Part shown: piece after piece, positions 1 through 64,000 of the stretch
Layout: each line of letters opens with the position of its first letter
Numbering within the stretch: position 1 is the first letter of the stretch
Source: Mobula hypostoma
Taxonomy: Eukaryota
Assembly (NCBI RefSeq): GCF_963921235.1
Contig: NC_086108.1
Location: 47,556,001 to 47,620,000 of the forward strand
Direction: 5' to 3'
DNA length: 64,000 nucleotides
The notes under the pieces: model-generated
Databases searched by the model: none
What the model saw: the letters and a program-made list of their open reading frames with translations, nothing else
What the model was told of the DNA's origin: nothing
Translations under genes and position numbers: made by a program

Positions 1-303
1 GGTACAGAAGCCTGAAGGCATATGCTCAGTGATTCAGGAACAGCTTCCTCCCCTCTGCCATCTGATTTCTAAATGGACGTCGAATCTTTGGACACTACCT
101 CACTTTTTAAAAAAATATACAGTATTTCTGTTTTTGCACTTTTAAAAAATCTATTCAATATACGTAACTGATTTACTTGTTTATTTATTATTATTTTTTA
201 TTTTATTTTTTTTTCTCTCTGCTAGATTATGTATTGCATTGAACTGCTGCTGCTAAGTTAACAGATTTCACGTCACATGCCAGTGATAATAAACCTGATT
301 CTG
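1..303 (+). mobile_element. 3' end of a Rex1/Babar-like LINE
   Basis: Degenerate C-terminal YRSLK..FRNSFLPSAI.FLN frame and 3' tail gataataaacctgattctga. Confidence 0.6.
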
Positions 304-509
304 AGGAAATGGAAGGATATGGACATTGTGCAGATAAACGGGATTAGGTTATCGGGTATTTAATTACTAGCTTAATTAGTTTGGCACAGTATATTGTTCT
401 ATGTTTGATATCTTACATTTTATAATGACAGCCTTTCCAACCTCACAATTATAAATTGAAATAAAATTAATAAGTCACCATCTTGAATCTTATATATATT
501 TTGCAGTAT

Positions 510-1190
510 TTGCCTTTTTGTTGGCTACATGGAAATGTCCAAGTTCCAAGCCTACAGTAATAACACTTCCCAACTCTTTCTCTGCTACACTGATGACGGC
601 ATTGGTGCTATTTCATGCACCTATGCTGAGCTCGTCAATTTCATCAACTTCTACTTTGCCCTCAAATTTACTTGGTCCATCTCTAACACCTCTCTCCACT
701 TTCCTGATTTCTTTGTATCCATCTCTGGAGAAAAATTAACCACCAATCTTTTTACAAACCCACTGAGACCCACAGTTACCCTGACTATACCTTATCCTAC
801 CCGGTCACTTGTAAAAATGGTATTCCCTTCTCAGTTTCTTCACTGCCTCTGTTTCCATGATGACTCTTTCCATTCCATATCATCTGAGATGTTGTCTTCG
901 AAATCAGAATCATGTGTGGTGAAATTTAACTTTATTCAGACAACAGGGTTTCCCTTCCACCAGTATTGATGCTGCCCTCAGCCATACCTCCTCCATTTCC
1001 TGCATGTCTGACCTCACCCCAGACACCCCCTCCCCAACTTTACAAGGATAGGGCTCCCCCCTTCCTCATCTACATCTCTTCAGGAGCCTTTGCAACCAAC
1101 ACATTATTCTCTGTGACATGCCATTCCCAATGGGATCCCACTACCAAGCACAATTCCCTACCCCACTCTCCGCAGGGATTTCTCTCTCCA
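510..1190 (+). mobile_element. Degenerate Penelope-like element RT fragment
   Basis: [35 protein letters not shown] is homologous to the PLE RT at 46-47 kb; multiple frameshifts. Confidence 0.85.
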
Positions 1191-1729
1191 TGACTATTAG
1201 AAGAGGAGACCCTACAGACAGAGAATGCTTTAGTTATCATCTTTCAAAATTCTATAAATCCTGGAATGGTTCCTTCATATTGGAGGGTCGCTGACTTCTG
1301 TGAGAGGAAAAAATGAGTGAATGTAAGGGAAAAGAATGTGATATTCCAGGGACATAGGAAATAATAATACTGAGCAAAGACGACACAAACGATGACAGAG
1401 AAGTCACTTTGAGGATATATCCAGTGAAATAGGTGAGGGAAAAGTCAGTGGATGTGGAGAGTTTGACTTTTCAGAAGACTTGTCCAGAGGAAGCTGGTGA
1501 ACACAGATGGAAACTGAAACATTTAATATTTTGCAGGTCAATGGGACCAGGCAGATTAATAGCTTGGGATGGATCAGATGGGTTGATGGACCTGTACCTG
1601 TGCAGTAATGCTCTAGGACGATGACTCTGTAACCACTTAGTCCGCCCATCCTGCCCCAGCCTACTTCATCATCTGTCCATACTGATGGACACCTGCCTTT
1701 CCTGACACTTATCCCTGCAACCCAGCTAA

Positions 1730-2376
1730 GTGCTACACCTTCCCAGTGGCCACACATTTCAATTCCACTTCCCATGTCTGTCTATGGCCTCCTCTAGTGT
1801 TACAATGAGGCCAGACGCAGGTTGGAGGAGCAACTCCTCATATTCTGTCTTGGTTGTTTCCAGTGTGACACATGAACGTCATGAATTTTTCTAACTTCCA
1901 GTAATCGTTCCCCTCCGTTCCTCTCCCGCCCCCCACTGTTTTCTCTTATTCTTGTGGTTCTCTTACCCTTTCTCTTTGCCTCCCCTACCCTCATGACCTG
2001 CCCATCATCTCCCACTGGTTCCCCACCTCTCCTCCTTTATTTCATGGTCCACTGAACTCTTCTATCGATCCCTTCTTCTTATTCAGTCTTTTGTCTCTTT
2101 AACCTATCACTTCCTAGATTCTCACATAATTTCCTTTCACCCCCCCCCACACACCTGTCTTCCCCTTCTCACCTACCACCCCCTTGCTTGTGCTCCTGCC
2201 CTCCCCTACCTTTTTATTCTGACTTCTGCTCCCTGCCTTTCCTGTCCTGTTGAAGAGTTTCAGCCCAAAATGTTAACTGTTTATTTCTCTCCATAGCTGC
2301 TGTCTGGCCTGCTGAGTTCCTCCAGTTTTTTGTGTGTGTTACTCATGATTGCCAGCAACTGCAGAATCTCTTGCAA
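1730..2376 (+). mobile_element. Penelope-like element 3' end (end of GIY-YIG, UTR and decayed hammerhead at 2243-2278)
   Basis: Homologous to the reverse complement of 43000-43600; ends in the family terminus gcagaatctcttg. Confidence 0.8.
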
Positions 2377-3062
2377 CTTCTAACCTGTTGTTATAAGACT
2401 ACTGATCGGTCCTTTAGTATGATAAGATGGACTCTTCCACGTTAAGGCCTTTGACTTTACTGCCCACCTGCACTGCACTTTCCCTTTAACTGCAACAATT
2501 TATTCCATATTCTGAATTTGTTGCAATGAACTCATCTGTATAGACAAGACTGTCCACTAAACTTCAGTACACGTGACGATAATAAATTTACTTAGGTATA
2601 ATGAACGACGGGGCAATGACTAATCTTAGCTTATCTATTCAAGAAAAGGAAGCCACACCACTCCATTTAAGTGGTCCAGTGCTTTCCCCACACCACTGGT
2701 CATATGGTGTAGAAATGCTAAAATCCTTCTTGACATCATTCAAAATTATAATCTCTCAGTACTCCTGTCTATTTTATTCTAAATGATGTTTGCTGTTCCA
2801 TACAGCATAGTATTATAACCATAATCCATGAGAGCTAAGGAGTCTCAGTATGTTTTATAAAACGTTGTAGCTCAGTTCTCTGATACTAGAGATCAATCTC
2901 AATTTTTGTGTTTAGACTGAATCCAGGATTTCTGTATGTCTTTTTAGCAAGATAACCCAAATTTCATAATATTCAGAGCATGAAATAAATGGAGAAGCAG
3001 ATGATGTATGCCATTAGCATCATCTTGTCATGGAAATCTTACTCGATAAAATGATTTCTTAC

Positions 3063-3146
3063 CTTGTCCAGAAAATGATGTTGAACTTGTCTCCTCAGCT
3101 CCAGATTTATGAGAGGTCAAGGTTTTAATAACAACTCCACTTTCCT
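3063..3146 (-). CDS. TRMT1L: TRMT1L exon ([29 protein letters not shown])
   Basis: 84 bp; acceptor tttttgcccacag, donor gtaaga; phase 1 to 1; corresponds to human EENGVFIKT...AQG. Confidence 0.88.
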
Positions 3147-6100
3147 CTGTGGGCAAAAAACACAATGGGAGTCAACGACTTGTTTTAAAACCATTTTTGT
3201 CACATATTTCTCCTATATTAATAGGCTTACCACCTTGGTGCCCACTGGGGGTTGCATAGTGTGACATCCCCTAACTGATCAAATCTGCTGCACTAACCAA
3301 ACAGCTTAAACTGATTAGGCACATATGATTTCTAGTCATTGTTAGATAAGTGGCAGCCAATTTGCACACACCAATTTCCACAAACAGTAATGTGATGATG
3401 ACCAGATAAACAATTACTTTGTATTGTATCATGGATAAATAACTGGTATACTGGGGATAACGGCCCTGTTTTAGAATGATGGATTTTCTTATACCCCCCT
3501 TCCATTAAACACCAAAGGTCCTTAATGTGAAAAGTAAGATATCCGAGAGCCCGGCATTCTGTCTGTACACAGCTGGCACTTTGATACAGACTTCTATGCT
3601 CACCTTTTGAGCAGGGCTTTTACCTCAGGAGCAGGAATTCTACCAACTGAACCATGACCAAAAAAGTGTCGTAAAGAGTGGAGCACCAAACAGAACCCTC
3701 GCACTGTACAATGCCATTGCCAGATCTCATACGACTAGTAAGTTCATAGCATTATGACACTGAAAAAAAAGTCCTTCCTCATTGTTGTGTGTATGCTGGC
3801 GATCTTCAATTGCCATGATAAAAATGGACAGCCTATTTGACCATATTAATTTTATTGGCATTAATAAAATCTCCATACCTGCCTTACAGAGCAAATGATT
3901 AACTTTAGGAAGAAAGTTAAAATTTGACACAATGGATTTCAGAGGACCTATGTCTCTTGCACACAGGTCACTGAAAGTCAACATGCAGGTTCAGCAAACA
4001 ATTTGGAAACCAAGCTATATGTTGCTCTTTACTACATGAGGATTCAAGTAGCATTATACCAGCGCCTTGTTCCAGTTATATAAACTTGTGGAAAGTGGTG
4101 TATGGGTCCATTCAAAGAGAAATATGCTTGTAATAAAAGGACTGCAGACTGATTCCTGGAAATGGCAGGTTTGTTGAGCAAGAACAGATTAAGCAGACTA
4201 GCAACAATAGATACCTTGAGTTTAGAGGAATGAGTGGCAACCTCATTGAAACACTAAAAAAAACATGAGGCACAGAGTTGATATTTTCCAGGGCTGGCAT
4301 GTCTAGAACTGAAATAAGGCCTCAAGATTCTGGACTGATGAGCATAAATATCTTGAGAAGATATTGAATCTTTGAAATTCTCTATTTCACGGGGCTGTGG
4401 AAGCTTACTTGCTGAATATATTTGGAATAGAAATTGATTGTTCTTTAGATAAAGGAAATCGGGGCTATGGGGGTCAGTTGACTAGATGGCACGGGGGTAA
4501 TAGATCAACCATGATATTACTGAATAGCAGAACAAGCCAGACGTCTCTCCTATTTCTTGTGCTCTTGTATAAACTAAAATGGCTATGGAATAATGGTCAA
4601 TTCAGCATCCAGCCTGGCTGTACACTGAGGAAGGCATCAAAGAAAAAAATATACTCTATGCCTGAATTGGCACCATTATAATATCCTTTATTTCTTTGAG
4701 GGTCAACATAACCCTAAACAAGAAATAATTTTTGAGGATGATTTCAAAATGTAAAGGCAAACTCGGACTGAGTCTTCTATTAGAGTCCCCCCTTCTCCAG
4801 CCCTGTATCACTTTCACCAATCAGCTTCCCAGCTCCCTACTTCATCCCTCCCCCTCCCAGTTTCACCTATCACCTTGTGTTTTTCTCTCCCCTTCCCACA
4901 ACTTTACATACAACTACATATCTTTTTCTCTTAGCCCTGCCGAAGGGTCTCAGGCCGAAACGTCGACTGCATTTCTGCCCCCATAGATGTTGCCTGACCC
5001 GCTGAGTTCCTCCAGCATTTTGTGTGTGTTGCAACATCTCTGGAGTTAGCAGAGGGATATGCTGCTTATTTCTGGATGTTCTAATTGTATGATGGAATCT
5101 TTTATAACAAGATGTTTCTTTAGAAAGCCAGTATCTGCAACAATGAAGCTGTTTCATTGTACTGTTGAAGTGTCTCTTTTAGACCACGTGCCCAAAAACC
5201 TGCAGTTGGTTTGAACCTGGAAGATGTTGTAAAAGAATCACCTTGCCGCGGCAGAACTGCGATAGAACAGGTGTTGGTCTGGCAATAGCTGAGCTAAAAC
5301 AAGGCTAGACGTTTCCCATAAAAAAAGGAAGAAAGGATTATATCGATACAAAATCTAAAAATATATGTGACATTGAGTAAAATTAAACTGGAAGAAAAAA
5401 TATACCATCAAATGCATCAAGAAAATGAAAGGAATGTATAATTTCTCATTTAAATTCTATCTCAAATTCTATGCTGATATTGGGATTGGTAAAATGAAAC
5501 TTTTAGGGTATCATGTAGTGTAAGATATTAAATAAGGCTGTCACTGACCTTTGTGCTATTTATACACAATGGGAAGGCCAATATAGAAGTAATTCTGAAC
5601 TCAAAGACAATTTTGGAAAAAAGAACGATTTATTCATGATACTAGTGTTCAAACAATGGTGATTTTTAAAAAAATCCATTTGCTAAATACTGTGATAAGT
5701 TTAGTCTTTAAATCACTGTGACTCATTGGTTGGTTTGGTTCTTAGCTCATCAATCAAATTTAGGATATATTGTTTTTTCAGCGTTCATTGTCTTTCTTTG
5801 CTAGCAGTGGTATAGATAACTAATCCACTCAATTGGGCTGATAGATTATCGCACTCACACTGAATGATTCATGTTTTCAAACAATCATTGCAATATCAGT
5901 ACACTCTGCACTTTGCCAGCCTAGATTCTCTAGATTCAAAACGGAAAGGAGATCGATGAGAAATACAGTTTTAGCAAAGTAAATTATGCTCGTCCCTGCA
6001 ATATTTGTTCTTTCCTGGTGAAGAGCTGGAGTTTGGTCCAAAAGCCCCTTTCAATTTCTGCTATGAATAAAATTGACAATTTCTCATTGACTGAGCTTAG

Positions 6101-9100
6101 AAAAGCCACTGTTGCCTTGCTCCATGGTAGCCATGGTACACAACCCAATCTTGCTTTACCCCCAAAAAAACAAGAACTTGTAATTTTTGTTTGAAGTGCA
6201 TTAATGCCAGATGTGGTTTTGTAAATAATGCCTTGGCTAACATTATCTAACATATCAGAAATCAGCCTTCAAGCCTGTGCAGTTTACTAATGCACTCTTT
6301 TATGAACTAAACCTCACTTTAATAACTTTATCTGGCAGTGATGGCAACTTTTTCTAGCAGGAGCCTGTAAATTGCTTTATAAATCCACTTTCAAAATCAT
6401 TACTAAAATTGCAGCCGTGAGCAAACCGACCTTGACTGCTGTGACTCATTGGCCCAAATATTGAATGATGCTTCAGTGTCGTGCATTCAGATTCACAGAT
6501 AAGGTTCTTTAGCAGAGGCTGAATGTCTTCTATTCCATGTTGGACAGCTTCGAACAGCATTCTCCGCAAGAAGCCCGTGTTAAACAATGACCCTGACCTT
6601 AAAGTTGAATAGAAGTCAAGAAACTGAAGTTACATTAGTGAGTACGATTTCTTTTGCTTTGAAGACAATAACAGTACACAATTTAGGTCGAGCAGACTAA
6701 CTTAAACAATAAGATGTATTAAATTTGTACAGACATTAGGATCAAGCAACTCAGCAGATAAATACTGAAAGAAATTGTAATAGAGAAGTAATGGAACAGT
6801 ATGTCTTTGAGTTTAGTTAGCCACAACTGAGTTAAAGAATATAGACCTCACTGGACAGCAACACATGATTTTGAAAATTGCATAAAAGTTCTATTGTTGT
6901 TCGTCATCTATCAACGCATCTCTAACTTATATGTTTGTATGGTGTAGAAACAATAGTTTAAAATAAGTCCTGTGTTTCTCTCTTCAGGTCTTCATAAGCC
7001 ATGTAGAAATAGAAGGTGAAAGGAGAGTTTCAAATTGACACAATGCAAAGTGAGAGATAATACTGCCCATAAATAGGTGAACGCTCAGCTGTAACTTGGC
7101 AGCGCTGCAACAAAAGACCACAATGAATTGAAAATAAGTGTTTTAACAGTACAGTGTGATTATTTCTGATTGGAAGAAGACAATTTATTACTTTTACTTG
7201 TAAGATAAATATGTATGCATACTTTGCCAACCAATAAACTAAACAATATCACCTAACAACAGACACCATAATACTCTTCTCCAGCTGGCTTGATAAGCAT
7301 TTCCAATATTTTTATTTCAATTTTCCACCAGCTGCAGGGCCACTGACAATGACTGGTAGCAGTCCAACCCATCTCGTGATCAAAATAATTAACCCAGGAC
7401 CCAAAAAAATTGTCTGACTTCAATCTGCACTTAGATATTAAATTTATTTTCCACCAATGCCAATAAAGATCGAAATACTGAAGACCCAGCATCTTCATTG
7501 CAACAATTGCTTTTCATAAGCTACCCTGTGCTGTTGGTTACAAAAGAAACATGCACATATACCATGTTTAGATCCTCTTTTCAGAAAAAAGGACATGCCA
7601 GCACCCAATCATACCATAGAAAAGAGTGTATGTGAATAACATATGATTAATTATTCACTGTTGATCCAGAGTGCAGCTTTAAATTTTAAGCACTTAGTAA
7701 ACCCATAATATTTTTGCACATTGAAAAAAATCTTATGCTTAGCAGTGCTACCAACCAGAATATGAAACATACATTGCCTTTATTTTAAATGCCAAATATT
7801 GGCAACCAAGAGGCAAAGAATCACGAGGTTTTGATATAATCCTATAGTAGCTGTGGAACTGTATTTTACTTGTAGTAATAAAATGGCATTTTGACTGTAG
7901 CCAAATGGAACCTGCAGTGTATCAGAGTGCTTTGCTAATAGCATACGTGCAATGTTATGCAATGAACCAGGGTACAAATTGCAGAAAGACAAGTGCATTC
8001 GGTTACTGGAAGGATGCTACATACACTGATTAAGCAGATGAACAGAATGCACTCTGTCCTAGAACTGAGCCAACACTTGTGTATAAAGAAGTGACTATGC
8101 TGTCTGCTTTTTCAAAGATATCACTGGCTCTTGTGTGGTGCTAGTCTTCCCTTGCAGCAAGTAAAAAGAACACACTTATGATTGATCCACTTGAGTTAAT
8201 TGTTGTTTTTACAAGAGGTAGTGAAAGGGTGCTTGACAGAACTCAGAGGTCCCACTGAGATCACATGTTTAGGAGTGGGAGCAGACCAAGAGGGATTCTG
8301 GTGACTGAATGCTCCTGGGGAGACTCCGTGGAGGAATGAACATGAAAATGTTTGCTTTCTGCTCTGTGTGGCAAATACCGGGTTCTGCCCTACTCCTGTT
8401 CTATACTCCGCGATCTGTGGTACCGTCTATTGAATGGATCAGTTTCTCTCACCGCGATTCCAATATTTTCAGCAAGGCATCCAGAAACATACGGGTATCA
8501 ATGATTAGATTTGACCAGTAAGGGTGTCAGGAACATTCCCGGCGTCAGTGATGCACGAAATCTGTACGATAAGAGTGGAAGGAACACTCAAAATCTGGCA
8601 GTAAGGACACATTGATAAAAAGAGTAAGAGTGGGATCTGTGGAATTTGAGCTTATAAATTTAATCCCTACAGCACACTGTAGTGAATAAAAGAAAGAGAA
8701 ACTACAGTAAGTACGGTGAGGAAGAGAGATTAGAAATTGGTAATAACATAAAAGCCAAAGAAAGGGCATACAATACAGCAAAAATTAGTGGGCAGTTAGA
8801 GGATTAGAAAACTTCAAAAAAACCAACAGAAGAGTATCATGAACAAAGCAGATGAGCTTAGAGCATGGATCAGTACTTGGAGTTATGATGTTGTGGCCAT
8901 TACAGAGACTTAGATGGCTCAGGGGCAGGAATGGTTACTGAAGAGTGCCAGGCTTTAGATGTTTCAGAAGGGACAGGGAGGGAGGCAAAAGAGGTGGGGG
9001 CGTGGCACTGCTGATCAGAGATAGTGTCACGGCTGCAGAAAAGGAGGAAGTCATGGAGGGATTGTCTTCTGAGTCTCTGTGGGTGGAAGTTAGGAACAGG

Positions 9101-12100
9101 AAGGGGTCAATAACTCTACTGGGTGCTTTTTTATAGACCACAAATATAGTAACAGGGACATCCAGGAGCAGATAGGGAGAAAGATTCTGGAAAAGTGTAA
9201 TAATAACAGGGTTGTCGTGGTGGGAGATTTTAATTTCCCAAATATTGATTGGCATCTCCCTAGAGCAAGGGGCTTAGATGGGGTGGAGTTTGTTAGGTGT
9301 GTTCAGGAAGGTTTCCTGGCACAATATGTAGATAAACCTACAAGAGGAGAGGCTGTACTTGATCCGTATTGGGAAATGAACCTGGTCAGGAGTCCGGTCT
9401 CTCAGTGGGAGAGAATTTTGGAAATAGTGATCACAATTCTCTCTCCTTTACCACAGCATTGGAGAGGGATAGGAACAGACAAGTTAGCAGGAAGGAGCTT
9501 AAGAATGAAATTAGGAAAGCCAGAAGGGGCCATGAGAAGGCCTTGGCAAGCAGGATTAAGGAAGACCCCAAGGCATTCTACAAGTAAGACGTGAGAGAAT
9601 AGGACCAATCAACCATCACAGTGGAAAAGTGTGTGTGGAACCGGAGGAGATAGCAGACGTACTTAATGAATACTTTGCCTCAGTATTCACTACGGAAAAG
9701 GATCTTGGCGATTGTAGGGATGACTTACAGTGAACTAAAAGGCTTGAGCATACAGACATTAAGAAAGAGGATGTGCTGGAGCTTTTGGAGAGCATCAAGT
9801 TGGGTAAGTCACCGGGACTGGACAAGATGTAACCCAGGCTATGGTGGGAGGCAATGAATTTTGCATCATCAATGGAGACGGGAGAGGTTCCGGAGGATTG
9901 AAAGGTTGCATATATTGCTCCCTTATTCAGGAAAGGGAGTAGAGGGAGCCCAGGAAATTATAGACCAGTGAGTCTTACTTCAGTGGTTGGTAAGTTGATG
10001 GAAAAGATCTTGAGAGGCCGTATTTATAAACACTTGGAGAGGCATAATATGATTAGGAACAGTCAGCATGTCTTTGTCAAAGGCAGGTTGTGCCTTATGA
10101 GCCTGATTGAAATTTTTTGAGGATGTGACTAAACACATTGATGAAGACAGAACAGTATATGGATTTCAGCAAGGCATCTGATAAGGTACCCAATGCGAGA
10201 CTTATTGAGAGAGTAAGGAGGCATGGGATCCAAGGGGACCCTGCTTTGTGGATCCAGAATTGGCTTGCCCACAGAAGGCAAAGAGTGACTGTAGATGGGT
10301 CATATTCTGCATGGAGGTCAGAGACAAGTGGTGTGACTCAGGGATCTGTTCTGGGTCCCCTTTTCTTTGTGCTTTTTATAAAAGACCTGGATGAGGAAGT
10401 GGAGGGATGGGTTAGTAAATTTGCTGATGGCACAAAGGTTGGGGGTGTTGTGGATAGTGTGGAGGGCTGTCAGAGGTTACAGTGGGTCATCATTAGGATG
10501 CAAAACTGGGTTGAGAAGTGGCAGGTGCAGTTCAACCCAGTTAAGTGTGAGGTGGTTCATTTTGGTAGGTCAAATATGATGGCAGAATATAGTATTAATG
10601 GTAAGACACTTGGCAGTGTGGAGGATCAGAGAGATCTTGGGGTCCGAGTCCATAGTACACTCAAAGCTGCTGCACAGGTTGACTCTGTAGATAAGAAGGC
10701 ATACGGTGCATTGGCCTTCATCAATCATGGGATTGAGTTTAAGAGCCGAGAGGTAATACTGCAGCTATATAGGACCCTGGTCAGACCCCACTTGGAGTAC
10801 TGTGCTCAGTTCTGGTCACCTCACTAAAAGAAGGATGTGGAAACTATAGAAAGGGTGCAGAGGAGATTTACAAGGATGTTGCCTGGATTGGGAAGCATGC
10901 CTTATGAGAATAGGTTGAGTGAAATCGGCCTTTTCTCCTTGCAGCGACGGAGGATGAGAGGTGACCTGATAGAAGTGTATAAGATGATGAGAGGCATTGA
11001 TCATGTGGATAGTCAGACGCTTTCTCCCAGGGCTGAAATGGCAAATATGATAGGGCACAGTTTAAGGTGCTTGGAAGTAGGTACAGAGGAGATGTCAGGG
11101 TTAAGTTGTTTTTTTTTTAACCCTGAGAGTGGTGAGTGCGTGGAATGGGCTGAGATCAGCGACGGTGGTGGAGGCGGATACGAAAGGATATGGGACAGTG
11201 AGATTGTCCCAGGAATTGATTAATATGGCATTGGCTTGTGGAATGAAACCACATATGCCTTTGATCAAACCCAACAAGCATTAGCAAGTTGTTGGCAGAA
11301 CTGATGGCTGTTTGTACAGTAGCATTACAAAACAGAATGGCTTTGAATTGTATTCTATCAGAAAAAGGGGGCACTTGTGTTGCTGTACTTACATACTTGA
11401 CGAATCAGAAAATATAACTCATTTGGCAAATCACATCCCAGAAGCTACCAAAGAGATGAGGAATGTAGAGGATCAGTATCACAACTATTACACTCCAGGA
11501 GGTGGCTGGTGGCCATTCGGGGTGCCAGGAGAATGGGGGGCAACTATTCTGTATTCATAAAAAAATGGCTGTTATTCTTTTATGATTTTTGTGTGAAATA
11601 ACAGGATGAAAGGGAGGACATTAACGAAAGGAATGGATACTTGTTGAAGTGGACAGATGAAAAGGGAATTTTGGGGTTAGGCTTTGAAAATGCATCATTG
11701 CTTTATGTACTTATACAGTATATGCATATTTCAATTACTGTATTTACTGAAATGCAGTATTATCATGAAATGATAAAAAGGAGGGAATGTGAAAATATAC
11801 TTGTACTAACAAAACAGGATTTTTGTCTGTAACAAAATGGAACCTGAATTAATGACAAACTGCAGAAAGACAAGTGGATTCAGTTACAGGAAGAATGCCA
11901 CGAACACTGATTAAGCAGATAAACAGAATGCACCCTGTCTTTGAACAGAGCCTTGTATACAAAGGAGTGACTATGCTGTCTGTTTTCTCGAAGCTATCAC
12001 TGGCTCTTGTGTAGTGCTAGTCTTCCCTTGCTGCAAGTAAAATAAATGGGCTTATGATTGATCCACTCTGAGTTAATTGTTGTTTGTTATAAAATATAGC

Positions 12101-15100
12101 AAAAAGGTGCTCGATATAACACTGAGGTGGAGTTTCAGTTTTTCCAACTCAAATGGAAAATTTCCTCTGCTTGCCATTTGTAGTTAAACCTGAACATGTG
12201 TACAAAGAGCACTCGTCTGTGGTACACATAACAAACCTTCTGCTTTTGTGTACAATATCTCCTATGAATAGAGCCGCCTTCAGATGCACATGACTAAAAA
12301 GCACGTTAAGGTCAAATGGATATATCAGTGCTTTCACTGGACTGGTTTCCTCTCAGTAAAGTATTAATCAGACAAATTAAAACTTACAAGGATACAAAGT
12401 AGGGCAAAGCCAAGTACAAAATCTGTCACAGCTGTACAAATTTTATTTGTACACAAGTTCTATAATGAACTTAAAAAATGTAAATACAAAATGTCAAAAA
12501 AGTAGATATTATACAAATAAACACTAGTAGGTTATAAATTGAAAAAAAAATATTCAAGGCCAACATAATACTTCAATGCTGCAGTAGTCAATTTGAGGCA
12601 TAGCAAGCCAAATACAGAAAACAACAGGAATTCTGCAGATGCTGGAAATTCAAGCAACATACATCAAAGTTGCTGGTGAACGCAGCAGGCCAAGCAGCAT
12701 CTATAGGAAGAGGCGCAGTCGACGTTTCAGGCCGAGACCCTTCGTCAGGACTAACTGAAGGAAGAGTGAGTAAGGGATTAGAAAATACAGAAAAGTAATT
12801 TTTGAAATCCTGCTTGGGAATTATGAAAAGGAGAAAGCTAATTGAAGTCTTCACCTGTTGGCTATATTTTTCAAAAGAAGTGTCAGATGCACAAAACCAG
12901 ACACCGTATTCTGGTCCATTCATTATGCCATAGTAAGGGTGAGGAAGTGGTCTAGAGTATCTTGCTGAAGTAAATTAGAATGTTGCTTCATAACAAACCC
13001 TATCCATTTCACTAATTTCTTTTATGTTTCCTAAATGTTCCCAGTGAATGGAACATTAAATCTTTCAAGCTCTTTAGTATTAATTATCCATAATAATCCC
13101 TTGGAAATATTGCAAAGCTGTAGAATGCTTCCTGGTTTAATGCCGGAATTTTGGTGTATAATGCTGATTTATATCAAGTCATGAGAATGCTTTGGAAGAA
13201 TATTTCCATGACACAGCAAGAAAAGTGAGGTGGCAAAATCTCAAAAGAATCTCTATGCATTTGATCTATTTGATGGCGCCATGAGACCAGGAGGCTCCAG
13301 CAGAAATAGACTGGGAAGAATTTGGATTATGAAAATTAACTTCTTGAAAGGAGTGAAGGAAAAAAGATGACAACTAAGCTCAACGATATGAAGCAGAGGT
13401 CCATCAAACATTGTCAGGTTTCTGCTTCTACATACTAATATCCAGCAGTGGTACCTTTGGGTTTCTTTGGCTCTTGGACAATGTAAAGCAAGGCTGAAGT
13501 GGTATTGAGGGAGCGCTGCAATACCATTGTTTGATTAAGGTATTAAACTGAGGCCCCTTCTGTGCTCTCAATTAGGTATAAAAACCTTATAGCACAACTT
13601 CTTTTAATAACAGTGTGATGAGCAGGAGAATTATTTTGGCTTCCTGATCAATATTACAAAAGCAACATTCTGATCATTATCATATTGAGGTTTGTGCAAT
13701 CTGGATGCATTTTCCTTTGCTATTTTCCTATGGTAATGCAATGCCGACTCTTCAAATACGTCACTAACTGTAAAACATTAGGATGTCCCTTTATATAATT
13801 TCACACTTGAAAAAGATATTCTGTAGAACTATTATGCAAGCCTACAGCATCTATATTATTTATGATTATAGACTCAGATTTTTATGTCCTTAAAACCCAG
13901 GGAAACTCAACCTCATTTGCATTCAATTCCTTTTAGTTGATTTGTCTTGTTTAGATTTTGTCAAGGAGGTTTCGAATGTTACCGAATGCTCTAATAAACG
14001 TCTACCGATGTACTGTTGAAAGTATACTGACTCGTTGCATTATAGTCTATTTCGACAATCTTAATGCTCAGGAAAGCGAAAAGCTGCAGACTAGTGGAGA
14101 TAAGGGCACATTGTACCCCACCATCAAAAGTACCTACATGAGGCACTGTAACATCCATTTTCAAAGATCTCCACCAACCAGGCAATGCCATCTTCTCACA
14201 GCTACCATTGACCAAGAGGTACAGAAGCCAGAGTTCCCCACAACATCAGGTTCAAGAACAGCTACTTCTCTTCAAACACTTGGCTTTTGAACCAATCTGC
14301 ACAACCCTAATCACTACCTCAGTATAGCAACACTATGACCACTCTGTACTATAATGGACCTTAGTTTGTTCTAATTGTGTCTTTCTTGCAAAAACAAATA
14401 TTGAATGTGTGCTTTTCTTGTGAAAGTTAAGTGCCCATGATACTGCTGCAAGTAAATTTTTCATACCATCTGTGGATATACGTACTTGTGCTTTTGACAA
14501 TAAACTAAAACACAACATTGAAAGTCTAATACAGGCCTCTGCAATGAAGAGCTTGATCACCTTTGAAGTATGTGGTTTTGTCATCTCCTAAACCCACCCA
14601 CATGTGGCACAGACAAGTGCTGAACCAGTGTTTTTGCAGAACATATTAGGAACTTGTCCATTAGGAGTGGGCACAATTTCAAATCAGCAGGCGTTGACTA
14701 AAAAATATTGCTGGCAACTCTTTCATTTATTAGGACACTTGATACAACAGCCACAAGAAAACCAAGTGTTAGACTGTAGAACACTTCAATAACATTGGCC
14801 AAACTCCTTGCTTGAGTAAAAAGAAAATTATGCCTAAAACTAGGAATGCTGGACATTCAGGACTCAACATGAGGTCAAACAATAACTTAGAATTTTATTC
14901 CAAATCCTTAACTTTTAGCAGCAACCTACCACAATGGTCCAAGCTCTACAGCAGTTTTTCCTGGCATACTTCCATGACAATCACATGGCAGCTGACGGTA
15001 TGCACTTTCTGAAATAACAACAGAAAATCTGTTTGAAAATAGACTGGTTGTTTGTCACTAAACATAAAGCATTGTTGCACATCAATTTTCAAGGCTATGA

Positions 15101-18100
15101 CAGTGTTTGTATTGTATGGTGCTGACTCCAAACTTAAAACCATAAGACCATATTCAGTAAATGTTTCAATATATTAGAATTCACATGAAGAGAAATACTT
15201 AACATATCTGGTTCTTATATTCCATGTTAGCTGCAAAATAAAATACATAAATCTCTGGTGCTTAGAAGAATGAGGAAACTGTAATACCACTTGTATTACT
15301 TGAAATTTTGCTCGAAGGGAAATCATTAACTTTAACCACTAGGGAATTTCAAATATACTTACCAGTTGGTCAAAATCTACAACAGATTCAGCAAGTATGT
15401 GACACAAAACTTTCTGCCATTTAAGGTGGCTAACAATGGCATATGAAAGAGGAGCCAGATATCAAATATTACAGGGATATTACTATAACAGTGGTCCCCA
15501 ACCACTGGGCCGCGGACTGGTACCGGCCCGCAAAGCATGTGCTACCGGGCTGAGAGGAAACGATATCAGTCAGCTGCATTTTTCCTCATTCCCTGTCACG
15601 CACTGTTGAACTTGAACGTAGGGTTACCATCTGTCCTGTATTGCCGGGACATCCTGTATATTGGGCTAAATTGGTTTGTCCCATACGGGACCGCCCTTGT
15701 CCCGTATTTCCCCCGCTAAGGTACAGCGTTCCTATGAAACCTTTCGTGCCAAAATGGCGTAAAGCGCAGAAGCAATTACCATTAATTTATATGGGAAAAA
15801 TTTTTGAGCGTTCCCAGACCCAAAAAAGAACCTACTAAATCATACTAAATAACACATAAAACCTAAAATAACAGTAACATATAGTTAAAGCAGGAATGAT
15901 ATGATAAATACACAGCCTATATAAAGTAGAAATAATGTATGTGCATTGTAGTCGGGAAGATTAAGTCAAAACCGATTTGTGGCAAAAAAAATCAGCACGT
16001 ACGCGCATGTGCACACAGGTGTCCGCGCAAGGCTTCATGGTCATGGTAGTCTTTCTCGGAGCAAACACTGTCCCGTATTTGACTGCTACTTCTGCCCCTT
16101 ATTTGGGAGTGAGAAAGTTGGCAATCCTAACTGTAAAAGACATGCTGAGGTGAGTTCAACTCTAGTTGAACACCCCCCCCCCACCCCCCCACCCCGGTCG
16201 GCTGGTCCGCAAGAATATTGTCCATATTAGACCAGTCCACAGTGCAAAACAGGTTGGGGACCCCTGTACTATAATATAGTATAAAATGCTAAAGTACAGG
16301 GAGCTTAAAGAGCATTGGGAGTAGACAAGTAATCAACAGCAGATTGACAAACACTGCAGCAGTTCACTGATCCCCCTTTTCAGGTGAAGGCAAACAGCTA
16401 AATATATTTAACCACTGGCTGCATAGACCGTTGTTGAGTGGGGTTTACCTTCTAGCATATGGCACTTCTTGTAGAAGACCCGCTCTTCACACCACTGACA
16501 ATGGATCAGGCGTCGGATTTTCTTCAGGCTTTCATCCGCCTGGGAAGGACCTCGAAGCACCCGTACCACCACCAGAACAAAGTGTTCCAGAGCTACAGCG
16601 AATAGGACCTCAATCCCCTTATTGCAGCGTGCTGCAGCCCTGCAGGGAAATATCAGAAAACACAAGGTAACACAGTTGAACAATGAGGGGAATAAAAACA
16701 ACTTTCAGATGCTGTTCCATTTAACTAAGGACAAAGAGAAAGGTACTACTACCTCAATTATAAGAATCATAATTGGATCTAAGATTTATCCATGTAACTG
16801 ATTTCCAGGATAAAGTTCACTAAAGATGTATGGTACAATGACAACCTCACACTGACAAGACTGCACTGTTGCATGCAACAGCCCAGCAAAGGCAGTGTAT
16901 CAGAAGACACCACCAAGCCAAAAGGGACACCAGACCCCATTTTCTTAGAACAGTTAGAGAAAATGCATCAAAAGTTTGAGAAATGTCTTGCAGTTACAAT
17001 GTGAAGGTACTATATTGAAAATTACTGCTCTAACTCTAAGACTGACAAATTTAGTGAAGTAAAGCCAAATTCCATATGTTTTATTCCTCGTGTTTCCAAA
17101 CACAATTTTAATATGAAAGATGAAAAACGATAATAATAAACACAAGAAATTCTGCAGATACTGGAAATCCAAAGCAACAGACAAAATGCTGGAACTCAGC
17201 AGGTTAGGCAACATCTATGGGAATGAATAAACAGTCGATGTTTCGGGCCAAGACCTTCCAAAAGCCCTGATATGTTAACTACTTATTCCCTTCCATTGAT
17301 GCTGCCTGACTTGCTGAGTTCCTCTAACATTCTGTGTGTGTTGAAATGATAGAGAATTCTCTGAAATCTAATTTCTTCTTCCGTTGAAATTTGGATCAAA
17401 AAAGAGACATAAAATCATATACAATTTCATCGAAGGCTTTGCAGTGTATGATTGGAAGTTCCTTTTTGATTCTAATATTCATCAGTCAATATTAATCAGA
17501 GCTTCTCAAGAATCATCAACAAATTCAAGGCATTCAGGACCTTTTCACACTAAACTTGAAATTTAACAGGCCATCTATTGATAAGTTATCACAGAAAAAT
17601 GGGTAACTTATTCTGGTCATGGCAGAGAGTCATACAGCATACGGTGCAGAAACAGGCCCTCTGGCCCATATAGTCCTTGCTGAACTTGTCCCATCAGCCT
17701 CCACATCCCTCCTACCTATGTGCTGATCCAATTGAACCTATGTCCACCACTTCCATATGGTAGCTTATTCCATATACTGGATAAAACTTGGACTAAATTT
17801 ATGTAACCAAAATTTGATTAACATGCCCTGAAGTTCACCAGATCAATACATGTGTTTTATTAAAATGTGCCTTACTTAAGGGATCAAGCTAAAAGTTGAC
17901 AACATTTATAATAGTCTTTTTATAATCATGAAATCAAATACTGGAAACCCTCAGACGAGGGTCCTTTCAAGTTAAAGATCCTTCACCAAAACCACAAAGA
18001 CTATATTAGTTTTACTCCAATGAGATGATAGCCAAAGTTGTATCGGAAACCCAACTTTAACTGAGCTTGACCCAGTAAATACAGACTTTCAAATGTAAAA

Positions 18101-21100
18101 TGATTTACTGCTATAATAAGCACTGGAATAACAATAAAAATTAGAAGTTAAAGATTAAGAGAAATTAAAAAGAGATTCAGGGACCTACAGCTACAATAAT
18201 TTTTAATGAGATTTTATGGTAATTGGAGTGTAATAATTTGGCTACTGCTGGTGATTGGGGGTGTTGGGAGTGAAGGAGGATGAGAGGTGACTTGATAGAG
18301 GTGTGTGAAGTGATGAGAGGCATTCATCGTGTGGACAGCTGGCACCTTTTTCCCAGAGCTGAAATGGCTAATACAAGAGGCCATAATATTTCAGGTGATG
18401 GGTGGGAAGTATGGGGGGAGGATATCTCAGGTATGTTTCTTTACACAGAGTAGTGGATTTGTGGTATGCGCTGCCAGGGGTGGTGATAGAGGCAGATATT
18501 TAAGAGACTCTTAAGCACACGGATGAAAGAAAAATGGAGGGCCATGCAGAAAGGAAGCGCTAGATTGATCTTGGAGTAACTTGAAAGTTTGGCACAACAT
18601 CATGGGCTGAAGGACCTGTACTGTTCTATATGTCTAACTGGAAGGGATTGGGGAAGAGAGAAAAAGACAATTGGAATGCCTGAGCAGGGTGATAATTGGA
18701 GGTTGAGGCCAGTGGTCTGTGACCTGGAGCTCATTGAATTGGTTGGTTGGTTGGCACCTGTCTTTCTCAAAGGACAATGGGAGATGATGATCATCATCAC
18801 AAGCCTGGGCAAATGGTCTCGAGATCCTAAGATGCCCAGTTGTCAAGGTCCTCTTCTCGGCTTCACCAGTGTAGTCCAAAGGAAAGCTTATGAAGCAATA
18901 CGCTTGGCACCAGCCTGACTGCCGGAAGGATGTTCAATGACATCCAGCCACCTTAGGGGATTCACTCCAGATTTGTTGTCCGGGTTTACTCCCGTAGTCT
19001 TCGTCTCCCCCGAGGCTGCCCACAAGGCAGTGCAGCTATTTACCCATAGCTGGGGATCTGTTTCAAGAGCACCAGGGCATGTCCACACAATGGTGTGCCT
19101 GTACCACGTGTGCAGGGGCCAGACCTCCTCCCCGTCCTCTGTAATTCAGCCCGAGTCCGAAAGGAGTTCAGTTTCCATATGTCGCCAGCGAGAAGGCACT
19201 ACACGAGGCTTGCAGTTGGAGATGCTATGTACTGGCAGAAAGAGACTTACACATTCAGCTCTCCTTTTCACAAGACTGCTAGCCAGTGCTGGAAGCAGAA
19301 AGTGAGAGCGACAAGCACTACCTACTATGCTACCATACTAGACGCATCACAACAAACATTTTCTGTGAATTACATTTCAGGAATAAGCTCACCATAGTTC
19401 TGGAGGGATGAAAGGACAATGGAAAATAATGAATTTAACTGCCTAGGAGGCTGTACTGCAAAGACAAGGTTGTCTCAGAATAACAAAATCAAAGTCCTTC
19501 TGCAATGTTAAAATAAAAATTCTACATGCAATAGCATTATCATGTGTACTCCAACCACAGAATTCCATTCAGGAGCGTGAGGAATTACCCAGCTGATTAT
19601 CCAGAGTGAGGTAAATGCCCTGGAAATGATTGTTACTGCACTTCACTCAACATAAAAATCAATTTTCAGTTGTACATTGCTGAAAAATTAAAGTTCCAGG
19701 TATACGAGACAATTTCCTTTTTTTAAATATTGAACATGGACTTTGAATATGTTGTTTCATTAATGGAGCCCAATGTCAGTCTAGTTAGTTACTGCCTATT
19801 ACACTGTTGGTGTTTAGGGCAGCAATGAAGGTCCTCCATCTCTGTCTGTCCTTGGCCATCTTCTCTATGGTGCCCCAGGTGTGGCTCAGCATCTTCACTT
19901 CTGCCTCTACGGTATGGTGCTAAATTGTCTTTGGTCTTCTGCGTTTCCTCTGTCCTTCAGAGTCCTAATGAAGTGCTGCCTTGATGATAGAGTTGGCTTC
20001 TCTTTTCATCATGTACCCAATCCATCTCCAGCATTTCCACTTGATGATTGTGGCCATGTACTCTTGGTGACACTGAAGGAGTAAGGTGTGGTTGGAGATC
20101 TTTCTTGGCCAGAAAATACAAAGGATCTTCTGGAGGCTCATAGTGTGAAATGACGAGAGCTTGGAAAGGTCGCCCTCTGTCATGCACTAGCATTCTGACC
20201 CGTACAAGTGTGTGGACAGAACACAGCTCTGGTACAACTTCACCTTGGTGTGGACACCGCACTTGGTTGATCCTCGTATGTTGCTCATTGATCTGAAGAT
20301 GCTTCCAGCTTTGTTGAGCCTGCACTGGATGTCGGCCATGGTGCCACCATCCTGCCAAGTGATGCTGCCCGGGTCAGTGTGTTGACGTCATATGCCTTGA
20401 TGTGAGAGGAGACTCTACAGTGAGGGTCCTGGTCTCCGTCTTTCTCTGGCTGACTCTGAGTCTAACCTGTCCACCAAAGGCACACAGGTGCTGGTATGTA
20501 TGTGATAGTAATGAGAGGTCACCTGCAAAACCAAGCTCTTCTAAAGTAGAGAATAGAGTCCACATAATATGTCTCTGGTTATCTATCATTGTTTGCCTCA
20601 TAAGCCAGTCAATCACCAGGTTAAATAATATCACCAACATCACACAGCCTTGCCTGACTCCTGTCTTGACTTCAAAGCTCAAGTTGCGGTCCTCATCTAT
20701 GCAGGTGAAGTAACCATAAGCTGGACAATTTTGGAAGAGATCCCATATGATCTGAGAATTTGTAGATGCTATCAAAAGCATTTTCAAAGTCCACGAAATT
20801 CACATACAGTTGTCTCTGCCACTGTTCTATGATGTTACGCAGCGTGAAGATCTGGTCGACACAGCCTCTGTTTCTCCTGAAGCCAGCTTGCCCTTTCCTC
20901 AAGCACACATTGACAGCATCTATAATCCATTGAAAATGACTTTGACAAGCATTTTGCTGGGCACTGACAAAAGTGTGATGCCACACCAGTTGTTGCAATC
21001 ACTTAGCACTCCTTTCTTGGGGATCTTAACAATAACTCCCTTTGTCTAGCTCTTGGGTATGTCCCTTTTCCCAGATTATACTAAACAGTGGTTGCAGAAT

Positions 21101-24100
21101 GTCTGCAGCAACTTCTGGTTCAGCTAATGTTAATCTAATGTGTACTTATTATAAGAAGTTGTTCTGATGACGTGCGGACCAATCTCCCTTTTCACAATTT
21201 GACTCTCATTCTGAATAACTTCAGTATGGTCGACTTTGACAGATAGTATTATGGTTGTAAACATAATGCTTAATCTTTTCAGTCACGCACAAGGATAACA
21301 TTTTTAATCCTGGGTTCAGTAGCAAATAGCATTTTTGTGTTTAGTTGCATATGCCTTAGGTTAATGATGTTCATGCTATGTATTTGCTTTGCACAAATTA
21401 ATCACAATTCAGACGGTTTATTTTATACATTCATGAGGAAAGGAAGTTGGCATGTGAAAAGAAGGGAACACAAAAGATTTTTCATACAGTACAAATGTTG
21501 CTTAAAATATTAAGCAGCCGTTTCCAAGTACAACTGACTGCGGGAACAGGAAGCATTCTGCTCAGAGATTTGGAAAGGAAAATCACCAGGAGAATTTGTT
21601 TTGGATATTTGTTTGGGTGAGGAGGTAGCATATGGGTGGTGAACTGGCAAGTGGGGTTAGGTGTACAGATATTATACCAGTTGGATATATCGTGGGGTTG
21701 GCGTATGAGTAATCAGTAATGGAGGAAATGGAAGGATACATCCACCTGGAGGAAATGGACACTTTGGTGCATCCATCAGTGGCCCAGGCAGAATAAAGTC
21801 TTTGTAGTAATGCAGAAGTAGACTACATCCTTTTAGGGTTACACGTTCTCATAGGCTAGGCACATCAGGAAAATTTTTTGCAAGCAACCACAAACAGTAG
21901 ATTGTTTCAGGTGCCTAATGGCCTTCATGCTGTCAATTACACACACAGAAGATCCACAGATAAGTTTGGTCGTTAGCCTTCCACGCTGAACTTAAAGTGA
22001 CCCTCCAATCTCACAAATTTTGACTCAGTACTTAAACAGCTGGAAGGAAAGCCACATGTCCAATTTTACCTGTGGCACAAACTTGTGAGCACTGCAGATG
22101 GCAGCACTAAATTACAGAGATATTGTGTGAATAAGCAAAACTGTGATAAATGAATATCTGTAACAGAAAATTCAGATTCAGATTCATCAAATGTACATCA
22201 AATCACACAGTGAAATGTGTTGTCTGAGTTAACAACCAACATACCAAAGGGTGTGCCGGGGGCACACATTCCAGTGCCAACATAGCATGCCCACAATGTT
22301 CAAAACAACAATACAACAATCAACATGGAACAATAGAAGCAGCAGTACCAACAATAGAACAAGACATCCTCACCAGCAGAGGTCACCTCCAGACCCTGGA
22401 CCCAGACTCTCAAACTCACAGGCATCGGGCCTCCAACCTCCAGTCTCTGGTCTGAACACAAAGACTTGATCTTCAAGCCTCTACCTTTGGACTAACCAAA
22501 TTCGGTCTTTGACCCTTTGGGCTCTCTACCTCCAGACTCACCAAGCACTCAACTTTGACTGCAGGACTTCATCGATCTCTGGGTATCGACCTAAGGAGTC
22601 GCCAATCATGGGTTTGACCTCCAGGCCTCAAATGACCTGACCTCCCGGACCTCTGACCTTCGACCACGGAGCACCCTAGGGTTGACTTCAGGAATAGTAC
22701 GGCCCTCTGATCCCAGTGGCCTGTACTCCAAACACAGGCTCCTGTCCTGATCTCTCTTTCTCCTTCATCTCTGTTACTAAAACCTCACCTGACTCCTAAT
22801 TCCCTGCACTGTCGCCCATATCTTCCTTATGAACCTACAAAGCAACTAAGTCTGCACCATGACATAGATAGACATTGCAGCTCAGTGCCATCTTGGCTTG
22901 AACACTGGCTCCTACCCCTGACCTCCAACTCTTTCTCATCCCTGTCCCTAACACCTAACTCCCCACGCTGTCCCAAAAGCTATTGTTACAAACTTAAAAA
23001 TCAATTGCTATTGTAAAAAATGTCATTGTGAAAACAGAAGAGATTCAGCGAGCTAGGGACTTTCCTCCTTGGAACAGAGCAGGATGAGAAGGGACTTGAT
23101 AGAGGTGCAGAAGATGATGAGACACGTGGGTAGAGTGTACAGCAGCACCTTTTGTCCAGGGTGGCAATGACCAAGACAAGAGAGTATCAGTTTAAGGTGA
23201 GTGCTGGACAGTTTAGGGGAGCTGTCAGAGGTAGTTTTTTTTCTTAAACCACAGAGAGGACCTGGAACCCACTGCCGGGGCTGGTCACAGAGGCTGATCC
23301 AATAGGGACAATTAAGAGACTTTTAGATTAGCACACGGATGTAAGAAGTTGGAAGGTTATGGGCTATGTTGGAGGGAAGGGTTGGATTGATGCAAGGTTA
23401 ATGCAAGTCGGCACAACGTTGTGGGCTTATGTTCTGTTATGTAGGATGAAGAGTTAGTAATGTTGAAGTTGCAAAATGTAATCAAAATAAAACTAAAGAA
23501 ATTCTGGACACAGGATTGAGAGGATTAAAGATAATATAGCTAAAAGCTTTAGAAAGTGCTGGTTTAACTAAACCTGCACCATAGTGGCAAATCTGGTGCA
23601 TTTAGTATTCTGCCACACATTGCCTAAAATAGTGGTCACCAACCTTTTTAAGCCCAAGATCCCCTACCTCGACCTCAGTGAAAGGCAAGATCTACCTACT
23701 AAATCGTTTAGAGCAAAAAACAGCTCAGATAGTACTTCCAATTTGAGGCCTTTTATTTGGGTGAATTGTATTTGAATTACACAAAATACTTTTGTCAAAC
23801 TTTCAAATTAATTCAAACAAGAAAACACTGTAACTAGCATATCAAACAGGCCATAGCTGTCTTTCTTTAAGAATATTACAATACTTCACACCTTTAATTC
23901 TAAGTTTCATTATTTAATTTTATTTCAATACGAAAAATAAATGAATAAAAATTGACTGTTGCACTCAGTGTGATGACTGGGGCTGAATAGTTTCTGCTAG
24001 TTCCCTGAAATTTGGCTCATAACTACAGACAACCAGTCTGAGACAGTCTGTGAGGTGTAGGGTTGCCAACTGTCCCGTATTCCCCCGCTAAGGTAGAACG

Positions 24101-27100
24101 TTCCTATGAAATCTTTCGTGCCGGAATGCTTTATGCCAATGAAGCAATTTATATGGAAAAAAATTTTCAGCGTTCCCAGACCCAAAGAATTAACCTACCA
24201 AATCATACCAAATAACACTAACATATAGTAAAAGCAGGAATGAGATGATAATACACAGCCTATATAAAGTAGAAATAATGAAGATTAAGCCAAAACCGAT
24301 TCATGGGGTTAAAAAAAAAAATCGGCACATCACGCATGCACACACAGGCGCCTGCGCAAGGCTTCATGGTCATGGTAGTCTTTCTTGGGATAAACACAAA
24401 TGTCCCGGGATTTTGACTGCTACTTTTGTCCGTTATAGTCATAGTCATACTTTATTGATCCTGGGGGAAATTGGATTTCGTTACAGTTGCACCATAAATA
24501 ATTAAATAGTAATAAAACCATAAATAGTTAAATAGTAATATGTAAATTATGCCAGGAAATAAGTCCAGGACCAGCCTATTGGCTCAGGGTGTCTGACCCT
24601 CCAAGGGAGGAGTTGTAAAGTTTGATGGCCACAGGCAGGAATGACTTCCTATGATGCTCAGTGTTGCATCTCGGTGGAATGAGTCTCTATTTGGGAGTGA
24701 GAAAGTTGGCAACCCTAGTGAAGTGTCTGTCAGTAAGTCAGCTGCTGTACTTAGATTTAATAATTTTCATCTGAGAAAATGCAATTTCACATAGATAAGT
24801 TGACCCGAAGTAGGCACTGACTTTTAGTGGTATAAAACCAACGTGCACACCGCACATTGCTGGGGCGCCATCAGGAGTAATTGCAATCAGTTTATGAATG
24901 GGGTTGTCATTTTCACGGACATATTTTTTAAACTCATTGTAAATATCCTCACCTCTCGTTCTCTCCTTTAATTGCAAAAGAGTGAGGAAGTAAAATCCTT
25001 TGTTGTAAAATCCTGGAAAGCCATTCTGACAAATACAACATGCTGAGCTGTTTGCATTACATCCAGGGATTCATTGAACTGTAGTGAAGAATATTCACAT
25101 CCTCTGACGGTGACACTACCCTCCTTGTCACTGTTGCAGGGCCAAGCAGTATATTACGTATTGCGGTTGTGATGCCGTTTTTGTTTTTAAAGTCATTAAA
25201 AACCGTCTCTGTGGTAATGACCATTGCTTCCTTGAATAAATCGCCATCTGTAAAAGGCTTCTTGTGTTTAGCCAAAAGGTGACTTACACGAAATGATGCT
25301 TCAATAGCAGCCTTATTTTGAGCAGCATGTTTTGTGAAAAACGATTGCTGGGCCTTCAACTCCGATTTCAGCTCCTCAACTTTCCTGGCACGAATTGCGC
25401 TCTTTGGGGGGTAGGTGTCTTTAAATTTCTGGTGGTTGGTGTTGTGGTGCCGCTCCAGATTCCCTCCTTTAGTCAGTGCTTGTGTTTGGTGGCACAACAT
25501 ACATACACACTTGTCTTTCACCAAGGTAAATAGAAATTCCTCTTCCCATTCTGGATGGAATTTGTACGTTTTCGCCTTTTTTTGTGGAGCATCCGCCACG
25601 CTATCAGAATATCACGAGCAATTGCCGATTGCGTCGCCTCTGATCTGAGCCGACATTTACATGCCAGGTGGCACCTAATTAATTAGCTGGCTTATTTCGG
25701 CTTTTTTCCTTAAGGATGTGCTGTGTGCATCTGGACTACCGCTGCACCACTGCTTGCTTCGCGGCCCGGAGGTTGGGGACACTGCCGTATATCGATGTTT
25801 GCGACAGTCTGTACTCTTACCTAATCTGATTGGTCACTTTGATGCAGCACAGGCTACGCTGAAAACTCGGTGCATGGCGGGAGAGCTACACACATGCGCA
25901 CTGGGCAGAAAGAACGGAACTAAACCCCCGCAACCCGGAAACAATCTCTCTTTACAAACAGCTTTTTAGCAAAAGTATTGCTATATTAACATTATCCTAA
26001 TTAGTATTACTTTTATAATGCTCACATTACAACAGTACTTTTGTATTTATTTTTGATTTTTCTTCAGGATCCACTGGGAAAGTGTCAAAGATCGATCAGT
26101 CGATCACGATCAACGGGCTGGTGACCCCTAGCCTAAAAGATACCAGAATGACATCTGGATACCAAGTGTTTTAATAAGGATTACAAAAGTGTGTTGTATT
26201 TCCTAGAACTTGAATGTTTAGGACATAAATTGGATTAAAATCTACAATCTATTGAAGAACCACATAGTGGTCAATGTGCACTATTCTTCACATTGGTTGG
26301 CAGTCAGAGCCAACACCTTAAGAGGCAAATGAAACTTCTTTCTGAAAAGACTAATAGATGCTATCTCAAAAACATTTCCTATCTGAGAATGATAGATATA
26401 TATTGCAATTAAATTGTATGGGTAAGGGGAAGAATAGTGTTTGGCTACAAACGGCAGAAAAAAGCTCAAGATGCTAACAACTCCATTATTGCAACTATGT
26501 TTCATTAATGAGCTGGATTTTATCAAGCAGGGCCCCTGCCTCCCAGTCCCCACCATAACAATTGGCTGGACCAAAGAAACGTCAGCCCTGGAAGTTAAAC
26601 ATACCCACAAGAAGAAACTTCAAACTTGAGTAACAGGGTTACTGCTGGTGCAAATATTGAGCTTTGATTCAGTACTGTCATCTCACAGTGAATGTATTTC
26701 CATCTGTGGCCATAGAGGTTACTCAAAAAGAAGGTAGTTAACTATTTTATATTTTAGTAACAGAGGGTGCATACATCTTTGATATTACATTATTACATTC
26801 ACTTAAATAACAGCAAATTTTAAAACGTCTTGACTTGAAAGGACTTGTTCTTCAAAAGTATAGTATGGAACTGATAATCATTTCCTGAACTTGTTAAGCT
26901 ACTAAGGAGGTACTCTCCAAAAACCTTGCATTTTTACAAGAGATATTAGTGAACACATTACCTTGCCATTGAAGCGATGACCATTCTGGCTGCCACTTCT
27001 TTATAGTATTCTGTCCGGACAATGTGACACCCATAGTGGCGCATGGTGACATTCAAGGCCTTGCAGTACAATGTGCTGATGTCAGTGGATGTCACAGAAA

Positions 27101-30100
27101 CAATTCCAAGATTCCTCACATTTCTGAAGGCAGCATCAAAGTAATTTATTGCTGTTCCAAATGGGTCAAGGTGTCTATCCCAAGACAAAAGTAAACACAA
27201 TCAGATAGCTGCAATTGTAATATCTGCCATATTCATTACTGAACAAAGGCAGAAGAAAAATATTTTGCATTATGTTTTACACAGCATATTATTTCAGTAG
27301 TTCTCCCCAATATACTCCATCTTCCAGATGGGAGGTAGGTCAGGACAGATTTCTGCAGGGGCATTCCTACAGGGCTCTTTGTTTGAGAGCGTGTGACAAA
27401 ACTGGTGATAATTTTCTTTAAAAATTCACACATTTAAGCAGAGATTAGCATTGATCAATAATTGTGTATATCTTAAGAAAAAAAGGGCATTTACATGTAT
27501 AACAGGGACAGATTGAAACAAATGAAGCACTTTAGAAAACATGCCCAAAAATATCAAATTTTTCAATTGTCTTTTTTTTTTAAAAAACATCATTTCTAAA
27601 TAATATTTTTATATAACATAAGAAACGAGAATGTGAAACTATAAACTTTGGTGCATATTCATAAAAGATCAAATAAAGGAAAAAATTCGCACTTTATTCT
27701 CAGTGTGACTTGTGTTGCTGCATGGATGATGAGAAATATTTAACATCTGGATTGTATTTGGTTGTTTTGAGAGCTATGCATTCAGCACTAGTTTCAGCTG
27801 TAAGTCTACACCTATAATTAGACTTGACCAAGTTCATTATTGAAAACAATGATTCACTTGAATATTTATGGAAGTGGTAAGCTACATACCAGTATTTCCC
27901 ATTATTATCACTGAATATCCAGTGTTGACTCACAAACAACAGATGAAAAAAATACATAAGCAGAGCAAAACCAATGTCAATTGGCCCAACCTTTTACAAT
28001 CTAAATATTGATGTGTGTACCAGGTCTGTGAGGATTTCAAAATGTATCATCCAATGTCATATGTTCTGAGAACCATCTGGCTGGCGCCAAGCCAGTGTGA
28101 GACATTTTCTGTGAAAACAGCTCACTGCTTTTGGCTTGTAAAGAATCATTCGCTGCTTCATTTGGCAGTAAAGAGATTAAGATGTATCTTTTTATTATGG
28201 TTGGGGTTTAAAGAATCAAGGGGTGGCACTGGATGCCATGCGCCAACAAAATTCTTGCGTGCCATAAGTTCATTATTCCTGCCATAGAAACTTACAAATG
28301 TAAAGCAACTTTTAATCAACACACATTGATGTTGCTCTTGATTCAGCGCATATGGATGCCGAAGAACAAGAAGTAACAATGAAAATATTTTGCTGGCAAA
28401 GACACAAGGGTAAAAAAGTAAAGGCTCAGAAGAGTGCAGAGGTTCAGTAAACTAATTTAAAGTGAAAACAGGGCCTAGTCAATTGTAATGCAACACCAGC
28501 AATTAAATCGTCAAAACCCCAAAGCAAAGAAACAAGGATCTTGTGTCTCCAGTAATTCCACTTCTACCTACTCCTGGCCAATAGAACACACAGCTCCTCA
28601 GCAAGGAATTGGTGATACAGACACTAAAAGGTTTGCCTTCAGCCTAGTTTGAGCTGAAAGTCTTTAAAACATTTCAGACCCATTGGGGAGAATTTTAGTT
28701 TCCACATGGCATAAGAACTCAGCATGTACCCTGTTTCATTTGTTTTTAAAGGACAGTAAGACAGTTGGCAGATCCAGTAGATTACTCCTGCTATGTCATT
28801 AAAGACTGATGCAGCAAGAATTCTCAAAGTTCCAAAATCCCAGTTCTACTAACTGAAAAATTGCTGATCTACAAAGCTTACATCACTTTGAACACAACCA
28901 GGAAAAAAAAGAACATATTTACAGTACTACCTTCTCAAAGTATAATTTTGTTTAGATTCCATGAATAACCAGAATGGAAGTACTGATAGTAATCAATGTA
29001 GTTAACCTTCTCTGAGCTCAACAAGGCAGAGTGAAATACACATGAAAATTATGGGCAGATCCAAAATAGGCTACATCTGCCTGCAATAAGAACATTTTTT
29101 CTTCCTCTACAGCCACTTCATCAACAGAGATTTTCCACAGCGTTTGTCAAATCACACAATTTGGGAAATAGACCTCTCCAATAACTAATGTTTGTCTGAA
29201 TATTTAACTATATACAGATGATTTTTTTTCTGTATTCTAAGACTTGCTAAATGCTTTAGACCATGGTTCATTTGCAATACTGTCTAAATAACAATGATAA
29301 CTTTTTCCACATGTATGGCTATTGCAATCTTTTGCAAATTATGAGGTCGCACAATCTTAAAATTTTCTTTAGAGACAGGCAGTAAGTTTCTACCCCTGAC
29401 CACTCTTCAGGGATGTGCAGTCAGAATTACTTTTCAGCAGGAAACCAGGGAAAAAAAATGAAATACAACAGGTTGACTAAAGCAGACTTAGAACAGTTTG
29501 TCCCTCTGACTGGATATATAAGACCACCATGAATATAGCTAAAATACTTCTTTCGAGTTGGATCTTTCAGTACTGGAATCAGCCCATATTTTCTTCCACC
29601 TTCCTAAGGTTCCTCCAATATGAATAGTATTTCATTTTCTACCAACATTTCCTTGAAGGAATTCAAAGAATTCTATGACAACAATTTGTGATCCAAGATC
29701 ACTTGGTACCAAATTGGGCTACTTCCTAAATTTAGCTCACAATGTTGCTCAGCACATGCTTTATTACAAGCTACAGAAAAAGATATATTGCAGCCCCAGT
29801 ATTTTGTAGCAACAATTTTGTTGCAAAATCCAACTATTACTAAAGAAAGAAATATCTTGTCTAGCAAGTACAGACTATTGGACACTTTAAAGAAAAATTA
29901 AAGTTTAAAATTTATTCAGGTATGTGAAGAGAAAACAAAATCATACTATTTTCCTAAGTATTGATATTATGATGCATTTCACTCACATGAAGTCAAATGC
30001 TCTCAAATGCATGAGTACATTGGCATCCATTTGTGTGACCTCAATAATACCTAAAGTATCCTCATTTTCCTCAACCTCATCTTCGTCCTCTTCCTCCTCT

Positions 30101-33100
30101 TTTATGTTCTTTACCACCTTCATTCGATTTAGAAGACAATTTTCTCCAATCATCTTCACAGATCCCTCATTTATGTCATTTATCGTGACTTTCACTGCAT
30201 CTCTCAGGTGCTTTGCCCACTGCAACCCCATAATTCCTGCAAAAATAAAAGAATAATCCACAAGTATTTCAGAAGAGATAACAATTGTATTGTTGAGCAG
30301 TCTGATTATGCCATGATGATGGAGACTGTGGGCTGGACATTTTTGACCAGCTTAGGAGGAGGCTAAACCAGCTCAGTTGCTTTTAGAGTCATAGTGTCTT
30401 ACAGTAGAGAAGCAGGGCCCTTGGCCACGCTAGTTCATGTTGGCCTTGTTTTCTGACTGGTATCATCTATCCGTACCCATACCACAGCCTTCCATTCCTG
30501 TCTCATTGATGTACCATCTGTAACGTAATATTTAAGCTTCTCTTAAATGTTTCAATTGAACCCACAACTATGACATTCCCTAACAGCTCATTCCGCACTT
30601 ACACCACACTGAGTGAAGCAGCTTCCCCTCAGATTCCCTGTAAATATTTCACCTTTCACGCTAAGTCTATGACCTCTGTTCTAGTCGCATTAAATCTGAG
30701 CAGGAAAAGGAACTACCTGCATTCATCCTATCTATACCCTTCAAAAATTTTGTATAACTCTGTAAGATTTCTACTGATCTTCTTGTGCTTTTGCGAATAA
30801 ACTCCTACCCTAATCATCCTTTCCCTATAATTCTGGTGTTCAAGTCCCAGAAACATCCTTGTAAATTTTCTCTGCACTCTTTCAAGCTTATTCATATTTT
30901 TCTTATAGGTAGGTGACCAGAACTGCACACAGTACTCTGAATTTAGTCTTACCAATGTCTTTCGTAACTTCCACGTAACATCATAACTCATGTGCTCAGT
31001 GCCCTGATTTAGAAAGGACAATGTGCCAAAAGTTCTCTTTATAACCTACCTACCTGTGATGCCACTTGCAAAAAATACGGCACTTCAGTGCATTACCATT
31101 CACTGTGTAAATCCTACCCTAGTCTGTCATCTCAAAGAGTAACACCCCACATTAATCGGTATTAAATTCATCTACTATTTTTCAACTCACTTTCCCTGCT
31201 GGTCCAGATCATGTTGCAAGCCTTCTCCATTATCCACTTTGCCCCCGATCTTGATGTCATCTGCACATTTGCTGATGCAATTTACATTATCATCCAAATC
31301 ATTCACACAGATGATAAACAACAACGGATCTAGTACCAATCTCTAAGGCACAACACTAGTTACAGGCCTCCAGTCAGAGAAACAACCATCCATATCGTTC
31401 ACAGTCTCCTCCCTCGAAGCCAGTGTTGAATCCAATTGACTACCTCCTCCTAATGCCAGCCTCCCCGTGGGATTTTATCAAAGGCCTTGCTAAAGTGCAT
31501 CAGCCTCCCTTCATCAACCTTCTTAGTACCTCCTCAAAAAACTGTAAGACCTGTCATGCACAAAGCCACGTTCACTATCCCTAATCAATCCAAATACTTA
31601 TATACCCTGTCCCTTATAATATGTTACAGTAACCTACTTATGACTGACATCGGGCTCATCAGCCTATAACTTCCAGGTTTATTCTTAAGACCTTACTTAA
31701 ATTATGGAACAACAGAACCTACCTTCCAGTTCTCTGGCATCACACCAGTAACAAAGGACACTTTAAATATCTCTGACAGGGCCTCTGCAATTTCTGCACC
31801 AACCTCCGAGAAGGTCCAAGGGAACCATAGGAATTTATCCACCTTAATTTGCTTAAAAACAGTAAGCACGTCCTCTTCTGTAATCCAGATATTGCTCATG
31901 ACCTCGCTGCTGTTTTGTCTCACTCTGATAGGCTCTGTATCTCGCAAGTAAATATAGACGTAAAAATTGCATTTAAGATCTCCACATCTTTATCGACTCC
32001 ATGCATAGATGACCATAATGATCTTAAAGAGGACCAATTTTCTCTTAATATAGCTATAGAAGACCTTAGGATTCTTTTTTTACCTTGTGTGCCAAAGCAA
32101 CCTCATGTCTTCCTTTAGCACTCCTGATTTCTCTCGTGTTCTCTCGCATTTCTTAATGTCCTCACACGTCTCATTTAATACTACATACTTGCACCTGTAA
32201 AATACCTCCTTCTTTTTCTTTACCAGTGCCTCAATATCCTTTGATAATCAAGATTCCCTTAAACTGTTAGTCTTGACTTTTATTCTAGCAGAAACATATA
32301 GATTCTGTACTCCCAATATTTCACTTTTGAAGGCCTTCCACTTACCAAACATTCCTTTGCCAGAAAACAACCTACCCCAATCCATGCCTGCCTGATCCCT
32401 TTAGAAGTCTTCAAAATTGGCCTTTCTCCAGTTTAGAATCCTAACCTGAGGACCAGTCCTAGCCGCCTTCATTATTATAAGACCATAAGACAAAGGAGCA
32501 GAAGTCGGCCATTCGGCCCATCGAGTCTGCTCCGCCATTTTATCATGAGCCGATCCATTCTCCTATTTAGTCCCACTCCCCTGCCTTCTCACCATAACCT
32601 TTGATGCCCTGGCTACTCAGATACCTATCAATCTCTGCCTTAAATACACCCAATGACTTGGCCTCCACTGCTGCCCGTGGCAACAAATTCTATAGATTCA
32701 CCACCCTCTGACTAAAAAAATTTCTTTGCATTTCTGTTTTGAATGGGCGCCCTTCAATCCTTAAGTCATGCCCTCTCGTACTAGACTCGCCTATCATGGG
32801 AAACAACTTTGCCACATCCACTCTGTCCATGCCTTTCAACTTTCGAAATGTTTCTATGAGGTCTCCCCTCATTCTTCTAAACTGCAAGGAATACAGTCCA
32901 AGAGCGGACAAACATTCCTCATATGTTAACCCGCTCATTCCCGGAATCATTCTAGTGAATCTTCTCTGTACCCTCTCCAACGTCAGCACATACTTTCTTA
33001 AATAAGGAGACCAAAACTGCCCACAGTACTCCAAGTGAGGTCTCACCAGCGCCTTATAGAGCCTCAACATCACATCCCTGCTCCTATACTCTATTCCTCT

Positions 33101-36100
33101 AGAAATGAATGCCAACATTGCATTCGCCTTCTTCACTACTGACTCAACCTGGAGGTTAACTTTAAGGGTATCCTGTACGAGGACTCCCAAGTCCCATTGC
33201 ATCTCAGAACTTTCAATTCTTTCCCCATTTAAATAATAATCTGCCCGTTTATTTTTTCTACCAAAGTGCATAACCATACACTTTCCAACATTATACTTCA
33301 TTTGCCACTTCTCTGCCCATTCTTCCAATCTATCCAAGTCTCTCTGCAGACTCTCCATTTCCTCAGCACTACCGGCCCCTCCACCTATCTTTGTATCATC
33401 AGCAAACTTAGCCACAAAGCCATCTATTCTGTAATCTAAATCGTTGATGTACAATGTAAAAAGAAGCGGCCCCCAACACTGACCCCTGTGGAACACCACT
33501 GGTAACCGGCAGCCAACCAGACTAGAATCCCTTTATTCCCACTCTCTGTTTCCTGCCGATCAGCCAACGCTCTATCCACGTATGTAACTTTCCTGTAATT
33601 CCATGGGCTCTTATCTTGTTAAGTAGCCTCATGTGTGGCACCTTGTCAAAGGCCTTCTGAAAATCCAAATATACAACATCCACTGCATCTCCCTTGTCTA
33701 GCCTACTGCTAATTTCCTCAAAAAATTGTAACAGGTTTGTCAGGCAGGATTTTCCTTTAAGGAATCTATGCTGAGTTCTGCCTATCTTGTCGTATGCCTC
33801 CAGGTACTCTGTAACCTCATCCTTGACAATCGACTCCAACAACTTCCCAACCACCGATGTCAAGCTAACAGGTCTATAATTTCCTTTTTGCTTCCTTGCC
33901 CCCTTCTTAAATAGCGGAGTGACATTTGCAATCTTCCAGTCCTCCGGAACCATGCCAGAATCTATCCACTTTTGAAAGATCATCGCTAATGCCTCCGCAA
34001 TCTCCACAGCTACTTCCTTCAGAACACGCGGGTGCATTCCATCTGGTCCAGATAGTCCATTATCTTGAAACTAATGGAATTACTATCACTAGATAAAAAG
34101 TGTTCCCCTATACGCACTTCTGTCACGTGCCCCGTCTCATTTTTTAAGAGGAGATCCAAAATCGTGCTCTCCTCAAGTTGGGATCTCTACATATTGATTA
34201 AGGAAACTTTCCAGAACACAACCCCACCTAATCTACTCTTTTTACAGTATGGAAGTCACAGTCAATATGGGGAAAATTAAAATCACTTACTATCACAACT
34301 TCATATTTCCTGCAACGTCTATTGTCTTTCTACAAAAGTGCTCCTCTAAATCCCATTGACTACTGGGAGGTCTATAACACAGTCCCTTTAACACGGTCAT
34401 TCTTTTCTTCCTCAGTTCCACCCAAACTGCTTCAGTGGACGAGCCCTCCGATATGTCCTCTCTGCACTACCGTGACATTTTCCCTAATAATACCACCCCT
34501 TCCCCTTTAATACTTCCCCTCTATCATGTCTAAAACCAACAGACCCTGGAACATTGTGCTGCCAGTCCTGCCTCTCCTGCAACCAAGTCTCACTAATGGC
34601 GACAAAATTATTATTCCACATTTGGATCCATGCTCTAAGTTCATCTGCCTTACCTACAATACTTGCATTGAAGTGGATGCAACTCAGAACATTAGTCCCA
34701 CCATGCTCAATGTTTTGATCCCTATATTTGTATGTATGCTTAACATCTTTTTACCCCACAAGTAACCCCAGCTCCCATCTCTCTAGAACTCTAATTTAAA
34801 TCACTACCCCTCTGAAACAGTGCTAGCAAACTTCCCTGCAAGGATATTGGTCCCCCTCCAGTTCAACTGCAAATTGTCCCACATGCCCTGTGAGAGAGTC
34901 CAATGATCTAAAAATCAGAAGGCCTCCCTTCTGTACCATCTCCTCAACTACATCTTAGACCGTATTAGCTTCCTATTTTTTGCCTTACTAGCTCATGGCA
35001 CAGGGAGCATTCCCGAGATTGCCATCCTGGAGGTCCCATCTTTTAACTTAGCAGACAACTGCCTGAATTCCACTTTGCAGGAACTCGTCACTTTTCCTAA
35101 CTACATCATGCTCTTCACAACCTCTTGCTGCTCACCCTCCCCCATAAGAATGCTACAGATTCAGTCTAAGATCTCTGATCCTAGAAGCTAAGAGGCAACA
35201 TATCATCCGGGAGTCTCGTTTTTTTTTCCCACAGAGCCTACTGATTGGTTCCTTAACCAATGAAACTCCTATCACTACCACTCACCTCTTCTCCCCCTTC
35301 CTTTCTCGGCCAAAGTGCTAAACTCCATGCTCAAGTCCTGACCACTGTGGCATCCCCCAGGTGGAACAATCCCCCCCAAACACCATCTAAAATAGTATAC
35401 TTGTTATTGAGGAGAATGGCCACAGGGTACCCTACTCTGTCTACCTATTCCCTTTCCAACTTCAGGTGATCACCCAGCTACATACCTTATACAACCCATA
35501 TGTATTTGTTCATGAAACCCTCCCTAGTACAGTATATCAACATGTCAGATCAGGGTTCTGAAATAGGTGGCTGAAGAGATTGTGGAGGCATTAGTAATGA
35601 TCCTTCAAGAATCACTAGATTCCCGAATGGTTCCAAAGGACTGGAAAATTGCAAATGTCACTCCACTCTTCAAGAAGGGAGAGAGGCAGAAGGAAGGAAA
35701 TTATAGGCCAGTTAGTCTGACCTCAGTGGTTGGGAAGATGATGGAGTCGATTGTTAAGGATGTAATTTTGGGGTACATGGAGGCACATGATAAAATAGGC
35801 TGTAGTCAGCGTGGTTTCCACAAGGGAATATCTTGCCTGACAAATCTGTTTGAATTCTTTGAAGAAATAACTAGCGGGATAGACAAAAGAGAATTGGTTG
35901 ATGTTGTGCACCTGGATTTTCAGAAGGCCTGCGACGAAGTGTCACACATGAGGCTGCTTAACAAGTTACTAGCCTATGGTATTACAGGAAATATTCTATC
36001 ATGGATAAAGCAGTGGCTGACTGGCAGGAGGCAGAGAGTGGGAATAAAGGGAGTATTTTCTGGTTAGCTACCAGTAACTAGTGGTGTTCCGCAGGTGTCA

Positions 36101-39100
36101 GTGTTGGGACCAATTCTTCTTACATTATATGTCAATGATTTTTCTTGTTAATTATTTCTCACCAACTATCAGTGACAAACATCACTGCTTTTTGAACGTA
36201 AGCACAACAGTTGACACTATTTAAAAACTGTTCACCCCAAGCATGGTGTAGTGTCTAATGGCCACACAAGTGCACGCAACTGATGCTAGTGTGAAACTGT
36301 TTGGCAACAGTCTTCTGTATCAATTAACTTGCATAGTATTCCAAATAAATGAAGGAAAACCCAGCTATTTTCTCAATTAGTTTTTGTTCTTTAAGAGTTG
36401 TCCCAAGTAAGCAGCTGCCCCAGTGAGCTGAAATCTAATTGAATGGTGCAAGGCCTTAATAAAGTGGATGTGGAGAGGATGTTTCTTATGGTGGGAGCAT
36501 CTAAAATCAGAGGACACAACCTCAAAATAGAGGGGTGCCCTTTTAGAATGGAGAGGAGGAGGAATTTCTTTAGTTAGAGAGTGGTGAATCTGTGGAAGTT
36601 TTGCTACTGACAGCTGTGGAAGCCAAGCCTTTAAGGCAGAGGTTGATAGATTCTTGATTGGTCAGGGCATGAAAGGATACTGGGAGAAGGCAGGAGATGG
36701 GACTAAGAGGGAAAATGGATCAGCCATGATCAGTCATAACAAGTACTTAAGTTGCAATACAACTTTGGGCATTAGGAGTTGTAGGATGACTACAGGAGGT
36801 GGGAGACACCATATGAATACAAGCTCTTTATATAAAACTGCCACAGTAGCATAGTGTTTAGCATGATGCTTTTACAGCTGGGGGCAGAGTTCAATTCCAT
36901 CACTGCCTGTTAATGATTTTGTACGTTTTCCCCGTGATGACATGGCTTCCCTCTGAGTGCTCTGATTTCCTCTCGCAGTCCAAAGAGTGCTCGGTTAGTA
37001 GGATAATTGGTCATTATAAATTGTCCTATGATTAGGCTGGTGTTAAATAGGTGGAGTGCTGGGTGGTGTGGCTCATTGGGCTGGAAGGGCCTGTCCTGTA
37101 TCTCTAAATAAGTAAAAATAATAATAAATAATGAGCAACACACACAAGATGGTGGAGTAAGTCAGCAGGCCAGGCAGCATCTATGGAAAAGAGGACAGTC
37201 GATGTATTGGGTCAAGACCCTTTGGTAGGACTAGAGAAAAAAAGATGAGCAGATTTAAAAGATGGGAGGGGAGAGAGAAAAACATTAGGTGAAACAGGGA
37301 GGGGGAAGGGTAAAGTAAAGAGCTTGGGAAGTTGATTGGTGAAAGAGATACAAGGCTGGGGGGGGGCAGATCTGATGGGAGAGGACAGAGGCCATGGACA
37401 AAAAAAAGGTGGGGGGGGGGGAAGCACCAGAGATTAGATTTGCTTAGATTTCCTGCATCTGCAGATTTTCTCTTGTTGATAAATAATGACCATTCTTTCT
37501 TCTTTGTAGTCTTGAAGAGCTTTAGATCACTGATTTTCATCCAGTGTACTAAGTTCATATTAATGGACAGCCCTAGTAATCAAATCACAAAGTCGCTGCT
37601 GGAGATAAATTCTCCATCATTTAAATTTACCTTTTAATGTTACACAGATTTTTTTCAAATTGGAAGCCAATTCCTAAATGGAAATTTCAGCAGTGTCCAC
37701 AAAGACCTGTTTTACATTGAGTCAGCTGACTACCTTTAATCCAAGAATATTGTATGCTTTTAAAATTTTATACAAACCTAGTGGATTAATAATGAAAACT
37801 ACAGGTATACAATCCCCTTCATGTGTTGGGACTTTACCATCAGAAACAAAGCCCATCATGCTGCTTTGCCAGTGATCACATCCATAGGAAAGATGGGCGA
37901 ACAAGATCAAGTAGCTCCTTTCAAAACTTCACGGTGTCCTCAGTACCTTACAATAGTTGAAATGCTTTTAAATCCTGGTTATCATTATAAAGTAGGAAAT
38001 GCCAACAGCTTTGTTAATGGAGGAGTAATTCAGAAACCTGGGCTAATAATAGTGGCATGAATTTGAACGTTGGAGGATTTCAGTTATTTAACTAAAGTGG
38101 TGATGATAAGACCATAAGTTAAAATCTCATCTGATTCACTAATTTTTTTCAAAGGACTTTGTCATATTTACCTGGTCTGTGCATGACTGAAGACCAAAAC
38201 CAAAGGAATAGATTCTTAATTGTTTCTTAAATAGCCCAGATAACCATTCTATTCAAGAGCAATTACAATTGGGGCAATAAAGGCCCCCTTGTCACCAACA
38301 TAAAATGGCAGCAATCAGCAAACAGTAGATCTCACAAATAGGCAAAAATATTAACGTAATAATCTGCTGTAGTGACGTTGGTGAAATGATATGCAGTGGA
38401 TTTCAGCTAATTGGGCCATTGGTTAATTGGGGCAGCTGCTTACTTGGGACAACTCTTAAAGAACAAAAATAGAGAAAATAGTTGGGTTTTTCTTTGTTTA
38501 TTTTGGAATACTCTGCAAGTTAATTGATACAGAAGACTGTTGCCAAACAGTTTCACACAAGTGTCAGTTGCGTGCACTTGTGTGGCCATTAGGCACTACA
38601 CCGTGCTTAGGGTGAAGAGTTTTTAAATAGCTTCGGTTGTGTGTGCTTGTGTTCAAAAAGCAGTGATGTTTGTCACTGATAGTTGGCGAGAAATAACTAG
38701 CAAGACAATTCAGACTTGTTTTGTTCACTGTGGTTTCAAGCATTCAGGCTTGGAGATGCCAAAAATAGCTGTCAGATATTACGGGGCGAACAGTTTTTAA
38801 ATAGCGTCAGTTGAGAGTGCTTCTGTTATATTGTCTATGTGGGCTGATAGACACAGACTCAAAAAGCAGCCAATTTTGATCATTTTATTTTTTTTATTTT
38901 GAGTTTGTGCAGAAAGGCAGTGAAGATAGTCCATTATCTGTAATAGGTGTTGCATTGATTTTGTTCATTTACAGTCTATTCAAAGAACATGACAGAAATG
39001 AATTCTTCCATTGATAACTATTAGGAACTAATACAGTTTTATAATACTGTAGTAGTAGTAGTAGTATTGGTAGTGTTCTAATTTGTTCTGTATTTTATTT

Positions 39101-42100
39101 AAATAATAATTTGTTACTCAGTTAAATGGTAGTTTGTCTTTGTTGCCTTTTAGCTATTTCCATGAACCTTCGGCTAATAGGGACAGCCACTTAATTGAGC
39201 CAAAATGTACTGGCTCTGATGTGTCCCAATTAACTGGAATCCACTGTATTAGCCTGCACACAGGAAGAGCTCCCCAGTTTTTCTTTAAAGTAAGGCTATG
39301 GAAATGTTTGCATCATTCTGAGAGGGTAGATGGGGCTTTGACTTCTCAAGGACAGCACTTCAGAATGTGAAGCATTGCAAGTGTCAGTGCTGATTCTGTG
39401 CTCTCTAGTTTGTGATACCAATTCCATACCAGCAAAAAAAAATCACAAAACTAACCATAAACACATTTCAACAAACCAATAAAAGAAAACATGAGAAACA
39501 CAGCATGAGAACTACAAGATCATTGGCAACTTAGCAAGAATTTCATAAATTTGCACAGACAATCTGAAAGGATATCAAATATTAAAAGCTAAGGTCCCTT
39601 TAAAATTTGAGTCAGTATAACTTTGGTTGGTAATAACATCTTATTTAAATGTAACTGCTTGAACACAAAACACCCAATGTATACTATCAACTTGGAGGAT
39701 TTAATTTCCTGATATTTTCAACATCACCTTTTCTTTCTCCCAAGGCACCTATGCATCTTGGAATTGAAAAACGAATATGTACTGTATGCAGTTGAGATTA
39801 GAGCAATTTGATTTTCTTTTAATTTACATTAGAAATAATATTTTAAAAGCTATCAGAGAATATTACAAAAAGGAAACCATCAAAATATTCCGACTAATTG
39901 TGCCAGTTATTCCAACTTCAAGACCAATCAAATTATAAAAGAACAGAATGGAGAATGGGCTACCTACCAGCTCTTATTTCAACAAAAAGATCTGAAATAA
40001 TCACTGTGGTAACTGGTGTGGACAGACCAAAAATCCAGAGTTAAGTGTTGATAAAAATGTCAGAAAGGCCTTTTTATTGATCTTAACATAGAACAATCAA
40101 GCACAAAGTGAACTATTACAGTCATTACAAACCTGTAGCTCCAAAAGCGTCTAAACATTCCAGCGGCTTGCGCTCCTGAGCCAGCACAGCAAGAGTGCAG
40201 AATATCAATTGTCTATAATAGATTAAAAAACAAAAGTAAGTCCAAGTAATTTTAGTTTGATAGGGATCTTCACTACGACTACAACTGACATAAAAAGGGT
40301 GGGAAATAATTGTTTAAAAGCCAAAAAAATTGTAAGCTTGAAATATGCATTTTTTTTCCCCAAAAAAGGATAATTCAAAGCAGGTTAATCTACTGCAAAC
40401 AATAAACCACATTAATTTGAAAATACTAGTTAAGTAGAAAAGTCAAAAGAAATTTACTTCAGTCATCAATCTGATCAGTTCACTTGATAAAGATGATTTA
40501 TTCTGTGGGAAGTACAAGCCAGTTTCCAGGTAAGAGACAAGTTTTATTTGTTTACAGATACCCATAAATCAATTTTGTCCATAGGTCAGAAAGCACACAA
40601 AATCCTCATTATGGCAACTGCACAGTATTGTAACGAATGGCATCAAAGTACATAAGACTGACGAGAACAATTCGTAAAAGTAGAGTGGAAACCACCTCTG
40701 CCGTTCATAGAAAAGAACATATGGTACGGATGTTCGTTGGACTTTTGGATTTTGTAATATTTTGGTAACTCCATATTATGTAGGGGTGCCCATATATTAG
40801 GCAACCTTAACCTGGGGATGGCGTGTACTGTACTGTCTACATACAGTAGTTAAAAGGACAAAATAAATCTGCACCAATAATCGGCAGTGGTGATGAGCCA
40901 ATGGGCAAGCTGAAGCTACCCTGCCTAATTCATTGTTAGAGTAACAGACAATACATCACCTGTTAGGTTTCATTTTCGGGTTAAAGAAAGAGTCTGTTTT
41001 TTGAGGAGTTGTGTGGTTTGGAAACACATGAACATCAGTGTCAACTTCTTTCATCACTTTAGTGGTTGACAATTGCCCACTAGTGGCTGAAATGGAGAAT
41101 GACAGACAGAAGAAAATAAACACAACTTCTTTGAAAAATGATACTTCAGAAATATTTATGAGATCCCTAAAGGCTGGATCACGTATGTATCTCTTCCCCT
41201 CTGAGATTAAAAAAAATACAAAATAGTAAGATTAGCAAATTAACAAGATAATATTACTTATCATTTTTTATTTGCTGGTTATATGAATAACATGAAACAT
41301 AGGCCCCTAAATTATTCTTATTGTTCTACAACCTTCTGGACAATAGAAACTCAAGTAATTCAACTCTATCCAAATGAAATTCAATTCATGAGTCAACAAA
41401 TCTGTACACAAACTTATTGTCACTTTCTTACTCCTTGATGAATTTCATGGTGTGGCATTAGTTCAAAGATTCAAAGGTGTATTTATTATGAAAGCATGTA
41501 TCCATACACAACTCTGAAATTTGTCTTCTCCAAATAGCCACCAAAGAACATTAAAGTTGTTCAGAGACAAACATCAAACCTACTCCCCCACACAAAAAAG
41601 AACGACATCCAAATCATCAACTCCCAAAAACACCCTCTCCCTGCACAAAAAGAAGTAGAACATCAATCCCCAAAAAAACCCTCCCTTGCACAAAAAAAAC
41701 CAACAGAACACAACAGAACATCAACCTTCAAACGCCCTGCCCTCCCTCGTACAACAGAAAAGGAAAGGGTGATTAAAAAAAAACGTAGGATATAAAAACC
41801 ACGTACAATCCCATTTATGCAGTAACTGTTGTTTGGACAGTTTGTTCTCTATAATACAGACACTTAACTGCAACCAAGTAACACACACAAAATGTTGGAG
41901 GAACTCAGCAGATCAGGCAGCATCTATGGGAGCACCGAACATAGTAAATGACCCCAACAGACTCATAGGTGAAGTATCACCTCACCCAGTGTGGCCTCCT
42001 GTATATCAGTGAGACCCGACGTAGTTTGGGAGACTGCTTTGCCGAGCATCTACACTCCGTCTGCCAGAAAAAGTGGGATCTCTTAGTGGCCACCCATTTT

Positions 42101-45100
42101 AATTCCACTTCCCATTCTGATATGTCCATCCATGGCCTCCTCCACTGTCATGATGAGGCCACACTTGGGTTTGAGGAATAACACCTTGTATTCCATCTGG
42201 GTAGTCTCCAACTGATGGCATGAACATCGCTTTCTCGAACATCCAGTAAAGCCCCCCCAACCCCCCTTCACCACTTCGCATCCACTTTTCCGTCTCTCAT
42301 CTTATCTCCTTGCCCACCCATTGTCTCCCTCTAGTGCTCCTCCTTCTTTTATTCTTTCTTCCATTGTCTTCTGTCTCTTTCACCAATCAACTTCCCAGCT
42401 CTTTACTTCATTCCTCCCCCTCCAGGTGTCACTTATCACCTGGTGTTTCTCTCTCCCCTCCCCCCACCCTTTTAAATCTACTCCTCAGCTTTTTTCCTCC
42501 AGTCCTGCCAAAGGGTCTCAGTCCGAAACATCAACTGTATTCTTTTCCATAGATGCATGTGTTGCTCGGATTTCCAGCATCTGCAGATTTTCTTGTTTGT
42601 GATTTGCTTAATTTCAACCATATTGGCAGTCCCTGTTTACTTCAAGAGCTCAAATTTTTCACATTTCCTTTTAAGGATAATAATCATTTTTGTGTCCTTG
42701 AACTTCCAAAAACTTGATTGTTTCTTGCATATCAAGTTACCATATCCAAAACATTACTCAATCTGTATTGAACTTTGCACCAGTCACACTTACTGTTTTA
42801 ACTTTACAATTCAGTATTTTTGAATAGGAGCTAAGAAAAACTGTAGACATAAGCATCTATGCTAGTTCGAGTGAAATTCATTCATCTCAAACTGCACCTC
42901 ATTTCAATATACACCATGTTATTAAAATATTGCAGATGAGGTTTACCATGATGCAAGTCCAGTGTTAACAAAGCAAGCATTCTTTCCTCTCAAACAACAG
43001 GAATACTGCAGATGCTGGAAATTCAAGCAACATACATCAAAGTTGCTGGTGAAAGCAGCAGGCCAGGCAGCATCTGTAGGAAGAGGTGCAGTCGACGTTT
43101 CAGGCCGAGACCCTTCGTCAGGACTAACTGAAGGAAGAGTGAGTAAGGGATTTGAAAGCTGGAGGGGGAGGGGGAGATGCAAAATGATAGGATAAGACAG
43201 GAGGGGGAGGGATAGAGCCGAGAGCTGGACAGGTGATAGGCAAAAGGGGATACGAGAGGATCATGGGACAGGAGGTCCGGGAAGAAAGACAGGGGGGGGT
43301 GACCCAGAGGATGGGCAAGAGGTATATTCAGAGGGACAGAGGGAGAAAAAGGAGAGTGAGAGAAAGAATGTGTGCATAAAAATGAGTAACAGCTGGGGTA
43401 CGAGGGGGAGGTGGGGCCTAGCGGAAGTTAGAGAAGTCAATGTTCATGCCATCAGGTTGGAGGCTACCCAGACGGAATATAAGGTGTTGTTCCTCCAACC
43501 TGAGTGTGGCTTCATCTTTACAGTAGAGGAGGCCGTGGATAGACATGTCAGAATGGGAATGGGATGTGGAATTAAAATGTGTGGCCACTGGGAGATCCTG
43601 CTTTCTCTGGCGGACAGAGCGTAGATGTTCAGCAAAGCGGTCTCCCAGTCTGCGTCGGGTCTCACCAATATATAAAAGGCCACATCGGGAGCACCGGACG
43701 CAGTATATCACCCCAGTCGACTCACAGGTGAAGTGATGCCTCACCTGGAAGGACTGTTTGGGGCCCTGAATGGTGGTAAGGGAGGAAGTGTAAGGGCATG
43801 TGTAGCACTTAGAAACATAGAAACATAGAAAATAGGTGCAGGAGTAGGCCATTCGGCCCTTCGAGCCTGCACCGCCATTTATTATGATCATGGCTGATCA
43901 TCCAACTCAGAACCCAGCCTTCCCTCCATACCCCCTGACCCCTGTAGCCACAAGGGCCATATCTAACTTCCTTTTAAACATAGCTAATGAACTGGCCTCA
44001 ACAGTTTGCTGTGGCAGAGAATTCCACAGATTCACCACTCTCTGTGTGAAGAAGTTTTTCCTAATCTCGGTCCTAAAAGGCTTCCCCTCTATCCTCAAAC
44101 TGTGACCCCTCGTTCTGGACCTCCCCAACATCGGGAACAATCTTCCTGCATCTAGCCTGTCCAATCCCTTTAGGATCTTATACGTTTCAATCAGATCCCC
44201 CCTCAATCTTCTAAATTCCAACGAGTACAAGCCCAGTTCATCCAGTCTTTCTTCATATGAAAGACCTGCCATCCCAGGAATCAATCTGGTGAACCTTCTT
44301 TGTACTCCCTCTATGGCAAAGATGTCTTTCCTCAGATTAGGGGACCAAAACTGCACACAATACTCCAGGTGTGGTCTCACCAAGGCCTTGTACAACTGCA
44401 GTAGTACCTCCCTGCTCCTGTACTCGAATCCTCTTGCTATAAATGCCAGCATACCGTTCGCCTTTTTCACCGCCTGCTGTACCTGCATGCCCACTTTCAA
44501 TGACTGGTGTATAATGACACCCAGGTCTCGTTGCACCTCCCCTTTTCCTAATCGGCCACCATTCAGATAATAATCTGTTTTCCTATTTTTGCCACCAAAG
44601 TGGATAACTTCACATTTATCCACATTAAATTGCATCTGCCATGAGTTTGCCCACCCACCCAACCTATCCAAGTCACCCTGCATCCTCTTAGCATCCTCCT
44701 CACTGCTAACACTGCCACCCAGCTTCGTGTCATCCGCAAACTTGGAGATGCTGCATTTAATTCCCTCATCCAAGTCATTAATATATATTGTAAACAACTG
44801 GGGTCCCAGCACTGAGCCTTGCGGTACCCCACTAGTCACCGCCTGCCATTCTGAAAAGGTCCCGTTTATTCCCACTCTTTGCTTCCTGTCTGCTAACCAA
44901 TTCTCCACCCACACCAATACCTTACCCCCAATACCGTGTGCTTTAAGTTTGCACACTAATCTCCTGTGTGGGACCTTGTCAAAAGCCTTTTGAAAATCCA
45001 AATATACCACATCCACTGGTTCTCCCCTATCCACTCTACTAGTTACATCCTCAAAAAATTCTATGAGATTCGTCAGACATGATTTTCCTTTCACAAATCC

Positions 45101-48100
45101 ATGCTGACTTTGTCCGATCATTTCACCGCTTTCCAAATGTGCTGTTATCACATCCTTGATAACTGACTCCAGCAGTTTCCCCACCACCGACGTTAGGCTA
45201 ACGGGCCTATAATTCCCCGGTTTCTCTCTCCCTCCTTTTTTAAAAAGTGGGGTTACATTAGCCACCCTCCAATCCTCAGGAACTAGTCCAGAATCTAACG
45301 AGTTTTGAAAAATTATCACTAATGCATCCACTACTTCTTGGGCTACTTCCTTAAGCACTCTGGGATGCAGACCATCTGGCCCTGGGGATTTATCTGCCTT
45401 CAATCCCTTCAATTTACCTAACATCACTTCCCTACTAACATGTATTTCACTCAGTTCCTCCATCTCACTGGACCCTCTGTCCCTTACTATTTCTGGAAGA
45501 TTATTTATGTCCTCCTTAGTGAAGACAGAACCAAAATAATTATTCAATTGGTCTGCCATGTCCTTGCTCCCCATAATCAATTCACCTGTTTCTGTCTGCA
45601 GGGGACCTACATTTGTCTTTATCAGTCTTTTCCTTTTTACATATCTATAAAAGCTTTTACAGTCCGTTTTTATGTTCTCTGCCAGTTTTCTCTCATAATC
45701 TTTTTTCCCCTTCCTAATTAAGCCCTTTGTCCTCCTCTGCTGAACTCTGAATTTCTCCCAGTCCTCAGGTGAGCCACTTCCTCTGGCTAATTTGTATGCT
45801 ACTTCTTTGGAATTGATACTATCCCTAATTTCTCTTGTCAGCCACGGGTGCACTACCTTCCTTGATTTATTCTTTTGCCAAACTGGGATGAACAATTGTT
45901 GTAGTTCATCCATGCAACCTTTAAATGCCTGCCATTGCATATCCACCGTCAATCCTTTAAGTGTCATTTGCCAGTCTATCTTAGCTAATTCACGACTCAT
46001 ACCTTCAAAGTTACCGCTTACACGGATAAGTGCCAGGAGGGAGATCAGTGGGGAGGGATGGGGGGGACGAATGGACAAGGGAGTTGTGTAGGGAGCGATC
46101 CCTGCGGAATGCAGAGAGGGGGGGGAGGGAAAGATGTGCTTAGTGGTGGGATCCCGTTGGAGGTGGCGGAAGTTACGGAGAATAATATGTTGGACCCGGA
46201 GGCTGGTGGGGTGGTAGGTGAGGACCAGGGGAACCCTATTCTTAGTGGGGTGGTGGGAGGATGGAATGAGAGCAGATGTACGTGAAATGGGGGAAATGCG
46301 TTTAAGAGCAGAGTTGATAGTGGAGGAAGGGAAGCCCCTTTCTTTAAAAAATGAAGACATCTCCCTCGTCCTAGAATGAAAAGCCTCATCCTGAGAGCAG
46401 ATGCGGCGGAAACGGAGGAATTGCGAGAAGGGGATGGCGTTTTTGCAAGAGACAGGGTGAGAAGAGGAATAGTCCAGATAGCTGTGAGAGTCAGTAGGCT
46501 TATAGTAGACATCAGTGGATAAGCTGTCTCCAGAGACAGAGACAGAAAGATCTAGAAAGGGGAGGGAGGTGTCGGAAATGGACCAGGTAAACTTGAGGGC
46601 AAGGTGAAAGTTGGAGGCAAAGTTAATAAAGTCAACGAGTTCTGCATGCGTGCAGGAAGCAGCGCCAATGCAGTTGTCGATGTAGCGAAGGAAAAGTGGG
46701 GGACAGATACCAGAATAGGCACGGAACATAGATTGTTCCACAAACCCAACAAAAAGGCAGGCATAGCTAGGACCCATACGGGTGCCCATAGCTACACCTT
46801 TAGTTTGGAGGAAATGGGAGGAGCAAAAGGAGAAATTATTAAGAGTAAGGACTAATTCCGCTAGACGGAGCAGAGTGGTGGTAGAGGGGAACTGATTAGG
46901 TCTGGAATCCAAAAAGAAGCGTAGAGCTTTGAGACCTTCCTGATGGGGGATGGAAGTATATAAGGACTGGACATCCATGATGAAAATAAAGCGGTGGGGG
47001 CCAGGGAACTTAAAATCATCGAAAAGTTTAAGAGCGTGAGAAGTGTCACGAACATAGGTCGGAAGGGATTGAACAAGGGGTGATAAAACAGTGTCGAGGT
47101 ATGCAGAAAAGAGTTCGGTGGGGCAGGAGCAAACTGAGACAATAGGTCGGCCAGGACAGGCAGGTTTGTGGATCTTGGGTAGGAGGTAGAAACGGGAAGT
47201 GCGGGGTGTGGGAACTATAAGGTTGGTAGCAGTGGAACTGCTCTTTCCTCTATCGTTTTTTGCTCAGATTCTCTTCCAGGGGTGTTTGAATTGAATTGAA
47301 CTGACTTTATTACTTAGATCTTTCACATACATAAGGAGCAAAATCTTTACATTACAGTTCCGTCTAAATGTGCAATGTTCAATTTATAGTAATTTATAAT
47401 AAATAGTATGTACAAAGGATAGTCAATATAACATAGAAATACAGTTGTGTCAGCATGAATTAATCAGTCTGATGGCCTGGTGGAAGAAGCTGTCTCAGAG
47501 CCTGTTGATCCTGGCTTTTATGCTGTGATACTGTTTCCCGGATGGTAGCAGCTGGAACAGTTTGTGGTTGTGGTGACTCGGGTCCCCAATGATCCTTCAG
47601 GCCCTTTTTACACACCTGTCTTTCTATATGTCCTGAATAGTGGGAAATTCACGTCTACAGATGCTCTGGGCTGTCCACACCACTCTCTGCAGAGTCCTGT
47701 GACTGAGGGAAGTACAGTTCCCATATGAGGCAGTGATGCAGCCAGTCAGGATGCTCTCAATTGTGCCCCTGTAGACAATTCTTAGGATTTGGGGGCCCAT
47801 ACCAAACCCCTTCAACCATCTGAGGTGAACGAGGTGCTGTTGTGCCTTTTTCACTACTCAGCCAGTATGTACAGACCACGTGAGATCCTCAGTGATGTTT
47901 ATGCCGAGGAATTTAAAGCTGTTCACTCTCTCAAACCCAGATCCATTGATGTCAATAGGGGTTAGCCTGTCTCCATTCCTCCTGTAGTCTACAACCAGCT
48001 GCTTTGTTTTTGTGACATTGAGGGAGAGGTTGTTTTCTTGACACAACTGTGTCAGAGAGATGACTTCTTCTCTGCAGGCCACCTCGTTATTGTTTGAGAT

Positions 48101-51100
48101 TATTCCAATCAGTGTAGTGTTGTTAGCAAATTTAATTAGCAGATTGGAGCTGTGAGCAGCAACACAGCCATGGGTATACAGAGAGTAAAGGAGGGGGCTT
48201 AGTACACAGCCCTGAGGCAGTCAGAGGGAACCCACTCCTACCACCTGCCAGCGATCTGACAGGAAGTTTTTTGGCATCTCAACTAATTCTTGTAAATCTT
48301 AAAACACAAAGTGCCAGCAGAAGACCAGAATAGGAATGGCATATCCAGCAACTGAAGCCTGCAATGATTTGAAGAAATCACAGCTCCTCTGCATGCTAAG
48401 TCCAATTCACACCTCGATTTTACATCCTCCACACCCACTCCCCAACCCCTATCCCATCAATCTATTTACTCAGCAGATCTTATTCTCCTTATACTATAAG
48501 ACCATAAGATATAGGAGCAGAAGGAGGCCATTTGGCCCATCAAGACTGTGCTGATCCAATTCCTTCAGACATCCCCTCTCCGCTGCCTTCTCCCCATACC
48601 CTTTGTTGCCCAGGCTAATCAAGAACCTATCTATCTCTGCTTTAAATGCACCCAACAAATTGGTCTCCACAGCCGCTTGTGGCAACAAATTCCACAGATT
48701 TACCACCCTCTGACTAAAGTAATTTCTCCGCATCTCTGTTCTAAATGGACATCCTTCAATCCTGAAGTTGTGCCTTCTTGTCCTGCACTCCTCTACCATG
48801 GGAAATAACTTTGCCATATCTAATCTGTTCGGGCCTTTTAACATTTGGAATGCTTCTATGAGATTCCCCCTTATTCTCCTGAACTCCAGGGAATACAGCT
48901 CAAGAGCTGCCAGACGTTCCTCATACAGTAACCCTTTCATTCCTGGAATTTGCCTTCTTCACCACTGACTCAACCTGGAGACTCCCAAGTCCCTTTGCAT
49001 CTCTGCATTTTGAATTCTCTCCACATCTAAATAATAGTCTTCCCGTTTACTTCTTCCACCAAAGTGCATGACCATACACTTTCCAACATCGTATTTCATT
49101 TGCCACTTCTTTGCCCTAAACCTTCTTTCTGCAGGTTCTCTGTTTCCTCAACACTACCCGCTCCTCCACCTACCTTTGTATCATCAGCAAATTTATACCT
49201 GTAAGGCACAAGTATTTGGCCTACTGGCTCCAAGCCAGCACCCATGAAAGCAAGCTCATTACTTCCATCTCCTATCATTTCCTCCTCTTTTCCCTGGATC
49301 TTACTCTGTCCCAACAAGTCAACTAATTCCCCTTTGATTCTGCTAGTCATTAATGAACAACAAATAGTTATTTGTAGTTGCCAGACTGCCTGCACATGAA
49401 ATCAAGCACCTACAATCCCACACCTGAAGAATGTGCAAATCCTACATGGACAACATTTGAGGTCAGAATCAAACCGGTCCCTGGAGCTATCAGGCAGCAC
49501 CACCACCATGTAAATTTACTTAGAGATATAGCTCGGAATCGGCCCTTCAAGCCACACTACCCAGCAACGCCCGATTTAACCCTAGCTTAATCACGGGACA
49601 ATCTTGCAACAACCAATTCACCTCCTAAGCGGTACATCTTTGGACTGTGGGAAGAAACTGAAGCACTCAGAGAAAACCTATGCATTCCACAGGTAGGACG
49701 TATAAACTCCTTACAGATGACATCAGGACTGAGCTGCAAACTCCGACATGCTGAGCTGTAAAAGCGCCATGCTAATCACTAGGTTGCCGTGGCCTCCCCA
49801 ATGCAGAATCACAGCCTCCTTGCCCAGAGCAACAAAAACACCAAATCTGGCCCACAAGACCACGAGTGAATATCAAATCTAAAAATGCTAGAAACACTCA
49901 GCAAGTCAGGTAACATCTGCACAGAGAACAAGAGTTAATTTCTGATCAAAGACCCTCCGTCAGAATTAGGAAAGGGAAAACAAATTGGATTTAAGCTGTA
50001 GAGAGAATCAAAATGCAAACTATTATCATATTTTCTGGAAATGTCCCATTATCAAAGACTATTGGAGTGGGATACACAATGTCCTACAAGACATCTTTAA
50101 ATGTGAAATACCCTTGGAAAGTAAGACCATATATTTTGGGTATATACCTCAAGAATGGTTGAAAAGAGATAAATATTTAATGAATGTACTGCTGGTGGCT
50201 GGTAAAAAGACCCTTACCAGGAAATGGTCATCACAGGAGAGCCCAACTTTAAATGTATAGATGGAAATTACAATGGACATTTACAAAATGGAGAAGATAA
50301 CAGCATTTGTTAATCATAAGTTGGAACAACTTGATTCATACTGGGACAAATGGTTTAACTACATAATACCTCATAGGCCTGATTTTATTCTCACAAGTCA
50401 ATGAGTATGTTGTAAAAAAAAATCACTCCTTACTTTGTACATAGTTTTCTTCTTTTGATTGTTCTTTCTTTCCTCTCCTTTCTATAAGTGTATACTCAGA
50501 TAAATATTAAGTGGAGAAACCATAGAAAAACTACAGCACAGAAACAGGCCTTTTGGCCCTTCTTGGCTGTGCCGAACCATTTTCTGCCTAGTCCCACTGA
50601 CCTGCACACGGACCATATCCCTCCATACACCTCCCATCCATATATCTGTCCAATTTATTCTTAAATGTTAAAAAAGAACCCGCATTTACCACCTCGTCTG
50701 GCAGCTCATTCCACTCTCCCACCACTCTCTGTGTGAAGAATGTTCCCTTTAAACTTTTCCCCCTTCACCCTTAACCCATGTCCTCTGGTTTTTTTCTCCC
50801 CTTGCCTCAGTGGAAAAAGCCTGCTTGCATTCACTCTATCTATACCCATCATAATTTTATATATCTCTATCAAATCTCCCCTCATTCTTCTACGCTCCAG
50901 GGAATAAAGTCCTAACCTATTCAACCTTTCTCTGTAACTGAGTTTCTCAAGTCCCGGCAATATCCTTGTAAACCTTCTCTGCGCTCTTTCAATCTTATTA
51001 ATATTCTTCCTGTAATTTGGTGACCAAAACTGCACACAGAAAAACATAGAAAACCTACAGCAAAGTACAGGCCCTTCAGCCCACGATGCTGTGCCGAAAA

Positions 51101-54100
51101 TGTACTTATTCTAGAAATTACCTAGGGTTACCCATAGCTCTCTATTTTTCTAAGCTCCATGTGATGAGATTTGTGACAAATATGACAATATGATATATAT
51201 GTACAGTATCTGAAATACATCTTATGGAAAGTTTTGTTTGATAACGAACTTCAATAAAAAATAAATTACAAAAAAAAAAGCTGTGGAGAGGATGGGAAAG
51301 AACAGAAATGTACAGGCTGTGCTAGTGCAGAGACCAAAACATACAGTAATACAGACGGATGAAGAAAAAGAATAGCCCTTAACTCGGCAGTGGAATTATC
51401 GGGGCACCGTCATGACAGTGTTTCTGTAGCAAGCTATTCCTGTTTTTACAAGGCCGAGTTGCTAGCTCGACGCTCAACCCGACTTGGATTCGAACTTGGG
51501 AAACTTCGCTCTGGAGTCCGGCACTGATATTATTGTGCCACCAAGCGGGACACAGATGGATGACCTAGAGCAGGAATGGCCTTTCACAGTTTTGAAATCT
51601 CTTTGCATTCTTTAACTATCCTCATTAATCGATCACCCAGATAACTTCATCAACACCTCATTCCCATAGCCATCCTGGCCTCACTCTATCCAAGATATTC
51701 TGTGCTATTCACTCCCATCCCACCAATAAAACAGAGAAGCAGAATTAAGCAATTCAGCCCATCAAGTCTGCCCCACCATTCAATCATTTTCTCCCCGCAA
51801 CCTACGACACCCTTACTAATCAAGAATCTAACCACCTCCACTTTAAATATATCCAATGATTTGGCCTCCACAGCTGTCTGTGGCAATGGATTCAATAGAG
51901 TCACCAGCATCTGGTGAAAGAAATCCCTCCTCATCTCTGTTTTAAAAGTATGTCCTGTTATTCTGAGGCTGTGATCTCTAGTTCTAGACTCCCACTACTG
52001 GAAACATCTTCTCCATATCCACTCTATTTAGTAATATTCAATAGGTTTCAATGAGAATTCCCTTCATTTTTCTAAGCTCCAGCAAGTACTGGCCTAGAGT
52101 CATCAAATGTTCCTCATATGTTAATCCTTTCATTACTGGGATCATTCTTGTGAACCTCCCCTGGACCCTTGCTAGCACATCCTTTCTTAGATACGAGAAA
52201 ACTGCTCACCATACCCCAAATATGACCTGACCAATGCCTTATGAAGCCTCAAGCTGAAGAGGGAAGGGTAACAACAATGTGGATGAATCATTCAGTAACA
52301 TGTCAGCATAAGGGCAGAGCCCAGTACAACAAGAATGAGTGAGGTGAGGAGTGCAGTAGTGATAGGGATTCCATAGTTTGAGGAATAGACAGGAGTCTCT
52401 GTGAATGTGAAAGAAAGACCAGGATGATTCCCAGGATCAGTTATGTCTCAGATCAGGTCCACAGCATTCTAAAGGAGGAGGGTGAATAGCATAAGTTATA
52501 AAACCATAAGATATAGGAGCAGAATTAGGCCATGTGGCCCATTGAGTCTGCTCTGCCATTTCATCACGGCTGATCCAATTTTCCTCTCATGTACATATTG
52601 GTATCAATGACATAGGCAGGAAAAGGGATGAGATCCTGAAGAGAGAATATTGAGAGTTAGGTAGAAAGCTGAAAAGGGTAGTAATCTCTGGATTGCTGCA
52701 AGTGCCACGCACTAGTGAGGGTAAAGGTAGAATGATCTGGCAGGTGAATGTGTGGCTGAGGAATTGGTGCAGGGAGCAGGATTTCAGATTTCTGGATCAT
52801 TGTGATCTCTTCTGGAGAAGGTTTGACCTGTACAAAGAGGACGGAGCACCACGGAAGAGTAGCAGTCAGAGTGACACTATTGCTGCTCAGAGCTGGGAGT
52901 TCAATTCCGGTGTCCTCTGTAAGAAAGTTTGTATATTCTTTTCCTGAGTGCGTGGGTTTCTTCCAGGTGCACTGGTTTTCTCCCACAGTCCAAAGACTTA
53001 CTGGTTAGTAGGTTAGTTGGTCATTGTAAATTGTCCTGCGGCTAGGCTGGGGTTAAACAGGTGGATCTCTCGGCAGTGCAGGTTCATTGGGCCAGAAGGG
53101 CCTGTTCCACACAGTATTTCTGAATAAACAATAAATAATACACCAGATCTCGAGAGGCACCAATATCCTTGCTGGAGCTGTTGGGGAGAGCTTCAATTAA
53201 TTTGGCAAGGGGGTGGGAACCTGAATGATAGGGCTGAGGATGGAGCAGTTGGTATACAAGTAGATGCTGTGTGTAGTGAGACTGTGTGGAAGGACAGGCA
53301 GATGATAGGGCCAAATTGCAATCAGGATGTTGAAGGGTAACATAAGAGGCAAAACTGAAAAGTGTGATAAAAACAGGAGTGATGGTGTTATATTTGAATG
53401 CACACAGTGTACAGAATAAGGTAGATGATCTTAGAGCAAAGTTAGAAAATTGCAGGCATGACAATGTGGGCATTGCTGTGCTGTGGCTGAAAAAAGACCC
53501 TGATGGGAAGGAGGGAGGTGGGGGATGGATGGGGCGGGGGGACAGCTCAGAGATGGACCTGGGGGGGGGGGCTACACACTGAAAAATACATATCTATTAC
53601 ATACTGTACATAATATAAACACACAAACACACAGTAGATCTAGTTAAAAGGAACACATCAGGACCAATGTATTTTGGCCCAATTAAGTAACTGCCCAATT
53701 AGCCGAAGTTTCATGGAAATAGTTGAAAAGGTATAAAAAAGAAAAACTGAGCACCAAATTATGTATTTAATTGAAATACGGAACAAAGTATAACACTACC
53801 AATACTACTCCAGTACTATAAAACTGTGCATTAGTTCCTAATAGTTATTGACATAGGAATTCATCCAGTGTAGGCAATGCACAAAATCAGCACAGATACC
53901 TAGTGTAGATAACAGACTGCCTCCATACAATGAAGGCTGTTGCATCCTCCAAACTTTCATTTTCATTGTAACATTCAGGATAATTGTTCATATGTTAAAA
54001 TTCTTCATAGTTCCTAACTTGTTTTCACTCCTGGCCATTTCTGGTATCTCCAAGCCTAAATGCTTGAAATCATAGTCAGCAAAGCAGTTTTATTTGTCTT

Positions 54101-55899
54101 ACTGCTTGTTATTGCCAACCATCACCGCTTTTTGAACACAACTGCACGCAATTGATGCTATTTAAGAACCATTCCTCTAATAGTGTAGCATCTAAAGGCC
54201 ATACAAGCATGCACAACTGATGAGAGTTAGAACCTGTCAGCAAAAGTCTCCTTACCCGATTAAGTGGCATAGTGTCCCAAATAAATGAAGGGAATCCAGG
54301 CAATTTTTTCTATTAGTTTTTAGTCTGTAAAGGTTGCCTCAAATAAGTGGCAACCCCAATTAACTGATAATATCTAATCAACCAATCATATGGCAGCAAC
54401 TCAATGCACAAGTAGGCGTGGCCAAGAGTTCAGTTGTTCTTCAGACCAAACATTAGAATGGAGAAGAAATCTAAGTGACTTTGACCATGGAATGATTGTC
54501 AATGCCAGATGGGGTGGTTTGAATAATTCAGAAACTACTGATCTGGGATTTTCATGCATAATAGTCTCTAGAGTTTACAGAGAATAGGGATAGAAACAAA
54601 AAAACATCCACTCGGCAGTAGTTCTGTAGGTGAAAGCACCTTGTTAATGAGAGAGGTCAGAGGAGAATGGCCAGATTGGTTTGAGCTGACGGGAAGGCAA
54701 CAGTAACTCAAATATCCAAATGTTACAACGGTGGTGTGCAGAAGAGCATCTGTGAACACACAGCACATCAAACCTTGAAGTGTATGAGCTTTTGCAGCAG
54801 AAGACCTCTCCAAGTTCCACTCCCATGCCTAACGAAGTAGCCGCTGAGTGTGTATATACTCAGTGACCACGTCTTTAGGTATATATACGATATTGTAATT
54901 TATAGTGTATTTATGTCTTGCACTGTACTGCTACCACAAAACGACAAATTTCATTACATACAGTGCATCAGTGATAATATACCCCATTTTGAATGCCAAA
55001 AAATTAAGATTCACACCTAATGAAATCCATCAGCAAGATACCTCTACACTGACTCATCATTCACAGAGCATTGATAACGTTAAGTTGGATCAAGAGTTCA
55101 GCTCTTTCTACACTGTTTTACTGAAAATCCCCAGGATAGGAATTACAGGGACCCAAGCTCCCTCTACACTATTTTTTCAAATGATCACACAAAAATATGG
55201 GTTAAATTCAGAATAAAGCTCCCTTCACACTTCTCCAATAAACACACCTACTTGGGCAGAGACAAATCAGTGCATATTGTGTCCACTGGACAGATTGAGC
55301 CTTAATGGAATACTGAACACTGCGGCAGTTGGAGTACATTCTTCATTTACTTTAAGACACCCTAACTAGAAAAAAAATGTTTCCTCTCCTTTTCTGTTCT
55401 TCAAAAGATCTCCAACCTGAAATATTAACATAAATGCTGCCTGTCCTACTGAATGTTTCCAGCATTTTCTGTTTTAATTTCAGAATTCCAGCATCTACAT
55501 TTTATTTTGATTTTTGCATATGTTGTTTTTAAAGAACGTTGGTGTGGACACATTTTCCTGCAGGAGCCACTGAACAGCAAAGTTTAGTCGGAATTCTGGG
55601 CCTAGTCAGAATTCATGCCATCTCTGTTGACCCAGACTGGTCAGCTTCAGTCAATTTGAAATGGCTGCTGGGGTGTTAGTTGCTATTTAGCTTTTAAATA
55701 TATATTATTGGAAAAAAAAGTACAATTAAATTTCCAACATGTCTGATCACTCAAACTTATTACACACACCTCCAGTGAAGCTGGCTTCTGTATCTCCTTT
55801 GTTCAAATGTCGTGTTATGTGACTGATCATGTCTGTTCTGCGTGCAATAGTAGCGGAACAGACAATACAATGGTAGTGTGCTCCAATCCGCACTGGAAC
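3063..55899 (-). CDS. TRMT1L: TRMT1L (tRNA guanine-N2 methyltransferase 1-like), partial gene: 9 coding exons in the window, probably orthologous to human exons 5-13; both ends are outside the window
   Basis: Joined exons 55770-55899, 40960-41086, 40133-40212, 29987-30236, 26962-27174, 16449-16639, 14930-15008, 6431-6597 and 3063-3146 give a continuous frame. All junctions are GT-AG with compatible phases. The peptides match TRMT1L as I recall it ([68 protein letters not shown]). Exon numbering is inference. Confidence 0.96.
3335..3660 (-). mobile_element. Ancient Deu-domain SINE (SacSINE1/DeuSINE-like)
   Basis: ggcagccaatttgcacac..ccacaaacagtaatgtgatgatgaccagataa resembles the reverse complement of the Deu domain as recalled; a tRNA-like head lies at the right end. 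Confidence 0.7.
3880..4570 (+). mobile_element. Old CR1 LINE 3' fragment
   Basis: Degenerate homology to the 3' part of the CR1 copies at 32.5 and 43.8 kb; ends cctatttcttgtgctcttgt. Confidence 0.7.
4780..5033 (+). mobile_element. Penelope-like element terminal fragment with a variant hammerhead (4933-4968)
   Basis: agcc-ctgccga-agggtctcaggcc-gaaac-gtc-gact, followed by the family terminus gctgagttcctccagcattttgtgtgtgttg. Confidence 0.85.
6431..6597 (-). CDS. TRMT1L: TRMT1L exon ([38 protein letters not shown]...SHSSQ)
   Basis: 167 bp; acceptor ctttaag, donor gtcggt. Confidence 0.94.
7852..8243 (+). repeat. ERV 5' LTR
   Basis: Direct repeat of 11788-12121; 13 mismatches in a 96-nt block compared by eye; right boundary approximate. 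Confidence 0.85.
8244..8261 (+). promoter_or_regulatory. Primer-binding site, tRNA-Gln type
   Basis: cagaggtcccactgagat versus the complement of the tRNA-Gln 3' end, TGGAGGTCCCACCGAGAT (15/18); directly after the 5' LTR. Confidence 0.75.
8833..11183 (+). mobile_element. CR1 LINE ORF2 (APE endonuclease and RT), degenerate with an internal deletion, inserted in the ERV
   Basis: [58 protein letters not shown]; stops and frameshifts; 3' UTR missing. Confidence 0.92.
11186..11600 (+). pseudogene. env: Retroviral env transmembrane subunit remnant (gamma/epsilon-type)
   Basis: [11 protein letters not shown]...[28 protein letters not shown], then a frameshift, then [19 protein letters not shown]: the ISD motif plus a CX6CC remnant. 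Confidence 0.85.
11788..12121 (+). repeat. ERV 3' LTR, preceded by a polypurine tract (11775-11787)
   Basis: aaaaaggagggaa then TGTG...TAACA; direct repeat of the 5' LTR. Confidence 0.85.
12619..12782 (-). mobile_element. Young ~160-bp Penelope-like terminal insertion with a TSD
   Basis: 5 differences from 42992-43152 over about 160 nt; flanked by the direct repeat aaatacagaaaa (12610-12621 and 12783-12794). Confidence 0.9.
12717..12752 (-). ncRNA. Minimal type I hammerhead ribozyme (PLE-associated)
   Basis: Minus strand reads AGUC-CUGACGA-AGG(gucucgg)CCU-GAAAC-GUC^GACU: intact core CUGANGA/GAAA, stem I AGUC/GACU, stem II AGG/CCU, loopless palindromic stem III (ACGU), GUC cleavage triplet. 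Confidence 0.88.
13490..13795 (+). mobile_element. Ancient Deu-domain SINE
   Basis: gtattgagggagcgctgca..ttaaactgaggcccc..gatcattatcatattgaggtttgtg resembles the recalled SacSINE1/Deu body. Confidence 0.65.
13960..14510 (+). mobile_element. Rex1/Babar-like LINE 3' fragment
   Basis: [18 protein letters not shown]...RFKNSYF; tail tgacaataaac. Confidence 0.75.
14930..15008 (-). CDS. TRMT1L: TRMT1L exon ([27 protein letters not shown])
   Basis: 79 bp; acceptor ttatttcag, donor gtaggt. Confidence 0.95.
15489..16266. mobile_element. Non-autonomous hAT element (Charlie/Buster-type TIRs) with an internal second hAT module (15619-16129)
   Basis: TIRs cagtggtccccaacc / ggttggggacccctg; perfect 8-bp TSD tactataa (15481-15488, 16267-16274). 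Confidence 0.92.
16449..16639 (-). CDS. TRMT1L: TRMT1L exon ([31 protein letters not shown]...[18 protein letters not shown])
   Basis: 191 bp; acceptor tttccctgcag, donor gtaaac. Confidence 0.96.
17138..17343. mobile_element. Fold-back (inverted) pair of Penelope-like termini
   Basis: Left arm 17175-17247 and right arm 17266-17343 are imperfect reverse complements of the same PLE terminus. Confidence 0.8.
18270..18632 (+). mobile_element. CR1 3' fragment
   Basis: [10 protein letters not shown]...FFTQ frame and CR1 3' UTR gggctgaaggacctgtactgttctat. Confidence 0.8.
18700..19320 (-). mobile_element. Probable RTE-clade LINE 5' UTR fragment
   Basis: Minus-strand aaatctggagtgaatcccctaaggtggctggatgtcattgaacatccttccggcag resembles recalled RTE 5' leaders; not verified. 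Confidence 0.45.
19775..21125 (-). mobile_element. RTE-clade LINE, 5'-truncated and degenerate
   Basis: [53 protein letters not shown]; short (taac)n tail. Confidence 0.9.
22171..22990 (-). mobile_element. Non-autonomous retroposon-like repeat with a (tctgaa)n tail and internal degenerate gacctcc repeats
   Basis: ttcagattcagattc tail and recurrent gacctccag/gacct motifs; family not identified. Confidence 0.4.
23045..23442 (+). mobile_element. CR1 3' fragment
   Basis: [14 protein letters not shown] / GDLIEV-like frame and 3' tail tatgttctgttatg. Confidence 0.75.
24058..24717. mobile_element. hAT MITE (TIR tagggttgccaac) inserted in the transposase C-terminus
   Basis: TIRs tagggttgccaac / gttggcaacccta; TSD gtgaggtg / gtgaagtg (7/8); homologous to 15619-16129. 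Confidence 0.88.
24437..24687 (-). mobile_element. Rex1-like LINE 3' end inserted in the MITE
   Basis: [27 protein letters not shown], (gactat)n tail, tat duplication; absent from the 16-kb MITE copy. Confidence 0.82.
26962..27174 (-). CDS. TRMT1L: TRMT1L exon ([23 protein letters not shown]...[13 protein letters not shown])
   Basis: 213 bp; acceptor gggatag, donor gtaatg; contains the Trm1-family DPFG motif. Confidence 0.96.
27700..27865 (-). pseudogene. hAT transposase C-terminal dimerisation-domain fragment
   Basis: [21 protein letters not shown]...KYNPDV...QQHKSH*. Confidence 0.75.
29987..30236 (-). CDS. TRMT1L: TRMT1L exon ([20 protein letters not shown]...[14 protein letters not shown])
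   Basis: 250 bp; acceptor tttttgcag, donor gtgagt; overlaps ORF 29983..30261. Confidence 0.96.
30388..35470 (-). mobile_element. Old near-full-length CR1 LINE (ORF1 remnant, EN, RT, 3' UTR), interrupted by a younger CR1
   Basis: [28 protein letters not shown] remnants at 34.05-34.75 kb; many stops. Confidence 0.85.
32476..34051 (-). mobile_element. Younger 5'-truncated CR1 nested in the old CR1
   Basis: ORFs 33522..34037 and 32690..33499 ([18 protein letters not shown]); (cttatggt)n-type tail; cattat duplicated at 32470-32475 and 34058-34063. Confidence 0.92.
35552..36732 (+). mobile_element. CR1 fragment whose middle is replaced by an inverted DNA-element segment (36140-36430)
   Basis: ORF 35567..36067 is CR1 RT; CR1 resumes at about 36447 ([12 protein letters not shown]). 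Confidence 0.85.
36843..37131 (+). mobile_element. tRNA-derived V-SINE (HE1-like)
   Basis: Box A/B-like head (tagcatagtg, gagttcaattcc), V-domain-like tttcctctcgcagtccaaaga, CR1-like tail gggctggaagggcctg. Confidence 0.75.
37135..37478 (-). mobile_element. Penelope-like terminal fragment with a decayed hammerhead (37197-37232)
   Basis: Minus strand agtc-ctaccaa-agggtcttgaccc-aatac-atc-gact. Confidence 0.8.
38394..39246. mobile_element. Tigger/pogo-like MITE inserted in a Deu-SINE (SINE halves at ~38300-38391 and 39248-39410)
   Basis: TIRs cagtggatttcagctaattggg / cccaattaactggaatccactg, followed by TA; related copies at 53631-54368 and 36140-36430. Confidence 0.82.
40133..40212 (-). CDS. 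TRMT1L: TRMT1L exon ([30 protein letters not shown]-binding motif I region)
   Basis: 80 bp; acceptor tattatag, donor gtttgt; phase 2 to 1. Confidence 0.95.
40960..41086 (-). CDS. TRMT1L: TRMT1L exon ([43 protein letters not shown])
   Basis: 127 bp; acceptor ccatttcag, donor gtgatg; phase 1 to 2. Confidence 0.93.
41462..41805 (-). repeat. Retroposon tail with degenerate ~45-50 bp tandem units (aacatcaa..cccaaaa..ccctccc..cacaaaaa)
   Basis: Four imperfect units visible between 41570 and 41760; (ttcaaaga) tail at the left end. Confidence 0.5.
41880..42601 (+). mobile_element. Penelope-like fragment (GIY-YIG end, UTR, decayed hammerhead 42501-42536) with inverted 5' segments
   Basis: [22 protein letters not shown] on +; 41880-41985 carries the family terminus and GIY-YIG-proximal sequence in the opposite orientation. 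Confidence 0.85.
43090..43125 (-). ncRNA. Minimal type I hammerhead ribozyme (PLE-associated)
   Basis: 36 nt identical to 12717-12752: AGUC-CUGACGA-AGGgucucggCCU-GAAAC-GUC^GACU. Confidence 0.88.
43418..43891 (-). CDS. ORF encoding the PLE GIY-YIG endonuclease, with an N-terminus derived from the CR1 3' UTR (expression unknown)
   Basis: KCYTC, VIY..YIGET, R, H, E and N positions are present; the ATG lies inside the CR1 tail. Confidence 0.6.
   Translation of the reverse strand: MIIINGGAGSKGRMAYSCTYFLCFYVSKCYTCPYTSSLTTIQGPKQSFQVRHHFTCESTGVIYCVRCSRCGLLYIGETRRRLGDRFAEHLRSVRQRKQDLPVATHFNSTSHSHSDMSIHGLLYCKDEATLRLEEQHLIFRLGSLQPDGMNIDFSNFR
43811..46015 (-). mobile_element. Young 5'-truncated CR1 LINE with an uninterrupted RT frame, nested in the PLE
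   Basis: About 700 codons without a stop ([26 protein letters not shown]); (tttctatg)n tail at 43811-43830; 5' microhomology with the PLE. Confidence 0.95.
43907..46978 (-). CDS. Chimeric 1023-aa ORF: PLE RT fused in frame to CR1 ORF2 RT (mobile-element junction product)
   Basis: ORF track; the junction at about 46015 reads ...[20 protein letters not shown]. Confidence 0.55.
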   Translation of the reverse strand: MDVQSLYTSIPHQEGLKALRFFLDSRPNQFPSTTTLLRLAELVLTLNNFSFCSSHFLQTKGVAMGTRMGPSYACLFVGFVEQSMFRAYSGICPPLFLRYIDNCIGAASCTHAELVDFINFASNFHLALKFTWSISDTSLPFLDLSVSVSGDSLSTDVYYKPTDSHSYLDYSSSHPVSCKNAIPFSQFLRFRRICSQDEAFHSRTREMSSFFKERGFPSSTINSALKRISPISRTSALIPSSHHPTKNRVPLVLTYHPTSLRVQHIILRNFRHLQRDPTTKHIFPSPPSLHSAGIAPYTTPLSIRPPHPSPLISLLALIRVSGNFEGMSRELAKIDWQMTLKGLTVDMQWQAFKGCMDELQQLFIPVWQKNKSRKVVHPWLTREIRDSINSKEVAYKLARGSGSPEDWEKFRVQQRRTKGLIRKGKKDYERKLAENIKTDCKSFYRYVKRKRLIKTNVGPLQTETGELIMGSKDMADQLNNYFGSVFTKEDINNLPEIVRDRGSSEMEELSEIHVSREVMLGKLKGLKADKSPGPDGLHPRVLKEVAQEVVDALVIIFQNSLDSGLVPEDWRVANVTPLFKKGGREKPGNYRPVSLTSVVGKLLESVIKDVITAHLESGEMIGQSQHGFVKGKSCLTNLIEFFEDVTSRVDRGEPVDVVYLDFQKAFDKVPHRRLVCKLKAHGIGGKVLVWVENWLADRKQRVGINGTFSEWQAVTSGVPQGSVLGPQLFTIYINDLDEGIKCSISKFADDTKLGGSVSSEEDAKRMQGDLDRLGGWANSWQMQFNVDKCEVIHFGGKNRKTDYYLNGGRLGKGEVQRDLGVIIHQSLKVGMQVQQAVKKANGMLAFIARGFEYRSREVLLQLYKALVRPHLEYCVQFWSPNLRKDIFAIEGVQRRFTRLIPGMAGLSYEERLDELGLYSLEFRRLRGDLIETYKILKGLDRLDAGRLFPMLGRSRTRGHSLRIEGKPFRTEIRKNFFTQRVVNLWNSLPQQTVEASSLAMFKRKLDMALVATGVRGYGGKAGF
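47285..48268 (-). mobile_element. Rex1/Babar-like LINE 3' part, degenerate
   Basis: [63 protein letters not shown]; (caatt)n tail. Confidence 0.88.
48495..49196 (-). mobile_element. CR1 3' fragment with internal deletions
   Basis: ORF 48494..48940; [10 protein letters not shown]. Confidence 0.88.
49510..49795 (-). mobile_element. V-SINE (HE1-like)
   Basis: Reverse-complement homolog of 36843-37131 (tctttggactgtgggaagaaac). Confidence 0.72.
50006..51277 (+). mobile_element. 5'-truncated L1-clade element (ORF2 C-terminal cysteine-rich domain, 3' UTR, polyA), containing CR1 tails at 50516-51160
   Basis: [16 protein letters not shown] motif; aataaa then an A-run; TSD aagctgtagagag / aagctgtggagag (49993-50005, 51278-51290). 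Confidence 0.85.
50516..51160 (-). mobile_element. Two tandem CR1 3' ends nested in the L1 3' UTR
   Basis: ORF 50706..51047 ([20 protein letters not shown]); a second tail starts at about 51039. Confidence 0.85.
51363..51551 (-). mobile_element. Short tRNA-derived SINE
   Basis: Box A tggtggcacaat and box B gttcgaatcc on the minus strand; TSD acagacggatga / acagatggatga (51351-51362, 51552-51563). Confidence 0.78.
51728..52250 (-). mobile_element. CR1 3' fragment
   Basis: [31 protein letters not shown]. Confidence 0.82.
52330..53500 (+). mobile_element. CR1 ORF1 (SGNH esterase-like) and ORF2 start, interrupted by a CR1 tail (52496-52588) and a V-SINE (52843-53140)
   Basis: [49 protein letters not shown]2 start [15 protein letters not shown]. 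Confidence 0.82.
53631..54368. mobile_element. Tigger/pogo-like MITE (same family as 38394-39246, opposite orientation, one end truncated)
   Basis: Reverse-complement homology to 38394-39246 along its length. Confidence 0.75.
54375..54851 (+). mobile_element. Tc1-derived non-autonomous element (N-terminal HTH remnant)
   Basis: [41 protein letters not shown]-like cctaacgaagtagccgctgagtg. Confidence 0.8.
55770..55899 (-). CDS. TRMT1L: TRMT1L exon (C2H2-type zinc finger: [43 protein letters not shown])
   Basis: 130 bp; acceptor ctctttacag, donor gtgtgt; phase 0 to 1. Confidence 0.93.
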
Positions 55900-56162
55900 C
55901 TGTAAAGAGAATTATACGTTTAATCAGAAGACCTGTCATTGAGCACTGCGTCACTACTATTTGGCACGACTTTCCCACTATATCAGTTTTTAGTGATGAT
56001 TATTTGATCTTGGATATTTATACCAATGGTAAAAGACCAAGTGAAAGATCCTACCTGTAGAGCTTATTCCTGAGAGAATGTATAGGATTGGTGTGGGAGC
56101 ACCAAAGATTTTATGTTTCATTGTTCTACTAAATGGTTATTGAAGACATGTTCAGAACATCA

Positions 56163-56715
56163 TGTAACGCCCTGGGAAAGGTTTCACTACTAATGTAATG
56201 GTTTCGCTGTAGCAGCAGTGTTTGAGTTATGATCAGAGATTACGGGGGATTTGGAATGTGCGCCATCCAATGAGGGAAGTGTTGTTTCTTTCTTGTGTGT
56301 CTGAGAGGAGGTACTCGTGGTCTTTTGTTGGCGAGAGATGAAGAGAGAAGATGCGAAAGGAAAGAGCTGGTAGACTGCAGGAAGGAATGGACTTGCAGTG
56401 AGGGTCCGGGAGTCAACAACGCTTGGAGGAAATCGATGGGGAACGAATGGACGGAAAACCACGAGCACCAATGTGCACATTAGCCTGTTTCATTAAAATG
56501 GGCCCCTTTTCTTTTTGTTTTCTTTACTAACCCTATAATCAAATTAAGAATTATAAAGCTTAATTGCATCTGGTGAACTGTTTGATATTTCGTGGTACTG
56601 ATTTGTAACAGGGGAAAACATCACACAGCATCCACACAAACGAGATTTCATGTTTGGCGGGGCCAGAGACTGTCTTCTCTTAGACTAACGCCACCGGACA
56701 AACCTGAGGGTTACA
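56163..56715 (+). repeat. Gypsy 5' LTR
   Basis: Terminal inverted TGTAAC/GTTACA, immediately followed by a PBS. Confidence 0.85.
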
Positions 56716-56719
56716 ATTG

Positions 56720-56737
56720 TGGGGGCTCGACCAGGAT
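56720..56737 (+). promoter_or_regulatory. Primer-binding site, tRNA-Pro type
   Basis: tgggggctcgaccaggat versus TGGGGGCTCGTCCGGGAT (16/18). Confidence 0.85.
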
Positions 56738-59115
56738 TGATGTCATTGAATGCTGTGTGATTGCCCTCAGCATTGAACCAGTGGGTTGTGTGTTTAAGTC
56801 TGCGCTGGTATGGATGCTGCCAGGGTGGAGCGGTGGTGTGCCTCCATGGGGTTACCAGTAACTAATGCATGTGTGTTGAGTAGGGTAGATATTCCTACTC
56901 CAGTTGAATTGGTAATTCGCCTGTTAAGTACTGTTGAAGTTGTCAGCAAAGTTATGATTGCGGGGCAGAAGTTTGATAAAATGGCAGGCACAGACCTCAT
57001 TTTACTGTAGACTAGCACTGATGTAATGGTAGTGGAGCTGTCCGGTACTATAGGTGCCCCAGGTGAGGCAGGGCCAAGGACTGTCCATAATTCCAGGGAG
57101 GAGGAGTGTGTAGCAGAGCGGGCCGATTCACAAGTTGAGTTTCCCGTAGCTGTGGGCAGAGACTTCAAAGACAGGGTTCTCTCGTTTCTGAGGAGTGAGG
57201 GGAAGGAGTGGTCGGATTTGGAATGTATAGTTATTCCCCGTCCCCCAGTGCAGAGTGAGAGTTCTGAGTTGGCATCAGCCCTTACCTCCCTGGTGAATAA
57301 GTGGCCCAGTGCACAGGCACAGGGTCCCCACCAGAAGCTAAGAATATTCTTTGGAGTAACGTCCACCCCCGGGGGGGAAGAGGAGCATGAGATGGGCAGA
57401 GCAGACCTCGCAGTTGTTAGATGAGTGGCAGTGCTCTGATGATGTAAAGCGACAGAGATTGGTTGAGAGTTTGAGGGGGCAGGCTGCTGACATGGTGAGA
57501 GCTGTGAAAACCCAGTACCCCCTACCTAACACTGCCGCTTACATGTGAGCACTGGAAAATGCATTTGGTACAACAGGAAGCCCAATGGAGCTCAAGATGG
57601 GGTTTTAGAACATGCGGCAGGAGAAGGGGGAGAAGCTTTCTGCCTACATCTCTCGGCTAGAGAGGCAGCTAAGCTGTTTGTGGCGCAGTGGGGTCATTCA
57701 GGCGGCTGAGGTGGATCAGTTAAGAATGGACCAGATAGCAAAGGACGCCCAGTCTCAGGACCTGATCGCTTGGGGTCTCCAACTATCTCGTAAGACATGC
57801 CCCCTCTTTTGTTGAGCTGATCAGAGAGGTACGGGAGGAGAAGAACACGTCGAGATGCGGGAGGGCTCCGTCAGCAGGATACAGTCCTCGGAAGTAACCC
57901 CTTGTGGTGAAGTGACCACGGCTAGCCCAACCTGGGGAGTGGTAAAGGAGGTCGTGGCCGAGTTGAGAACTGAGATGTCCCGGTTGTTAACAGCGGGTGT
58001 GGTCCCCCCATATGATGGGACTGATAGAGAGGCGGATCCCCTAAGGGGACACTTCAGGCGGGAGTGTGAGCGGCGGGAAGCCCCTTGGAGAGTGAGCCCC
58101 TGGGTACCTAAGCACACAGAGATGTCGGGAAACTTAGAGGAGACCCAGTGAGGGAACGGCCTGGTGTTACTGGGGGAACATGTTCCCAGCAATATACCAA
58201 GGAACCCCCGAAAGCGAAAGACCATATTCCTGCAGGCTTAGTGGGGCCATACTCCAGTGTATCACTATGGATAGCTGGTATTTATGCTAAAGCCATACTT
58301 GACGCTGGGTTGCAGGTCTCTTTGCTGTACCATTAATTTTACAACCAGCATCTGACGCATTTCCCATTGAAACCATTCAGGGGTCTTAGTGCTGGTGATT
58401 ATCCATACGATGGTTATTTGTCAGTGAACCTGGAGTTTTCAGAGGCCGATACGGGAGTGTCTGAGGTCCTTGATACATTAGTGCTGGTTTGTCTGGACCC
58501 CGTTGAGACCGGCAGCATTTCAATTCTGGTGGGGACCAACACCCCTCTTGTGAAGAGGCTCATGGGGGCCTGCAAGGAGAAGACTGGCGAGAGCTTTCTG
58601 GGAACATTGTCCGTGCACCCGGTGTTTCGACTGCTTTTGAGGAAGTGCGGGGCTGCATTGGGCCGGATACCAAACTTAGATGAGAGACTGTGTGGTTCAC
58701 CCAGTCAAAGCCAATCATGTTACGGCCCGAGAAAGTAGCGAGAGTGATGGGACTCCCAAATTTGCTGGAATGCTTGAGGGTGAGGCCCTCTTAGTGGACG
58801 CTCTGGAAGACCACGAGGAGCAGTCAGGATTACCTGCTAGGGTACTGGTGAGGCCCGATTGTAGAAGCCCTCGGTTGTACAGGTGAACAGGATGGCAGTG
58901 ATTGTCAAGAACACTGTGAAGAGAGAGGTCACTTTCAAGTGGAGGATGCCCCTGGCACATCTGTTCCCGGTGACAGTAATGTCTAGCGTCCTGGTAAGAC
59001 AAGCCGGGGAGAAATCCTCTGTAAAGGGGAACAAGTTGACCGCTAAGACATTCAATGTTGGGGACTCCCCTGTTCCTGCGGGTTGGAAGAGGAGGTTGGT
59101 AGAGAAGATGTTGAA

Positions 59116-62100
59116 GGGGACTTCTGCCTGCTGCTTAATGGAGTAACACACAATTTCTGTGGCTGCGTTTAATTCTTCCTTTTCCCCAGTTTAAACTCTG
59201 AATTTTTAACTTTTATTTATTCTTACTTGTCATTATGTCACAATCTTTAAGAAGTGGAAAGCAGCTTTCTGAATCCAGCAATGGAAAGGGAAAAGCTTCG
59301 AAAGAAAAATCAGAAGATATGCCTGTCTGGGCTGAGCGTTTAGAACATGCGTTGATGGCTCTCGACAAGAAAATAGATAATAACACTTCTGAGATGAAGT
59401 CGTTTCGACAGAGTTTTCAGTTCGTAGAGGAAAATATTATTTCCTTGAATTCTGAGCTTAAAGAGTTGAAGCGTCAGATAGCAGATATTTCAGCCCGCTT
59501 GGAACAGTCTCAATGCAAGATTATTGACCTGGAAGCAACATCTAGTCGGAATAACATTCGAATTGTTGGACTGAAGGAAGGATCTGAGAGTGGGGATTTA
59601 TTGGACTATTTTGCTAATTTGTTTCAATCTCTGCTTCCAGACATTCTAGCTCAGCCTCCCGATATTGAAAGAGCGCATAGAATTTTCACTTCGAAATCTC
59701 AAGATCCAAATACACCAAGGTCAGTTTTGGTCAGTTTTCTTCATTTCAGAGTTAAAGACCAGATCATAAAATATGCAAGGAAACACAGAGTTCTTAAATT
59801 CAAGGGTTCTGAGGTTTGTTTTTATGAAGACTACCCATGGGAAGTTATGGAACAGCAGTTCAAATTCGTTCCAGCTATGAAGATAGCCCATGATAAGGGA
59901 TTATTCCCATCACTTCGCTATCCAGCCCAATTAAAATTATTTCCTAAAGATTCGACTCCATGAGTTCTTTTGGATCCCAAAGTGGCAATGGACTATGTTA
60001 ATTCTATTTTGGAGGTGGCCGAGGTTTCAATGGTATTAGGTCTGCTGAATAATTTTCTGAATGAAAACAAGCTTTGAAGATTTCTGATATGTTGAAGATG
60101 TCCTTTGATTGATGGGACATTTAAAGAAGATGTGAACTTCTTGATTTGACTGATGAATGACTTCTCCGAAATCTGATTGGTATACTGAGTGAATTAACAC
60201 AGTGGACAGATTGTTAAATAGTTCGATTATTTGTTTTTATCCTTCCTTTTCTTCATTAATTAAGTGAAAGTTTTCATAGTTTATAAGGACTCTTTCTTAT
60301 ATACATAGCGAGGAGTGCTTAGTACATGTTTGTAGATAGATAATTAGTCTGTTTTTTTTCTAAAAAGTTTTTTTATTGGGCAGTAAGTCAAAGGGATAAT
60401 GGTGCTGATTTTTCTTCATTAGAGATTACATAGACATTTTTCTTTTTGTTTAGGTTTAATTTTATTCTATTGAAGTCTTTGGAGATTGATTTTTCATTCC
60501 CACTTTATTTTAATGATTAAGCATAAACATCTTTTTTTCTCTCTGTTGGGCTTTCTTATTTTAGAGCCGTGTTTTTTGTGGGGGTGGGAATTAAGGAAAG
60601 CTTTTAAAGTCATGATTATAATTTAGGCAGCTCACGGAGTTCTGTTTCTTTTTTCTTTTTCTATGGGGACGCATTCCGGCTTTTTTTTCTTTGCCAGATT
60701 TCTGGCTTTTGGGGTGGTGGGAGGATTCGGGTTAGTTTCAAAATATAGTTTTCATTGTAGGATTAATTTCATTTTTTCCAGTTTTTTTTTCTTATTGCAT
60801 TTTTTCCCATTATGGAGTTCCAGAGCATGCATGTTTTCTATATGGTTATACTTATCACCGCCATTTTTGATTAGCCAACGTTGGTATGCGTGTATCTATG
60901 TGTTAAAAAATATATTTTATAGTTAAACAGATAAACGTTATTAGTTGGAACGTACGTGACTGGAATCATCCTATTAAGCGAAAGAAGACTTTTAAAATTA
61001 TTAATCGACTCCAACCCAATATAATTTTTGCTCAAGAAACGCATATCAGAACGGGCGATCAAAATAGATTTTTTAAAATGTGGAAGGGCCTTCAATATCA
61101 TGCCACTTGTCAAAATAAAACAAAGGAAGTATCTATTTTTATGAAATCTAATATTTTATTTATCCAAGAAGACATTGTGTCAGATACTAATGGTAGATTT
61201 TTAATTGTCAAAGGAACAATTTGTAATAGAAAAATTGTCCTGGTTAATCTATATGGACATCCTTCTTTTTAAAAACGTATTTGGTTTATTGCCAGATTTA
61301 AATGAATATTTGTTGTTAATGGGTGGTGATTTTAACTGTTGTTTAAATCCTTTGATTGACAAGAGTTCAACCAATCAGCGGCTTCCGAGTTGTTCAGCAT
61401 CACCTATCAACTCTTTTTTAAATCGATTATGGTTTGATTGAAATCTGGAGACATCTACATCCTAATGACAGAGATTATTCCTTATATTCACATGTTCACA
61501 AAAAATATTTGAGAATCGTTTATTTCATAGCTGATTTCTGATTTTTGTCCAAAGTCCAGAAATGTGAATATGACACTATCGTTGTTTCGGATCATGCGCC
61601 TTTAAGCTTAACTTTTGAATTGAATGATGTCGGTATTGCAAACTTGCCTCGGCGTTTTCCAGAAAATTTATTACAAAGTTCAGACTTCGTCAAATTTATT
61701 GAGACTCAGATAAAAGATTTTTTTCTTTTTAACAATACGGGAGATGTGTCGAAATTGATTATATGGGATACATTTAAAGCATATTTGCGAGGTCAGATAA
61801 TCTCCTAGTTAACTAAACTTAAAAAACAGACAAAAATAAAGCTAGATAAGATTTCAAAACAAATTAAAGACTTGGATAATATTTATGCAATTTCTCCTAA
61901 CATTGATTTATTTAAACAAAGGGTTGAACTTCAATCACAATATAATTTACTATTAACTTATCCTATTGAAAGAAATTTGCTTAAATTGAAAAGTTAATTT
62001 TATGTGTTTGGATATAAAAATAATAAGCTATTAGCATCCCAATTAAAGGCAGCTAGAGCTAAAAGACAAATTTTAAAAATTCATAAGGGAGACAGTAGTT

Positions 62101-64000
62101 TAGATTGTAATTATGAAGACATTAATAAAATTTTTCAAGACTTTTACATTGAACTTTATAAATCTCAGTTTCCAGCTGATCCTTCTCAAATGAATGCCTT
62201 TTTACAAAAGATTGATCTTCCTAGAATATCTGTTGAAGATCAACAAACTCTTGATACTCCTATTACTGAAAAAGAAATTCAGAAAGCTATTCTTTCAATG
62301 CAATCTGGTAAAGCTCCTGGATTGGATGGTTTTTTTGTAGGATTTTTATGAAAAATTTGAAAAATTGCTTTCTCCATACATGTTGGAAACACTTAAAGAT
62401 TATTTTTTGTTAGGAGAGTTACCTCCCACATTTTATGAAGCTTCTATTTCATTATTAAATGTGGATGCTAAAATTCTTTCAAAAATAATGGCTAATTGAC
62501 TGGAGAATATTCTAGCTAAAATTATCTCTCAGGATCAAACAGGTTTTGTAAAGGGCCGTTATTCCTTCTCTAATACTCGGAGACTGTTAAATGTTATATA
62601 CCCATCCTTTTCTAAGACTCCCCAATGTGTTGTTTCTCTTGATGCTGAAAAGGTATTTGATAGAGTTGAATGGAAATACTTATTTAACGTCTTAGAGAAA
62701 TTCAGCTTTGGTACTAATTGTAATAAGTGGATTAGAATGATATATAAAAGCCCTATTGCTACTGTTATTACTAATAATTGTAGATCTCCTTTTTTTCGAC
62801 TTTCACGGGGTACGAGACAAGGATGTCTGTTAAGTCCCCTGCTGTTTAAGTTGGTGTTGGAACCCTTGGCCATTGCACTTCGTGAAGCTAAAGACATCCA
62901 TGGAATTTCCATAAATGGGACTATTCTTAAGATCTCCCTTTATGCCGATGATCTCTTCATTTATGTTTCGAATCCTGAAGAATCCATTCCTAGTTTACTG
63001 AAATTATTAAATGAATTTGGAAAGTTTTCAGGATATAAACCAAACCTTCATAAAAGTGAATTACTTCCTCTAAATGATTTTGCTTTGATATATGATGACA
63101 CCCTTTTTAAAGTTACGGACTCTTAAATATTTAGGTATTATTATCACTAAAAATTACAGAGACCTTTATAGAGCTAATTTGGTTCCTTTAGTGGATTTTA
63201 TGAAGCAATTATTTCGTAGATGGAGTCCACTCACACTTTCGTTAGCTGGCCGAATTCATGCAGTTAAAATGATGATTCTACCAAAACTTTTATATGTATT
63301 TCAAAATATTCCTATTTTTTTAACTAAGAAGTTTTTTGAACAGGTTGATTCTATTATTTCATCTTTTGTTTGGAATAATAAAAGACCAAGAATTGGGAAA
63401 TATCATTTACAAAAATTAAAAAAGGATGGAGGTCTTGCTCTGCCTAATACTAATGGGCTGTTAATATACATTATATGTGTTCTTGGTTATACTGGGCTGA
63501 TAGAAATGAATGAGCATCTTGGGTTGATTTGGAATTGAAAGCTGTGAAGCAATTTTACTTAACTTTGTTATTAGGAGCTTTTTTATCTGTACAACTGGCC
63601 AAAATTTCTAATCTAAATTTATATCCTACGATTAAGCATTCATTACAAATTTTGTACCAGTTTCATAATTTTTTTTAATCTCAAAAAATTTAACCTTCTT
63701 AGTTTAATCTATCGAAATTATTTATTTAAACCTTCACTAAGTGATCCTACCTTTTCTCTTTGGAGGAATAAACGAGTCTATTCCTTCATGGATCTGTTCC
63801 AAGAACGCCGATTGATGTCTTTTGAGAAATCAGTAACTAAATATTCTCTCTCGTACTCACATTTCTGACAAGAATATTTAAGTAATTTTGAATATATACA
63901 GGATTCTGACCTGTTAGACATTATTTTAAAAATGAATCCTTTAGTGAAAGGTTTTCTTGGGAAAATTTATAATTATCTATTACAACAGTACAATTATCCT
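59116..64000 (+). mobile_element. L1-clade LINE with its 5' end (5' UTR, ORF1 59235-59963, T-rich spacer, degenerate ORF2 from ~60900), running off the window
   Basis: ORF1 DLEATSSRNNIRIVGLKEG..IERAHR; ORF2 ISWNV, GGDFNC, SDHAP, GKAPGLDGF, LDAEKVFDRVEW, RGTRQGCLLSP, LYADD; ORF2 has stops and frameshifts. Confidence 0.93.

Follow-up and report, generated by a model that had tools for sequence, protein, structure and literature searches.

A dead Penelope-like element in a TRMT1L intron of Mobula hypostoma carries a minimal hammerhead ribozyme motif in its 3' pseudo-LTR

The region considered here is a 64-kb stretch of the Mobula hypostoma genome (64,000 nucleotides; hereafter the window). Pfam scans of 187 unmasked frames identified three TRM-domain exons, and nine exons of TRMT1L map to the minus strand between 55902 and 3055. 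One of the TRM exons is 96-99% identical to TRMT1L of sharks and skates, 87% identical to that of a chimaera, and 76-88% identical to those of bony fish and others. A first-pass annotation, made from the letters alone, had named a fish as host, and the affinity of this exon to sharks and skates bears this out and identifies the fish as an elasmobranch. The exon map places both intact hammerhead motifs described below in TRMT1L introns, in sense orientation and 30 kb apart.

The larger of the two insertions that carry these motifs is a Penelope-like element bounded by a target-site duplication and lying in sense orientation within a TRMT1L intron (Table 1). This copy is a dead fragment: it is truncated at the 5' end, frameshifted, mutated at the active site of the reverse transcriptase (RT), and split by a second retroelement, which we take to be CR1-like. 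Specifically, the RT region lacks about 370 N-terminal codons, a frameshift lies in a C-run near 46130-46115, and the sequence reads YIDN at the position where six aligned full-length relatives have YIDD or FIDD. The element also lacks a 5' pseudo-LTR. Two pseudo-LTRs or a partial tandem, as found in active elements, are absent from this copy, which has one pseudo-LTR. An open frame of 1118 codons across the region was considered as a designed fusion protein and rejected, as it results from the frameshift and the in-frame insertion.

Table 1. Features of the hammerhead motif, its carrier element and the surrounding intron. Positions are those of the window.
Feature	Position	Strand	Details
TRMT1L intron holding the element in sense orientation	41091..55767	-	between exons 55902-55768 and 41090-40944
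Penelope-like element	~47241 to 42991	-	between the two copies of a 10-bp target duplication
5' copy of the 10-bp target-site duplication	47242..47251	-	
3' copy of the 10-bp target-site duplication	42981..42990	-	
Penelope-like RT region, 5'-truncated	46014..47241	-	57.5% identity to residues 371-741 of P0008
Non-LTR retroelement, presumably CR1-like, 5'-truncated, in the Zn-finger linker	43811..46013	-	PF00078 RVT_1, E 1.3e-38
C-terminal ORF part: second half of the Zn-finger linker and GIY-YIG	43418..43810	-	PF01541, E 4.5e-05
Pyrimidine-rich untranslated part of the pseudo-LTR, stop to hammerhead	43127..43417	-	
Minimal type I hammerhead motif	43089..43126	-	matches the consensus of PMC4209133 Fig S3
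Stem I	43125-43122 with 43093-43090	-	AGUC with GACU
Core	43121-43115	-	CUGACGA
Inserted A	43114	-	
Stem II and loop stretch	43113-43102	-	GGGUCUCGGCCU
Stem II	43113-43110 with 43105-43102	-	loop CUCG
GAAAC	43101-43097	-	GAAA = 43101-43098
Palindrome, loopless stem III	43098-43095	-	ACGU
GUC triplet	43096-43094	-	predicted cut after C43094
Element tail downstream of the hammerhead	42991..43088	-	~100 nt; 42991 = common end of the family
Second young copy, tail-only insertion of 166 nt	12619..12784	-	identical hammerhead (C3 at 12748)

The last part of the open reading frame is 49.6% identical to residues 774-902 of a full-length relative of 904 residues (P0008). The insertion divides a cysteine linker, with CKR before it and KCYTC after it; relatives have C-x4-C-x2-C. 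The RT is followed by a C-terminal GIY-YIG domain, which is the Neptune-type domain order, and a linker of the form C-x(2-5)-C-x2-C is present between RT and endonuclease. Such a linker marks Neptune and Nematis elements in the work of Craig et al. (2021, PMC8557442). Judged by this linker, which Nematis also has, the carrier is probably a Neptune-type Penelope-like element; it departs from the Neptune clade of that study in being truncated, frameshifted and interrupted. A search of longer proteins gave 4604 candidates, of which 862 are relatives at E<=1e-20; among the 120 relatives listed, most are nameless and the named ones come from corals, molluscs, a tick and a newt. When the RT was used as a query in metagenome contigs, 0 of 78 candidate stretches were confirmed as a related locus, and the hammerhead motif was absent from the collections of viral contigs and genome contigs searched.

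Downstream of this reading frame, minus-strand positions 43125-43090 spell a letter-perfect minimal hammerhead ribozyme motif of 36 bases. The letters and coordinates given for it in the first-pass annotation are exact, as is the description of stem III as a loopless palindrome. The distance from the GIY-YIG stop codon (TAG, 43420-43418) to stem I, estimated there at about 290 nt, is 292 nt. The motif had also been placed at the terminus of the element; it lies instead roughly 100 nt inside the 3' end at 42991, within the 3' pseudo-LTR and downstream of the RT-GIY-YIG frame. Stem I can be extended to 5 bp through U43126.G43089 (43126-43122 with 43093-43089). All core positions fit the published consensus 'NNN CUGANGAH G..C GAAAN palindrome NUH NNN', and the motif starting at 43121 has the core CUGANGA...GAAA-N-N-U-H together with stems I and II, as the published descriptor specifies. 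With core, palindrome and pseudo-LTR position all found, the earlier identification as the minimal type I hammerhead of a Penelope-like element stands.

For the tail that follows the motif, folding predicts a long hairpin with interruptions (z -1.8, with 7 of 200 shuffles equally stable). Two candidate signals in this tail were not supported. An AUG at 43074 was considered as the start of the open reading frame of the element, but the frame from it closes after 17 codons in this copy. A conserved splice acceptor just before that AUG is likewise unsupported, given that position 43076 most often varies (45% of depth) to give the triplet GAG.

To gauge chance occurrence, the RNAmotif descriptor published in Fig S7 of PMC4209133 was re-implemented and run on the 64-kb window. 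It identified two sites (43121 and 12748), both on the minus strand and with the identical motif, whereas of 1000 dinucleotide-shuffled versions of the window only 11 gave any match (mean 0.011); a stricter descriptor of our own matched 0 of 500 shuffles. The motif might conceivably be a coincidental match, unrelated to hammerheads. An Rfam search, the check that the first-pass annotation had proposed, returned no hammerhead family: there were 0 matches in the window at the gathering score, and the 3 matches in 42900-43400 at E<=10 belong to other families. The stability of the 38-mer is likewise ordinary (z -1.24; 22 of 200 shuffles equally stable). Set against these points are two descriptor matches where 0.011 are expected, a position in a Penelope pseudo-LTR as published, and a layout near-identical to that of published motifs, by which coincidence is effectively refuted.

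Contigs of public runs, aligned to 42965-43215 at 80% likeness, provide a view of variation in the family (44,847 pieces from X1, possibly the source sample, and 7,072 from X9, which is only guessed to be RNA). The raw-read runs X21 and X22 yielded no matching pieces on this interval at the same likeness, and runs X17-X20 had less than 0.1 of the sequence words in common. The only site within 43089-43126 that varies in more than 10% of depth is 43102, where U is replaced by C in 23% of X1 depth and 21% of X9 depth; these shares, like all X1 and X9 depth shares below, are weighted contig values and not allele frequencies.

This variant bears on the pairing of stem II, for which the first-pass annotation had drawn 3 bp, AGG with CCU. 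A better arrangement leaves A43114 unpaired and joins GGGU to GCCU in a 4-bp stem (G43113.U43102, G-C, G-C, U.G) capped by CUCG. The folding probability is 0.96 for this inserted-A register versus 0.02 for the 3-bp register. The change from U to C at 43102 creates a canonical G10.1-C11.1 pair in the inserted-A register but breaks the A-U pair of the other. Among seven copies in the window, the closing pair G102-pyrimidine113 occurs in six (four G-C, two G.U), whereas the A101-113 pair of the 3-bp register occurs in two and is broken in five. These seven copies contain no compensatory double change, their paired fraction does not exceed the shuffle control, and RNAalifold applied to them gives a weak, unrelated fold (-3.8 kcal/mol). 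The 3-bp register is rejected on the folding, the 43102 variant and the window copies. An extra unpaired base between positions 9 and 10.1 is present as A43114, and both family variation and folding favor it. The closing pair is G.U in this copy and in most of the young family, and G-C in 23% of X1 depth and in 4 of 7 window copies. An extra base after position 9 and a G10.1-C11.1 pair are among the hallmarks listed in PMC4209133, where G10.1.U11.1 appears in the cichlid, Xenopus 1, Clonorchis 1, S. mansoni 1 and Latimeria 1 motifs.

Minimal hammerheads of this kind (min-HHRs) were described in the pseudo-LTRs of metazoan Penelope-like elements by Cervera and De la Pena (2014, PMC4209133). The present motif resembles theirs in being of type I, with CUGANGA, an extra base between positions 9 and 10.1, G at 10.1 and a loopless ACGU, and in its short stem I with a U-rich upstream flank. 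Also shared are its location in the 3' pseudo-LTR of a 5'-truncated copy and the existence of thousands of solo copies. The closest published example, from an Acropora digitifera Neptune element, agrees with it in core, inserted A and ACGU, and likewise has a stem II of 4 bp with a 4-nt loop. Two differences are that a 4-bp stem II is near the lower limit of published lengths and that no cartilaginous fish appears in Table S1 or Fig S3 of that paper. Our literature search found no description of Penelope hammerheads in sharks or rays, although Li et al. (2026) or Lunse et al. may hold this family. Overall, the motif belongs to a hammerhead kind known since 2014, and is real but ordinary.

A duplication of up to 12 bp borders the second intact copy and overlaps the terminal T run of that copy, and 12784-12619 differs from the larger copy at 5 of 166 aligned letters. 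By this comparison of two copies the family appears fairly young. The first-pass annotation had called the element itself young, which suits the family and not the larger copy, dead as it is. The window contains at least five further tails that are older and decayed, and decayed copies occur on both strands. Tandem units, the hallmark of retrozymes, were not found around either intact copy within the window.

Such short copies bring to mind a selfish tail, in which tail-only units resembling retrozymes or SINEs replicate as passengers by borrowing the Penelope protein. The 166-nt insertion with its own target duplication would suit this reading, as would the contig depth, which is 2-3 times as high on hammerhead and tail as just upstream. 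Vertebrate non-LTR retrozymes do derive from pseudo-LTRs, including in one chondrichthyan genome (Li et al. 2026, bioRxiv 10.64898/2026.07.22.740005), and Craig et al. raise parasitism as a possibility (PMC8557442). The units of Li et al. share with ours a type I hammerhead of pseudo-LTR origin; retrozymes, however, are tandem non-coding arrays, whereas the window copies are dispersed singles and one of them is attached to an open reading frame, running continuously into its end. Short copies are moreover the expectation from 5' truncation, and no tandem array of the unit occurs in the window. We therefore consider an autonomous life of the tail quite improbable.

The folding predictions bear on whether a lone motif could cut itself. 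Without a loop on stem III, a single strand cannot close that stem. In the isolated 38-mer, the core letters GACG are predicted to pair with CGUC in a long inactive hairpin, and when at least 15 natural upstream bases are included, a hairpin of 43140-43128 with 43121-43110 hides the core with a probability of 0.85-0.92. A single motif is thus predicted to be inactive as a monomer, its core hidden. For two isolated motifs, the double-hammerhead fold can be built but reaches -11.5 kcal/mol versus a predicted minimum of -30.3, and -16.7 versus -34.1 for the C variant. With the fold so far from the predicted minimum, dimerization alone may not suffice. Such variants reportedly cleave as dimers, to go by the title of a paper by Lunse, Weinberg and Breaker (RNA Biol 14:1499). 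In PMC4209133, single minimal motifs are described as giving no cleavage, and dimers and trimers as giving low cleavage.

These predictions and reports weigh against efficient cleavage in cis by a monomer in the 3-bp register, which would cut the TRMT1L pre-mRNA at the locus. The core is indeed intact, the U at 43102 in this subfamily permits AGG to pair with CCU, and both intact copies lie in sense orientation in TRMT1L introns. Location is no bar, as splicing can proceed while a hammerhead within the intron cuts slowly (PMC2995048, citing Dye 2006 and Fong 2009); the sense intronic position accordingly says little about activity and is not evidence against cleavage. With a stem III that cannot close in one strand, a core predicted to be hidden, and a register of probability 0.02 that is broken in 5 of 7 copies, this reading is very improbable. 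Abundant solo intronic hammerheads, many of them with an unspoiled core, could instead pair with each other via ACGU, in the same pre-mRNA or between different transcripts, and so cut host pre-mRNAs. This proposal, which we regard as highly doubtful, would if true mean that a ribozyme of transposon origin modifies RNA processing throughout the genomes of sharks and rays. The motifs at 43121 and 12748, 30 kb apart in TRMT1L, are an example of two sense copies in one pre-mRNA.

A role of an element protein is documented for the Poseidon element of Anolis carolinensis, whose hammerhead reportedly does not cut unless the protein of that element is supplied (Frangieh et al. 2024, PMC11167929). According to the same study, cutting is not needed for insertion in vitro, where hammerhead mutants are unaffected; no RNA-seq reads begin or end at the cut site; and reverse transcription starts downstream of the hammerhead, producing a tail. 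The Anolis element resembles the present one in that its hammerhead lies at the junction of pseudo-LTR and open reading frame and in that copies end in a tail, 85-92 nt past the cut in Anolis and about 100 nt in the family described here. It differs in belonging to the Penelope/Poseidon clade, with a reading frame that starts at stem II, whereas the Mobula element has the Neptune/Nematis Zn-finger linker and no AUG at the stem II position.

The Anolis results also bear on a reading in which elements retain the motif as a structured RNA signal, for protein binding, for the start of reverse transcription or translation, or as a splice-linked switch, with cleavage incidental or absent. In line with it are the normal in vitro insertion of Anolis hammerhead mutants and the reported lack of reads ending at the site (PMC11167929), the room that Cervera and De la Pena leave for other functions (PMC4209133), the predicted unfavorability of the active fold, and the lack of a depth step at 43094 in the contigs, which cannot show RNA ends. 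Against it, a set of 56 motifs, drawn from 40 metazoan species, retains the catalytic letters (CUGANGA, GAAA and UH; PMC4209133), and Anolis C3 and G8 single mutants lost cleavage that the double mutant partly regained (PMC11167929). We consider this reading rather unlikely.

Potentially addressing what is selected, variation was compared inside and outside the motif. The first-pass annotation had looked to preferential conservation of the core, and on this the evidence from the contigs is mixed. In close subfamilies, variation in at least 10% of depth affects 1 of 38 sites in the motif versus 14 of 172 outside it (42991-43200), a difference that is not significant (one-sided Fisher p=0.21). 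Six CpG positions in the motif, G8 and C17 included, differ in 5.0-7.3% of X1 depth, and the loop CpG at 43107 differs in 7.2%, so that these CpGs are no less variable than the loop and inserted copies decay neutrally. More distant subfamilies, by comparison, match across the hammerhead and diverge at both of its edges, a pattern that selection for its retention in source elements would produce. Contig depth also peaks over the motif and dips in the linker after it. Of the loose-end positions, the best-supported 6 for X1 were considered, out of a set with 487 further rows over both runs. One of the 6 marks the element end at 42991 (264 pieces), and the other five fall on edges of stem I: 43089 (401), 43090 (161), 43123 (190), 43124 (196) and 43125 (502). 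At 43089-43090 the loose parts correspond to the tail of a different subfamily; those at 43123-43125 could partly be insertion starts at the 5' edge of stem I or, equally, diverged subfamilies. The retention of the hammerhead block in distant subfamilies points to selection on the source elements.

Overall, we consider it probable that cleavage is slow, assisted by dimerization or by protein, and takes place in transcripts of intact tandem elements, and that solo copies are inert passengers. A cut after GUC is likely only through ACGU-paired motifs or where the protein of the element refolds the RNA, so this lone intronic copy is likely inert. For the proposal in the first-pass annotation that the family processes its RNA by self-cleavage, the two published tests call for caution, given low activity even of dimers in one (PMC4209133) and dependence on protein in the other (PMC11167929). 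Transcripts of intact elements would contain tandem or partial-tandem units, each pseudo-LTR contributing one hammerhead. Two motifs would exchange their stems I while their two ACGU palindromes pair head to tail, supplying the missing stem III. Slow, probably protein-assisted cleavage would then trim a long precursor to unit length. Reverse transcription may initiate downstream of the cut site, at a distance of about 100 nt; with such a start, the template would be uncleaved there and the motif would travel as a passenger in every insertion, even in a scrap of 166 nt. The passenger motif would then decay neutrally after insertion. Published observations that run counter to this account are the unimpaired in vitro insertion of the Anolis mutants, the lack of RNA-seq reads beginning or ending at the Anolis site, and the spread of Naiad elements that lack canonical hammerheads, as described in PMC8557442.

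The locus described here is one example, and not in itself an answer to whether such an element needs cleavage in living cells. A genome with very many near-identical copies of the motif, many of them in sense orientation in the introns of expressed genes, would offer statistical power on the question of cleavage in cells.

The host gene TRMT1L contains the entire window, with nine exons mapped on the minus strand (55902-3055), and its introns hold both intact hammerheads, each in the sense orientation. One lies in the tail of the truncated Penelope-like carrier, and the identical second one in a tail-only insertion, whose flanking target duplication measures at most 12 bp and overlaps the insertion's terminal run of T. 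On the plus strand, an older Penelope-like copy retains a GIY-YIG end (41990-42264) and a decayed hammerhead near 42501-42535. It also includes a short inverted piece (41986-41875), in which GIY-YIG sequence abuts tail sequence beginning about 15 nt past the predicted cut site.

Features of the window related to the Penelope-like carrier and to other mobile elements
Feature	Position	Strand	Remarks
Tail-only insertion	12784-12619	-	166 nt; identical hammerhead
Older Penelope-like copy	41875-42602	+	
Protein P0003	46100-47239	-	Penelope-like RT region
Stop-free frame	47263-43907	-	1118 codons; spans Penelope-like RT and CR1-like RT
Long inverted repeats	36136-36422 and 38428-38712		~290 bp in pieces; ~90% complementary; 2 kb apart
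Further mobile-element remains	57360-57812; 25060-25611; 62500-63123; 47627-48220	+; -; +; -	Pfam

CpG variants within the motif (43093-43116) occur at 1.7-3.2% in X9, a public run guessed to be RNA, versus 5.0-7.3% in X1, possibly the source sample, or about half as often. Their lower frequency in X9 may reflect younger copies in that run or an assembly effect.

Directly upstream of the carrier's hammerhead, a pyrimidine tract is predicted to base-pair with the catalytic core (43140-43110, minus strand). The tract is closed by a CAG (43130-43128, minus strand), a possible splice acceptor, and splicing at this candidate site would release stems I and II. In Penelope of D. virilis, helix I marks the end of an intron.

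The long stop-free frame links two RTs, that of the truncated Penelope-like carrier and, across a frameshifted segment, that of the CR1-like insertion. The CR1-like element's own frame stays open as far as its stop codon. The long frame looks like two retroelements joined in frame by chance. Elsewhere, the long inverted repeats probably represent the termini of a DNA transposon of the non-autonomous type, and the four ranges with Pfam matches comprise PNMA/gag-like pieces, one Spin-doc zinc finger, and two additional RT fragments.

In a search restricted to proteins of at least 666 residues, P0003, the protein from the carrier's RT region, shares 53-59% identity with its best full-length relatives. 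A minority of these bear names, and those with a name among the highest-ranking relatives come from a cnidarian. This pattern of relatedness may reflect slow evolution or horizontal transfer.
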